From: Ostrea edulis
Lineage: Eukaryota
Direction of reading: 5' to 3'
Length of the DNA: 64,000 nucleotides
Assembly: GCF_947568905.1 (NCBI RefSeq)
Contig: NC_079173.1
Span: 37,262,001-37,326,000, forward strand
Shown here: positions 1-64,000 of the stretch, one piece after another
Position numbering within the stretch: position 1 is the stretch's first letter
How the letters are laid out: every line of letters begins with the position of its first letter
Notes under the pieces: generated by a model
Databases searched by the model: none
Told to the model about the DNA's origin: nothing
What the model saw: only the letters and a program-made list of their open reading frames with translations
Position numbers and translations under genes: made by a program

Positions 1-110
1 AACCAACCACACTTGATGTTGAACTGCTTGCGCAATCGGATCACGCGCTCGTCCTTTTCCGTAACCGGTACATTTGCGGTTACGGAAATAGCCGAGTAGT
101 TACGATTGCT
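1..110. repeat. Dispersed repeat fragment with 11-bp-stem hairpin; reverse-complement homolog at about 31345-31445
   Basis: TTCCGTAACCG..CGGTTACGGAA hairpin; flanks GATCACGCGCTCGTC and TAGCCGAGTAGTT recur inverted near 31370-31430. Confidence 0.5.
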
Positions 111-1170
111 GCTTGCGTTGTTTTATAAAAGAAAAAACCGAACTGGGCAATGTTCGCGTGCTAAAAAAACGACAACTTTTTAAAATTTTGTGATGTTCGC
201 GTGAAAACAACGGAAAGATATTTTTATGAGAGGTTTATACATTAACTTTTGTTCTTCTGTTTAAATTTCATCCCGTTGTTTTGCTGCGGATCTATCTAAA
301 TTTCATCATGAAAATGTTGTTTTGACGAAAAAACATAGTTTCCGGGAAAATATGACGAATTTAATCTGGGATATCTTGGTTACCAATGTAAAAATAAGAT
401 TAATCGGATACTATTGAGAAGACAAAAACTTGTATTTCAATACAATATTAAACTTCTAAACATTTGATTTGTTTGAAATATGAAAAATATGTTGGAAAAA
501 TATGTTGGGCACATGTGGCAGCTCATTGCCCTTGGCTCTTTGTTTTCGTACCTATACTTTTATGAATTTCAACCAGGTAAAAAGGTTTTACAGGTAATAT
601 AACAATCTGACAAGGTTTTTGACACTAAAACATGAAAATTCATCGAAAATTAGGATTTAAACCCATTCTAAATGATCACGTTGTTGGACGTAACATTAAT
701 TTTCTGTCTTCTACTTAAGTGAAAAAGAAGTGTAAATCATGTAATAATAGAGGAACATCTTGAGGCTTGAGCTTATAAACTAAATGCGATAATTCATCAT
801 GGAGAAATGGCAGGGCGTTTTCACTTTTTTCAGGATTTGTAATTATTTTTTGCTAGTAAAAATTCTGTCCAACCGTTACGGTCGAAAATTTCAATTTTCA
901 TTTGCAATTTGTCGACTTGATTATCGTCCTATCTGTTTTTAAATAAAAGAGAACATAATTTACAACGAGTACGATGGGCATGCAGTTTTGCCGTCAACCA
1001 TTTCCTTTAACTCCAAGTCAACAACAGGGACGGGATTGCTAAAACACTTTCTGTCCAACCAAGAGAAGCAAGTTATAAGTCCGAATTTATTTTACGTCCG
1101 ACATCCAAGAGTTGCATAGATTGATAAATTTCTCTCTAATCTATGGTGTCCGGATAGGCCCATTTGCAAA

Positions 1171-1401
1171 AGCGTGACTGCGCGTTAGTCACAATAAGGG
1201 TTAGCCGTCACGCCAACAAGCAACGCGCCTTCGCGCCAACAAGCAATGCGCCTTCGCGCCAACAAGCAACACGCCTTAGCGCCGTGTTGCTTGTTGGCGC
1301 AAAGGCGCGTTGCTTGTCGGCGCGAAGGCGCTTGCTTGTTGGCGTGAGAGCGCGTTGCTTGTTGACGTGACGGCGTGTTATGACTAACGCGCAGTCACGC
1401 T
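1171..1401. mobile_element. Fold-back MITE-like element with internal ~23-bp tandem units
   Basis: TIR AGCGTGACTGCGCGTTAGTCA / TGACTAACGCGCAGTCACGCT; CGCCAACAAGCAACGCGCCTTCG units mirrored on the two arms. Confidence 0.7.
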
Positions 1402-1631
1402 ATTTTCAAGTTATCTAACTTGTACTAGCAAAGCTACAAATAATTAGTCAAACAATCAACACGGAGAAATCTGCCGAAACTACCTGTGATGAGAAATTCA
1501 TCTTTCGCAGAAATAATTCCAAATTAAATGGAAAGTGAATTTTTATACATTTCCTTTAAAACCCTTGAGAATTCTAAGCTATTGTATGTATCCTATGGGA
1601 TTTCCAAAATTATCTTTTTGCCCCCCCCCCC

Positions 1632-1634
<3 letters not shown>

Positions 1635-1668
<34 letters not shown>

Positions 1669-1672
1669 CATG

Positions 1673-1706
<34 letters not shown>
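1635..1706. repeat. (TA)n microsatellite after a poly-C run
   Basis: Direct reading. Confidence 0.95.
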
Positions 1707-1835
1707 AAGCACAGAAAATTTCACTTTATTTGGATTACCCACTTCTGCCCCTACCCGGGGTTGAACTCACGACCCGCGGAACCAAATCTCCTAGCAGCAT
1801 GTAAGCAGCGCACTAGATCGATCGACCATCTAGGC
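1700..1835 (-). mobile_element. tRNA-derived SINE-like element; partial second copy at about 2482-2565
   Basis: Minus strand has a B-box-like GAGTTCAACCCC; body AAAGCACAGAAAATTTCACTTTATTTGGAT is repeated at ~2487. Confidence 0.6.
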
Positions 1836-1930
1836 AAGTCAAAAAACTTGCTTTCGATGACGATGGAATTCTCGCCATGCTGTCACACGCTACACGGTCA
1901 TTGAGAGTGGAAATGGGATACAGTTATTTA

Positions 1931-1982
1931 TAGCTGCAATAATGTAGCCCTATCCAATTTTTTTTTATTCTGACGTTTCTCC

Positions 1983-2022
<40 letters not shown>

Positions 2023-2046
2023 GAGAGGGCTACATTATTGCAGCTA
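1931..2046. mobile_element. 116-bp non-autonomous Mutator-like element
   Basis: TIR TAGCTGCAATAATGTAGCCCT; perfect 9-bp TSD AGTTATTTA (1922-1930, 2047-2055); same family as 58760-59598. Confidence 0.85.
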
Positions 2047-2154
2047 AGTTATTTAATGTACATTTAAGAGGATCATACATGGTACACATTGCATTCGAAA
2101 TATTTGATATAAAGCACAGAAATAGAAATGAACTCTTAAATGAACATAACTGCC

Positions 2155-2460
2155 CAAAGGCGGATCCAGCCCCCCCCCCCCCCCATTTGAATTTAAAACC
2201 TACAATTATGTTTTATTCATTACCAAAAATAAAAAATAAAAAATTACAAACGCCCACAAAAGAGCAAAATATGCGTATGTAGACGTTATATTTTCATTAT
2301 TTAAATGAAAAAGAACCCACTCTCTTATTGGCACAATTCCGTTAGCTTCCGGGGGCTTCGCCCCCTGCACCCCATCAGTGCAAAGCTTCAAGGCAACCCC
2401 AGCCTTCTACTGCGCCCCCACCCCACCCCACCCCCGTTATGAAATTCCTGGATCCGCATG
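2155..2460. mobile_element. hAT-like MITE (GGCGGATCCAG..CTGGATCCGC family), degraded ends
   Basis: Terminal inverted GCGGATCCAG/CTGGATCCGC; internal GGGGGCTTCGCCCC shared with 3894-4304. Confidence 0.6.
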
Positions 2461-2797
2461 CCCTAAGTGAAGATATATTTAATATAAAGCACAAAAAAAT
2501 TCACTTTATTTGGATACCCACTTCCGCCCCTATACCCGGGGTTGAACTCACGACCTGCGGAACCAATATACAATACATGTATATGTAGATGTACATTGAA
2601 TATTCCCACTTTACAAGTTTTATCAGTTCTCATACAAAGTAAGATGCATTGGTGGATTGGCCCAATGCCCCATCCCACTCTTTTGGTGGTAGTAATAAAT
2701 GGTAAGAGTGTACCTTGAATGAACTGGCAGAATGATAAGTGCCAGTAAAAGGAGATTGAACAATTTTGAATGATTTAAGATGAAAATAAATATCACG

Positions 2798-2955
2798 ATA
2801 ATATACAATTATTGCTGTTTTTGAGGTCAATACGATGATTTAGACACCTGAGGAGTACAATATTCACCTCGCCCTCGGGCTCGGTGAATATTTTACTTCG
2901 AAGGTTGCTAAATCATCGTATTGACCTCAAAAAACAGCAATAATTGTTTTATTAT
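2798..2955. mobile_element. Palindromic non-autonomous element (Crypton-N-like by recollection)
   Basis: Long arms CAATTATTGCTGTTTTTTGAGGTCAATACGATGATTTAG / CTAAATCATCGTATTGACCTCAAAAAACAGCAATAATTG around AATATTCACC..GGTGAATATT; family assignment not verified. Confidence 0.6.
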
Positions 2956-3274
2956 ATGATTAAAAAAAAACCTTCAAGATTGTTCTTTGCTTTAATTGTA
3001 AGTTTCAACGACCTATTTTTGGTCCTATGTGGAAAAAATAATTCCTTATGTTCACCTGGAAGGTCTATTTTTGGTCCTACATGGAAAAAATAATTCCTTA
3101 TCTTCACCTGGAAGGTCACGTGCAGGTAAACATAACGTAGTATGATTTCTACATTGTTGGATCTCAGCCAATTAGAGAGCTAGAAATTATTCAATCATAT
3201 AATAAATGTTTATTGTTGAATGATGATTAAAAGTGAAATACATTGAATTCACATGCAACAATAAGGGGGGGGGG

Positions 3275-3516
3275 GGGGGGGGACCACCGCAACGGTCCAG
3301 AGGGGGATTCGAACCCGGACCCTCTGAATTCTCTAGTCAGGTGGTCTATACCAACTGATGTAACTGGCCACCGGCGATCGAAACCGGCTGACCACTACAT
3401 TCCTCCCTTCGTAAATGTCTTCGCCCTCGAAGACGCACATCCCAAATTCTTTTACCCCTGGCAGGACTTTTACCTGCAAGTCCAGGGGTGGACAACGGCA
3501 CCCAAATGCATTGACA
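3275..3516 (-). mobile_element. LTR-like repeat with an embedded tRNA-like A/B-box cassette
   Basis: Minus strand TCAGTTGGTATAG..GGGTTCGAATCCC; homologous to 18432-18600 and 30455-30528. Confidence 0.55.
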
Positions 3517-3893
3517 GGAAGGGAGAAAATCAAAGTCATATGACTAGTAACTTATGATTATAGGAGCCTATCTTTTTGCACTTGAGAAATTATGGTAAGA
3601 GATATCTATCCGTGGTAAAAGAAGAAGAGAAATCTAATTTTCTACAAATATGTGCGGTAAATAATTGATTATATTACGTATCTTTATAAACAGAACGTTT
3701 ATTTAACTTCTTACTATAAGAGATTAATTTAATGAATTACAAGTATGAAAATACAATTTCTCTTAATTGTTTTTAACAATCAATATTTGCTTCGATGAAA
3801 ATTTCAAGGATAAATAAACCAAGCAGTAATCAAAATTTTGTAAATTGCTATGGTGGATTATTTTTATTTGATAACCTTTTCGAAGTCTGATAC

Positions 3894-4304
3894 CAGTGGC
3901 GAATTTAAGGGGGGGCGCGCAGCCCCCCCCCCCCCCCCCCCCCCCCCCATAATTTTCAAACTTAAGGTAAATCGTGGTATCTTGTTTAGAAAAATGTACT
4001 TAACAATGTAAGAAGCAATAATTTCTTCCACTCCCGGAGAAATTAATGACAAAATCTATTGATTTCTTGAATTACTTTATTGGGAAAACTTAATTTTTTT
4101 CCAAAAACCTTTAAAATTTGCGTCATTTTATTAATTTCACCTCATAAAAAAATGATAGAAAATAGTACAAAATATATTCTAAGCTCTATGAAATAAGTAA
4201 AATCCGGGGGCTTCGCCCCTGGCCCCCCACCAGGGCTTCGCCGCCAGACCTCCTGCCTCATAAAGTGGCGCCCCCCGTAACCGCAATTCCTGGATCCGCC
4301 CCTG
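3894..4304. mobile_element. CAGTGGCG..CGCCCCTG MITE with 5-bp flanking duplication GATAC (hAT5-like)
   Basis: Imperfect TIRs; GATAC at 3889-3893 and 4305-4309. Confidence 0.65.
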
Positions 4305-4543
4305 GATACCATGATTACAAAAATTCCACCACCCATTTATTAGATATGATATTGTTCAAAATGATGGTCATTATACATTGAATACCTTAAATTGATACCA
4401 ATTCTATACTTTGCCACCCGCTTACGCGGCTTATGCATTTTTCTGCAATGCTAGCTACTTTACAACTGAAAGAACGACAACTCTATATTGATGAGTTGAT
4501 TTTTCTACCTTTTCTCACTAGAGATCGCTGCAATGAAAATGAA

Positions 4544-4600
4544 ATGGCTGACGGTAACTCTGCTGTTCTGCGACGAAATCGTCCTGGAACAAAAGCTGAA
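4544..4600 (+). CDS. MOB4: MOB family member 4 (phocein), coding exon 1
   Basis: MADGNSAVLRRNRPGTKAE matches the MOB4 N-terminus; GTGAGT donor at 4601. Confidence 0.92.
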
Positions 4601-4883
4601 GTGAGTAAATAGTAGTAGGATATTTAGATAGTTTGAGAAATCAGTGAAATATATCAAATAATCTTATTCTGGATGAAGAATGTGTATGATGTATGATTAA
4701 CCACGCCTTAGTTTGCTGAAGGTGTGAATTTCGAATTTCCTCCGTTTACAAAATCTCATCATCAACAGTCAAGTCCACATCAAATATAGCTATTATTTTT
4801 TTCTGCTTGGGGATACGATAAAAATCCAAGTGTGCTTTTAGTGATCATCTTATAACGGAAGTAAAAATAATTCTATTATGTAG

Positions 4884-4946
4884 GACTGGAGCACCTGGAG
4901 CGATGAAGCATTTGAAGAAATGGACAGCACACTAGCCGTGCAACAG
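4884..4946 (+). CDS. MOB4: MOB4 coding exon 2
   Basis: TAG acceptor; DWSTWSDEAFEEMDSTLAVQQ; GT donor at 4947. Confidence 0.95.
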
Positions 4947-5479
4947 GTCGGTATCAGAGACCGGACACAGTGGTAGGGTAATGCCGGGAAATTCAGACGA
5001 AATATTTCTAAGCCTCCAGTCCATTAAATATATTAGTCCCTCTATCACTTGCGTTGTTTTCTTAATTTCGTTCCTTTGTTTACGAGGAATACAGAGAAAT
5101 CTCGCAAATGACGCATTCGGATACCTATAAACAGTTATTTTCTTAAGGGACACCATATCGGTCTTTTCCATCAAAGCTACGAGCCTTGGAAAATTTTACT
5201 GCCTATCGCAGTCATAGAAAACTTGTATTTGCAAGTAAATAAAAAAAATTAAATATTTAAAATATGTTTGATGATAAACTAGGATTTACCAGAATGCGTT
5301 TATTACATATACAAACAATAAAGTTCACACAGAATGATAAATATAATGCACTTTAAATAGTGTCCGCATTTCCGGACAGATTTTCCTATGAGAATTTAAT
5401 TACGGGCACCCATAAAGGTGTGAAATAAATCATTCCTTCAGGCATGTATATATGCAAATATTTAGATATCTAATATGCT

Positions 5480-6175
5480 TTACGGCGTGACCGTGTTTGA
5501 GGCAAAGCAAGAAGTATTAGCATTAGTATGTAGATCCATAACAGGACAAAAAATATCCCGAAGGTAGCAACTAACGTGAGGACAGAGCTCAATCAAAGTA
5601 TTCTAACTTTAGACATTTTTGATCCGCCTACTCATTGAACGCGGGAAACTATATGCAACTGATGTAAACAGTGCATTGTGACGTCATATTCAGCGTCGTT
5701 GTTTAGCAAATTCATAAACATAGGAGGAGACAAGGTACAATTGCGTTACTCGAGACCAGGAGTGATTATAGGCCCTATATGATTAAGAAAATAAGATTTA
5801 CATGCTTTTACGGATTTTATGTAACATCTCAGAACGACGTGAACTTGGGTACACATGATTCAAAATTCAATTTTCACCTGAATGGGACTATGGCGCAGGG
5901 TGCATGGCCTTCCCAATCACTGGACTTTGCTTTTTTTAAGGTGACCTATTGCAATCGGTTGTCGTGCGTTAACAATTGAATATTAGTAAATATAGATCTC
6001 ACTTGAACTCGATAAGTAAATATAGATCTCGCGGGAACTAAATAAATATAGATCTCGCGGGAACTGCATTAATAGATATAGATCTCGCGGGAACTCGACA
6101 AGTAAATATAGATCTCGCGGGAACTCGATAAGTAAATATAGATCTTGCATACATACGTCCCTGTTACATTATTTT
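5480..6175 (+). mobile_element. Helentron/HINE-like element with ~30-bp tandem units near its 3' end
   Basis: Start TACGGCGTGACCGT and internal GATCCGCCTACTCATTGAA resemble the 58414 and 60118 elements; AAATATAGATCTCGCGGGAACT repeated at ~5985-6150. Confidence 0.5.
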
Positions 6176-6343
6176 CTGAGGCATTTTGAGTTAACATTGT
6201 ATTATTTTATTTGAATAACACAAATTAGAATATGTTTAATAGTTTCTGGAAAACTCTGGACTGGTAAATCATTATACCCCATTTAGTCTGACTGGACTGT
6301 TAACTTAAAAAAGTTTGTTTTAAATCCTGTGATATACCTGTAG

Positions 6344-7152
6344 TAGTTATGTTCCAACCATCGATTATAATCGAAAATGAGTCGATTGTTTGCAAATTCT
6401 AAGCGCTCGATTATGAAAATTTTATTCCAATTAATCGGTTTTTAGATTTTGTTTTCTCAACGGCTGTAGTTTTTTCAAGAATATTCCTGCCATAACCTAT
6501 CTATTAACCTAATTTACCGTAATGTCGGGGCACATGAAAGCAAAAGAATCCATACCCCGGGAAATAAAGCATGTTTGCATGGTCAGATAGATGTACTTTG
6601 ATTCAGGGATATAAACGAAGTGACCATTCATCAAAGAGATTCTTGATGCGAGCAAAGCCATGTGTGAATTACGTAGATAAAATCGCTTTCGAAGGCCACT
6701 GTTACTCGATCTACATGTGCGTATCGTGTTTTCGATCAGATTTGTTTTTCTTTAATAAAATATTCTTCTTTCTTTTTTTTCTTTGCTGAATTTTAATTAT
6801 GCCAGATTGCCATAAATTAATGACATGAAACTTTGATATACGGGGATATTGCAACCGAAGCAAACGATATCCAAGTTTGGCACGTAAACCCTTCTAAAAA
6901 TCGTATTTACATTTATATATGTAATTAAAGGATAGTAAGATAGTAGAAGAATGACAGATACACACAGAAAATATTCATTTATACTTTCTCAGCAACAGAA
7001 ACAACAAATACAAACGTAGAAAATATTTATTTACACTTTTTCAGTAGATAAATGACTATTATAGAATTTCTAGATGTCCGATTATAATCGATAATTAGTT
7101 AGTTACAGTAAACCAATCATCGATTATAAATTCTCACCGATTCCCATCACTA
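6344..7152. mobile_element. 809-bp non-autonomous hAT element in MOB4 intron 2
   Basis: Termini TAGTTATG..CATCACTA; perfect 8-bp TSD ACCTGTAG (6336-6343, 7153-7160); subterminal CGATTATAATCG motifs. Confidence 0.85.
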
Positions 7153-7300
7153 ACCTGTAGTCATGTCATGAAAAGATTTAGTAAGACACTTATATATAGA
7201 TCTTTTGTAGTAAACATTTGGTTTTCTAAACCCCCTTTGTATTGTATTAAATGAGAAATTTTTGGTTGGTAGAAATACATGACTCTCATTTTTGTTTCAG

Positions 7301-7401
7301 TTTATTCAGCAGGCTATAAGGAAAGATTTTAGTGACATAGAGGAAATTTTGACTCCCCCTGAGGGCATAGAGGAGGGAGTGTGGAAATATGAACATTTAA
7401 G
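7301..7401 (+). CDS. MOB4: MOB4 coding exon 3 (last exon visible)
   Basis: TTTCAG acceptor; [34 protein letters not shown]; GTAAGT donor. Confidence 0.95.
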
Positions 7402-7742
7402 GTAAGTAGTATTTTTTTCACACCAGGTACAAGATGTAGAGGTAGACAAATAGATTTATTGAAACCAATTTTGTACCCTTGAGGTCATGCAAATCAAGAG
7501 CAATATACAAAAGGAGAAAGTCATAATTGATAGCAGCAACATGTTGGCATAAAAAGAGAAAAAAAACTGATGACAGAAGATTATAGCAGTAGGGTATTGT
7601 CTGTAATAATGTAATTGTTTATACGACATATGTACATGTGATTGATATACGTACAAAAAGAACATGTTAGTACACATATACAGTCTAGAGAGTGTACACA
7701 AGCTTAGTTATGAAAACAGCAAAAGGATTTTCCACTCGCGTA

Positions 7743-8099
7743 TTTAATGTATTAATGATGTGTGAAATGTGATAAATATAATGATATTCTTTATTTTGTT
7801 AATGTATTAATGATGTGTGAAATGTGATAAATATAATGATATTCTTTATTTTGTTAATGTATTAATGATGTGTGAAATGTGATAAATATAATGATATTCT
7901 TTATTTTGTTAATGTATTAATGATGTGTGAAATGTGATAAATATAATGATATTCTTTATTTTCTTAATGTATTAATGATGTGTGAAATGTGATAAATATA
8001 ATGATATTCTTTATTTTGTTAATGTATTAATGATGTGTGAAATGTGATAAATATAATGATATTCTTTATTTTGTTAATGTATTAATGATGTGTGAAATG
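7743..8099. repeat. 55-bp minisatellite running into the assembly gap
   Basis: About 6.5 near-identical copies of AATGTATTAATGATGTGTGAAATGTGATAAATATAATGATATTCTTTATTTTGTT. Confidence 0.95.
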
Positions 8100-8299
8100 N
8101 NNNNNNNNNNNNNNNNNNNNNNNNNNNNNNNNNNNNNNNNNNNNNNNNNNNNNNNNNNNNNNNNNNNNNNNNNNNNNNNNNNNNNNNNNNNNNNNNNNNN
8201 NNNNNNNNNNNNNNNNNNNNNNNNNNNNNNNNNNNNNNNNNNNNNNNNNNNNNNNNNNNNNNNNNNNNNNNNNNNNNNNNNNNNNNNNNNNNNNNNNNN
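8100..8299. other. Assembly gap (200 N)
   Basis: Direct reading. Confidence 1.
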
Positions 8300-8535
8300 C
8301 CATCTACTCCTTAGGATGTACAGTGTGCCAAGTTTGATGTCTTTCAAGCAAAGGGTTCTCAAGATATCAAGAGGACATATTCCTCTGTCCAGAGTAGATT
8401 GACCCTTGACCTGAAAAACAATAGGGGTCCTCTTCTACTCATAACCAACCCACATATGAAATATCATTATCATCAAGTGAATGGTTCTCAGGATATTGAG
8501 TGGACAACATGTGGTCTACCGACCGAGGCTTGCAT
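8300..8535. mobile_element. Helentron-type (HINE) repeat fragment
   Basis: TGACCCTTGACC, GATATTGAGTGGACA and GACCGA motifs resemble bivalve Helentron-associated repeats (recollection). Confidence 0.45.
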
Positions 8536-8815
8536 ATCAATGAGAAATCATGGCCCCATCGTTCTCAAGAAAAGATATTTCATTTACATGTATGTATAAA
8601 TCCCACTGTAAATCTTTGATTCTCTAGATGAAAAGATACTTATTCAAAACTTGGACTTATGTCTTGAGCTTTTGTCCAAATTTAGACTGTTTCAATAAAA
8701 GAAAATCCCAGCCTAAACAACAATCCATCACTTCCAATACTCTCTCTTCTAATTCCTGACCCTTTAAAGACAATTCTGAAATGCAGTTTTTGTTTTTTTT
8801 TACATAATTTATTGT

Positions 8816-8863
8816 TTAGAACCGTAATTTCTGGAAAAACCATCTGTTTTTCCTGTCTTGTAT
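8816..8863 (-). CDS. RPL27: 60S ribosomal protein L27, coding exon 4 (1-nt short in an A run)
   Basis: TTTCAG acceptor; reads (K)YKTGK[N]RWFFQKLRF* once one A is restored in GGAAAAAC. Confidence 0.93.
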   Translation of the reverse strand: MQDRKNRWFFQKLRF

Positions 8864-9292
8864 CTGAAATAAAAAATAGGAAACCATGAATGTCAATATA
8901 AAAGAAAACAAGATGTGTTTGGAATGAAAAGAAGTGGAACCAGGTCAAAAATTAGGTCATAAGGTCAAAGATTTTGTGTGTCAATGGATCAAAGAAATAA
9001 AGTGCACTGCCACAGTACATGATAAGCCTGTGAAATGTTTGTTAATCATAATCAAAACAGACAAGCATACGTGGACAAAACCATGTTAACCTAACTACAA
9101 CAATCCACTTGTCATTTGAGCAATCTGTGACCAGGACTTAGGTTGCCTTAATGCAACTCCAAATTCTGAGGAGTGTCAAACCCTCCAATGGTAATTTAAT
9201 ATCTATTTTGATGCTCTGTATCTTCTTTCACAAGGAATACTCTATCCTTTACTATCTGACTATATCAAATAAACATTATCTGGTTTGTATGT

Positions 9293-9968
9293 GGATACAA
9301 AACGTCCGACAGATTGTACAGGGGATACAAAACGTCTGACAGATTGTACGCGGGATACAAAACGTCTGACAGATTGTACGGGGGATACAAAATGTCTGAC
9401 AGATTGTACAGGGGATACAAAACGTCTGATATATTGTAAGGGGGATACAAAATGTCTGACAGATTGTACAGGGGATACAAAACCTCCGACAGATTATAAG
9501 GGGGATACAAAATGTCTGACAGATTGTACGGGGGATACAAAACGTCTGACAGATTGTACGGGGATACAAAATGTCTGACAGATTGTATGGGGGATACAAA
9601 ACGTCAGACAGATTGTACGGGGGATACAAAACGTCTGACAGATTGTACGAGGGATACAAAATGTCTGACAGATTGTACGAGGGATACAAAACGTCCGACA
9701 GATTATACGGGGGGATACAAAACGTCTGACAGATTGTACGAGGGATACAAAATGTCTGACAGATTGTACGGGGATACAAAACGTCTGACAGATTGTACAG
9801 GGGATACAAAACGTCTGACATATTGTACGGGGGATACAAAACGTCTGACAGATTGTACAGGAGATACAAAACGTCCGAAAGATTGTGCGGGGGATACAAA
9901 ACCTCTGACAGATTGTACGGGGGATACAAAACGTCGGACAGATTGTGCGGGGGATACAAAACCTCCGA
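9293..9968. repeat. 30-bp minisatellite in RPL27 intron 3
   Basis: About 22 copies of GGGGATACAAAACGTCTGACAGATTGTACG. Confidence 0.95.
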
Positions 9969-10599
9969 TAGAGTAAAGAAATGTGACACATTGAACATAA
10001 ATAGAATCAAATGCTTGATTTTCATGTACTCCTAAGTTAAATGTCTGTAGATAACTCAGTACCTGGAAATCCAACAACCACACACTTGAGATGTTCTAAA
10101 GACTTGGGTTATTCATTCATTGATAATTTCACACACTGCGTGTATTATAGAAGAGCATACATATGCTAAATATTGCCATTCCACATCCACCCATGATATC
10201 AGTGAAAAACTAAACCAACTTTCATTTGCTAGCCAGAGATGCTTAAACTTTTTTATTAGACATTTTTACGAGATTCGCAAGTACATAGTGTGTGGCAAAC
10301 CAGTAATGTTTCTTGTAGTTGTTACAGATTATCCTTGATCGCAAAAATTAGTCGCTGTCAACCAGTTCATCACTGATAAAATCACCCAAAACAAGAAGGT
10401 TTTGAATAAATGTTGGTTTACAGTGTAACACCTATGCTTAATACAGTCAATACAGCATTCTTTGTAGTCACTTTTCATCGAATCATGAAATAACGTCAGG
10501 AATAACAGTTGTTTTATACGGTGTAACATGTTATATTTCAGTTTTCATTCATTAGTACAACACACACACCTCGGTCCATTTACTCTTCAGTTTACTCAC

Positions 10600-10710
10600 T
10601 TTTCTTCCAATTTAGCTTTGACATCCCTCCTTGCTTTACGCTTCAGAGCTGGGTCTCTAATTGCATCTTTATTGACAGCAGATTTGTCAAGGTTAACATC
10701 CACTGAGTAT
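10600..10710 (-). CDS. RPL27: RPL27 coding exon 3 (111 nt)
   Basis: [37 protein letters not shown]; TTGCAG acceptor, GTGAGT donor. Confidence 0.97.
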
Positions 10711-10813
10711 CTGCAAAACATTTTGCTACCGTTAGTCAGGTGATGGAGACTCAGAACAGAGGAAGAGATGGAGAATACAATAGGGTAGTTCACTATATTA
10801 GCATCACCGTAGC

Positions 10814-12402
10814 TGTTCTACAGTGAGTCTGTTATACCTAGTGGTTGTTCTACAGTGTGTTATACCTAGTGGTTGTTCTACAGTGTCTGCTGTACCTAGT
10901 GGTTGTTATACAGCGAGTCTGTTATCCTAGTGGTTGTCCTACAGCGAGTCTGTTATACCTAGTGGTTGTTCTACAGTTAGTCTGTTATAACCTAGTGTTT
11001 GTTCTACAGTTAGTCTGTTATACCTAGTGGTTGTTCTACAGTTAGTCTGTTATACTTAGTGGTTGTTCTACAGTTAGTCTGTTATACCTAGTGGTTGTTC
11101 TACAGTGTCTGTTGTACCTAGTGGTTGTTCTACAGTTAGTCTGTTATACCTAGTGATTGTTCTACAGCGAGTCTGTTATACCTAGTGGTTGTTCTACAGT
11201 GTGTCTGTTATACCTAGTGGTTGTTCTACAGAGTCTGTTATACCTAGTGGTTGTTCTACAGTGTCTGTTATACCTAGTGGTTGTTCTACAGTGTCTGTTG
11301 TACCTAGTGGTTGTTCTACAGTGTCTGCTGTACCTAGTGGTTGTTCTACAGCGAGTCTGTTATACCTAGTGTTTGTTCTACAGCGAGTCTGTTATACCTA
11401 GTGGTTGTTCTACAGTGTGTCTGTTATACCTAGTGGTTGTTCTACAGTGAGTCTGTTATACCTAGTGGTTGTTCTACAGTGAGACTTTTATACCTAGTGG
11501 TTGTTCTACAAAGTCTTGCTATACCTAGTGGTTGTTCTACAGTGTCTGTTATACCTAGTGGTTGTTCTACAGTGTCTGTTGTACCTAGTGGTATTTCTAC
11601 AGTGTGTCTGTTATACCTAGTGGTTGTTCTACAGTGTGTCTGTTATACCTAGTGGTTGTTCTACAGTGTCTGTTATACCTAGTGGTTGTTCTACATTGAG
11701 TCTGTTATACCTAGTGGTTGTTATACAGCGAGTCTGTTATACCTAGTGTTTGTTCTATAGTGAGTCTGTTATACCCTGTGTTTGTTCTATAGTGAGTCTG
11801 TTATACCTAGTGTTTGTTCTATAGTGAGTCTGTTATACCTAGTGGTTGTTCTACAGAGTCTGTTATACCTAGTGGTTGTTCTACAGTGTGTCTGTTATAC
11901 CTAGTGGTTGTTCTACAGTGTCTGTTATACCTAGTGGTTGTTCTACAGTGTCTGTTGTACCTAGTGGTATTTCTACAGTGTGTCTGTTATACCTAGTGGT
12001 TGTTCTACAGTGAGTCTGTTATACCTAGTGGTTGTTCTACAGTGTCTGCTGTATCTAGTGGTTGTTCTACAGTGAGTCTGTTATACCTAGTGTTTGTTCT
12101 ATAGTGAGTCTGTTATACCTAGTGGTTGTTCTACAGTGTCTGTTATACCTAGTGGTTGTTCTACAGTGAGTCTGTTATACCTAGTGGTTGTTCTACAGTG
12201 TCTGTTATACCTAGTGGTTGTTCTACAGTGTGTCTGTTATACCTAGTGGTTGTTCTACAGTGTCTGTTATACCTAGTGGTTGTTCTACAGTGTGTTATAC
12301 CTAGTGGTTGTTCTACAGCGAGTCTGTTATACCTAGTGGTTGTTCTACAGTAAGACTTTTATACCTAGTGGTTGTTCTACAAAGTCTTGATATACCTAGT
12401 GG
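10814..12402. repeat. 28-30-bp minisatellite in RPL27 intron 2 whose unit contains the exon-2 donor junction
   Basis: About 55 copies; minus-strand unit CTGTAGAACAACCACTAGGTATAACAGA versus the real junction CCCACTAG|GTATA. Confidence 0.93.
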
Positions 12403-12565
12403 GCATAAGGTGGTTGTAGTTGTACACCCTCAGGAAAGCCTTCAGTTTGGACCTGTCCTTCATCCTCTTCTTTCCCATTTTTCGGGTGACTTTACGTGGG
12501 TAGCGGTCAATTCCTGCTACAAGGGCATGTCCGTAGGGTTTGTCTTGTGTACCATCATCATGGTT
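12396..12565 (-). CDS. RPL27: RPL27 coding exon 2 (170 nt)
   Basis: [57 protein letters not shown]; CTGCAG acceptor, GTATA donor. Confidence 0.97.
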
Positions 12566-13646
12566 CTGCAGATTCAAAATACAGCATTGTTCAACAAGTT
12601 GATAACACAGTCAAGAAATCATGTCAACAATGCTGTGCAAGAGAGAAGGAGGATGAAATCAAATGCAAATTGTGAGGACTTTTGTTTGGTTTATATATGT
12701 GCAGTACTTAGTATCAGACATCTTAGCACTTTCTTTTTCATGTGAAACATGTATCGATGTATTCCTTGGGTTTTTCTCTTGATTGAATGTGATACAGGTC
12801 TTACTTGGGACAATCACATCTTAGTGAGAAGTGCTCTCAGCCCATTCTAGCTAGGCTCACGAGTTTATCTAACACTCGGGTAGTTGAAATTCAAGTTTGA
12901 CTTGGCCCTTCCCTCCATAAAACAACAGATGCATCACACATCTAATTTCCAACAGCTTGACATATCCAGGGATTTCTTTAGGTTGTTTTAGCAAGTGTTA
13001 GTAGGATGATGGATAAAACCCGAATCCATTTCCCACGAGAACACCCAAATCTGATCAGCGTCCCCCCCCCCCTTCTATAACTGGTATCAATATACGGCAC
13101 CATTCCCAATGCCAAAAACCGTTGATTTTTCCCAATTTTGAGACTAAAAATTCACAATTCACTTGCCGAAAAATAGACCGCTGACATTGTAATTTACTTA
13201 GTCAGAAACTTTGTACGAGTTAACTACAATGTTCACTTCCGGTATTAAATCGAAAGTACGGATCATGGCAGTGCGCGTTTTGTAAAGCTACGACGATTCT
13301 AAAGCAAGCCAATGGCAATTCCTTATGTCTCACAACAGCGAATGTTACCGTAAAAAGTTTGTAAAGAGATAAATACTTCTTGTTTTGTTCTCTTTTTTTT
13401 TTCCTTTTCTTTTAATTGAAATCATCTGCCAATACATTGGTAGAAAATTACCAATTTGTTAGATTTTGAAGCCATTTTTCCCAATTGAATGAGTACCAGT
13501 ACCAGTGGGTAGAAAGGAAAAAAACCCACTGCTGATGGAGAAATTCTGAGATTATTTTACCTGGTCATGGGTCATCATGAACATGAAGTAATCAGTTGTG
13601 CATCCTTATATATGGTTTGGTTGAATCTCAAGACTGTTAAACTCAC

Positions 13647-13727
13647 CTTCACAATAACTGCCTTTCTCCCAGCAAATCGTCCACTTAACACAAGCACTAC
13701 TTTGCCTGGTTTCATAAACTTCCCCAT
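13647..13727 (-). CDS. RPL27: RPL27 coding exon 1 (81 nt)
   Basis: [27 protein letters not shown]; TTTTCAG acceptor 2 nt before the ATG implies an upstream non-coding exon; GTGAGT donor. Confidence 0.97.
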
Positions 13728-14588
13728 GGCTGAAAAGGTATTTATACATAGATCATCAAACCTCTACATTATTTGCACCGAACATTATGGTGTTACATGA
13801 TCGACTCTTGATTTTGGTACGAATTTGAACAAATTCGGTACACAAAGATTCGTCATAAATAAGTTTAGACGCGATTACTTGAATAATACGCTGAATAAAT
13901 TGCAAACACTTGGCACTGTCGAGCCAATGAATTACACTTAATCAAATGGATTCATTTTTGTAAACATTAGCCTCCAACGTGGTACTTCACAGTGGAAAAA
14001 CTTCCATGTACCTATAACTGATCATCTTAATGTTTCATATATAAATAACTGAGATACTTAGGAACACATCTACGTATAAAATTTTATTTCATTTTTGACA
14101 AATACGGCGATGATGCCAGATATAATTTCTAATCATCCCAAGTACCTGAAACCAATGGACGACGTTTTAGTAAAAGAAAGAACCTTGTTGATGACATTAT
14201 TTTATCCGGATCAAAAATAATTTCAAATAAACCATTTAAAGTTATTCTAATTTTATTTCAGCAAATGTTTGACTAGAATACCAACTCATAGCTCATTATT
14301 CATCCCAAAAGCAAAAATTAAACCTTTTTTAAAATCAAGATAAAGTTCTGTTAACGATTTAATCCGGAAAATGTTGGCAAGTGACTTGACGTTTCACTTC
14401 AAATCGGACTTCCGCTGACAATTCGAAATTCCTCCAAAGATTTCAAGGCAGGGAATATTGTAAGATATATTATGTATTTAATGTGCAATATATATTTATG
14501 TGCAAATATTTACATAGTATATTAATTTTATATAAGAATCCGAGGGAATCTTTATACATTGCGAAATCTCATTGATCGCTGCACAGAC

Positions 14589-14836
14589 CACAGGAGTTTC
14601 AATTTTATAAATTTTTATAAATTATTAATTAAAGTCAATAAAATTCACTCGACCAACATGACGAAGTCATGAGCTATGCGTTAGCATAAGAGTTCGAATT
14701 TTTATCGAGAAAGTCAATAAATTTCATTCGATTGACCAAGCCATGAGTTATGTGTAGACTTGCTTTTTCAATCGAGTGAATTCTAGCCCATCTAGGCCCC
14801 CTATTTACTTTCTTGATAAAATTTCGAACTCCTGTG
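14589..14836. mobile_element. MITE with CACAGGAG TIR and 7-bp TSD (P-superfamily-like)
   Basis: CACAGGAGTTT..AACTCCTGTG; TSD CACAGAC at 14582-14588 and 14837-14843. Confidence 0.8.
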
Positions 14837-14859
14837 CACAGACATCTCACGATCTGTAT

Positions 14860-15290
14860 TATAAATAAATGTAATAGCGAGCGAAGCTCGCGTCGCAAAG
14901 CGACGTGACGAGCTCGCTCCAATGATTACGCAATTGAGTCATGTGGTTTGCTCTTCATCAGCCGAAAAATGATGGGGACTACCCATAATGCCTCCGGAAA
15001 AATGTCGCCGTCACTGTGGTATACTTCATTGACAATCCCGTAATTAAAATAATTAGATTGTTTAGAAAGTACCATAAACATTTTTAAATTCCAGACAAGC
15101 TTTCTCATGGCTTCAAAGGTTTTGTTTTTGCTTGGTTTGAGAGAAGAAAAAACATTGCAACTAATATGATGTCACAATTTGTACCGTTTACATCAAACGC
15201 GTTATATTTCCCCGCGTTAAATGAAGAGGCGGATAAAAGTCGTGTTGCAAGATGTTAACAAACTTCGCTCGTCTCAACGGTCACACCATA
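14860..15290. promoter_or_regulatory. Possible promoter region between divergent RPL27 and secernin
   Basis: CpG-richer patch between head-to-head genes; start sites cannot be fixed from sequence. Confidence 0.3.
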
Positions 15291-16210
15291 CAACATATTA
15301 TTATTAATATGTTGATGAATCTACTGTTAGTGCAAGCGTAGATATATATTAGCGAATCTAGACACACCCCCCCCCCCCCCCCCACCTAAAGGAAGTGGGT
15401 TAAATAAATTCCACCCCATGCATTTTTAGGGGTTCAATTGAAACTATGAACTACTTGCTATTTTACAACTGGAACAGTTGTAACACTGTAGGTAATCTTA
15501 ACAAGATTATTTCGAAGCTGAATATTTGGACTGACGCTTCTTCAGTCCAATATCCAGCCTCGACGAATATTGCTGTGATTGAAAAATTGACAACTATATG
15601 TTTATTTCTACTAAATCCATGGGTGGTGGGTTTGGACCCTCCATCCTTCATATGTGCCTGTCTGACATATAGCCTGGAATTTAGCTATGTGATTTAAAGG
15701 AAAAGGAGAAATATTTGTAGTGTAATAAAAATTGCAATCTAGGATAAATATAAATCATCAGAAATCACTACAATGGCAAGGCAGGGTTTATCCTAAAAAT
15801 TTATGAAATAATATTCATGTACAGATTGTGGCAGTGAGGTATTTTAATTCAACACAATAATTGAATATTTCAGCTTTCACATTATGGTAAAGAAAAATTC
15901 TACATATTTGACCCCCCCCCCCCCCCCCCCCCCCCCATCTTTTTTTGTTGTAATGATACATTGAAATCAGTCACAAACCTAGAATAAATCAAGTTGATAT
16001 AAACAATCATTCGATGTCATGTTTTCATAGATATATTTACAATGATGAATCAAGTTGATTTTCATCATTTGTGTGCATGCTAAATTTACCCTTCAATCCT
16101 TAATTGAATTTAGATCCACTACTGCTTCAGGTGTACATGTATATTGTGACGTCAAAACGTAGACCGTGTCAACAGTCAAGTAACTATTCGTCTTGCCACT
16201 TTATATCAGA

Positions 16211-16460
16211 TTTAATTGATTTTTGATGTTTTCCGCCACAACTCAACAATTTTTCAGTTATATGGTGGCGCCCAGTGTTTGTTGGTGGAAGAGAGAACCC
16301 AGATACAATGCACCTGGGAAGAGACCACCGACCTTTCCGAAAGTAAACTGGGAAACTTTCTCACTTACCAGCGCGAGCAGGATTTGAACCCGCGCTGACA
16401 GAGATGAGAGGCCGTGTGATTTTGAGCGCGATGTTCTAATCACTCAGCCACGTAGGCCCC
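16211..16460 (-). mobile_element. tRNA-derived SINE, full length
   Basis: Head GGGGCCTACGTGGCTGAGTG..GGGTTCAAATCC, AATC-like tail, 12-bp TSD CTTTATATCAGA (16199-16210, 16461-16472); sister copy at 54881. Confidence 0.85.
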
Positions 16461-17569
16461 CCTTTATATCAGAAGAAAACCACATAATATATTGATGCTA
16501 GGAGCTGGATCAATATATCGATTATCAATACACATCAGTATTTTTTAGCAATACGATAACCGATACAGCGAGTCCCGTATCGTTTAATATATTAAGAGTG
16601 GTTATTAACGTATCTTACAGCGAGATTTCATGAACGAGTTAAGAAATAAATTGAAAATATACAAACGAACTATCTAAATGTCATTGCTCCATGACTGCAT
16701 ACAATACAAACATGTGTCGAAAGTGTGTGCGTGTGACGATTCTGTGGTCTCAGTTTTCAAATATTACATATTTGTAGCTTTAAAAAACAAAGTCTAAGGT
16801 TTGTGGAACAGAGGTCGTAAGCTCTGGTGGTAAAAGTAAATTAACAACACATTTCGATGACATCATAAAGCTAACTGTCAGTAAATTGGGCGACAAATCT
16901 ATCGATGAATAATGTATGTAGTAATCAGAGTTGAACGTGATCTGCATTCGCAATTTTTGTATGAAGAAAATATATGAATAAATAAATGAAGTTATAATTT
17001 ATTTGTGAATATTCATCCTGAAAATAATTTCCTCTGCTGCCTTAGACTTAGAGCGGGAGATATTGTATCAGTAATTAGGGTTTGTTTAAAGCCAGAGAAT
17101 GTGGATGCCCTTGTTTTCATGAAGAGAAAAAATATGTTAACAATATTGATGAAAGCAAATCGATATATAATTTCATTCACAATTGTCTTTTATTGATAGA
17201 TTAATTCAAGCTAACACTATATGCAAATGATACAACAAGAATAGATGAAGCTTTATTTTGTTATTAATTAATCCTTTTAATCCTCAAAATTAACTGAAAT
17301 GTATTTGTATTGTATCGTCAATACGTATCGCATCTTGTCTCCCTGTATTGCAATACGTATTGTATCGAAATTTTCCAAACGATACCCAACCAACAAAAAA
17401 AATTGTAATACCAGGCTTGGATTTCCTCGAAAAATCTCAAATTTAAGTTTGAGTTTTCTTTTATTTAAAGCAGTTAAAATCTGAGTAAAGTCCAAGTTTG
17501 AAATAATTGGGTGGTTTTTTTCTTATTGGGAGAAATCCAGGCCAGAATCTGTGAACTCAAAAGAGGAAT

Positions 17570-17728
17570 GGAACTTTATGTCCTTCACTGATACTGAACT
17601 TATGTCCTTCAATGATACTGAATGATACTGAACTTATGTCCTTCAATGATACTGAATGATACTGAACTTATGTCCTTCAATGATACTGAACGTTATGTCC
17701 TTCAATGATACTGAATGATACTGAACTT
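17570..17728. repeat. 24/34-bp compound tandem repeat upstream of secernin coding exon 1
   Basis: TGAACTTATGTCCTTCAATGATAC(TGAATGATAC) units. Confidence 0.85.
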
Positions 17729-17824
17729 GGTCGATTTAGAACAATTCATAAGTAGCTTTAATAGAATTACATGTAGCATTCAAAGATAAAACATAGAAAA
17801 ATATTGGTTTACTTTACAGTAAAT

Positions 17825-17967
17825 ATGGCAGACTGCTTTTTGGTGATGCCAACCCATACAAAGGACAGGACTGTCATTCTGGGAAAAACTCCCAGAGGCC
17901 AGCCGCAGAAGTCCAGGAAGTGGTGTACAGAGCATCAGAAACCCACCCAGACACTGCAAAAGTTCAG
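17825..17967 (+). CDS. SCRN: Secernin-like protein (peptidase C69/Ntn family), coding exon 1, 1-nt short in an A run
   Basis: MADCFLVMP..ILGK[N]SQRPAAEVQEVVY once one A is restored at ~17884-17888; 143 nt = 144-1; GTGAG donor. Confidence 0.88.
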
Positions 17968-18032
17968 GTGAGATTCATTTTAATGGCAATGCATTTGAAT
18001 GACACACATATTCAGTTCCTAAAGTTTTGAAA

Positions 18033-18382
18033 CAACTACTTCATCTGTAGTGAAAAGGAAACTACTTAGTTTGTAGTGAAAAGGAAACTACTTAGTCTGT
18101 AGTGAAAAGGAAACTACTTCGTCTGTAGTGAAAAGGAAACTACATCGTCTGTAGTGAAAAGGAAACTACTTAGTCTGTAGTGAAAAGGAAACTACTTCGT
18201 CTGTAGTGAAAAGGAAACTACATCGTCTGTAGTGAAAAGGAAACTACTTAGTCTGTAGTGAAAAGGAAACAAAGGAAACTACATCGTCTGTAGTGAAAAG
18301 GAAACTACTTAGTCTGTAGTGAAAAGGAAACTACTTTGTCTGTAGTGAAAAGGAAACTACTTCGTCGGTAGTGAAAAGGAAA
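18033..18382. repeat. 26-bp minisatellite in secernin intron 1
   Basis: About 13 copies of AACTACTTCGTCTGTAGTGAAAAGGA. Confidence 0.95.
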
Positions 18383-18431
18383 CATTGTGATTACACATTG
18401 CTGACAATGCAATTTTAAAGTTAGTTAGAAC

Positions 18432-18598
18432 TGTAATAGGCAGGGAGAAAATGAAATGGACGAGACTGCAATTCGAACCTGGGGCCTTTCAACCTCTAGT
18501 TTGTTTGACCACTACATTTCTCCCTCCTTCACACCTTGAAGACATTCCCAGGATCTTTATCCTTTGGCAGACATTTTTACCTGTCAGTTCTAGAGGAT

Positions 18599-18600
<2 letters not shown>
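18432..18600 (-). mobile_element. Diverged copy of the tRNA-cassette LTR-like repeat
   Basis: Homologous to 3275-3516; minus-strand terminus ..CTATTACA. Confidence 0.5.
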
Positions 18601-18637
<37 letters not shown>

Positions 18638-19033
18638 ATCTACTGATGTGTATAGACAATAAACAGGCACTAGGAATGCATCTTAAGATTTGGTTTCAAG
18701 GCATTTCACTAAGTGACATCTCAAAATATACTCACGACAGACATACATGTATCACTAAGTGACATATCAAAATATACTCACGACAGACATACATGTATCA
18801 ACTGCTCATAATAATGAACTAGCATTAAGATTAATGTAGAAAATACCAAATGCATATGTTTGCATTAGTCAGTAATTGTATATCAATTAAGGAATCAAAG
18901 TTATTTGATGCAACTTGTTGACATCCTCAATACATGTGTAATTTCATGTTATCTGACTTTTATTACAATTTATATATATATATATACACACACATACAAA
19001 GCACTAAAATGACCAACGACACGAACAACCAGA

Positions 19034-19074
19034 TTGTCAAATTTTCGGGACGACCCGTCCCTTCTTCAGGACAA
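19034..19074 (-). ncRNA. Minimal type I hammerhead ribozyme motif (variant)
   Basis: TTGTC-CTGAAGA-A-GGGAC(GGGTC)GTCCC-GAA-AATT-T-GACAA: stem I 5 bp, extra A after A9, palindromic stem III, U at the cleavage site. Confidence 0.6.
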
Positions 19075-19090
19075 ACGAAAAGAATTACAT

Positions 19091-19382
19091 AATGTGGCCA
19101 ATATCAATATCAATTTAATGTATTTACAACGCAGGCTACACGTTTTTCGTCTTTAGTCTTGCCAAAGAGCTGATCCAAAAAATGATTTTTGGATCATCTC
19201 TTTGGACGAATAAGACATGTTCTAATTCGCTTTGCTTTTAACATTGATTGGCAAGCCTAAAGACCAAAAAACATGTAGTCTGTGTTGTAAATACGTTTGT
19301 AGATTAGTGTAGTTGTAGTGCTAGATGTATTTATATGTACATGTAGTTTTTGTTATTATTCTCTGTTGATATTGGCCACATT
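19091..19382. repeat. Imperfect fold-back next to the hammerhead motif
   Basis: AATGTGGCCAATATCAA/TTGATATTGGCCACATT outer arms; TATTTACAACGCAGGCTAC../..GTAGTCTGTGTTGTAAATAC inner arms. Confidence 0.7.
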
Positions 19383-19439
19383 ACTAGCTTGAAAATACAG
19401 ATATGTACATTTAATTGCTGGGATAAGATTTAGAAATTC

Positions 19440-19662
19440 ATTTCAAAATTCAGGATTATATCTCCCTCATGCATAGCTCTGATCCATGGACGAATTTGGC
19501 TTCTGAAAATCAGTGTTTGGCACTTTAGTTTTCCTTTTAGCTCTCACAAGTTATTGTCATTTCGAATTTCCAAAATTCCGGCTTGAGCATCACTGAGGAG
19601 ACATTATTTGTCGAAATGCGCATCTGGTGCATCAAAATTGGCACCGTATAAGTTTTACATAT
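19440..19662 (+). mobile_element. Penelope-like element terminal (pLTR) fragment
   Basis: Carries a canonical minimal hammerhead, a known hallmark of Penelope-like pLTRs. Confidence 0.6.
19587..19630 (+). ncRNA. Minimal type I hammerhead ribozyme, canonical core
   Basis: GCATCA-CTGAGGA-GACA(TTATT)TGTC-GAA-ATGCGCAT-C-TGGTGC; AUC cleavage triplet, predicted cut after 19624. Confidence 0.85.
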
Positions 19663-19845
19663 ATATATATAATATAAATGGTTCTGGTTGCCATTTGCTC
19701 ATCGCTAAGGGATTTGGGGACCTAACGGGCTGTTAACTTGTGCATACATAATTATATATAAATATATTTACGGATGAATGATTTTAAGGCAGTATGACTA
19801 TTCTACAATCTCTTGTAACATTGATTACTGTTATTTTATATTTAG

Positions 19846-20034
<189 letters not shown>

Positions 20035-20282
20035 TAAGTTTTCATGAGTCATGTTTGTGATTAATTTTTTTTTAAAAAGGAAATGCTTTTGTTGGAAGTA
20101 GATGCAGAAGATGATGGCTCTGTATATACATTTTACAGTGAATGTGTTGCTTGCACACATAGCCCAGGGGTGTGATTTTTAAATACTCTGATTGGCTCAA
20201 TTTTCAAACAAATGAAACACTCTGGGTTTGATCTAAAGTGACAGAAAATTATATTTTCCAGGTAGAGTAAGGTGTTTTCCTT

Positions 20283-20795
20283 CCTTTTTGACCAGTTTTT
20301 CTTTGATTTCTGAGGAATTCAGCCTTTTTGACTAGTTTTTCTCTGATTTCTGAGGGATTCAGCCTTTTTGACCAGTTTTCCTCTGATTTCTGAGGAATTC
20401 AACCTTTTTGACCAGATTTCCTATGATTTCTGAGGAATTCAGCCTTTTTGACCAGTTTTTCTCTGATTTCTGAGGAATTCAGCCTTTTTGACCAGATTTT
20501 CATTGATTTCTGAGGAATTCAGCCTTATTTTCATTGATTTCTGAGGAATTCAGCCTTTTTGACCAGATTTCCTATGATTTCTGAGAAATTCAGCCTTTTT
20601 GACTAGTTTTTCTCTGATTTTTGAGGGATTCAACCTTTTTGACCAGTTTTCCTCTGATTTCTGAGGAATTCAGCCTTTTTAACTAGTTTTTCTCTGATTT
20701 CTGAGGAATTCAGCCTTTTTGATCAGATTTCCTCTGATTTCTGAGGAACTCAGCCTTTTTGATCAGATTTCCTCTGCTTTCTGAGGAGTTCAGTC
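20283..20795. repeat. 40-bp minisatellite in secernin intron 2
   Basis: About 12 copies of CAGCCTTTTTGACCAGTTTTCCTCTGATTTCTGAGGAATT. Confidence 0.95.
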
Positions 20796-21134
20796 ACAGC
20801 CCTGCAAGCTTTTTCCAGAGTTTTGGTCATGGTTCGCTACAGCTGTTGTTGTAAGAGCAGTTACTTCACAATCAGGAGATCAGGGTTCAATTCTCCATCT
20901 TTGCAGTCACATAATAATGACTGTTCCTTTGTCAAGAGCCAGGCATCAGAAGCAAAAGTCAAAAGTATATCCGATCTGAACGTTATCTCGCTTCATGTGG
21001 ACAGACACTCACAACTCCAATCGAGAATTCCATATAAAAGAAACCACTCTCTTCACGACTTCAAACACCACCGTATATAATTGATGATTCTATGTAATAT
21101 CAATGTTTGGTGATAAACTGTTTATTGAGGGAGA

Positions 21135-21520
21135 GGTCTGTCACTGTAGCCTAGTGGATAGGGCACTCCCTTTACAGCAGGGGGTGGGTGGGGGTAACTA
21201 TGTTCGATGTAGATAGTGCACTCCCTTTACAGCAGGGGGTGGGTGGGGGTAACTATGTTCGATTTAGATAGTGCACTCCCTTTACAGCTGGGGGTGGGTG
21301 GAGTAACTATGTTCAATTCTTGATTCAGACATTGTGTCAAATTTAAGCCGCTTAACATACTAGGTAGTAACTTTCCTTCGCCAAACACCCAGCATTAGAT
21401 GTGAGAATCACAGGTCTTTCAGATACTGTATGACCTTAAAACAGAGGCCCTGTGTCACGGTAGGTGTTGGTACGATAAAGAACCCTCACTGCTACTGCCC
21501 TGAGCACCATGCATAGGTCA
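21135..21520 (+). mobile_element. tRNA-derived SINE with a triplicated 55-bp head segment
   Basis: A-box TAGCCTAGTGG; body AGGTAGTAACTTTCCTTCGCCAAAC..GGCCCTGTGTCACGGTAGGTG shared with the 31565 and 29536 copies. Confidence 0.75.
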
Positions 21521-21744
21521 AACTTTAAGATATTTTACGTATTGATGATGGTGATATTCCTATTTGAATGTTCTGGAATGGGACTTGAAACAAAGAAACA
21601 AGTAAAAAGTTTGATAACTCTGTTTTCCATTAATTCCAATGTTGTTCATGTTATATTTGCTATTATATGGATATCTTTATTCAAGTGTGTAAGGTACGCC
21701 TTATAATGAATAGTTTCAAAGTCATCATAAGTTAGCTTTTGTAG

Positions 21745-21950
21745 GCTTGCCTTAGAAAGAGCTGAATCAGCAAAAGAAGCAGTGGTGGTGATCACGGGTC
21801 TCTTGGCTCAGTATGGTCAGGGAGGACCGGCATGTGAGGAGACAGGCTCGCAGAAGTGGGCACATCATAACAGCTTTCTGATCGCAGACAAAACAGAGGG
21901 GTGGATCTTAGAAACAGCAGGCAAATACTGGGCTGCCAAAGTCATCAAAG
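21745..21950 (+). CDS. SCRN: Secernin-like coding exon 3
   Basis: LALERAESAKEAV..YGQGG..HNSFLIADKTEGWILETAGKYWAA; 206 nt, phases consistent. Confidence 0.96.
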
Positions 21951-22081
21951 GTACAGTTTTACTGAAATTAAGGAGTTAAAGCAAATGCATCAGCCATTCT
22001 AAAACTGCCAGGAGGGAGGGCTATTGATTTTACTAATTGATGCTATGTGTGATTAGTCCAGATAATCTTCTCTACAGATTG

Positions 22082-22405
22082 CATTAGGTGTATGTATTGT
22101 AGTGAATTGTATTAGTTGTATGTATTGTAGTGAATTGCATTAGGTGTATGTATTGTGCATGTATCGTAGTGAATTGTATTAGTTGTATGTATCGTAGTGA
22201 ATTGTATTAGTTGTATGTATTGTACATGTATCATAGTGAATTGTATTAGGTGTATGTATTGTACATGTATCATAGTGAATTGTATTAGTTGTATGCATTG
22301 TACATGTATCGTAGTGAATTGTATTAGTTGTATGTATTGTACATGTATCGTAGTGAATTGCATTAGGTGTATGTATTGTACATGTATCATAGTGAATTGC
22401 ATTAG
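22082..22405. repeat. 39-bp minisatellite in secernin intron 3
   Basis: About 8 copies of TGTACATGTATCATAGTGAATTGTATTAGGTGTATGTAT. Confidence 0.9.
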
Positions 22406-23038
22406 TTTATGAGCATGCTTGATGTTAAGCGATGTTCTGATTGTTTTATGTGATATATACATGTACATTGTAAAGCCTTAAATTCACTCTTGGGTGTATT
22501 TAAATAGGAGCATTAGCTGTCAATTTGGATGTAAAAACTTTTTTATTCTGATCTGTGATTAAAATGCTGAAATGTATTCAAAAATGAAGAAAAAGAAATC
22601 TGAGAGTGCAAAAACGGCGATTTCAAATGAAATTTAAGAAAATTAGTAGAATGTCACTGCAATGAATTACTAATGTTTCGGTCATTATTTCTATATAAAT
22701 AAAAGAAATTCTAATGTCAAAATGACAACAAAAGATAGCAAAGTGTATGGATTTTATATGTCAGTGGTGGTTTGTATGTACTGTAAAGCTGTTTTTAGTA
22801 ACAATTTGTAAATACTGGTAAGGCTTTGGCAGCCATAAATTCCCCTTTTAAGGGTTTGTTATCTGAAGAGGTTTTTGGATACTTTTGAAATGAGTTTTAT
22901 GTTCATTCTCTACGTGCATTAACATTATGGGTAGGTCATAATCCTTTATTGCAATTTTAATTTCACAATATTGCAATTAGTGAAAATTATCAAATGGCAG
23001 AAAAATTCAGGCTGTCTGATACAGTAACCTTTATAGAG

Positions 23039-23279
23039 TACTGTAAATCATATTTCATTTGCAAGAATATTATTTAACCCGTAATTTTGGAAGACTAACT
23101 TCAGCTCTCACGAATAAACTCTTAGATATAGAAAACTTAAGCAATAAATAGTTATTTGTGAGAGTTACACAGTACATGGATGTCTTGTGATTGAATACAT
23201 CACTGCATCCACACCAAAATGAGGTCGTGCAAAAGTTAGGTGTCGAGAAAATAAAAATTAATTAAAATGATCTACAGTA
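23039..23279. mobile_element. TACTGTA..TACAGTA MITE (Tc1/mariner-pogo-like)
   Basis: Terminal TACTGTA/TACAGTA with TA ends. Confidence 0.5.
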
Positions 23280-23309
23280 AAATCAAAGCTGAATGAACAT
23301 CTTTTGTAG

Positions 23310-23528
23310 ATGGATTTTACAACATCTCCACGGGACTGACCATTGGTTGTGACTTTGATATGAGTTCTGAGGGTCTGTCAGAGAAGGCTGCAGAGGAGGG
23401 CTGGTATAAAGCTGACAATGGCGCTTTGAACTTTGCTTCTGTGTTCTCGGAGTCACAGAAGGATACAGGGAGCACTGCTGATCGCCGTGACAAAGGGAGA
23501 CTACTGCTGGAAAAACTCACTGCTTCAA
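23310..23528 (+). CDS. SCRN: Secernin-like coding exon 4
   Basis: GFYNISTGLTIG..EEGWY..LNFASVFS; 219 nt, phase 1-1. Confidence 0.93.
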
Positions 23529-23806
23529 GTAAATAACTGACTCACCAGAAATTTCCTGTTTATAGTGGTTTTGATATGCATTGCTGATAATCAGTGGTAT
23601 CCCGCTCTCAAATGAACAAAGTATATGAATGTACACACTGAAAATTCAAATAGGGAAACATTAGTACTTTAAATGTCTTTGTTATTTTATGAGAAGACAT
23701 TTTTATCCATGTGAGTATGTTTTGATGCAAGCTTGAATAGTGCATACTATTCTGAATTTGAGAGTTATAGGATTTTGTTGGCATAGGAGATACCTGTATG
23801 TAGTGA

Positions 23807-24112
<306 letters not shown>

Positions 24113-24135
24113 TGACCTAGAGACTGAGAGACTAT

Positions 24136-24141
<6 letters not shown>

Positions 24142-24199
<58 letters not shown>

Positions 24200-24424
24200 T
24201 GATAAGAACTAGAAAATGCATCATTTAAAGGTCATTTTTATATCCCAATTTGGCAAGATACTTTGCAGTAGGTCAGCATCATAGTGTTCCTGGTCTGTCA
24301 GTCTCTCTATCTGCAATTTCATAATATGCCCTTCATTTTTGACTTGTATAAAATAGACACTTCTGTTTTGGTGAACTTTAAAGTATATAATCAAAACTAA
24401 CACATACACACTCACTCATGCACA

Positions 24425-24459
<35 letters not shown>
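24142..24459. repeat. (CT)n at 24142-24195 and (CA)n(GA)n at ~24420-24459
   Basis: Direct reading. Confidence 0.9.
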
Positions 24460-24686
24460 CATTTATGGACAGTCAGACTAAGTTACATTTGGGGAAAATT
24501 GTGGCAAAATGCATCTTGTTCATTGACTATGAAACTAAGATTTTATTTTTCATTAATTTCTATTTGATTACTCTTTATGGGTTTTAAAAATGTGTATTTT
24601 GATGAAAAATGTGTCATTAATACAGGAGCTTTAACAACATCCCCCGACTTTTTGATGTTGTGTAATTTAATGTGTCATTATTACAG

Positions 24687-24985
24687 GAGCTTTAACAACA
24701 TCCCCCGACTTTGGAGAAAGTGACCCAGCTCGAGTGACACCTAGGTTCCAGGACCAAGTGGACCGAAACCATCCACTGATCAAAGGTCACAAAAAGTTCC
24801 TGAATCTACTGGAGCGCGACAAACTACAAGGTCACATGATTAAGGAAAATCTCAGAGAGCTAGAACAGAATTGTCTGGAGGATATCAAGGAAGTTCTGTC
24901 ACAGTTCAATGAGCAGAGCTACGTAAAAGTAGCGTCTATTTTTAGTCACATGTGTGATATAGAGATGAACTTTTACAAAATTTGA
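24687..24985 (+). CDS. SCRN: Secernin-like terminal coding exon
   Basis: TSPDFGESDPARVTPRFQDQVDRNHPL..EMNFYKI*; TTACAG acceptor. Confidence 0.93.
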
Positions 24986-25651
24986 TTCTATTTATTGGAG
25001 ATAAATAGGACATGGAAAACTTTGCTGAGAGCTTTCAGTAGTCGGTGTTGTGTTACATATTGTACATGTATTTAAATACAGTCGGTGAAGTGAGAATTCA
25101 TCAGGCTTGCACCACACTTAATTCAGAAGACTAAATTCACATGCAAGGTGTCTTTTGAGACTCCAAGCTATGATCACATTCCATAGTTCTCATCCTCTAT
25201 AAATCTTAGAGTAGATAATTTGTTTGCAAAATTATGGGGGATAATGAATTATATATAGAAACTTTAAATGGGGCTGGGGGCTGTGGAGCCGATTGTGCGA
25301 AATTAGAATTTAACAAAATTTGAGGGGTGCCACTTTCCAGATTAAGTTGAAGTGTCGACTTTGTTAAGATGTGAAAAACGGACTCAGTACTCCAATTCAT
25401 TGATTTATAAAGCTAAATTATTAGACCACTGTACTTTGTTTACTTCTAAAGGGAATGGAAAAACAGTGCTTAAGATTGGATGTAACTTCAGGACTTAGAG
25501 CTCTGATTTAACATCTAGCTTTCAAGAAAATATATAAAATTCAACAAAATCTTACAAGTCTTTAAAACCCCCCAGATTATATTAATATATTGTTTTTATA
25601 TCAGAGTCCAACATGTCCAAGGTGGGATGTTTTCCGTAAAGAGAAGAGAAA

Positions 25652-25882
25652 TACTGTATAGGGGGTTTTTTCCGCGGGGTTATAATTTTGGCTTTATTTA
25701 GCTGTTAGATAGCTTTCCGCCAAAATTTCAATTGCTGAATATGCACTCAATTGTGGCTTCAGTATTTGAAAGATAGAAAACTTCCCTGTCCGCCAAAATT
25801 TATTCCGCTATAATTATTAGCACACCTTTCAGCCAGCAAATCGCCAAATTTTAGAACCGCGGAATAAGCCCGCTATACGGTA
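25652..25882. mobile_element. TACTGTATAG..CTATACGGTA MITE
   Basis: TIR TACTGTATAGGGGG..CCGCGG / CCGCGG..CGCTATACGGTA; internal CCGCCAAAATTT repeats. Confidence 0.65.
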
Positions 25883-28304
25883 GCTCCTAAACTACTTTCC
25901 CTTTGTCATTATATTAAGTCGGAACTACTTGTCTGTGATAGTTCCTCCATTGAGATAATATTCAGCCAGCATACTCATTAGAACGACTAGATCACTGCAG
26001 TCACTACAGGGTGTATATACATGTGAAGTATTCCTTTAGTGATAAGTGCATACACTATAATTGTCAGACACATTCCAAGAGATACTTACAATGTACATGT
26101 AATGAAACAGTATTTCATATTTTGTCCAGAAATAAATTCTTGTTGCATGTATATATTTTAGAAACAAGATGAATACCATAAAATCTCATGGACCATTGAA
26201 TATTAGATATACATGACTATACAAAAATAAGATTCTGTGCCTAAAAATGTTAGGTCATTCATTAACCTCCCCTACTCCTTGCAATATTAGAGTAACAAGG
26301 ATTCATACAGGTGCAAAACAATTCAACATTAAGGTGAAGCAACAGAGCATAGCAGGTACTAGAGCATCTATTTGCATTTTATTTCAATGAGTTTACCAAG
26401 AAGTGCATAAACATGAAGAAATATGGAACACTTTTCTATTCATTTCTGTCACTGACATATGAATGTAAACAGGATTAGGTATTTCATTTTAAGTGGAACT
26501 AACACAAGTTAAACTGACAGGAAAATGCCAAATGAATCCGCCTGCAGGCCCTGCTGAGTAGGCAGCACGATGTGAATTCAGTGATGTTATTTTGTAGAAA
26601 TTAATTTTTACAGTACATGTTCACACGTATATCTGTAGAAGAAATTCATGTATGTCTCCTGAAAGATCAGGATAAATGTAAGAGGCCTGAGAATAGACTT
26701 AAGTCAAAATTTTGATTACTTATATCTTGAGATTTATTCAGCAAAGATGTTTTAAAAACTGCTGGTTTATAACAACAACAAAATTAAATGCCAAAATATA
26801 CTGAAAATTTTATTTGTTTATGAGAACTATTTCAAAAATTATTTGAATTCGAAATGTAGACTTGACTTTATTCTCAAGTTTATGGTCTGGAGGCCTGGTG
26901 AAGGTTGACCTATTGACCTATCTTTAAAATCATGATTAATTAAATTCAGTTGCCTTACACACACATAGCTAAAAATAGAGCCGGACTGGTCAGAAATGGT
27001 CAACCTGTTTTTCGACATACCCTCTGCCATCTGACTTTGTTTTTAAGATTGTTTTTTTTTTTTTATGAAACTTCTGTATAAATGTTTGGGTTTTTTAAAT
27101 TTTGTTTTTGTTTATCTTGCATATATAAACTGTCCATGGTAGAATACTGAAGAAAAACAACAATTGCTCATACTGTGCTAGTCTTGAAGAGGATACTAAA
27201 AAAATCAGTCATTCGTAAACAAAGTGTGTGATTAGACTAAGTAATAATTGATATTCTAACTTCATATTAGAGTTGGCAAAGCTGTTACAGGCAATAAAAA
27301 CAATATTTAGAAAGAAATGCTTGTTGCTGAACTTTTCATGTTGAGTATAGTATACCAATTTTTCATAGATATTATTATCTGTATAGAAAATCATTCTTAT
27401 AAAGTCCACACACACACAAATCATGATATTAGATTTTATTATCAGAGAATAACAACATAAGGTTCATACCCGCAATCAAGTGCTTTTTTTGTTACTGAGC
27501 TGCAATATATTTTTAGTATTATTTGTTTTAGTGCAATATTTTATTGTGTTCAGTTTTCTTTCTTTTTTTAATATACATGATTATCTATGACATTTCTATT
27601 TGATTTTACATTTAATTTCATGTTCAGTGCTGTGATACATGTATTTTAAGATATTTTGTAGTTCAATAGTTGAGTTAATTATTTTGAGATTGTGATTGAT
27701 TTATTGCCATTTTATGTTTATCTACAATACATATATACATGAACCAGTATATGTTGATATGACTACATTCTTAAGTTATTGACCAGTTCATCTCCAACTC
27801 TGATTTGTGATTATTTTTTTTACTTGTGCATGTTGGGGAACGTGTTAAAAACTGCATGTTAAAGACAGAGTGCAGTTTTAAGTTTAAATTAGGGTTATGA
27901 TTTACTGATCATTTAGCACATACTGCTGTGAGGTCAAACTTGTTTCAGCTTGTGATTGAGTTGACTGGTCAGGTGCCCCACGTTTAGCCATGTTGATGAT
28001 TTTGTTATCAGTAACATAGTATATCGCCTCGATCAGTTGCACCCCGTTGTGGTGGATGCTATCAGTAACATAGTACATCGCATCGAAGAGTTACACCCCG
28101 TTGTGGTGGATGCTGTAGATTGTGAGATATATACAAAAATACTTGCGATGGAAATACGAAACATACTTGTGATGGAATCCCACTATCTACATGTACTCAC
28201 GATATTCATTTCAGGGTTATAGCTGTACATGTAATGCATATGTAGCTCAGAAAGTTCGGGAAAAGTACCACAAAATTATACTGACGGTTGGATCACACAC
28301 TTAC

Positions 28305-28600
28305 TGTATGTCAACATACACTCATTTGTTACTATGTCAACATACACTTATCTGTGTACTATGTCAATACATGTATATACTCATTTGTTACTATGTCAAT
28401 ATACTCTGTGTACCATGTCAACATACACTCATTTGTTACTATGTCAATATACTCTGTGTACCATGTCAACATACACTCATTTGTTACTATGTCAATATAC
28501 TCTGTGTACCATGTCAACATACACTCATTTGTTACTACAAAGTATGTCAATTTACTCTTATATGTGTACTATGTCAGCATACACTCAGTGTGTGTACTTG
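28305..28600. repeat. 48-bp (2 x ~24) minisatellite
   Basis: ATGTCAACATACACTCATTTGTTACT/ATGTCAATATACTCTGTGTACC units. Confidence 0.9.
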
Positions 28601-28822
28601 CATCAACATACAATATGCATATACAAAATACACATTCATTTGTGTGCTTGCATTACTATAGAATCATTTGTGTACACACTTGTCACTTACAATTCTTTGA
28701 GAGGAATGTGTGTTATTTGTAATTCAGAAGTAATTGTCAACTGATAAGCATCAAACAGTCATCACGTATTCGTATTAAACCATGCTGATTTTACTGCGAA
28801 GTGATCAGTAGATGAAAGAATT

Positions 28823-29093
28823 CAGTGGTGGATTTAGAAGGGAGGGTTGACCAAAAATAAAAAAGAACAATTTAATACATGTAGCAGAACAACAGCAAAA
28901 TTATTAAGATTTGACATTATACAAACCAACAAATCAATTATTAATTTCTTGTTATTAATTGATTTTATTATGTATAAAGTATAGCTAAATTAACCCATAA
29001 AAGTAACTGTTACAAATAAAAAACTTCAAATCCCTGGTCCTCCAACCTGTTACACCCTCCCCCCTTTTTTAACAAATCCTGGATCCGCAACTG
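28823..29093. mobile_element. CAGTGG..CAACTG MITE with 5-bp duplication GAATT
   Basis: CAGTGGTGGAT / ATCCGCAACTG termini; GAATT on both sides. Confidence 0.6.
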
Positions 29094-29535
29094 GAATTGT
29101 TGTTGAGTAGTGAATTATTGTGTAGTTAAGTCTTAAATTTTTTATATGCATGTCATTGTGGCTGTGCAATATTTTTAAAAGTTATTTTATGCTGAACTGT
29201 TGTATTGAAATAAACATGTACCACAACAAGTGTTTGTTGTTGATTTTTAGTAGGGTTTGTTAATGGACCACTTTCAATCAAACTTACCCCAAAGAATTTT
29301 TTGGTGCTTGGTGAAGGAGATTCAAAATGGAAGGTCATGTCTTCTGAGAGAAAATTAAGTGTTTAAAATGTCTTCTGAAGAACCACTGAATCTTTAAAAC
29401 CAAAACATGATGAACACTTTTTTCATATATTAAACGATATTTTTTATATATAAAAAAGGTTTGCTCAAACACAGTGCAGAACCTCAAAGTTTTACCATGG
29501 GGTTCTTTTAAAATCTCAAGAACCACTAGGGAACA

Positions 29536-29806
29536 TTGATTGATTGTATATTGTTTATCGTCCCTCTTGAGAATTTTTCACTCATATGAAATCGTTAACA
29601 TTGCCGGTGAAGGGCAGCAAAACATAGGCCTATGCTCGGTGCTTATGGCCTTTGAGAAGGGAGGGATGTTTATCATGCCACACCTACTGTGACACGTGGC
29701 CTCTGTTTTTGTGGTCTCATCCGATTGACCACCCCATTTAGGCACCTCTTATGACAAGTAAGGGGTACTGAGGGGGACCTATTTCAATCCAGAACCACAC
29801 AGGACT
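29536..29806 (-). mobile_element. 5'-truncated SINE with (CAAT)n tail
   Basis: Minus-strand core GAGGCCACGTGTCACAGTAGGTGTGGCATGATAAA related to the 21135 and 31565 SINE bodies. Confidence 0.65.
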
Positions 29807-30454
29807 AGGGTACAATTAATGTGCCAAATGAATATGCAAGTATCCCCATGTGTGATGTCAAGTTTGTTAATATCGTGACTCCTGAAATTTACGTAGGAAT
29901 ATAAAGGATCATCATTGAATAAATGTAACAAAATTGTTGATTTTTATGTTCATAGTAAGCAAGTTGTGGTACGGAAGTTTTGGCACAGTTGAGCTCCACC
30001 CCTAGAAGTTATTGTATGTTGGAAATCTGCCAAAAGTTTTCTGCCTTATTTAAAATATGGCTATTCCTTCAGTAACGTTGTTTATATGCCATGAATTGGA
30101 ATCAAAGTAGAGAACCCCCTCTTTGTTTACATTATTTTGTTGCACACTAGTACATCTATTATTGTTTTACAAGTGGTCAACTCAAAGGCTTACAGAAAGT
30201 AGAAACTGGCTATGCAGAACAACTTAAAAAGGTGATCAGCGGGGAAATCACATCTTGGATAAATTAATGGTTCTATGTTTATTTTTTTAATGTGTAAGGG
30301 GAAAAGGGTATGTATATGAGATCTATGTGGACGAAATTTACACTTCAGGTGCCTCTGGTGGAATGTAGCCATTTTTGTTCCTATATCTAACTCTTAAAAC
30401 AGTAGACTTATGATGTCACATCGCATGTAATTTTGAATTGATATTTACATAGCG

Positions 30455-30528
30455 GTCAGCCGGGTTCGAATCCCGGTCTGGTCCGTTACATTTTATTCCT
30501 GTTATATTTGGTGCCGTGACCAGGATTC
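30455..30528 (+). mobile_element. LTR-like 3' end followed by a tRNA-His primer-binding site
   Basis: GGGTTCGAATCCCGGTCTGGTCCGTTACA.., then TGGTGCCGTGACCAGGATTC (30509-30528), complementary to the invertebrate tRNA-His 3' end. Confidence 0.65.
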
Positions 30529-30864
30529 CTAAACACAAATCATGCCTTCACCTTTACCTCGCTTCCACACATCTACACCCAAAGATAGTGGTACAAGGTC
30601 CAAAACTCATGTTATGTGCATTATGTTATTACACGTACTTGTAGGCCGATATTGTGGTTGTCAATTGGGTCAGGTTGAGAGTCAAAGTTGAAGGAGCAAC
30701 AAGGATTCTTTTCCTGAATCGGAGGCATGCAGGGACTCCTAGAGGACCTTACAGAAGTTTGTTTGCGGTGTTGGTTATAGGAAAATGTTTTCAATACGTT
30801 TTCAGACTTGCTTTGTGATTAATTGGCATTATGGTTGCACATTTGCTTTTACGAGACATTAGGA

Positions 30865-30970
30865 AATATGAAAGGTGAAGATAACGAACAGTGATCAATC
30901 TCATAACTCCTAAAATCAATACAAAATAGATAGTTGGGCAAACACGGACCACTGGACACACCAGATCTGC
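30865..30970. mobile_element. Penelope-like retroelement 3' fragment; same family at 32470-32705 + 51129-51180, 41350-41605, 42285-42440, 54228-54600
   Basis: Shared GAAAGGTGAAGATAACGAACAGTGATCAATCTCATAACTCC..GTTGGGCAAACACGGAC; family assignment by recollection. Confidence 0.6.
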
Positions 30971-31216
30971 AAATCTAAATCCAAATATGCAGTACATTAT
31001 TTAAAGAGTAGGTAGAGACCCCCGATTTCATCAATGTCCTGTGTGCGGTGTTAAGGACATAAAACGTAATGATATACCCGCCATTTCCGTACCCGCTCGA
31101 CCATGAAACAAGTACTCTGCAACTCTGTCCTCAACAAAAACTATTCATCATTTTGCATTCACTGTTCACCAACCGCTCACGTTCGCCGTTTACAAAGCAT
31201 TCGTCGTTTGTCCACC

Positions 31217-31340
31217 CACAGGAGTTTGAAATTTTATCAACAAAGTCAATAAAATTCACTTGATTGACCAACGCATAGCTCATGGCTTGGTCAATCAAGT
31301 GAATTTATTGACTTAATTGATAAAATTTCAAACTCCTGTG
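31217..31340. mobile_element. 124-bp near-perfect palindromic MITE, same family as 14589-14836
   Basis: CACAGGAGTTTGAAATTTTATCAA / TTGATAAAATTTCAAACTCCTGTG; flanks GTCCACC/GTCCATC (7-bp TSD, 1 mismatch). Confidence 0.8.
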
Positions 31341-31564
31341 GTCCATCCAGCGTTCAGTCCAATCGAAACTACTCGGCTATTTTCGTAACCGCTTCTTGCC
31401 AGTTACGGGAAAAGACGAGCGTGTGATCCGACTGCGTTCAGTCGTCTGTCTTTGAATAGTCATTCGGAACTCTGAAGTGAAAAGTCATTCGGAACTCTGA
31501 AAAGTTAAAGAAACTTTCATATTACATCAGAAATAGGATTTTGAAGAACAAAGTACCTGGGATC

Positions 31565-32240
31565 GGTCACGGTAGCTAAGTGGTAGAACATTCACTTCGC
31601 AACCGGGAGGTCGTGAGTTCGAGCCCCTCTTGTGCCATGGCCACGTCTAACCCATGATGTTAAAATAGGTAGTGATTGCTCATTCGCCAAACGCTCGGCA
31701 TTTAGAAGTCAGAATCACTGGTCTTTCGTATATCACCTTGGAAACGGATGTCCTGTGTCATGGTCACGGTAGCTAAGTGGTAGAACATTCACTTCGCAAC
31801 CGGGAGGTCGTGAGTTCGAGCCCCTCTTGTGCCATGGCCGCGTCTAACCCATGATGTTAAAATAGGTAGTGACTGCTCATTCGCAAAACGCTCGGCATTT
31901 AGAAGTCAGAACCACTGGTCTTTCGTATATCACCTTGGAAACGGATGTCCTGTGTCATGGTCACGGTAGCTAAGTGGTAGAACATTCACTTCGCAACCGG
32001 GAGGTCGTGAGTTCGAGTCCCTCTTGTGCCATGGCCGCGTCTAACCCATGACGTTAAAATAGGTAGTGATTGCTCATTCGCCAAACGTTCGGCATTTAGA
32101 AGTCAGAATCACTGGTCTTTCGTATATCACCTTGGAAACGGATGTCCTGTGTCATGGCAGGCGTTGGCACGATACAGACCCCCCCCCCCACCCCCCCACC
32201 CCCCCTTGCTACGACCCTGAGTGCTACGCATAGGTCTAAA
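31565..32240 (+). mobile_element. tRNA-derived SINE whose 5' 197 bp is tandemly triplicated
   Basis: Units start at 31565, 31762 and 31959, each with TAGCTAAGTGG A-box and GAGTTCGAG(C/T)CC B-box; a single 3' tail follows unit 3. Confidence 0.85.
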
Positions 32241-35084
32241 TAAAACTTAACTCGAAGTTTCGACTTAAAATTGTATCAACAAGTCCTGGCCTGATATACA
32301 AATTTTATATATAACACGAAACAAAAATATAATTCGATGACAATTGCTGCGAGTCTAATTTGCAACATAAATGCCAATTTTTAAAGTCAGTAGTAAACGG
32401 CAGTGGACTTGATGCTTTTACTAAATTGACCCATTCCTTTCCCACCTTCAGAAACGATGCTACGGGACTGTACATACATTCCCAGCATTTCATGATAGAG
32501 ATATGGTCGTTACAATGATCTAGATTGCCAATACAACCTATCATTGGATTAAATGCTGTCTGATGGCCGTTCTTTACACAATTACTGTGACTATGGTTTA
32601 TTCCGTTAACCTGATCAAGATATAGGGCTCAATGGCAAATGTAATCGGTCGACAGGGGATGTTTACTCCTCTTAGGCACCTGATCCCACTTTGATATATC
32701 TGCCCGGGTGTTGCTAAAACGCGGATCGAAAAACGGAACGGAAAATATTTTATGCAATAATGTTATGTTCCTCATAACATTATTGCATAAAATATTTTCC
32801 GTTCCGTTTTGTAAAATCAAAAGGCTTATTATGAACAAGGGAAGCAGAAATTACAAGAGAACAGGAAGTCATACTCAGAATCCACCATTTCGTATTAATG
32901 CCTCATTCTAATGCATTATTGTGAATTTAAAAACGGTGGATTTTGTGGGTGAATGTACCAGCAGACGCTTGCTTAATATTTGGCATAGTAAGTTTTAATA
33001 AAAATATTAAGCAAGCGCCTGTTGGTACCAGCCTTTTCCCCGGCTTTGTCACTCACACCCAACCCCCAGATTGTGACAGTATGTTGCTTCACAAATGAAA
33101 AAGAAAGATAAAGATGCTGAAAAAGACTTGAATTATAATAGAACCCTTTCAAATTATATTACTTTATTCTGGCTGCTAACTTAGAAAAGATTTTATAAGC
33201 CTACCCAATGAATAAAAGGTACACCCCCCCCCCCCCCCCCCGAAAATAACAGTGTAAAGATGAAATAATTTTTTGAACAATTTCCTCCAAACATAGCCTT
33301 TTTAATTTTTTAATTTAAATCGAACGTGATTTTAGTCGAACTAGAGTGTTTAAGATAACTGAATTTGAATTTAGTTCTACACGTACCTGGTACAGTATAC
33401 ATTTATGTATCACATCAAATTTAAAGCGAACGAGTTCATTGTAGAAAAAAGGTTTGTCTCATTTGGGATGATTCTATGTGAAAGTTCGTACATTTACCGA
33501 TATCCTGTGGATTAGTGTTGAAACTGAAGAGATGCATGTACAGGGGGATGGAAAGATTTAAACAGAACCATGAAAACTAGGGTGAAGTTTACTACCCATA
33601 GTAAGAGGAATCAACAGATTTATTTCATAATATATGAAATAGCTAAAAGGCTAACACAGAATGTATGGTTGAATGGAATTAAAAGTCATCTCATTATTAA
33701 TCTAAATGTTAAGATAATGATGCAAGTATTTAGTTTAGAAATGAACTGCCAGAAGTCCTCCTTATTTAGGATTGGAGTGCTGCGGTCACCAAGTCTCAGT
33801 TAAAAAAATTGATAAATCAAACACAAGATGTTTAACTTATTGACTTAATAAGATCAAAAGTTATCGTTGTTAGTAGTATAGTAAGCTGTATGGGGGGGGG
33901 GGGGGGGGGGGGGGGGTAAACAATAGACCTATTGTTCTCGAGAACAATAGAAGGGGTCATATTACAACCTTGACCTACTTAAGGACAATAGATGGATGAC
34001 GTCATAGGCTAAGAATAGCTGGAAAAAACCCATGTCTATTGTTATCGAGAACAATAGAAAGGGAGTGGAATCGAAGATCAAAGGGATAGTATAGGGGGGG
34101 GGGGGTAAACAATAGAGCTATTATTCTCAAATAACAAAGGACCCGAGTCTGAAAATTCCGAGTGAATAAGGGTATACGAGCGGGATCGAAGATCAAAGGG
34201 ATTGTATGGGGGGGGGGGGGGGTAAACAATAAAGCTATTGTTCTCAAATAATAAAGGACCCGAGTCTGGAAATTCCGAGTGAATAAGGGATACGGAAAAA
34301 CCTGACACGGTCTGTGTAAAATTCCGGTAACGTTAAACCAAAATCATGCGAGTAGTGTATTGGTAGAATTTCATTATGAATTTTAATCAGAATATGTAGT
34401 TCCATAACAAAGGATGCGAGTCTGGACTTTCCGAGTCAGTAAGGATATACGGAAAACCCTGACACGGTCATTGTAAAATTCAATGAGGTGTTGTTAAATT
34501 ATGCGAGTGGCGTATTTGCAATGGTAAACATAATTATGGTAAAACGATGAACGGAGTTACGATAAAGTGCATGCCATTGTTCACGGGATGACAAAAGCTT
34601 TCAATCCTGTAAAACGAATGCGTGCAGTGACACCGAGAAAATAATTTTATTCCTCGTTAGATCATCGATGGAGAGGGTCGTATCAGATAATCCAAGTGAC
34701 TCCGAGTGAAGAAACTTAACACTTATTTTACTTTAATGCATCGATGGATATACCTGTATCTAACAGAAAGTATTCTCATTCCGATGAACATAAGAAATAA
34801 AAAACAAGTACATTTTTTCATTAATTTTGTATTCAAGTTAAGGTATAAATAAAGTCCCATGCCGATTACACTCATGATTTGGATCTGAAAAGAAAAAGTT
34901 TTTATTTTCAAAATAATATTACTATGGAGTGACAAGTTTTTTTTTAATTGCATCTAATCAACGAAGAGATCCCACCTGTATTTATGAGATAAATTCAATC
35001 CAAGTGATTGCGAGTGAAGAAACTTTAAACTTATTTCACCTGTATGCATCATTGGATATACCTGTATTTTACAAAAGAAAACCC

Positions 35085-37500
35085 ATTTATTCATTCAATC
35101 TTTATTTCCCCCTTGCGGAGATTTCATGTTGTAACATTTACATATATTTAGAATACAGATAGATAGAAAATGATAACAAAGAAAACGTATGTACATGGAT
35201 AAATGTTTACATAACTACGCTTTTAGTTGTACTCTAAGTTTTGCGACAAGGCTCTATTATAGCACGCGGTGGCTCCACACACAAATTTTGCACAAAGACA
35301 AATAAATTATTTTTTGCTCTCTTTCTCTAATAATATTGTGGGTTCTACTCCTCCAAGTAATATAAAATATCTTCACTGAGCTGCGAAAGCTTTACATATA
35401 AATGGACATCGAAATTATTAATTAGGTTGTCAAAGAAAGATTCCCTTATGCAAGTTGTGGATGGACACCCCAACACAGCATGTTGATACTGGTTGTCGTA
35501 CGTCTCCTGACACACTCTGCAGGTTTGGCCTAAAGAAACAGGTGGAATGGTCCAGAGTTTAGCTAGGAATCTAATGAGTGGAACTTCATCGAATGAAAAG
35601 TCAAATTTCCAGAGTTTAATAGGAGAGATTATGTTGTGGAAATTTTTAAATATTCGGAAGTCTGGATCGGCTTCCATGCGATTTCTCCATTCCTCCGTAT
35701 GTTGGTGATGAATCGACTGTTTAACTATATATTTCCAATCTTTTTTTTCCAGGGAATTGATTAACTTCAACAAATGATTGTAAATATTGTAGTAAGTTGT
35801 ATTTGATTAAAATTTCGTATATATCTTTTAGAAATCCAGAAAATTGTTTGATGTCACCCTGTAAAAGATCATATAATCTAAATAAGAAAATGTTCTTTGA
35901 CAGAGAGTTAGTGTCAAGTTTACACAGCTTTCCAAAAAATGCTAATTTTCTTTTGTCTATTTCCGAAATGATGGGATGTAATCCAATCATGCTCTCACAC
36001 ATATCCGATCTTGTTGAAATTTTCATGCCTTGAATATCCTTTGTCACAAAATATTGAAATTTGTTTAAAATTTGGAAATCTGTTTGTTTTAGATTGTTCC
36101 ACAGTTCACATCCATACAATACGGTAGGTAATACTATTTCCCGGTAGAGTTTAACAAGAGTTAAAGGGTTTGTGTTATGAGACAAATCATTCCGTATTGT
36201 AAAGTAAGCCTTCCTGCCTTTGTTACAGCTGTCCGTTGTCCGGTCAATGGCTTTGAATCGAGAATGTTGAATAATACCCAAATGTTTGTAACTATCATTG
36301 ATCAAGATTTCATCATCACCTAATTTCCAAGTTTGCTGTGTTGGGGGTCTAACTATGCTAGACGTTTGAGCGTTAAAAGAAAAGCGCCATAAACATGAAT
36401 ACTTAAATGCAACGTTTAACATTTTTTGTAAGCTAGCTGGACTTGAACTTAAGCATGCAATGTCGTCAGCTAATGTCGGGTTTGTTGACTTTACATTGTA
36501 CACACCGAAATTACTGCTTACACTTTCTAAGCAATTCAATAAATCATTAAGGAAAACACAATATAAAAATCCAGACAATACACCGACTTGTCGAACACCT
36601 TGCTTAATTTCAAACCATTGAGACATGGTACCATTTACAGCCACTGTACTTTCATTACCGATATGACAGTCATCTATTATTTTCCATATCTTACCATTTA
36701 ACCCCAATTTATAAAGTTTTACCATGAGAGCTTTTCTCCAGACTGTGTCATAAGCTTTCTTACTATCTAAAAATGCAACATACACAGAACTACCGTGATC
36801 AATGTAATGACTTATTGTCTCTTGTAAATTAAAACTTGCGGTAATGCAACTCAGATCCTTCTGAAACCCTTGCTGCTGGGGATTCGGGAATCTAATTTCA
36901 CTAATTATTGCATCCGAAATTCTATTATGTAGTATTTTCTCAAATACCTTTAATGGGCATGACAATAAGGATACTGGTCGGTAACTATCAGGGGAGTTTT
37001 TAATCTTATTGTCTTCTTTGTATATAGGGACAATTATACCTTTTTTCCATTCAGTGGGAATCATTCCGCATTTGATGATTCCACAAAATAATTTGCATAG
37101 ATAAAAAGTGATTTTATGTCCACCATATTTTAGATGTTCCGCTTGGATACCATCAATACCCGGTGCTTTGCGCAATTTAAGGGAGTTAACAGCTTGGTTG
37201 ACCTCCGACTCGGAAATTTCATACTCGAGGCGTTTATCGCATTCGTTTTCAGATTTGATAATATCATACAATTTAGTGATGTTTTGCAAGTTTTCCTCGT
37301 CGTAGTTGCTGTTGTTTTTAGGAGCATATATAATTTCAAAGTATGTTGCAAATACATCAGCTACACTTTGAGGGGTATTTGCAGTTATACTACCGTACTC
37401 AATTTCCGGATATACCCTGCTTTACCAAATTTATTTCATTCAGTGAATGAAATTCCTCTCAAAGATGTATTTCTATCATGCACAAAATTTAATTAAATGA
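35085..37500 (-). mobile_element. 5'-truncated non-LTR retrotransposon (RT plus C-terminal Zn-finger-like region)
   Basis: RT ORF below; 3' end AAATAAAGATTGAATGAAT at ~35085-35105; no endonuclease domain seen upstream. Confidence 0.85.
35345..37289 (-). CDS. LINE reverse transcriptase, frameshifted in an A run near 35740
   Basis: KAPGIDG, YRPVSLLS, FLDSKKAYD, GVRQVGVLS, LADD motifs; C-terminal CRVC..H..GC in the second frame. Confidence 0.85.
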
Positions 37501-40500
37501 AGATTTTGCAAAAACCTATGACATCACATGAGGATCGATCAACCTTAATGGTATGAATAGTGAAAATCTGATTTACCATAGTTAAGATTTCCTTCATTAT
37601 CGTTCAAAGAATATACCTATATCCTTTGATTAACTTTTCAAATACTTTAAAATGTTGATTTACTATAATAAAACTGCGGTTGACTCTGGACAGTGAAATG
37701 TTGAAACGTTTGATTTGTTATAGCACATGTACAATTAGACAATGATTGACTATAGTTAAAACTTTGAGACTTGAGTTAGCTGTAGTTGAAAAATGATATC
37801 GTAATTAATTTTTATTTAATAAAAATTTAGAAATTTTGATTTCCAAGATTATAAAATCTTTGACGACAATTTTATTTCTACTGAAAACATTTGACCTTTG
37901 ATTAATGAAAGTAAGAACCTTAATTTTCTAGAGAAGAAATGGTTTGTGTAGAGAAAGTCTTGATTTAACTATAGCACAAAAAAAGATTTATCATCGTAAA
38001 AGTTTTGCGAATACTTGTAAAAACTAAGTTAACTACAACATACTGTACTGTAGATATATCGGATTAAAACTAGTAAACCTGCATTTCTCAAAGTAAGTTC
38101 ATGTACTTTGTTTGGTATCTTAAAATGTGTGTATACTGTCCCGAAAGTTTGATTTATTTTAGATAAACTTTGATAGTCTGATCTAATATACATCACAGTA
38201 AAATGCCGATGTTTTCGTAAAGAGTTTCTTTTCAAACTTTATTTAAAAAAAGAAGAAAATTATGTATAATAAAATGATATTTACGATGATCAAAATATTT
38301 AGATCAGTAAACACTTTGTTCAGTGTTGTAAAACTTTGATTCAACTTATATCATACAACTTTGATAGTTTGGTACTTTGATACAATGCTTCTTAAAAGAA
38401 CCTTGGTAAATTTCAACAGAAAATATCCATTATTGCTTACAAAATTAGGGGGGGAAACACTTTCAATCACTAAAAAGTTCATATGCGCGGGTATGTTAAG
38501 GCAGAGTATACCCCATTTACATATAAATTGCAAAGTCTTTGAAACCTGTTCTTGATAAAAGGAGTAAGCTACTTCACCTTTTAAAACTATTTTGAGTGTT
38601 TATGTGAGAACGTTTTGTATTCTAACAAGGTGACAAGTATGTGCCTCGGTATGATGTCATCACATGATTGTTGTAAATAAATTACGAAGGTACCTTGATA
38701 GAAGATGAATAAAAATACAACACAACCCCAGGCTTTAAACATCGATTTACCGTAAAAGATCAGAAGTTTCTCGAAAGTACTGCTAGAATCCTGCTTTCAG
38801 TAAGAAATAATAATAAAACATCTTAACACTATACCATCTCTGTTTCTTTTACCCCGATGATGTTTTCTTTGAAATATTTTCTAGCGGTAATTTCTGTGTA
38901 CGTTAGTTTCACTGATCGTTTTCTTCACCTTTATTACCTTTCACTCGGTGTATAAAAAGACTTTAAAAGTATGTGGCGCAGTGTTATACTTTTGCAGTTT
39001 TCTTTCGGTCAATGCTAAATGGAATATTTCTTCCATTGGACGCATTGTCACTGAATGAAATTAACACACCTTCGTCATGTTTATTGATTTTCAGTGTTTC
39101 ACGTATATATCCCGTTACATATATCTTAAATACTCCATATTTTGTCAATATATGCATGACACAATGAACATTAGTGTTTACGTGCTTCATCGTCACTTGA
39201 TTGATTGTTTGTGTATTGTTTGATGTATAGTTATGACATAACCATTTTGATTTTATATTAATCAGACGTAGGTTACATGAAGGAAATAAAACATCCTCCG
39301 CTATTCCTTCGATCGCTAAATGGTTTATTTACAAGAACATAAAATTCGAATTAGACCGAGATATACATATACTTTGTGATATGCTTATTGCTATTATGAC
39401 ATCACATTGTCCATTTCCACCCATCCGAGTTTTTTAATGACTTGCCTTAACGTATCCGCGTAAAACAAATGACGACGGGAGCTATGAACTACTTGATATT
39501 TTATACACGTTCGTCTTCCCTTTGTTTTTGTCTAAACTTTTCCATAATGTAAACAATGCAAAGCTGAGGTACTCTCGTGTAAACTGATTTACTATAGTAA
39601 AAGCAAACGTTGATTTACCATAGTGAAAAGACGAAGTGCAGTTCTTGCTTGTTTGGAATATATGATATTGATTAAATTAAATTCTGCATCTTAGGCTATG
39701 GAACTGGTCTTTGTTTCGTTTATTATAACGGGATGCATTTTCATGTTGATTTGGAATACTATCACTTAAATAGTTCGGGGCGCTACCATTGTAATTTTTG
39801 AACATGACAGTCAACTTTACACATTGTAGTCAATTTTGCGATATAAGTCCACTTTGTAAAGTTTACCAGCCTGTTTCTGAACAAAGGAATTCTCTAGATG
39901 CAAAAATAGAAAGACCAGTAACAACTCTACCTGCAGATATTTGTACCTTTTCACTCTTGCCAGTATCGTAAACAGCCACCCCAAACAATTGAAGCATATT
40001 TAAGAGTAGGTCTAATAAATGCTATGTACATTTTGACAGATGTTTTCTACCAATTTTGAATTTGAGCTTTTTTTAAAAGCCCTATTTTGAAGAACTTTGT
40101 TTACTATGAAATCAATGCCAACTGAGGTTATATGATAATGATAAACCCAAATGACGATGGACCGGAACACACTTCCGTACCTTTCTTTGAAAGATAAACA
40201 ACTTTAGTATTGGATGGATTGAAGTTGAGTAACCACTTATCTGCCTGTTTCGAATACATGTAAACCATGGTTAATCTTAAAATCAATATCCAAAATATTA
40301 TATGAGGATTGCTGAAGTGAATTATCATCAGCACATAGTCTACACTTACATCAACACCATTAACATAGATTAAAAACAGTAAAGGTCCTAAGACAGAACT
40401 TTGAGTTACACCAGCAAATATATCAAATTTTGACAATAAAAGGTGTATACATATTACTTTTTGTGATCTGTGGCATGAGTAACTTTTAAACCACTATGAA

Positions 40501-42967
40501 TTATTGCCAGATACACCATAAGTTTGTAATTTAAAAATATTCTATCAAGTGCTTTTGAAAGGTCACAGGATATCATACCATGATTTTTTTTCTTCGTCAA
40601 TACGGTGTACGATACTACAACTCGCATGATACGTTTCTAATAATTCATAAACGGTAAAATATCCTGGTCAGAATTCGGCTTCATATCGATGAAATAAATC
40701 ATTACTATGAAAATAATTTTGTACATGTTTTGAAAACGATTATCTCCATAATTTTACTAATGCATGATAACAGCAAGACATGTCTATAATTAGATACTAT
40801 CGATGGGTCTTCCTTTACAAAAAGAGCAATGACATGAACAATATTCCTAAAAGATAGGAACATATCTTCTGACAATGTCCTATTGAAAAGCATAGAAGGA
40901 ACGGTGCATTTAGTTGATTTCAACATCTCATGACTATTACAATCTGGGTCAGAAGCTTTATTGACTACAAGTATTGTAATGATATCTACTAATTCTTGTT
41001 CGTCAATAAAAATGTTACTTAGAGAGCCACTAATTAAACTGTACGTATTTGGTAGTGTTTCGTTGGTGTCATCATTTGTGGAAATGGACGAGAAGCACGC
41101 ATTCAAAACTTCCATTTAGTCAATATCAGAATACATTGTTATCATCAATATGTATTGGATATATTTCATTTGATAATTTCATATCAAATGAGTTTTTCAT
41201 CAACCTTCAATGTAACTCACTGTTGCCTTCCTTTGCTTGAATTCGTCTAAGTAGGTTTCAATACTATCGTAATAATTGAATATCGCATGGTATTTCCATA
41301 TTATTAACCAAAATGCGAAATTTTCTATAAGAGTCGTCTTTCGTTTATAACGAAAAGGTGAAGATAACGACCAGTGATCAATTTCATAACTTCCATCAGG
41401 AATATAAAATTAAGAGTTGGGCACGCACGTACGACCCCACCCCCACCCCCACCCACCTGGATACACCAGTGGATGGTATCAGGTGCCGAGGAGGAGTAAG
41501 CATCTCTCTTCGACCGATTACACCCACCGTGAACCCTATCTCTTGATCAGGTAAACAGAGTAACCCGTAATCAAAATCAGTAATAATGCTTTGTTGCAAA
41601 GTCGATTTCTCATTCTGATGGGTTTTTTCACAATGTATCATCGAGTCATGCCATGGATTTTCTCGCGGACAAACTGTTATGGTTTGTTTAGGTACACATT
41701 CACGAACTCTTGAAAGATTTTCGGATCTGACATTTTCTGTTGCCAATTCTAAAGTATCTGCTCCGTTGATGATGTTCACCCAATTACAATTTTCGATTGA
41801 TAAAGTCATTGATTTTCATAAACACATACTGTACGGTGTATGCGCGATTGTAATTTATATTCGAAATAAGCGAGATAATCGCTAATCGAGGATTCTATTC
41901 TCAACCGCTTCACACGATTGAATGTCTGTAGAGTTCAGTATTGGGTTTAGCAGTACTCGATTCCGTGTAGCGTCAGTTATATTGTTTACTAAATTGTGTA
42001 TGGAAACAATTTCACGGACATTGTGTGATAGTGGAGCATTAAGGAAATGTACATTTAAATCGTCTTCTATGTTTATTTTGTCAGATTATATGCAAACTTT
42101 ATCTAAACTCCATGAAAGTTTGATCCAAAAAGGGCTGTCGAAACTCGGAGGTCTGTAGACACGGCAAAGATCATAATTACAGGTGCAGTTTTCTATTTTA
42201 ATCCATATACATTCAAGATCGGCGGACTCAAATTCTGGGCGTCTTATAGCGCGTATTTAATTTGACATATACAGCAAGACATAGAGCTCACGGCGGGTGT
42301 GACCGGTCGACAGGGGATGCTTACTCCTCCTAGGCACCTGATCACACCGCTGGTATGTCCCAGGGTCCGTGTTTGCCCGACTCTTTATTTTGTATTCCTT
42401 GCGGGAGTTACGATTTCCATCACTGATCGTTATCTTCGCCTATCATAACACCGCCTACAAAACAATTTCTGTATTCACAGATTATATCATTAAAGTCATC
42501 AATAAGTAAGCTATCGTTGCTCACGGAATTATCTAGATGGATTTCAGTAAAACATAAAATATCGAAGACATGAACAAGAACATTTAAATGACCTGATTGG
42601 TGTCTAATGCTTATGATATTCATATGCAAAATGTCAAGGACATTTTCAATAGTACGACCCGGATTCATTTCTATATCGCTGCCAACTAACAAAAGGAAAT
42701 GTGAAACAAAAAATGAAAGTAAGACTTGATAAATACAGATTTAAGCTTAATGAATTTCACACAGTGAGTGTAATGTATTTGAATAATCCGGATATTGTCA
42801 GGTTGACCATACGTGTTCTATTTTTAGTGTTATGTTTTAGAACGGAATAAAAACGAGTTGATATCACGGCATGGCTATATGTTGGTGTTTGGACTAGGTG
42901 TCCGTTATATTAATGTCTGTAGAAGACATTTCATGGTGTCAGAAGAAAACTTTGACGTACCAAAACA

Positions 42968-45886
42968 ATGGATCAGTTAAAACCGCCGTCGCACTTAAGT
43001 TTTGAAGGGAATTCAGCTGAAAATTGGAAAGAGTGGCTGCAAGGATTTCGCCTATATTTGGTAGCCTCGGGGATCGACGAAAAGGCGGGAAAAGTGAAGG
43101 TTGCTACCTTTTTACATGTTGCTGGTGTCGAAGCGAGACGTATTTACAACACATTCAACATTCCTGAGGAGGATGCTGAAAAACTAGAGGTAGTGTTCAA
43201 AAACTTTCAAGACTACGTTGAACCACGTAAGAACTTAACGTATGTACGCCATTTATTTTTCACACGAAATCAAGAAAGTCATGAAACAATCGATAATTAT
43301 GTCACTGACTTAAAAAACAAAGCCATACAATGCGAGTTTGGTGATTTGAAAGACTCGTTGATTAAAGACAGGATAGTGTGTGGTATTTCGAGTGAAGCAT
43401 GCAGAGCCAGGCTACTACGGGAAGCAGATTTATCATTAACTAAGTGTTTAGACATTTGCCGTGCTTCTGAAGTTTCCGAACAGCAATTGAAAAGTTTACA
43501 CAAAGAACCATCAACTGCTGTAGCTGTTCATGTTGTAACTAGAAAACCTGAAAAACTACAGAACCGCGGTAGTACCAGAAAACAAACAGCTCACGTTCAC
43601 TCAAACACTAACAAACTGAATGCGTGTAGTAAGTGTGGAAAACAACATGAGAAAGGGAAATGTTTTGCGTACAACAAGAATTGTTACAAATGCAAAGGCC
43701 GTAACCATTTTGCAAAATACTGTAATAAGACACCAAAATCTGTGCATTACGTGGAAGAGGAATCACATGACCTATACTTGGGCATAGTGAATGTGGACAC
43801 TATTCAGGAAGAGGTACCATGGACTGAGACAGTGAACATTAACAAAGTACCGGTTACATTCAAGCTGGACACAGGAGCTCAGGCGAATATAATACCAAGG
43901 AATGTGTTCAAAGAACTACACATCTCTCCGAAGCATTTACGAAAAGTAAAAGTGAACCTGTACACTTACAATGGTGAAGTCATGAACCCAGATGGGAAGA
44001 TTGATATCAGATGCCGAATCCGTAAAGTGGAACGTACACTTCCGTTTTACATCACTGCAAAAGGAAGTACACCGATACTTGGCAAAGAATCATGTGCACG
44101 CCTAGGATTAATCCAACACATACCAGCAGATTCCATAGAAAGTGCGGATGTTTGTGTAACAAAGGACAAACTACTGCAACAGTATCAGGATGTTTTCAGT
44201 GGACTAGGACATCTACCAGGAAAATATCACATTGAAATTGATCCGAATTCAACGCCAGTGATACACCCACCAAGGAAAGTGCCGGCAGCGTTACACAGTT
44301 CTGTACGTGATGAACTTCAACGCATGGAAAAATTGGGCGTGATCGCAAAACAGGATGGTCCTACGGATTGGGTTCACAGTATGGTAACAGTACGGAAACC
44401 AGGGAAAATTCGTATATGCTTGGATCCAAAAGACTTGAATCCGCACATAAAGCGAGAACATTACCACTTAGTAACTGTGGAGGAAATCATTGAACGACTA
44501 CCAAATGCTAAAGTGTTCTCAAGATTTGATGCTACGCATGGTTTTTGGCATATTGAACTAGACGAAGCAAGTTCAAAGGCACTCACTTTTAACACACCAT
44601 TTGGTAGATACCGATATCTACGACTTCCGTTTGGAAAAACTTCAGCGTCAGAAGTGTTCTCGAAACGATTACAGGAGTTTTTTAAAGACTTACCTGGTGT
44701 TGAGTGTCTAGTAGACGATATCCTTGTTCATGGAGAAAACGTCTCGGAGCATGATGAAAATCTCGTTCGTATGCTGGAGCGATGTCGTCAAATTGGGCTC
44801 AAGCTCAATAAGGATAAAGTAGAACTCAGAGTACCTGAAGTGAAATACGTTGGTCACGTCATAGGGAGAGATGGACTCAAGGTTGATCCGGAAAAGGTTC
44901 GTGCTATTGTAAACATGCCAGAACCGACAGATGTTCAAAGTGTGCGCCGATTTCTTGGACTAGTGCAATATGTGTCGAAATTCATACCAAACCTAGCAGA
45001 GATTTCTGAACCTCTCCGATTGCTTACGAAAAGTGACGTTTTGTGGCACTGGGACAAACAGCAAATTGACAGTTTTGCGAAACTAAAAAACTTATTAACG
45101 CAAGCACCAGTTCTTCGCATTTATGATCTTCAAAAGGAAGTCACCATTTCTGTGGATGCAAGTTCCAAAGGATTGGGTGCAGTATTATTGCAGAACGGAC
45201 AGCCCGTCGCATACGCTTCACGAGCACTGACAGAGACTCAGCAGAGGTATGCACAGATAGAACGAGAGATGCTCGCAGTTATCTATGGATGTGAAAAATT
45301 TCACCACTACATCCATGGACGTTCAGTTACCATAGAAACAGATCACAAACCTTTGCTAGCGATTCATCGCAAACCACTATATCAAGCTACTCATAGACTA
45401 CAGAGGATGCTTATGCGTTTACAACGTTACGACGTTACTTTAGAATACGTTCCGGGAAAGGAAATGTTCATTTCCGATGCGTTAAGCAGGGCTTACTTAC
45501 AAGAGTGTACAGAATCACTGGTTGATGAGGACATAGACATCAATTTCATTGAGCAGGAGCTTCCTATGACGGAAGGAAAACTTCAGGAGCTGAAGGACGC
45601 AACTGAGTCTGATGAACAGTTTCAGGCATTGGCCGACATAGTGCGACTGGGATGGCCAGAATCTCGGGTACAAGTTCCAGCAGATATAAGAATATTTTGG
45701 AACTACAGAGATGAAATAACAGTTCTAAATGGTTTACTGTACAAGGGGCCAGCAGTGATGATTCCCAAGTTACTACGTCACCAAATGTTGAGGAAGTTAC
45801 ATGAACCTCACCTGGGTATAGTCAAAACCAAGCAGAGAGCCAGAAATATCATATTTTGGCCAAACATGAACTATGACTTAGAGTAG
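42968..45886 (+). CDS. Gypsy Gag-Pol: Gag, Zn-knuckle region, protease, RT, RNase H
   Basis: 972-aa ORF; CYKCKGRNHFAKYC, LDTGA, LVDDI, DASSKGLG, TDHKPL; ends at an in-frame TAG inside the integrase Zn finger. Confidence 0.95.
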   Translation: MDQLKPPSHLSFEGNSAENWKEWLQGFRLYLVASGIDEKAGKVKVATFLHVAGVEARRIYNTFNIPEEDAEKLEVVFKNFQDYVEPRKNLTYVRHLFFTRNQESHETIDNYVTDLKNKAIQCEFGDLKDSLIKDRIVCGISSEACRARLLREADLSLTKCLDICRASEVSEQQLKSLHKEPSTAVAVHVVTRKPEKLQNRGSTRKQTAHVHSNTNKLNACSKCGKQHEKGKCFAYNKNCYKCKGRNHFAKYCNKTPKSVHYVEEESHDLYLGIVNVDTIQEEVPWTETVNINKVPVTFKLDTGAQANIIPRNVFKELHISPKHLRKVKVNLYTYNGEVMNPDGKIDIRCRIRKVERTLPFYITAKGSTPILGKESCARLGLIQHIPADSIESADVCVTKDKLLQQYQDVFSGLGHLPGKYHIEIDPNSTPVIHPPRKVPAALHSSVRDELQRMEKLGVIAKQDGPTDWVHSMVTVRKPGKIRICLDPKDLNPHIKREHYHLVTVEEIIERLPNAKVFSRFDATHGFWHIELDEASSKALTFNTPFGRYRYLRLPFGKTSASEVFSKRLQEFFKDLPGVECLVDDILVHGENVSEHDENLVRMLERCRQIGLKLNKDKVELRVPEVKYVGHVIGRDGLKVDPEKVRAIVNMPEPTDVQSVRRFLGLVQYVSKFIPNLAEISEPLRLLTKSDVLWHWDKQQIDSFAKLKNLLTQAPVLRIYDLQKEVTISVDASSKGLGAVLLQNGQPVAYASRALTETQQRYAQIEREMLAVIYGCEKFHHYIHGRSVTIETDHKPLLAIHRKPLYQATHRLQRMLMRLQRYDVTLEYVPGKEMFISDALSRAYLQECTESLVDEDIDINFIEQELPMTEGKLQELKDATESDEQFQALADIVRLGWPESRVQVPADIRIFWNYRDEITVLNGLLYKGPAVMIPKLLRHQMLRKLHEPHLGIVKTKQRARNIIFWPNMNYDLE

Positions 45887-46686
45887 TTGATTAAGTCGTG
45901 TGGAGTGTGCAACTCATTTCGCAAATCAAACACAAAGCAATCACTCATACCTCATGAGATACCCTCTACTCCTTGGACCAAAGTTGGAGCTGATATATTT
46001 CATTTCAAGGGCAAAGACTATGTGTTGTTTGTGGACTATTACTCGAAATATTCAGAGATTATACCTCTACCAAATTTGAGAGCATGTTCCACTATTGCTG
46101 CGTGCAAAACAGTGTTTTCAAGACAAGGCATACCCTTAGAGCTATTCTCGGACAACGGACCACAATTCAGTTGTCATGAATTCAAACAGTTTGCATCTGA
46201 ATGGGAGTTCACGCACAAAACCTCCAGTCCCCACTATCCACGTTCAAATGGTCAAGCGGAACGCTGTATTCAAACCGTAAAAAAAACTTACTGAAAAAGG
46301 CAGAAGAGAGTAATGGTGACCCAAATATTGCTCTTCTGGAATACAGAAACTCGCCTATTGATGGAGTTGACCTGTCGCCTGCACAGTTATTAATGAACAG
46401 GACTCTTCGTTCAAAACTACCAACAACCAAAGTGTGGTTGGAACCAAATTCACTGACGTCTCCACAATCCAAACTTCAACTTAGGCAGATGAAACAGAAA
46501 TATTTCCATGACCGAAAGTGTGCAAAATTAACGCATGTTGAGGATAAAGAAGTTATCCGTATACAGAATCCAGACAATCGTCAGTGGGAACCAGCTGTAG
46601 TTCAAAAGGACTTCGGAAACCGTTCGTACAACGTTTTAAATCAGCAAGGGAACACAGTAAGAAGAAACAGGAGTCAGATAATTTGA
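45887..46686 (+). CDS. Gypsy integrase remainder (frameshift in an A run at ~46279-46286)
   Basis: CGVC, ADIF, SDNGPQF, SNGQAERCIQ, then LLEYRNSP and RRNR in the next frame. Confidence 0.9.
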
Positions 46687-48646
46687 AAATAAGTGGCTGT
46701 AATCATTGAAAATGTTTACTGCTAAAGGTTTAACTACTAGTACATGTATTTCTAAAGATTTGAAATATATTAATTTGGTCTCATGACAAAATGCACATGA
46801 GCTTGGAATATAAGTATTAAGCGAAAGGGTATGAAAGAAAAAAACCAAACAAAAACACAAATAGTACAACAGATCAAATGAGTACGTCCTGTACTACCAT
46901 GGTAGTAATGCAATTTAAGATTATAAAGCAAATGAATGCATGCAGATAACTGGAAAGCAATTGCAAATAGTCATATAATAACGCGAGTCAGGTGAGTATG
47001 CACACAACTCTTCAAGAAATAATATTTGAATGATGCAAGTAAATTTGAACGGAGGATCAATAGATAAAGGGTAGTAGGACAGTGCGTACAAGAGAGTTGA
47101 GTTTCCTCATTCATCAAATGTGTTGAGGAAAAGATATGCATGGCGATGGAAAGAAAAAGAAGCATATATACAGAATAAAGAGTGCATGCATGTAAATGAT
47201 TGTATACAGGCGGTTGAAGTGAACAAGAAACTGCATGAGGGATATAATCAAATAAACAATTTTTGACATAATAAAGTTCAAAGTAAGTAATGTTCAGAAC
47301 AGTTTAAATGATGACATCTTAAGGAATATTTCCAACAAAGGGTCAGGTACGGCTCAGGGTAGATAACATGCACTTTGTCAGATTTGTCACGTTCACGGAT
47401 TTTATCGTTAGTTGATCAGGTGGGGATGTTTAGTAAGGTCCTCGTTAAAGAAGACAGTCCTCGATTCGCGTTTGTTTTTCAACTTGCTATAACTTTTCAC
47501 CAAGCGGAAACTTTACGTCGACACTTTGAAGCCTGGTTATGAACTGACGTAGACCTGCATTACGCTTGTTCGGATCATCGACTTTGTGTGAGTTTATGAT
47601 TTCGTCTGGGTGTAACTCTTCTTTCCTGTTATGTTCAGGATAAGTGAGGCAGTATCCTCGCCCTGCTCTTCAGCTACTACCGTGGCGCGAACTCTGACCA
47701 CACTGTTCCATCTCGTCAATTTGTTGGAACAGTTTATAGTTTTCCGTTTCTACATGTTGATGAATCTTCTCCTTCAAGGGTTGAAACACCAAAGTTTACT
47801 TCGATCGACACAAGTGTCGATGTGTCGTTGTGCAGCGACTGCTTTACAGATGTCGCTATTCTAAGGACGTCCTCATCCGATATAACTACCTGGCGAGAAG
47901 TAAATATGTATTTAGTGTTGCTTGCTGGCCAAAGGTTGGGTTTTCATACGGTATACTTGAGAAACGGGGTAGATTCATCAGCAGGAATGATAGGGAGTTG
48001 CACGACAACGTTGTCAGCATTTTTATCCATTGGTGGACAGTGTGGGCTTGGTTTTTCTCTCTGTGTGTTCTGTAGGGGTCCGTACAACGTCTGAGAATGA
48101 TCGCAATAAATCACTCAAAATCCTTTTGTTTTTTGTTGTTGTTATCACCCATGATGTTAGTACATGTTGAAGTTAGATTAAAATCTTTCTTCAAGTTTAC
48201 AAATACTTTAGGTACCTCTACTGGAGAATCGAAGGTCCTGTATCTGTCAGCATCGTTTCATCTCCTGAGCCCCACGATAAAAATGAATAAATGTATGGAC
48301 AAAACAAAGAAATTGTGTTTTCATGGATACCCGGTTCATCGAAGGACCCCGGAGGGCTCCCGCGGAGTCTAAAGGTTTCCGGAACCCCTGCCATCTGGAG
48401 TCTAAATATTTCCGGATCCCTGGCATCCGGTGTTCGAAGGTTTCCGTTGACATTTGATTCCGGAGTCGGAAGGTTCCGGAAACTTCATAGAGCCGATCGA
48501 TTGATTAAAAAAAAATATATCAGGTATTGTTGATAAACATGCATTGGAAAAACATTTTGAAAGATTCATTGTGTGTATTATTCCTAGAAACAAAAATGCT
48601 GGGAAAATCCAATGACGTCATTAGAGAACCTATATTGTGGGTCAAC

Positions 48647-50713
48647 TTCGCAAAACTTTTACGATGATAAATCTTTTTTTGTGCTATAGTTAAATCAAAA
48701 CTTTCTCTACACAAACCATTTCTTCTCTAGAAAATTAAGGTTCTTACTTTCATTAATCAAAGGTCGAATGTTTTCAATAGAAATAGAATTGTCGTCAAAG
48801 ATTTTATAATCTTGGAAATCAAAATTTCTAAATTTTTTATTAAATAAAATTAATTACGATATCATTTTTCAACTACAGCTAACTCAAGTCTCAAAGTTTT
48901 AACTATAGTCAATCATTGTCTAATTGTACATGTGCTATAACAAATCAAACGTTTCAACATTTCACTGTCCAGAGTCAACCGCAGTTTTATTATAGTAAAT
49001 CAACATTTTAAAGTATTTGAAAAGTTAATCAAAGGATATAGGTATATTCTTTGAACGATAATGAAGGAAATCTTAACTATGGTAAATCAGATTTTCACTA
49101 TTCATACCATTAAGGTTGATCGATCCTCATGTGATGTCATAGGTTTTTGCAAAATCTTCATTTAATTAAATTTTGTGCATGATAGAAATATATCTTTGAG
49201 AGGAATTTTATTCACTGAATAAAATAAATTTGGTAAAGCAGGGTATATCCAGAAATTGAGTACGGTAGTATAATTGCAAATACCCCTCAAAGTGTAGCTG
49301 ATGTATTTGCAACATACTATGAAATTATATATGCTCCTAAAAACAACAGCAACTACGACGAGGAAAACTTGCAAAACATCACTAAATTATATGATATCAT
49401 CAAATCTGAAAACGAATGCGATAAACGCCTCGAGTACGAAATTTCCGAGTCGGAGGTAAACCAAGCTGTTAACTCCCTTGAATTGCGCAAAGCACCGGGT
49501 ATTTCTTTTTATTAGCGGAGAATCTTTTTGTAAAATACAGGTATATCCAATGATGCATAAAGGTGAAATAAGTTTCAGGTTTCTTCACTCGCAGTCACTT
49601 GGATTGAATTTATCTCATAAATACAGGTGGAATCTCTTTGTTGATTAGATGCAATTAAAAAAAACTTGTCACTCCATAGTAATATTATTTTGAAAATAAA
49701 AACTTTTTCTTTTCAGATCCAAATCATGAGTGTAATCGGCATGGGGCTTTATTTATATCTTAACTTGAATACAAAATTAATGAAAAAATGTACTTGGTTT
49801 TTTTTATTTCTTATGTTCATCGGAATGAGAATATTTTCTGTTAGATACAGGTATATCCATCGATGCATTAAAGTAAAATAAGTGTCAAGTTTCTTCACTC
49901 GGAGTCACTTGGATTATCTGATACGACCCTCTCCATCGATGATCTAACGAGGAATAAAATTATTTTCTCGGTGTCACTGCACGCATTCGTTTTACAGGAT
50001 TGAAAGCTTTTGTCATCCCGTGAACAATGGCATGCACTTTATTGTAACTCCGTTCATCGTTTTACCATAATTATGTTTACCATTGCAAATACGCCACTCG
50101 CATAATTTAACAACACCTCATTGAATTTTACAATGACCGTGTCAGGTTTTTCCGTATATCCTTATTGACTCGGAAAGTCCAGACTCGCATCCTTTGTTAT
50201 GGAACTACATATTCTGATTAAAATTCATAATGAAATTCTACCAATACACTACTCGCATGATTTTGGTTTAACGTTACCGGAATTTTACACAGACCGTGTC
50301 AGGTTTTTCCGTATCCCTTATTCACTCGGAATTTCCAGACTCGGGTCCTTTGTTATTTGAGAACAATAGCTTTATTGTTTACCCCCCTATACAATCCCTT
50401 TGATCTTCGATCCCGCTCGTATACCCTTATTCACTCGGAATTTCCAGATTCGGGTCCTTTGTTATTTAAGAATAATAGCTCTTTTGTTTACCCCCCCCCC
50501 CCATACTATCCCTTTGATCTTCGATCCCACTCCCTTTCTATTGTTCTCGATACCAATAGACATGGGTTTTTCCAGCTATTTTTAGCCTATGACGTCATCC
50601 ATCTATTGTCCTTAAGTAGGTCAAGGTTGTAATATGACCCCTTCTATTGTTCTCGAGAACAATAGGTCTATTGTTACCCCCCCCCCCCCCCCCATACAGC
50701 CTACTATACTACT
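48647..50713 (-). repeat. Right inverted arm (2.07 kb; lacks ~2.08 kb of the LINE)
   Basis: Reverse-complement match to the left arm, roughly 97% in segments compared by eye; LINE breaks off after ..AAAGCACCGGGT at 49500. Confidence 0.9.
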
Positions 50714-52276
50714 GTTGTTTTATACATATCACACTCCCTGTTGTAAGCACACACATACACAGTATTTTGTGTAAATACATGTACATGTGCGTTAATGACG
50801 TTTTGCCACAGGGGCATACAAACCACATGTATTCTTTTCATTCTCTACCCAAAGGTGTGACTGCTCACTAACACCTCTGTCAATGCCGAAATTTCAAAAT
50901 TTTTGTAAAAGGCTTTGTAAATTCTTATACAAACGTTTAACTTAATTCGCTTAATCAATTTATGATGCAAAATTTAAAGATAAAGTTGTTTTATAGCTTG
51001 TATACAATTCCCAAAGTGTTGATTTTAATCAAAATGATTGATTTCCCCCCGATTTTTTGGCATTATCTCATCTACATTAATCATTCTAATTTTTTAATTC
51101 CGTTCCGTTCCGTGTTTTAGCGACACCCTGTTTGCCCAACTCTATTTTGTATTGCTTATAGGAGTTATGCAATTGATATATTTTCTCCCTCAGTGCCATC
51201 GTCCGAAAATAAATATTTTCTCGACTATTTGATAATAAAACAAAACAGAAAAAGTGAATAGGTTGGTTGCGTTCGTTACAAGATCGCTTTTAATAAGCAA
51301 ACATCAAATCAACAAAGCTGAAAAATCATTAATTCAAAACTGAAAATGGGCTGGGTGGGAGGGAAGGCTAAGGCACAGAAATACAAAAGTTACCTTTGTT
51401 GCTTGTAACGAACCTCGCACTGCCCGAACACTGACCAGTAGTAGTATATATACTGGGCTCGTGCATGAGTTCAAAAACCCGCGAAATGTATTTACGGAAA
51501 ATAACGAAAACTGACGAAATGTAAAACGTAAAGAAATAAATTATTGTTCGTTATCTTCATCTTTCATATATTTAATACTTGTGTTATGTTTTGTTTAGAC
51601 TGAATATATTTGGAACTGTAAAAGAGACAGTGTGCCTTTTCGGTTTTATTTTATCATTGAGTAAATAACCGGGGAACTCATAGGGAAAATACATGTGAAT
51701 ATTGTCACCAGAAGTCACCAAAATTAGTACAAATTTGCTTCTTTTTTTTAAATAACACTCAGAGGTTTGCTATGGGATATGTAGATACGGTTCATTCTAA
51801 GATTGGTTTGTGTGTGTATGCGCGTGCAAGATGGCGAGTATTACGTATTTTGTTTTTCTTACTATTGTTCAGAAACTATTTATGATGGCATTATGAAACT
51901 TGTACAATGATAAACTATAGTCCGTAGATCTCACAGGAAGTAATATAGGATTAAAGAATCTTTTTGACGAATTTATCAATGTGTAAACTCTGACATTTTA
52001 CTAGGGAAATCTTTTAAAAACCCTCTGAAAAACAGCAGGGCTGGTGATTCGTGTGAGCATTGTGTCCCATGACCTTGTTGTGTATATAACTTGAAATGTT
52101 CTTTCATTTTTAAACCCTGAAAAATGAAATGTAAGCATTACAGAACTAGTATATTCTACAATACATTTAGACATACAGTTGTAAATTCATAGAATGATTC
52201 AGATTTGTTAGCATGATAACCCCAAAGTCATGATGGGAAAATCAAACTTCACATAACAACCTCTTATTTCTTACAG

Positions 52277-52438
52277 TGTTAATGGTCAAAACTCATGATT
52301 TGAGAGATCCACCTTCCAAACAGGAGAAAACATGGATAGAGAACAAAATAACTTCGTATTGGAATGGAACTTCTCTGTGAAAGTGCTGGATCCTATTTTA
52401 CACCGAAGGTTGCAGGGATTGCATGCTTGAGATAAGAG
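52277..52438 (+). other. Candidate 162-nt phase 1-1 exon with one in-frame TGA and a CxxC motif
   Basis: CTTATTTCTTACAG acceptor, GAG|GTAATT donor; LMVKTHDLRDPPSKQEKTWIENKITSYWNGTSL*KCWILFYTEGCRDCMLEIR; no partner exons identified. Confidence 0.35.
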
Positions 52439-54051
52439 GTAATTGATATTTGTATTGAAGGTTGCAGGGATTGCATGCTTGAGATAAGAGGTAATTGATA
52501 TTTGTATTGAAGGTTGCAGGGATTGCATGCTTGAGATAAGAGGTAATTGATATTTGTATTGAAGGTTGCAGGGATTGCATGCTTGAGATAAGAGGTAATT
52601 GATATTTGTATTGAAGGTTGCAGGGATTGCATGCTTGAGATAAGAGGTAATTGATATTTGTATTGAAGGTTGCAGGGATTGCATGCTTGAGATAAGAGGT
52701 AATTGATATTTGTATTGAAGGTTGCAGGGATTGCATGCTTGAGATAAGAGGTAATTGATATTTGTATTGAAGGTTGCAGGGATTGCATGCTTGAGATAAG
52801 AGGTAATTGATATTTGTATTGAAGGTTGCAGGGATTGCATGCTTGAGATAAGGGGTAATTGATATTTGTATTGAAGGTTGCAGGGATTGCATGCTTGAGA
52901 TAAGGGGTAATTGATATTTGTATTGAAGGTTGCAGGGATTGCATGCTTGAGATAAGAGGTAATTGATATTTGTATTGAAGGTTGCAGGGATTGCATGCTT
53001 GAGATAAGAGGTAACTGATATTTGTATTGAAGGTTGCAGGGATTGCATGCTTGAGATAAGGGGTAATTGATATTTGTATTGAAGGTTGCAGGGATTGCAT
53101 GCTTGAGATCAGAGGTAATTGATATTTGTATTGAAGGTTGCAGGGATTGCATGCTTGAGATCAGAGGTAATTGATATTTGTATTGAAGGTTGCAGGGATT
53201 GCATGCTTGAGATAAGAGGTAATTGATATTTGTATTGAAGGTTGCAGGGATTGCATGCTTGAGATAAGGGGTAACTGATATTTGTATTGAAGGTTGCAGG
53301 GATTGCATGCTTGAGATAAGGGGTAACTGATATTTGTATTGAAGGTTGCAGGGATTGCATGCTTGAGATAAGAGGTAATTGATATTTGTATTGAAGGTTG
53401 CAGGGATTGCATGCTTGAGATAAGGGGTAACTGATATTTGTATTGAAGGTTGCAGGGATTGCATGCTTGTGTATTGAAGGTTGCAGGGATTGCATGCTTG
53501 AGATAAGGGGTAATTTATATTTGTATTGAAGGTTGCAGGGATTGCATGCTTGAGATAAGAGGTAATTGATATTTGTATTGAAGGTTGCAGGGATTGCATG
53601 CTTGAGATAAGGGGTAATTGATATTTGTATTGAAGGTTGCAGGGATTGCATGCTTGAGATAAGAGGTAACTGATATTTGTATTGAAGGTTGCAGGGATTG
53701 CATGCTTGAGATCAGAGGTAATTGATATTTGTATTGAAGGTTGCAGGGATTGCATGCTTGAGATCAGAGGTAATTGATATTTGTATTGAAGGTTGCAGGG
53801 ATTGCATGCTTGAGATAAGAGGTAATTGATATTTGTATTGAAGGTTGCAGGGATTGCATGCTTGAGATAAGAGGTAATTGATATTTGTATTGAAGGTTGC
53901 AGGGATTGCATGCTTGAGATAAGGGGTAATTGATATTTGTATTGAAGGTTGCAGGGATTGCATGCTTGAGATAAGAGGTAACTGATATTTGTATTGAAGG
54001 TTGCAGGGATTGCATGCTTGAGATAAGGGGTAATTGATATTTGTATTGAAG
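52405..54051. repeat. 52-bp minisatellite, about 31 copies
   Basis: GAAGGTTGCAGGGATTGCATGCTTGAGATAAGAGGTAATTGATATTTGTATT; highly homogeneous, one shortened unit near 53465. Confidence 0.97.
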
Positions 54052-54825
54052 CGTCACGCCCACTTCTTAAGCATTTTCTGACTCGCAGACAAGACTGAAA
54101 AAATTCAAACTACAATGAAAGAATATACTTGTTATATAGACACGGTGATATTGAGCTCTCTGTTGTAATAAGTGATGTGAAAGGTTTTGTATTTTGATTT
54201 TCATTTTGTTTAAAACATATAATCTAAATGAAAGGTGAAGATAACCAACAGTGATCAATCTCATAATTCCCATAAGCAATACAAAATAGATAGTTGGGCA
54301 AACACGGACCCCTGGACACACCTGAGGTGGGATCAGGTGCCTAGGAGGAGTAAACATCCCCTGTCGACCGGTCACAACCGCCATGAGTCCTATATCTTGA
54401 TCAGGTAAACGGAGTAATCCATAATCAAAAGCAGTGTGCCATGAACGGCCTAACACTAAGTATGAAACAGGTTAGACAGCATTTGACCCAATGATAGGTT
54501 GTATTTGCAAACTAGATCGTTATAACGACCATAGAATTTGTGAAATGTTGACTTTAATCGAGACTGTTGAAACCCCAGTAACATCAACTTGTTTGTCAAT
54601 AGACTGCCTCACATATTTTTACTCAGAACCCCTTTGCATTTAATTTAGTAATTTCCGAAGACATTTGGCGGCAAATTATGCCCTTCATGAATTATGCTGG
54701 TATAAACTGTTAATTAATGCTTACCTCGATTTACAAATGTGCATGTATTTTCAACTATGTCCAGTCATGTTTAAAACATGACTGGACATAGTTATCAATA
54801 TCTGAGAGCAATTTAGTTCATACTT

Positions 54826-56170
54826 AAAGCTCAAGTCCGTCTGTCTGTCTGTAACTTTTCACATTTTCATCTTCACTAGATTGATTGTTTTAATGTTTTC
54901 CGCCACACCCAACAATTTTTCAGTTATCTGGTGGCGCCCAGTTTTGTTAGTGGAAGAGAGAACCCAGATACAATGTACCTGGGAAGAGACCACCGACCTT
55001 CCGAAAGTAAACTGGAAACTTTCTCACTTACCGGCGCGAGCGGGATTCGAATCCCGCGCCGACCAGAGGTGAGATGCCGTTTGATTTTGAGCGCGATGCT
55101 CCAACCACTCGGCCACAGAGGCCCATCTTCTCTAGAACAATCTTGATACACATCATCCATGGGTGAAGGGGATTAAAATTTGTTCAAAGGAAGGGCCATG
55201 TCCCCCTTCAAGGGGAGATAATTACAAAAATGCAAAAATAGGTTGGGGGTCATTTAAAAAACCACTGGGCCAGAAAAGTTGAAATTTACATGAAAGCTTT
55301 CCGACATAACGCAGATTCAGGTTTGTTCAAATCATGGTCCTTGGGGGTAGGGTGGGGTCACAATAGGGGATAAAAAATTTACGTGCGAGTATATAGGGAA
55401 AATCTTTAAAAATCTCTTCCTCAAGAAATTTACATGAAAGGTTCCTGACATAAACTTAGCAGATTCAAGTCTGTTCAAATCATGGCCCCTGGAGTAGAGT
55501 GAGGCCACAGTAGGGGATTAAAGTTTTACATGTGAATATATTAGGGAAAATCTTTCAAAATCTTCTTCTGAAGAACTACTGGACCAGAAAAGTTTATATT
55601 TACATGAAAGCTTCCTGACATAGTGCATATTCGAATTTATTAAAATCATGGCCCCCCTAGGGTAGGGTAGGGCCACAATAAGGGATCAAAGTTTTACATT
55701 CGAGTATATAGGGGAAGTCTATAAAAATCTTGTTCTCAAAAACCACTGGGTCAGGAAAGTTCAAATTTACATGAAAGCTTCTTGGCATTGAATAGATCTA
55801 TATTTGTGCAATTCATGGTCCCCCGGGATAGGGTTGGGCCACAATAGGGGATCAAAGTGTTATACGCTAATACATGTATAAAGGGAAAATCTTTATATCT
55901 TAATCTTAAACTATTTAAGGTAGGGATTTCATATTTTCTATATACATTTTTTTTAAAGAAAGACCTTTGATGTGATGCAATAGTGTGTAATCTTTTGACC
56001 TTGAACTGGAGGTTTGACCTACTTTTCATGAAATGTGTGTATACTTGATATACAACATGTCCTTAACTATTTACCGTATATCTTTTGCATTTTGTTTATA
56101 TATTTCTTATGGCAAGACTTTACATTCCATATCATAATCATTGATCTTGAACTCAGAGTTTGACCTACTT
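54826..56170 (+). mobile_element. Helentron-type HINE with ~165-bp central tandem repeats (oyster Cg170-like)
   Basis: GTCCGTCTGTCTGTCTGT microsatellite start; ACCACTGGGCCAGAAAAG units at 55261, 55577, 55742; TGACCTTGAAC 3' motifs. Confidence 0.7.
54881..55123 (-). mobile_element. tRNA-derived SINE inserted in the HINE
   Basis: Sister of 16211-16460; 13-bp TSD CATCTTC(A/T)CTAGA. Confidence 0.85.
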
Positions 56171-56262
56171 TTTAAAAAACATAACCTATAAGATATATAT
56201 GAAAAGGTTTATAATAAATTAAATAGAGACCAAAAAGAGTTTTCATTTCTCGTGTGAAACAT

Positions 56263-56383
56263 GTACTAAGTATGTTGTTAAACTTTTCTCTCGTCACTCG
56301 ATTTGGTCCCTCGTTTCAATTCGCTCGGCACCAAATCTCTTGGTACTTGGGAAAAGTTTGCCAACATATACATACTATGTATT
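56263..56383. repeat. Imperfect palindromic element
   Basis: TATGTTGTTAAACTTTTC / GAAAAGTTTGCCAACATA arms; inner ATTTGGT..ACCAAAT. Confidence 0.5.
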
Positions 56384-58413
56384 GATTTTACTAGACATGC
56401 AGAAACAATGAATGAAATATTACATTTTCACTAACAACACTACATTGGTAAATACTCGGGATTTTGCAAAACAGAACATCGAATTCAGGATCTCAAATAT
56501 CCGTTGATATGAGGCATAGTAAATTCCTTTACCCAGGTTTGTCACACTCGCTTCGTTCTTAACAATAAAACACCCATTTTGTGACGTAAACTATACCTAT
56601 GAAGACTTAGCCTGTTCCGAGCTGTGTTCCCTGGTTTATCTGATACAATATTTAGATAGCAAACAAAGCCCAACAGCGTGATTTGTCCGATGAACGCATA
56701 CACATAATTTTATTTTCTGCTTTCTCATTTCTGCTTACTCATTACATGTGTGTATAGTCAAATTATATGAAATAAGAAATCAAACGCATGTACCTATCTG
56801 GGGAGACATTACAAAATAAGCCATTTTTACGTGTCATTTTGGTGCAATACAGATTAACACGCCCACACAGTGTGCATAAAGTCCATTACGACCTGTCTAT
56901 ACCTGTACATGTTCCGGATGACTGATGCGCTATTGTATTTTAAAACAATAAAACCCATATTGAAAACAAAACATTTTTCATAGCATGAACTTGTTTATGG
57001 TTCCAATCAAATCGGTTTTCTGACATCATGTGTGCATAAAAAGATATTGTTTTCATTAATGAAATCACTATGACAACCAGTTTTTAATTAATATTCACGC
57101 AATTATAGTCACTTCGCGTCAATTTTGATCATTTCCTTCCAATCACGACACGCCATTTCCTGCGCTTCCCGCTCCAGTCGGTGCTATGGTACGGCGTTAC
57201 GGTACAAAGTGACGTAGTGTGACGTGTAACAGAGCGGATTTACCAAAATTATTCAAATACAATAAATAATAATACACTAAAGTAAAAACTATTTTCCACA
57301 ATTTAAACTGAGCTAACTGCTCAAAAAATGATTTGTTCTGATTCGTGGGATAAGCCCAGATCACTTCTGAGAACCGTTAAAGAGACAAAAATAATAAAAC
57401 AATCAATTACAACTTCGAGACGGAGCAATGATTCTTAGCTAATAAAAAAAATCAAAATGGGATGGGAAAACTTGTTGATTCAGATGCTGGCTCACTTAAC
57501 TAAGTATGTATCTTTTCTTATAAAGATTGTCCTTATTATTAAGGGAGATAGGGAAGGAAAAGCTTGTTCAGCCACGTCTAATCCCTGTCTTACCTAAGGT
57601 GTTTTCAGCTTGTCTTCTACCAACGAAGTGAGGAGCTGCAGTGACTGCGCTCTTTATATACTACCTAGACTGATTTTGATTGGCTGATAACCTTTCTTGA
57701 TTTTCAATGCATAAAAGAGTTCTAACATATTAATCTGAATTTTCTCTGATCATCACAGTAGAACCCCCACTTTTCCACCTCTGTTCATGTTAGTATTACC
57801 ACGAGTGAGGTTGAAACAGAGAACAGAACCATGGATGAATCATGAAATCTTAGATCTTATAGAGTAAAGAGATAGGCTCAAACTCAAACTTCATCCGCAC
57901 TATAAGGACTACTTTTCTCTGGAATGCGTCTTCCTTGTTCTAATTGTAGTGCTATCTATAGAACAGGAATTTCGCGGATTACAAAGCGTAAACGGCACCA
58001 AGTTACATTATATCGTATAACAAAGGTCAAAATTAGCTTCATTCCTTAAATATTACAATACATGCAAAAGGGCCATAACGACAGCCTATTATACATGTGG
58101 CTAGTGGTCCGATTCCCCAGCGCCACGCCAAACTTAAGTTGTATGTCATATAACTGTTATGTTGGCATGACATTAATGTTGAAAGTCAAAGGTGTCTGGG
58201 ATGCAACAGAAAAATGGGAGAAATTTCGTGTCAAGGAAGGCGGTTACTGTAAAAGTGGTTATTTACGCGTGGGAAATATTCACACAAATTATGCGGTCAC
58301 GTAATGAGTGTGGAAATTTACCTCGAGCGTATAGTTATAAAGAGTCAGTGTTGGAGCTGTGTCTTCATAGAAAACATCTGAAATCAGTATATGTCCTTTA
58401 TCATATTGATTAT

Positions 58414-59540
58414 AATATGTATACGGTGTGACCGTTGGACCGAGCGAAGCATGTACGTAACTATTTTGAATGAAATTTCCGTACGCTAAACACCCAGTAA
58501 CATCTCATTAAAGGAGTTTATATGGGGACAGCAGTTTTACATGATCCGCCTATTCATTGAAGGCGGGAAATAAAACGCAAGGCGACGTAAACTGTGCATT
58601 GTGACATCACATTTAGCCTCGACTTTTTTTCTTTTTTTCAAAGCAAACAATTATAAACAACAATAATACATTCCGTATGCAATGAAAAAGGCCGTTAAAA
58701 CTAGTAAACAAAATTAACCAATAAATTCAAAATGGTAAAAAAGTAACCGTAATTTTATCTAGCTGCAATAATGTAGCCCTATCCATTTGTTTTTAATTCT
58801 GACGTTTTCGGGATAGGGCTACAATTCCATAGGATCTCCGTAATGGTGCAAAATAATTTTATGAATAACCGATAATAAACTCTGTGTATTAGTCCCAAAT
58901 GTTGTTTACACCAAAAGGAGTACCAACTTTGTGCTCGGGCATGTCTAATAAAGGTGTTTTTCATTAAATACAATGTACAGCATGCAAAATTCTTCGTCTG
59001 CTCCGCCATACTTGTTATCGCGAGATCTCGTAGGTGGATCTAATGAAAAACCTAAACATTGACAATCAGCGCGAAAATGTAGTTACTCGAGCCACTTCGA
59101 CAAAGAAAGGAAAATCATATTGTTGCAGAAAGAATTTACACTCTGCTGTTCGGTTTTTAACTTGATATTAAATTCAAACCTTTTCAATACCGACGAAATA
59201 GCTTTCGCCTCCATACTTGTCCATTGATGTAAATACTACCTTATATGGCATATGCAAATGACTTGACAATCGGAAGTTGAAACTTCAGTACATCAAACAT
59301 GGCGCACAAATATGAATCAAGAAATTGGAATTTATCGAAATTGTTGAAAACGGTAGAATAGAGCCTCACAAATCTTAAGTTGCAGGTTGTAAATTTATAT
59401 ATTGACTAAGAAACATAGAATATCATTTTATTTACGTAAAGAAAGTCAGGAAATGTTTAGAATGAGCGCAAATGTTGCGGGAGTGAATCACTCCCGCATT
59501 TGCACCACTACGGAGATCCTAAGGAGTTGTAGCCCTCTCC

Positions 59541-59574
<34 letters not shown>

Positions 59575-59995
59575 GAGAGGGCTACATTATTGCAGCTAAA
59601 TTTTATCGTATATTCTTATTTAAAGAAACTCATGAACTCGTTCATCTATTTAGTCGTATTACGGTTTTATATGTATTTATTTGCTAAAACCTGTTACAAT
59701 GATAATTGTACTATTCACATTGAACAAACTGAGTATTTAAATTACGAATTGCACGTCAGAGTCTTCTATTATTGGCATTCAAAATAAAACACGAATAACT
59801 GTTGAAACAGGTAATGAAAAAATAAATGGCGGCGCCCATATGGATCACGAAAATTTCAGTGAACGTATATAGAGATTATCTCTTTTTCTTTTGCTGATTT
59901 TGACTTTTTTTTTTTTTTTTTTTTTTACATACGTGTTACCTTTAGAGCCTTGCTTCGCGGACGGGCCTTCGGCCCGTCCGAGCTTCGCTCAGTAT
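58414..59995 (+). mobile_element. Helentron/HINE-like element, copy 1 (carries a Mutator-like insertion)
   Basis: Subterminal inverted ACCGAGCGAAGC (58439) / GCTTCGCTCAGT (59982); 10-bp-stem hairpin CGGACGGGCC-TTC-GGCCCGTCCG at 59958-59980. Confidence 0.7.
58760..59598. mobile_element. 839-bp non-autonomous Mutator-like element
   Basis: TIR TAGCTGCAATAATGTAGCCCT; 9-bp TSD AATTTTATC; empty site visible in the copy at ~60527. Confidence 0.9.
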
Positions 59996-60117
59996 AATTA
60001 GAATTGAAAATGTATATGCTAATGCTTGCTTATCAAATTAATTTCACAGACGTTTAGCAACAAATTATTTTCTTTTTTCACACGACATATTCCTATGCGA
60101 TTGTTTTAAGGTAGTTT

Positions 60118-60912
60118 AATATGTATACGGTGTGACCGTTGGACCGAGCGAACCATGTAATGGTCATTGGAGTGTCCCAAGTGGTAATCATAATTCCGTT
60201 AAGTATGGTAGGTTATGATTCATTTAAAAATATATATTTTTAATGAAATTTTCCTTGCGCTAAAAACCCAGTAACATCTCAATATCAAAGGGGTTTATAT
60301 GGGGACAACAGTTTTACAGGATCCGCCTATTCATTGAACGCGCGAAATAAAACGCAAGGCGACGTAAACTGTGCATTGTGCCGTTACATTTAGCCTCGAC
60401 TTTTTTCTCTTTGCCAAAGCAAACAATTATAAACAACAATAATACATTCCGTATGCAATGAAAAAGGCCGTTATAAAACTAAATAAAATTAACCAATAAA
60501 TTCAAAATGGTAAAAATGTAACCGTAATTTTATCGTATATTCTTATTTAAAGAAACTCATGAACTCGTTCATCTATTTAGTCGTATTACGGTTTTATATG
60601 TAATTATTTGCTAAAACCTGTTACAATGATAATTATACTATTCACTTTGAACAAATTGAGTGTTTAAATTACGAATTGCACGTCAGAGTCTTCTATTATT
60701 GGCATTCAAAATAAAACACGAATAACTGTTGAAGCAGGTAATGAAAAAATAAATGGCGGCGCCCATATGGATCACGAAAATTTCAGTGAACGTATATAGA
60801 GATTATCTCTTTTTCTTTTGCTGATTTTGACTTTTTTCTTTTACATACGTGTTACCTTTAGAGCCTTGCTTCGCGGACGGGCCTTCGGCCCGTCCGAACT
60901 TCGCTCGGTATT
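60118..60912 (+). mobile_element. Helentron/HINE-like element, copy 2
   Basis: Direct repeat of copy 1 without the Mutator-like insertion; same subterminal repeats and 3' hairpin. Confidence 0.7.
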
Positions 60913-62439
60913 ACACTAAACTTTTATTTAATTGCTCGTGAACACACGTCTTACGAAGTATGATTTCATAATCGAAAGAGTGATACAAGCTTTCAATTAT
61001 TTTATATGACTTTTTGTGATTTTCCCCGGAATGATAAAAAAGATGTTTTGTTTGCAAATAAAAGATTCTAGAATCCAAATTTTGCTGTGATTTGGTGCAT
61101 GATATGAATATCTAATAAAACATTACTAAAAGATTCGGATATAAACGTTCTAATCTTTAAGAAAAAAATATTTCTGAAAACTTAAAACGTTATTTGTTAA
61201 TAGTTTCTATATCTACGGATAAAATCTTCTAAAAACATGTTAGTTAGAAAAGAGATATATCGAAGAAATCTATTTAAAAAAGAAATTGAAATGAAATGAC
61301 CAAGTTTCAGACAAATACAATGTATCACTCTATTCAAACGAGAAACATTTGAACCACCTTGCAGATGAAGAGGACCCAATAGAGGGGGGGGGGGGGGAAT
61401 CTGTGAAAATATTTTGAATCTTTTTAAGGAAATCATCGATAGAAACTTTCAACAGAAAGTGGGGATTTCTTATTTTCTTATATACACACGGTCACACCAT
61501 TAATGTAGATGTGCAATCTCTTTATGGCATCCGAAACACATTTTATCTAATGACAGAGCGTATTTCTATTTCGAGACAAAATGATTTTTTTTAGTGTTCC
61601 TCTTTCCTTCTTTTACGCATAGAGCCCAGCAGACGGTGTTTAAAAAGTGCACTCAAATAATCCACAGCGACAGAACCTAAACGGCGCGCCGTAGAAATGA
61701 GAAAATGAAAATGTCGTCAACAAAGGCAGTCCATTTTATCATGCTCAATATCTTCACATGGATTTTACATATATGTGAGTACATTTTTGTAGTTTGGATA
61801 CCTGAATTACAACAAAGAAGGTGTGATATCCGAGTATATTTGTGAGTGAGGCATCCGATACTCGTCCTAACAAAATGGCATCATTGAGCTGTTGAGTTAG
61901 CAAGTGGAGTAAACAACTTAATTGATCTGATTTCATTGAATTAATCGATACGGCATGAACCTTATGTTTTCTTTTGCTACGAATATATGCATCTATTGGT
62001 GTGACCTATTTTCACCACCGAGTTATTCATCCTTTGGGTAGCAGTTAGACGTGTAACAGCCGGTGTAACAGGTTGGGAACACTTCCCCTATAGCGAGATC
62101 TTCTCACTAAAACGCGAGTATCCCTAGTTAATATTATCATAAATAGGTGCTTTGGTGTCTTTATTGAAAATAATGGCAGATCCCGTGCAACGCGGAATAA
62201 GTGCTGCACGCACTCAACATGATGCGAATTGTTTCTATGAAATCGACAACATAGTCAAGAAATTGTATGTAAAAGTTGCTGCGTAAGAGGAAGCACTTGT
62301 ATATATGGTGAATTCATATGCGCATTTTCTTGTGTCACCCTACTTATTAGTTTTAATTATACATGTGTAGTACACGCATTCTTTTGCAATATTTCAATCC
62401 ACTTAGATATACACTATAAATAGTGTGCTTCTTTTTAAA

Positions 62440-64000
62440 CTTCAGTTGATTCACTCAAACCACATTATACATGGTACATGAGGTGCATTAAGTAAACATA
62501 CATCTGAGTAAGAATAAGGTCAGAATATGTACAAATATACAATATACATGTATTGAAAAGGTATTTACAAAATATATTAAGGAGGACAGACTCATAGATT
62601 TTTGAGATAAACATACAGAGTTTTTTAAGTGTTTTAACCTTACTGGTTGACATAATTTCATGAAATTTAATAACATTAGGTCTTGTGTAATACCTACTGT
62701 GTAGGTATTCTTTTCTAATATTTGACAAAGCATTGCATTCTAATATATAATGGAATTCGTCTGCAATTTTCGATTCGTTACACAAAACACAAAATCTTTC
62801 ATTATATGGAATACCAATCCATCTTCCAGTCTCTATAGGGAAGCGGTGATTTGTGGTGCGAAATTTAAGAAAAATAGTTCTGAATTTTTTTGACAATTTT
62901 TCCAAAGTCTATTTTAAAAGTTCTGTATATTTTACCTTTAGATGAATTGAACATATCGCTCGACCATGTTTGAATGAATTGATCCTTAAGTCTTTGTTTG
63001 ACAGTATTTGTTATCCATTTTCCATTTATGTTCTTTTGTTGATTCCATATATTTGAAAGACCACACATGTTTAAAATTCGATGAATACATTCAAACCAGG
63101 GGTTCTTAACAGTACCGTTAAGATATTGTGTATGCAAAAATTTATAAAGTACATTAACAATTTCAAAGTCACAACCTTGCAATAATGTAGCCCAGTATGA
63201 AATCATTTTGCTATACACATTAATATAGATTCGGAAACGACCTGTTTCGCCATATACCATAAATGAGGGCGTAGAGCTTTTCAGCTGAAAAATGTGTTTC
63301 AGAAATTTTAAATGAATGCGCTCTACAACTTGTAAATTTTCATAACCCCATATTTCACATCCATAAATTAAAACTGGTAAAACTACTTTGTCAAACAGGT
63401 CAAATTGACAACTAATTGGTAAATCAAACAATCTAATTTTCCTTATAATTCCATACATAGCTTTCTGGGCTTGTTCACATAAATGTTTCTTAGCTCTACA
63501 AAAAGACCCTGATCTAGAAAATATAATACCGAGATATTTGAATTCTTTTACATTCTCTATAACACACCCATTATAGTAAAATTGCCTTTTCATCAATGGA
63601 CCCTTTGAGAATATCAAAAATTTTGTTTTATCGACATTAACATTCAATTTCCACTGAGTACAGTATATAAAAAATTCATTCAACGCACATTGTAAATCAT
63701 CAGCAGATTCAGCCATTATAACTGTATCATCTGCATATAGCAAAATTAAAAGTTTCATGTACAACATAAGTTCTTCTTCAATTGAATTAGTAACACTTTG
63801 TAGGCCAATAATGCCTTTCTCTTGTAAAAAATATTCAAGATCGTTAATATACAAAGCAAACAGAAATGGGGATAAATTTTCGCCCTGTCTTACCCCAACA
63901 TTACATGTGAAAAAGTCAGTTGACATGCCATTTATCTTAATCATTGATTTAATTCCCATATACATATTTCTGATATAAGTAAAACATTTTCCCTTGATAC
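62440..64000 (-). mobile_element. Non-LTR retrotransposon 3' part, running off the window
   Basis: RT ORF 62865-63965 and C-terminal ORF 62465-62905 in another frame. Confidence 0.88.
62865..63965 (-). CDS. LINE reverse transcriptase (partial)
   Basis: GVRQGENLSPFLFALYIND, LLYADD, FKYLG; downstream frame has NHRFPIETGRW and CVLC..DEFHYILEC. Confidence 0.9.
   Translation of the reverse strand: MYMGIKSMIKINGMSTDFFTCNVGVRQGENLSPFLFALYINDLEYFLQEKGIIGLQSVTNSIEEELMLYMKLLILLYADDTVIMAESADDLQCALNEFFIYCTQWKLNVNVDKTKFLIFSKGPLMKRQFYYNGCVIENVKEFKYLGIIFSRSGSFCRAKKHLCEQAQKAMYGIIRKIRLFDLPISCQFDLFDKVVLPVLIYGCEIWGYENLQVVERIHLKFLKHIFQLKSSTPSFMVYGETGRFRIYINVYSKMISYWATLLQGCDFEIVNVLYKFLHTQYLNGTVKNPWFECIHRILNMCGLSNIWNQQKNINGKWITNTVKQRLKDQFIQTWSSDMFNSSKGKIYRTFKIDFGKIVKKIQNYFS

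What the first reader, a model, noticed from the sequence alone, without database searches (positions are those of the whole stretch)
33872..50713. Gene-less Polinton/Maverick-like giant element carrying retroelement cargo
Seen: both termini read AGTAGTATAGTA(A/G)GCTGTATGG inward, a perfect 6-bp TSD GTTGTT flanks them, the inverted arms are 4.1 and 2.1 kb, and the total length is 16,842 bp. In the 10.6-kb core I can recognise only a decayed CR1-like LINE, a Gypsy, Penelope-like pieces and ~2.5 kb of unassigned sequence, with no protein-primed polymerase, integrase, ATPase, protease or capsid ORF. Established: 5'-AG/AGT-repeat termini, long TIRs and 6-bp TSDs characterise Polintons, which are typically about 15-20 kb. 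Inference: a non-autonomous satellite of a Polinton, with unusually long TIRs (~1.7 kb without the LINE), whose virus-like length is made up of foreign cargo. It could be replicated, integrated and perhaps packaged in trans, acting as a vehicle for retroelements.
Basis: partly seen in the sequence, partly recalled or inferred. Interest (0 to 1): 0.85.

Follow-up and report, generated by a model that had tools for sequence, protein, structure and literature searches.

The report
Gene-less Maverick-type transposon shell in oyster
A 16.8-kb insertion in the flat oyster genome has the ends and target-site footprint of a Maverick/Polinton virus-like transposon but none of its genes; it is a non-autonomous shell filled with ordinary retroelement debris, and nothing here shows that it ferries or packages that debris.

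Summary
An element of 16,842 bp (33872-50713) begins and ends with AGTAGT...ACTACT. It is flanked by a perfect GTTGTT duplication and has inverted arms of 4,140 and 2,067 bp.

These ends, plus a 6-bp duplication, are the published hallmark of Mavericks/Polintons. No polymerase, ATPase, protease or capsid relic was found. The only integrase belongs to a nested Gypsy.

A 5'-truncated LINE lies in both arms at the same junction. The arms were therefore copied onto each other after the LINE landed, and the right arm later lost about 2.08 kb.

The core holds an old, heavily decayed LINE, an old inverted pair of short repeats, a young 3'-truncated Gypsy and about 3.5 kb of unassigned DNA. Penelope-like pieces were not confirmed.

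The Gypsy looks younger than the arms' last identity, so the present "virus-like" length is probably accidental.

The host is Ostrea edulis. No other copy or autonomous partner could be examined, so trans-mobilisation, cargo transport and packaging remain untested. Maverick-type elements carrying LINE or Gypsy inserts have already been reported.

Verdict: a real, non-autonomous Maverick-type derivative, a variant of a known kind, of moderate interest.

The parts
33866..33871 (.). Left copy of the 6-bp target-site duplication (GTTGTT)
   Evidence: Read directly.
33872..35076 (+). Left arm, outer block. It starts with the AGTAGT end motif. It holds three reiterations of the terminal unit (period about 117 bp), each with a G-run (33892-33916, 34094-34105, 34208-34222), and two palindromic motifs at 33929-33950 and 34036-34063.
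   Evidence: Pairs with 50713-49526 at 1.94% substitutions. The palindromes pair in the ssDNA fold, z = -5.95.
35077..37503 (-). LINE-1: a 5'-truncated non-LTR retrotransposon inside the left arm. It has RT and the C-terminal region but no endonuclease domain. Broken by one frame change; no stops inside the matched stretches. The 5' limit is approximate, set by a 10/11 candidate duplication at 35066-35076 and 37504-37514.
   Evidence: RVT_1 E = 1e-23. 129 bivalve LINE relatives. Protein homology has outer bounds 35354-37421 and starts at about residue 420 of 880-908-aa relatives. Break counts. Candidate TSD read.
37515..38011 (+). Left arm, inner non-LINE block: the presumed inner part of the original TIR of about 1.7 kb.
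   Evidence: Pairs with 49143-48647, 4 substitutions in 496. No protein homology.
38012..39568 (.). Unassigned core DNA, left (1.56 kb).
   Evidence: No Pfam hit on stop-free pieces. No repeat partner in the window.
39569..41130 (-). LINE-2: an old, heavily decayed non-LTR RT relic. It has 9-12 stops inside the matched stretches, 2-3 frames and about 25% identity to relatives.
   Evidence: tblastn with 36 LINE proteins, best E = 8e-19. Counts.
41351..42447 (.). Inverted pair of a short dispersed repeat (arms 41351-41581 and 42275-42447, 70-84% complementary) enclosing about 0.7 kb. Other copies of the repeat lie at 30867-30965, 32502-32689, 51129-51177 and 54228-54533.
42448..42967 (.). 520 bp upstream of the Gypsy ORF. 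It may hold the Gypsy 5' LTR and leader; this was not tested.
   Evidence: No partner repeat in the element. Sequence read.
42968..46683 (+). Gypsy gag-pol (protease, RT, RNase H, integrase), a young copy. It covers residues 1-1238 of intact 1,318-aa relatives at about 99% identity. Broken by one in-frame stop, one frame change and a 3' truncation (about 80 codons and the 3' LTR missing).
   Evidence: Pfam. Cluster of O. edulis proteins. Outer bounds and counts. 10 private changes in 1,231 codons. No LTR pair.
46684..48646 (.). Unassigned core DNA, right (1.96 kb). It includes stop-free pieces on the + strand (longest 148 codons), a 32-bp tandem repeat at 48363-48446, and a stretch (47552-48482) that recurs at 95.5% identity in a 918-bp contig of sequencing run ERR13868503.
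48647..49143 (-). Right arm, inner non-LINE block.
49155..49503 (+). Right-arm remnant of LINE-1: the same 5' part as in the left arm, at the same junction. The rest (about 2.08 kb) is missing.
   Evidence: LINE protein homology at 49237-49503. Pairs with 37503-37155.
49504..49525 (.). 22 bp with no counterpart, standing where the left arm has 2,078 bp (35077-37154).
   Evidence: Unique in the window. No significant match in the missing stretch.
49526..50713 (-). Right arm, outer block, ending in ACTACT on the + strand.
50714..50719 (.). Right copy of the 6-bp target-site duplication (GTTGTT).
   Evidence: Read directly.

Best explanation
This is a structurally non-autonomous, gene-less derivative of a Maverick/Polinton element in Ostrea edulis (record OX387713.1, about 37.30 Mb).

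Shown:
- One integration event joined both ends to the chromosome in the way a Maverick-type integrase does: a 6-bp duplication and (AGT)2//(ACT)2 ends.
- No Maverick gene survives.
- A 5'-truncated LINE sits in both arms at the same junction. The left copy is the fuller one, with a reading frame continuous across the point where the right copy breaks off.

Inferred history:
1. An element with TIRs of about 1.7 kb took a LINE into one arm.
2. The arms were then made alike. This happened either by copying one end from the other during a protein-primed replication cycle supplied by a helper (the panhandle-type homology restoration proposed for adenovirus and PRD1), or by in-place gene conversion between the inverted arms.
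3. The right arm then lost about 2.08 kb.
4. A Gypsy inserted into the core and was truncated at its 3' side.

The old relics in the core (LINE-2 and the inverted repeat pair) are far more decayed than the arms are diverged. Most likely they were already inside the element when the arms were last identical, which suggests host or TE DNA trapped between two Maverick ends.

The element can only move if an autonomous Maverick with matching ends supplies polymerase and integrase. Whether it ever moved in this gene-less form is not shown.
For: - Ends and TSD.
- Published signature: (AGT)2//(ACT)2 plus perfect 6-bp TSD; intact elements 12.7-24.6 kb; TIRs 46-1,447 bp (PMC8097293). TIRs of about 2 kb in butterfly polintons.
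- Arms.
- No Polinton family in any stop-free piece. The longest unexplained piece has no relatives of known kind among 1.84 billion representatives or 5.8 billion clusters.
- LINE in both arms.
- Substitution levels are equal in the outer (1.94%) and inner (1.75%) arm blocks.
- LINE-2 is heavily decayed.
- The Gypsy is young.
- Mavericks occur in all molluscs studied (PMC10294476). Bivalves are the richest hosts of Orthopolintovirales-like regions.
- Panhandle homology-restoring model: PMC11886824.
Against: - Only one copy was seen. No autonomous partner, second copy or empty site could be examined.
- Membership rests on cis features alone (ends, TSD, TIR).
- Decayed relics shorter than 45 codons, or Maverick proteins without a Pfam model (some capsid and accessory proteins), could have been missed.
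- The dating is rough: 10 against 38 events, with different site classes.
- If arm-to-arm gene conversion is ongoing, arm identity says nothing about the age of integration. The old core relics could then have arrived in place.
- The LINE's own duplication is only 10/11 and was picked by eye.
Confidence: 0.6

Rival explanations
1. A dead autonomous Maverick. A full, gene-bearing element integrated long ago. Its genes were then removed in place by deletions and overwritten by TE insertions, while arm-to-arm gene conversion kept the inverted arms nearly identical and spread the LINE from one arm to the other. It never moved as a gene-less unit.
For: - Most Mavericks in genomes are degraded (PMC8097293).
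- The core holds very old relics beside young arms, which gene conversion would explain.
- The LINE has homologous arm sequence on both sides (1.2 kb and 0.5 kb), enough for conversion.
- The Gypsy truncation and the right-arm loss show that large deletions did occur here.
Against: - Not one Maverick gene relic remains in 10.6 kb, although both arms and the duplication are intact.
- The duplication is 6/6 and the 22-nt termini differ at only one base, which fits a young event better.
- Losing 12 kb or more of genes without touching either arm needs well-placed deletions.
Confidence: 0.25
2. One reading: a satellite whose virus-like length is made up by cargo so that it can be replicated, integrated and packaged by a helper Maverick, thus carrying retroelements between sites or hosts.
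For: - The length of 16,842 bp lies at the mean of intact vertebrate Mavericks (16,862 +/- 1,678 bp).
- Without the Gypsy and with the full LINE in both arms, the length would still be about 15 kb, within the published range.
- polB-less polintons with LINE or Gypsy inserts stayed mobile in butterflies.
- The LINE predates the arms' last identity.
Against: - This is a single copy, and the published size range is broad (12.7-24.6 kb).
- The Gypsy probably arrived after the arms were last identical, so the exact match in length is accidental.
- Nothing in the sequence bears on packaging.
- The butterfly cases keep capsid and packaging genes; this element has none.
Confidence: 0.1
3. A long-TIR element of another DNA-transposon superfamily (foldback-like, Ginger2-like or another family that makes 6-bp duplications), whose ends resemble Maverick ends by chance.
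For: - Long, internally repetitive TIRs recall Galileo/Foldback elements (abstract).
- No Maverick protein ties the element to that family.
Against: - Galileo makes 7-bp duplications.
- Ginger2 has TGTNR ends and an RTATAY target.
- An exact (AGT)2//(ACT)2 motif has a prior of about 1 in 4,096 and coincides with a 6-bp duplication.
Confidence: 0.05

Closest known systems
Maverick/Polinton elements with (AGT)2//(ACT)2 ends (vertebrate Mavericks; Barreat and Katzourakis 2021, PMC8097293)
   Same: Same end motif, perfect 6-bp target-site duplication, TIRs, and a total length within 12.7-24.6 kb.
   Different: No pPolB, integrase, ATPase, protease or capsid genes. Arms of 2.1 and 4.1 kb (about 1.7 kb before the LINE), against 46-1,447 bp. 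The host is a bivalve.
polB-less polinton-related insertions with LINE (Daphne) or Gypsy inserts in Pieris butterflies (preprint 10.1101/2025.02.07.637071)
   Same: Maverick-type ends and TIRs of about 2 kb; LINE and Gypsy sequence inside; loss of the polymerase, and so dependence on a helper.
   Different: The butterfly elements keep capsid, packaging and other genes, exist as several near-identical copies and are polymorphic, which shows recent movement. Here all genes are gone and only one copy was seen.
Non-autonomous derivatives of large elements in general (internally deleted DNA transposons; large retrotransposon derivatives, cited in PMC6431247)
   Same: The cis-acting ends are kept and the coding interior is replaced by unrelated DNA, so movement is possible only in trans.
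   Different: Those families are defined by many copies sharing one interior. That could not be examined here.
Homology restoration of inverted terminal repeats in protein-primed replicons (panhandle model for adenovirus and PRD1; PMC11886824)
   Same: It would explain how a LINE that landed in one arm came to lie in both arms with equal divergence.
   Different: This is a resemblance in how it works, not membership. The model itself lacks direct evidence, and chromosomal gene conversion gives the same result.
Galileo/Foldback-type long-TIR elements (PMC3573991)
   Same: [quoted passage not shown]
   Different: 7-bp duplications, P-type transposase and different ends.

Membership tests
Maverick/Polinton | 6-bp target-site duplication | tested here: met
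   GTTGTT at 33866-33871 and 50714-50719. Criterion from PMC8097293 and PMC3014272.
Maverick/Polinton | Conserved end motif 5'-(AGT)2//(ACT)2-3' or (AG)3//(CT)3 | tested here: met
   AGTAGT at 33872-33877 and its complement at 50708-50713. Motif as published in PMC8097293.
Maverick/Polinton | Terminal inverted repeats of tens to about 1,500 bp (about 2 kb in some insects) | tested here: met
   Arms pair over 2,041 aligned sites at about 98%. At about 1.7 kb before the LINE, they are longer than the vertebrate range and similar to the butterfly cases.
Maverick/Polinton | [quoted passage not shown] | tested here: not met
   No DNA_pol_B-type hit anywhere. The only rve/Integrase_H2C2 hits are contiguous with the Gypsy RT-RNase H. 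It is therefore filed as a non-autonomous derivative, not as a Polinton in the strict sense.
Maverick/Polinton | Morphogenesis module (major and minor capsid proteins, packaging ATPase, adenain-like protease) | tested here: not met
   No such Pfam family in 102 pieces of at least 45 codons or in targeted pieces. Some capsid proteins may lack Pfam models, so very decayed relics cannot be ruled out.
Maverick/Polinton (non-autonomous family) | Several copies with the same ends and own duplications, and an autonomous partner sharing the termini | not tested
   No second copy in the window. TIR reading frames are absent from the protein collections. Searches of public DNA for the termini were left out and referred.
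Ginger2/Tdd | TGTNR termini and an AT-rich RTATAY 6-bp target | tested here: not met
   Ends are AGTAGT and the target is GTTGTT. Criteria from PMC2836005.
Galileo/Foldback (P superfamily) | 7-bp target-site duplication | tested here: not met
   The duplication is 6 bp; the seventh bases differ. Criterion from PMC3573991.
Gypsy LTR retrotransposon (nested part) | Protease-RT-RNase H-integrase polyprotein | tested here: met
   Pfam hits in that order. About 99% identity to 1,318-aa O. edulis relatives.
Gypsy LTR retrotransposon (nested part) | A pair of long terminal repeats | tested here: not met
   No direct repeat in 38000-48700. The copy ends about 80 codons short of its relatives, so the 3' LTR is lost.
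Non-LTR (LINE) retrotransposon, endonuclease type (arm copy) | RT domain with family-typical flanks; AP-type endonuclease; target duplication | tested here: inconclusive
   RT met. The endonuclease is absent because the copy starts at about residue 420 of its relatives. The candidate duplication is only 10/11. The clade ('CR1-like') was not tested.
Penelope-like elements | Penelope-type RT with GIY-YIG endonuclease; hammerhead motifs in the repeats | tested here: not met
   No RT or GIY-YIG hit outside the Gypsy and the two LINEs. No Rfam family at gathering score in 30000-55000.

The most novel reading that the evidence does not exclude
The element is a true gene-less satellite of an oyster Maverick. 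It went through at least one helper-driven, protein-primed replication and integration cycle after taking up a LINE, and the LINE copied into both arms is the footprint of end-to-end homology restoration. It thereby moved about 10 kb of foreign DNA as passenger. That would make it the first fully gene-less 'mini-chromosome' of a Maverick, and a natural record of how such replicons mend their ends.
Probability: 0.2. Interest if true: 0.65.

Novelty: new variant of a known kind. Interest (0 to 1): 0.42.

Why it matters
Mavericks/Polintons lie on the border between transposons and viruses and are unusually abundant in bivalves. Little open literature describes their non-autonomous derivatives.

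A copy that keeps perfect ends and a perfect duplication but no genes defines the minimal cis-acting parts of the family. These are the end motif, the reiterated terminal unit with G-runs, and the palindromic motifs.

The LINE present in both arms shows that the two ends exchange sequence. If other copies share the same interior, that would show that such shells move host and TE DNA around. If not, this is one more decayed insertion.

Either way, annotation pipelines that call Mavericks by their genes will miss elements of this kind.

Tried and rejected
- Pfam on 102 stop-free pieces, then on ten targeted pieces at E up to 10, gave only chance-level hits.
- Word-indexed and full HMMER searches with the longest unexplained piece (148 codons) gave one 84%-identical fragment of unknown kind and two weak repetitive matches.
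- A search with a TIR reading frame, meant as a proxy for a copy census, found nothing. Exact look-up of nine short ORFs from the arms and core found none in the collection.
- An LTR search by two methods found none.
- A search for a paralogous empty site, using the flanks, found only fragments of a dispersed short repeat.
- The G-run matches elsewhere in the window (3924-3951, 15907-15938, 18597-18635) have unrelated flanks and are not further termini.
- The 22 bp that replace the missing LINE part have no significant source in the missing stretch.
- Rfam and tRNA scans found nothing in the element.
- Kapitonov and Jurka 2006 could not be read because it is not held. What I say about non-autonomous Polintons in Repbase is therefore from memory only, and I do not rely on it.
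- The run accession of the related contig is not mentioned in any held paper.
- I rejected the reading that the left arm merely took a LINE insertion: LINE protein homology is also present in the right arm.
- I rejected an assembly artefact: the arms are diverged and unequal.
Full report
**1. Observation**

The 22-nt terminal string occurs exactly twice in the window, at 33872-33893 (+) and 50692-50713 (-). None is expected by chance, and the two copies differ at one base. GTTGTT abuts both ends, at 33866-33871 and 50714-50719.

The element is 16,842 bp long. The arms pair in two blocks:
- 33872-35076 with 50713-49526;
- 37155-38011 with 49503-48647.

A global alignment gives 23 substitutions in 1,185 sites (1.94%) for the outer block and 15 in 856 (1.75%) for the inner block. 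Between the blocks the left arm has 2,078 bp (35077-37154) where the right arm has 22 unrelated bp (49504-49525).

An assembly artefact is unlikely, because the arms are diverged, unequal in length and enclose a unique core.

**2. Host**

The large Gypsy ORF is found letter for letter in NCBI. It lies on record OX387713.1 of assembly GCA_947568905.1 (48,989,042 bp), at about 37.305 Mb. The other members of its 90% cluster are Ostrea edulis proteins. The LINE relatives are from oysters, pearl oysters and mussels. The window is therefore flat-oyster chromosome DNA.

**3. The ends**

The element begins with AGTAGT and ends with ACTACT. PMC8097293 reports that 5'-(AGT)2//(ACT)2-3' is the commonest end motif of vertebrate Mavericks. 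It is found together with perfect 6-bp duplications and was used there as the mining criterion. In that study intact elements measure 12.7-24.6 kb (mean 16,862 bp) and TIRs 46-1,447 bp. TIRs of about 2 kb occur in butterfly polintons.

Mavericks are present in all molluscs studied, and bivalves hold the most Orthopolintovirales-like regions of any lineage surveyed.

Other families fail on tested features:
- Ginger2 has TGTNR ends and an RTATAY target.
- Galileo makes 7-bp duplications.

Inside each arm the terminal unit is reiterated. The period is about 117 bp, with three G-runs per arm. Two palindromic motifs, at 33929-33950 and 34036-34063, pair in a single-strand fold (z = -5.95). I take these for protein-binding sites. 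That is inference.

**4. No Maverick genes**

- Pfam on the ten largest ORFs found only retroelement domains.
- Pfam on 102 stop-free pieces of at least 45 codons from the arms and the core found nine unrelated families, one member each, the best at E = 5e-4 before correction for 102 tests.
- Ten targeted pieces at E up to 10 gave nothing.
- The longest unexplained piece (148 codons, near the right arm) has one 84%-identical fragment of unknown kind as its only real relative, among 5.8 billion clusters and 1.84 billion representatives.
- The rest of the window has no large ORFs other than those in tandem repeats and a further LINE.

"Gene-less" therefore stands, within the reach of these tools. 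The only integrase is contiguous with the Gypsy RT-RNase H.

**5. The LINE is in both arms**

The longest open piece of the arm LINE aligns from its first residue to about residue 420 of 880-908-aa relatives that carry an endonuclease domain. LINE protein homology has outer bounds 35354-37421 on the minus strand. It reappears at 49237-49503 on the plus strand, that is, in the right arm.

The reading frame is continuous across 37155, the point where the right arm's copy breaks off. A LINE copy that keeps its 5' part but lacks its 3' end cannot arise by insertion. The left arm therefore shows the older state, and the right arm has lost about 2.08 kb.

The LINE part and the non-LINE parts of the arms show the same order of divergence. 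The arms were therefore last identical after the LINE had landed: one arm was copied onto the other.

Two mechanisms fit, and the sequence cannot separate them:
- homology restoration between the ends of a protein-primed linear replicon, as in the panhandle model for adenovirus and PRD1, which itself lacks direct proof;
- chromosomal gene conversion between inverted repeats, for which 1.2 kb and 0.5 kb of homology flank the LINE.

**6. The core**

- 38012-39568: unassigned.
- 39569-41130 (-): a second LINE relic with about 25% identity to relatives, 9-12 stops inside the matched stretches and 2-3 frames. It is old.
- 41351-42447: an inverted pair of a short dispersed repeat, with arms 70-84% alike. 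It is also old. Other copies lie at 30867, 32502, 51129 and 54228.
- 42968-46683 (+): Gypsy gag-pol, covering residues 1-1238 of 1,318 at about 99% identity. It has one in-frame stop, one frame change and no 3' end, and there is no LTR pair.
- 46684-48646: unassigned. The stretch 47552-48482 recurs at 95.5% in a 918-bp contig from run ERR13868503, so at least that stretch is repeated somewhere.
- Penelope-like pieces were not found.

**7. Relative ages**

Against three intact relatives that agree with one another, the Gypsy copy has 10 private changes in 1,231 codons. That is roughly 0.36% per non-synonymous site if it has been drifting since insertion. The arms differ by 1.9%, or about 0.95% per arm.

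The counts are small (10 and 38 events) and the site classes differ. Even so, the Gypsy probably came after the arms were last identical. Without the Gypsy, and with the full LINE in both arms, the element would have measured about 15 kb. The close match of today's length to the vertebrate mean is therefore accidental, although 15 kb still lies within the broad published range.

The old LINE-2 and the repeat pair are far more decayed than the arms are diverged. Either they were already inside when the arms were last identical, which would make them carried DNA, for instance host DNA trapped between two Maverick ends. Or the arms have been kept alike by conversion in an old insertion.

**8. Verdict**

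The element is a real Maverick-type insertion that is non-autonomous in structure. It fails the gene-content definition of a Polinton, so I file it as a derivative, not as a member in the strict sense.

It works like any non-autonomous element. Its ends would have to be recognised by the polymerase, terminal protein and integrase of a helper. That is inference, and whether it ever moved in this form is not shown.

TE-bearing, polB-less polintons that stayed mobile are already described.

Noticed in passing
window 52243-54000: Large minisatellite with a 52-bp unit, more than 34 copies at 98-100% identity and strong G over C skew (+0.53). Its ORFs of up to 541 codons are artefacts of the repeat.
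   Followed up: no
window 7689-8128, 9201-10009, 10924-12356, 17976-18435, 20203-20873, 22081-22446, 31565-32157: Seven further tandem arrays, with units of 55, 30, 30-32, 26, 40, 39 and 197 bp. The window is unusually rich in minisatellites.
   Followed up: no
window 3924-3951, 15907-15938, 18597-18635 (and three per arm of the element): Homopolymer G/C runs of 25-38 bases with unrelated flanks. Their lengths may be unreliable in the assembly.
   Followed up: partly
window 30867-30965, 32502-32689, 41351-41581, 42275-42447, 51129-51177, 54228-54533: A short dispersed repeat family, with copies 80-93% alike, that occurs singly and as an inverted pair. It may be a SINE or a MITE. There was no tRNA or Rfam match.
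   Followed up: partly
window 62865-63998 (-): A further LINE RT ORF of a different family from the two in the element. It runs off the end of the window.
   Followed up: partly
window 59599-59995 and 60526-60911: Two direct repeats of about 390 bp, 93-98% alike and 927 bp apart. Each ends in a GC-rich hairpin-like stretch after a T-run. This is either a tandem duplication or the ends of a small element.
   Followed up: no
window 21141-21221: ARAGORN calls an 81-nt tRNA-Cys with anticodon ACA inside a repeat-rich stretch. It is probably a pseudo-tRNA or a SINE head.
   Followed up: no
L001:1-918 (Logan, run ERR13868503) vs window 47552-48482: A 918-bp contig from another sequencing run matches the unassigned right part of the core at 95.5% over its whole length. 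The organism of that run is unknown to me.
   Followed up: partly
window 8100-8299: A run of 200 N, left as it is.
   Followed up: no

Follow-up and report, generated by a model that had tools for sequence, protein, structure and literature searches.

A LINE copied between the inverted arms of a Maverick-ended palindrome in Ostrea edulis

Described systems and how the locus compares

Galileo transposons (Marzo et al. 2013, PMC3573991) include copies with "2 recombinant TIR" and chimeric copies, for which TIR-templated break repair has been proposed, and the same paper, citing a review, mentions inverted-repeat expansion in Polintons. Maverick/Polinton elements (PMC8097293; 10.1101/2023.08.22.554363) are described as having (AGT)2//(ACT)2 ends, a 6-bp target-site duplication (TSD) and a length of ~17 kb. 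In sex-chromosome palindromes (PMC3723533) a new mutation in one inverted arm is copied to the other, in tracts several kb long, and butterfly polintons (10.1101/2025.02.07.637071) are polB-less, carry LINE or Gypsy cargo and have ~2-kb gene-bearing TIRs.

The element analysed here lies in a 64,000-nucleotide stretch of the Ostrea edulis genome, which we call the window. It resembles Galileo (PMC3573991) in being non-autonomous, with long, internally repetitive TIRs that recruit inverted internal sequence, and, as among Galileo chimeras, some copies of its family lack a TSD. Galileo, however, belongs to the P superfamily, moves by cut-and-paste, makes a 7-bp TSD and has TIRs of at most about 1.3 kb, whereas the present family has Maverick-type ends, a 6-bp TSD and arms of up to 9.4 kb that include debris of host retro- and DNA transposons. 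No P-type transposase was found among the frames scanned in the element. The mechanism we favor is like Galileo TIR extension; the element itself is not a Galileo/Foldback member.

With Mavericks the element shares the end motif, the TSD and a length near 17 kb, and relatives with the same terminus carry decayed polB. Unlike Mavericks it has no core gene, and its arms measure 4.1 kb (up to 9.4 kb in relatives), as against the 46-1,447 bp given for intact vertebrate elements. Arm-to-arm conversion of mutations is common to this family and to sex-chromosome (Y) palindromes, but the arms of the latter are host segmental duplications, far longer and >99.9% alike (PMC3723533), whereas these are invertebrate transposon arms in which a heterology, the LINE, was copied in part only. 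Long TIRs duplicating internal content, retroelement cargo and the loss of polB recall butterfly polintons; those retain virus genes and occur as polymorphic mobile insertions, and the available portions of their description contain neither a LINE in both arms nor arm conversion.

The closest known parallels are Galileo TIR extension and Y-palindrome conversion. In the partly accessible literature we found nothing on giant palindromic non-autonomous Mavericks or on conversion between their arms. Non-autonomous Polintons and TIR length were reportedly discussed by Kapitonov and Jurka in 2006, and the novelty of such palindromes in print is uncertain.

The element and its doubled LINE

The features of the element (33872-50713, 16.8 kb) are collected in Table 1. 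Both the (AGT)2//(ACT)2 motif, as AGTAGT..ACTACT ends at 33872 and 50713, and the 6-bp TSD of Mavericks are present; when pairs are drawn at random from the window, 0.04% of them show identical 6-mers, which is the chance level for such a duplication.

Table 1. Coordinates of the features of the palindromic element within the window
Feature	Position	Strand	Remarks
Target-site duplication, left copy GTTGTT	33866..33871	.	matches right copy
Left outer arm: Maverick-type terminus AGTAGTATAG, G-runs, 117-bp and ~155-bp internal repeats	33872..34974	+	
Internal repeat unit of the arm, second copy	34975..35083	+	84% to 34689-34768
5'-truncated LINE, (GAAT)n tail at 35084, RT frame 35721-37421	35084..37423	-	RVT_1
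Kolobok-type MITE end, last 125 nt	37424..37548	+	counterpart 49110-49234 in right arm
Left inner arm, family sequence	37549..38011	+	colinear with LINE-free relative G000:C4:93.945M
Spacer, 10.6 kb	38012..48646	+	5.5 kb of it colinear with the C4 relative
Gypsy LTR retrotransposon	42769..46674	+	gag-pol 976 aa, integrase broken
Turn-round point	48647..48649	.	3-nt microhomology TTC
Right inner arm, family sequence and MITE end	48647..49234	-	
LINE piece in right arm, 269 nt, 5'-most part of the same insertion	49235..49503	+	
Native arm sequence, 22 nt	49504..49525	-	in register with the arm's internal repeat
Right outer arm with Maverick-type terminus	49526..50713	-	
Target-site duplication, right copy GTTGTT	50714..50719	.	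matches left copy

The left outer arm (33872-34974) is shared with the rest of the family at 87-94% identity. The repeat copy that follows it (34975-35083) is, in the assembly, confined to the present insertion and lacks about 20 nt that the right arm retains. The outer inverted blocks (33872-35076 and 50713-49526) are 96.1% identical with 24 substitutions, and the inner ones (37155-38011 and 49503-48647) 98.0% identical with 15; these counts are from BLAST, the 20 inner differences given by MAFFT being inflated by a misaligned indel. At 48647 the colinear family sequence stops and an inverted copy of 38011 onward starts. The spacer also carries a dispersed repeat (~38486-39460), decayed LINE fragments, SINE-like repeats and the Gypsy element, which replaces 158 nt of family sequence and is missing from the other family members fetched; a search for its second LTR found none.

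Genes for a protein-primed polB, retroviral-like integrase, capsid, ATPase and protease are absent from the element by tblastn and Pfam. tblastn with 126 frames from resident elements matched the Gypsy integrase only, and Pfam on 8 frames of the element returned LINE and Gypsy domains only. A tblastn match at ~39680-40088 was discarded, its query being a LINE frame in the flank of a Maverick. Comparison by tblastx of three spacer parts with four loci holding polB or Maverick remnants gave no coding match, only a SINE-like repeat, and Rfam gave zero matches over 30000-52000. Among 20 sampled polB-bearing ends no autonomous partner with the same terminal repeat was found, similarity ending after 9 nt, and no intact Maverick frame was found within 10 kb inward of 14 further termini.

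Decayed polB (28-50% identity) was detected in 4 of the 35 fetched relatives or terminus loci (L170, L180, C8:28.23M and C7:84.78M). The polB-bearing remnant at L180 is 82% identical to the spacer of a palindrome on C2, and the window copy turns round about 1 kb short of the position of an L180-like remnant. By these remnants the family descends from a Maverick lineage, the link being indirect for the window copy. At least 77 polB loci are present in the genome (77 of 259 candidates scored), and most of them have open frames. Five resident Mavericks have terminal repeats of 103-388 bp, and a 6-bp TSD was present in all five whose right end was found (6 tried). Because the first 9 nt of the element are those of resident polB-bearing Mavericks and its insertion is marked by a 6-bp duplication, the sequence suggests integration by a Maverick integrase acting in trans.

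The LINE in the left arm contains an RVT_1 domain (E 1e-23) in a frame of 566 aa stop to stop, 522 aa from TTG and 447 aa from the first Met. A preliminary description had recognized this LINE, at 2.4 kb, and its 522-aa frame. Genomic relatives, 92-96% identical, match 35084-37423 only (2.34 kb). For this reason the mirrored LINE in the right arm, which does begin at the same 5' junction, is 269 nt and not ~350 bp long, the next 125 nt being the end of a MITE. The full form of this MITE, assigned by the Kolobok signature (PMC9587614), is 565-670 bp with GG..CC ends flanked by TTAA on both sides, and its remainder is missing where the LINE sits. The LINE has no TSD; it occupies the place of most of a MITE. 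LINE-free arms were found in other family members, a check that the preliminary description had proposed and that turned out in favor of its single insertion. The C4 relative is not usable as an empty LINE site, since its arm differs between 34798 and 37589.

The stretch between the right-arm LINE piece and the outer arm, formerly taken as ~23 unassigned nt, is 22 nt of native arm sequence that the left arm has lost. Where the internal repeat of the arm continues, these 22 nt align with it in register, with equal or better scores in 55 of 10,000 shuffles and 15 of ~10,000 random 45-mers from the window; a local test without anchoring gave a weaker result (360 of 10,000). No exact second copy was found in the genome search or the loci compared. 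In sequencing run X3 a contig has these 22 nt on an arm that does not run on into the LINE 3' end, and this arm also has the left arm's derived base at 34971. The repeat register and the different continuation in X3 rule out untemplated filler. The X3 arm further suggests that the arms already differed when the LINE arrived, on the evidence of one 390-nt contig (30 of its 229 loose letters read, and compared outside 35331-37154) with one informative base, which may belong to a sister insertion.

The 5' truncation point of the LINE is identical in both arms, and one LINE base common to both occurs in 0 of 10 other LINE copies. Because junction and private base are shared, the data support the earlier proposal of a single LINE insertion later copied to the other arm, and independent insertions are ruled out. 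The 8 LINE differences between the arms comprise 4 derived changes on each (269 nt). LINE and non-LINE parts are about equally similar between arms, as had been noted (8/269 vs. 31/1772, Fisher p 0.23), and outer and inner parts have diverged to a similar degree (24/1185 and 15/856, p 0.74). A flat profile in the window copy is also expected from one pre-integration copy-back. Divergence has no resolution for dating the LINE against the arm or for ordering the events: the private divergence of the LINE (1.6%) matches the age of the arm copy, for which each arm gives 4 derived changes over 269 nt.

Palindromic relatives and exchange between their arms

Five other family regions were fetched, representing four independent insertions, and all are near-perfect palindromes with arms of 3.9-9.4 kb. 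The five independent insertions (window, C7, C8, C2 and C5) turn round at five different junctions, and in this small sample from one genome no junction is the same at two independent sites, the one junction seen twice belonging to a chromosomal duplication on C2. Microhomology at the junction is 3 nt in the window copy and C7 and 8-13 nt in C2; C8 and C5 have 10-11-nt fillers instead. A TSD is present in 3 of the 5 independent insertions in which both termini were seen and lacking in 2.

One is easily led to take identical Maverick ends, or cargo shared by the two ends, for a trace of virus-like replication or for a clock of insertion age. The C2 copies provide a natural control. G000:C2:19.388M and C2:19.452M are one insertion within a tandem duplication, with the same TSD and flanks of 8.6 and 9.9 kb that are 98.4-98.6% identical. 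In a four-way alignment of ~5.6 kb, by-copy pairing of the arms is seen at 17 sites and by-side pairing at 1 (binomial p 1.4e-4), a count that homogenization by the assembler could inflate; derived bases occur in both copies (7 and 10), and the by-copy sites are interspersed with 17-20 single-arm differences. Since pairing is by copy at all but one of these sites, arms of this family exchange sequence after integration. The C2 arms were re-homogenized in the chromosome, and therefore arm identity alone neither dates such elements nor proves extrachromosomal replication. Maverick remnants can seed self-maintaining palindromes of 10-20 kb in an invertebrate genome.

Homogenization is uneven along the arms of other copies. 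In C8:57.88M the outer 1.6 kb holds 40 substitutions and the 5.5 kb that follow are free of them; in C7:64.56M, with an intact TSD, 13 fall within 0.66 kb and 4 within 2.95 kb. In such steps most of the outer-end differences are private to one arm. The termini are the least homogenized part in 3 of the 4 other copies tested (C7, C8 and C5), with the same trend in C2b (p 0.06), a pattern that later conversion of the inner part could also yield.

How the right arm may have acquired the LINE

The probable explanation is that 269 nt of LINE were copied into the right arm by chromosomal conversion or break repair with the left arm as template. The LINE inserted a single time, on this reading into the left arm of an element with Maverick ends but no Maverick genes. 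A double-strand break in the right part of the chromosomal element would then have been repaired from its inner side, synthesis running along the left arm through family sequence, the MITE end and 269 nt of LINE before aborting and joining the outer right end at a microhomology (2-nt exact, 6-of-7 imperfect). The join would adjoin the point where the LINE ends arm-to-arm homology. The right-arm break does lie 5-7 nt from the LINE's 3' junction, or insertion point (chance about 1.1%), as aborted arm-to-arm repair predicts. We infer break repair in the window copy beside the exchange seen directly in other members. Similar templated repair, ending at microhomologies or short fillers, is likely to have made or lengthened the giant arms of other copies. 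Chromosomal conversion, though it occurs, leaves the first making of the arms unexplained, and extrachromosomal copy-back may have given rise to them.

Adenovirus and phi29, which are protein-primed replicons, generate copy-back palindromes, and adenovirus repairs its ITRs. The preliminary description had read the doubled LINE as a footprint of extrachromosomal replication through a panhandle. In such an account, which we consider unlikely, an excised LINE-bearing element was copied back by a helper's protein-primed polymerase, which switched template from 48649 to 38011 and copied to the element's own left end; the palindrome then integrated, and a microhomology-mediated deletion later took 2.08 kb from the right arm. 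As in adenovirus/phi29 copy-back, a colinear left part is followed by its own left end in inverted orientation: a one-ended relative is colinear with left arm and spacer, to which the inverted copy that forms the right arm is joined at a 3-nt microhomology. Divergence flat at about 2%, the intact TSD, the many polB loci that could serve as helpers, and the recurrence of such a build with differing turn-round points at all five independent insertions also fit, and C3:66.88M has similar, older arms. Against it, the deletion must have ended next to the LINE junction by coincidence (about 1%), a reversion at 34971 is required, no junction recurs at independent sites, and exchange between arms takes place in the chromosome. 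Adenovirus end repair should moreover leave the termini most alike, and in other copies of the family they are, or tend to be, the least homogenized part, which later conversion of inner parts may also explain.

It is likewise doubtful that the family as a whole consists of copy-back defective Maverick-virus genomes, gene-less palindromic satellites with two left ends. Polymerase template switching, a load of host retroelements, a helper's integrase and later polishing by conversion would together, on this tentative proposal, account for their build. If true, the doubled LINE would be direct genomic evidence of defective-interfering-type Maverick replication in an animal germ line.

Improbable, by comparison, is a two-step history along the favored pathway, in which the whole LINE was converted into the right arm in the chromosome and an unrelated deletion later took 2,071 nt. 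Homogenized tracts of several kb do occur in the family, and the two ends of this deletion have an imperfect microhomology between them, but nothing in this history explains why the break lies so close to the LINE junction. Aborted repair templated by the left arm is the reading we retain.

The evidence from sequencing runs consists of assembled contigs, in which missing forks or cover in X3 or X17 do not prove absence. It is very improbable that the right arm is mis-assembled, as the preliminary description had allowed, or that the two LINE pieces inserted independently: long inverted repeats are hard to assemble and at most 52% of sampled right-arm words were found in any one run, but the element has kept its TSD, derived changes are found in each arm, and junction and private base are common to both. 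A contig of X2 spans LINE, 22-nt stretch and outer arm (49453-49559) with 0 differences. X1 and X5 each include contigs whose start coincides exactly with the turn-round point, 48647. The palindrome structure is not an assembly artefact.

Element identity and family structure

GTTGTT flanks the element on both sides, and (AGT)2//(ACT)2 ends with 6-bp duplications are the marks of Mavericks (Barreat and Katzourakis, PMC8097293). The Maverick population of the 895-Mb genome appears large and young: polB is borne by at least 77 resident loci (of 259 candidates, 77 were scored), the majority with open frames of ~1,330-1,340 aa; of six examined, five measure 20.1-20.5 kb and have TIRs of 103-388 bp and 6-bp TSDs. 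Identity between these and the window element is limited to the first 9 nt, with none beyond, and neither a domain scan nor a protein-level search with resident Maverick frames found a Maverick gene in it. A search of 35 relatives or terminus loci detected decayed polB in 4, and one of these remnants matches the spacer of a palindromic family member at 82% identity. We take the element to be non-autonomous and derived from a Maverick lineage that has decayed. Its Gypsy has replaced 158 nt of the sequence typical of the family; insertion and deletion go together here, as they do for the LINE.

Features of the window element and of its relatives (bare coordinates are positions in the window, G000:C10:37262001-37326000; C-numbers are other loci of the family in genome G000)
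Feature	Position	Size	Remarks
Element	33872-50713	16,842 bp	start AGTAGTATAG, end its complement
LINE	35084-37423		limits set by other genomic copies
Gypsy	42769-46674		probable 5′ LTR and primer site; no second LTR found
Native arm stretch	49504-49525	22 nt	in-register continuation of the arm's internal repeat
Palindrome	C7:64.56M	arms 3.9 kb	
Palindrome	C8:57.88M	arms 7.6 kb	
Palindrome	C5:30.41M	arms 8.6 kb	
Palindrome	C2:19.388M	arms 9.4 kb	C2:19.452M is its duplicate
Palindrome	C3:66.88M		older arms, 92-95%
Internal terminus-like block	G000:C2:19387500-19409500 (L037-L039), region 4204-4522		also in C8:57.88M, C5:30.41M, C7:64.56M

Among 19 regions surveyed around the best family matches, six have multi-kb inverted arms and one a 0.44-kb arm; the others have no inverted arms within the stretch examined. 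Neither the window LINE nor the Gypsy occurs in any of them; arms free of this LINE were one outcome that the preliminary description proposed to look for. The window, C7, C8, C2 and C5 elements share one build: one arm plus the spacer is colinear with relatives, and the second arm repeats the first in inverted orientation from a join point private to each insertion. The joins contain microhomology of 3 nt (window, C7) or 8-13 nt (C2), or fillers of 10-11 nt (C8, C5); a TSD flanks the window, C7 and C2 elements but neither C8 nor C5. C5 bears two different terminus types.

Several members contain, ~3.6 kb inside, a terminus-like block 72-88% identical to the outer arm, as if one end had fused into another element. 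An 81-bp mini-element (L175:198-278, G000:C6:66386997) consists of two family termini and has no 6-bp duplication. Two elements of 2.47 kb (L217:672-3143 and L218:554-3019; G000:C5:57.147M and 56.932M) have AGTAGT ends and TATATA as their 6-bp duplication, with two further matches at 57.013M and 57.088M; the elements are probably segmental duplicates, as flanks are equal in both loci examined. The inner-arm sequence of a relative is broken at G000:C9:19357755-19363968 by a 6-kb array whose 40-bp unit matches window 37716-37756, a minisatellite apparently born from the window element.

The LINE in both arms

Alignment of the arms gives two blocks (33872-35076 with 50713-49526; 37155-38011 with 49503-48647), which bear out the reported presence of the LINE in both. 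Its limits leave 269 nt in the right arm rather than the ~350 described; the adjoining 125 nt represent the end of a Kolobok-type MITE (signature as in PMC9587614). The LINE lacks a TSD and occupies the site of the remainder of this MITE, which is missing. The arms differ at 8/269 positions in the LINE vs 31/1772 elsewhere (p 0.23), in agreement with the similarity noted previously, and at 24/1185 in the outer vs 15/856 in the inner part (p 0.74). The LINE 5′ junction is identical in both arms, one LINE base common to both is absent from all 10 copies compared (those of 29 other loci tried that cover the shared piece), and the 8 differences comprise 4 derived bases per arm. These observations show that, as originally proposed, a single insertion was copied between arms; the copying probably came soon after its arrival.

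A 107-nt contig from sequencing run X2 spans LINE, filler and outer arm with 0 differences. Contigs of X1 and X5 start at 48647, and one X1 contig stops at 35076, the pattern that branching of both forms at this point would give. The doubled LINE is in all likelihood no assembly error. Two points count against this view: any single run contains at most 52% of sampled words, and the assembly may itself derive from one of the runs. A 200-N gap lies at 8100-8299, after a 55-bp tandem array.

The joining stretch, previously called unassigned, has an in-register score reached by 55 of 10,000 shuffles (360 of 10,000 in an unanchored test). One 390-nt X3 contig spans 34915-35076, then the 22 nt, then ~205 other letters that match neither 35084-35330 nor the right arm (30 letters inspected); at a single position, 34971, this single contig shares the derived base of the left arm. 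Contig and repeat register argue that the stretch is native to the arm and that a loss of ~20 nt, flanked by two short A-rich direct repeats, took place in the left arm; going by that one contig, the population also contains an arm that lacks the LINE 3′ end. Only 5-7 nt separate the right-arm break, which is at imperfect microhomology, from the LINE 3′ junction; for a deletion placed at random in the 4.16-kb arm, the chance that an end comes to lie no more than 5 nt from a LINE junction is 1.1%.

Exchange between arms and origin of the partial copy

TSD and junction are common to both C2 copies, as are flanks of at least 18 kb at 98.4-98.6%, so they represent one insertion, either duplicated in the chromosome or present as two alleles assembled in tandem; the conclusion is the same either way. 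Across 1,494 + 4,140 ungapped columns of the four arms, 17 sites group arms by copy and 1 groups left with left. By-copy sites include derived bases in both copies, with 17-20 single-arm differences interspersed, showing that new mutations were copied between arms after integration.

Panhandle end repair, as in adenovirus, should leave termini most alike. The preliminary description invoked such homogenisation. In C8, C7 and C5 divergence is step-shaped and highest in the outer parts, a pattern that later conversion of inner parts could also leave: arm substitutions number 40 in the outer 1.6 kb and 0 in the next 5.5 kb of C8, and 13 in the outermost 0.66 kb of C7 against 4 in the 2.95 kb that follow, and 18 of 26 differences in C5 fall in the outer quarter, counts that, like the by-copy sites, rest on assembled sequence, in which an assembler may homogenise the middle of near-identical arms. 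C2b has the same, non-significant trend. In a tree of a 570-nt block, arms group by element in four of five cases (support 0.72-0.98; C2a unresolved), and most arm differences are private.

The doubled LINE was most likely copied by chromosomal repair between arms. In the form we think probable, a break on the right side of the element would have been mended by synthesis that started at the inner side and followed the left arm; this synthesis would have entered the LINE for the length of the shared piece and aborted, and the aborted end would have been joined to the outer right end beside the homology boundary. The break position then needs no coincidence, and the X3 arm fits. Copy-back by a helper polymerase before integration would account for the flat divergence of the window arms and for the colinear-plus-inverted build, but it needs both that coincidence and a reversion, and no turn-round junction recurs at independent sites; we regard it as unlikely. 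Still less credible is a two-step variant of chromosomal repair, with the whole LINE converted into the right arm and later deleted in part.

Related systems and other repeats

A doubled LINE alone is ordinary. For Galileo, TIR extension by recruitment of internal sequence and chimeric copies without TSDs have been described under the same repair model, and TIR expansion in Polintons is mentioned through a review (Marzo et al., PMC3573991); Y palindromes provide a known case of conversion between arms over multi-kb tracts (PMC3723533); butterflies are reported to have polintons without polB that carry LINE cargo and 2-kb TIRs (10.1101/2025.02.07.637071); chromosomal rearrangement at eri-6/7 is driven by the TIRs of Polintons (10.1101/2024.01.15.575659); and palindromic Polintons go unmentioned in passages of PMC6431247. 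Literature searches found no giant palindromic Maverick derivatives, judging by titles and abstract openings. The present family of giant Maverick-ended palindromes carries a built-in control for post-integration conversion.

Elsewhere in the window, three tandem 197-bp units with a tRNA-like head (31565-32157) look SINE-like by eye; ARAGORN calls no tRNA in them. Minisatellite arrays of 52 bp (52405-54051), 32 bp (10814-12402) and 30 bp (9293-9962) give long spurious open frames.
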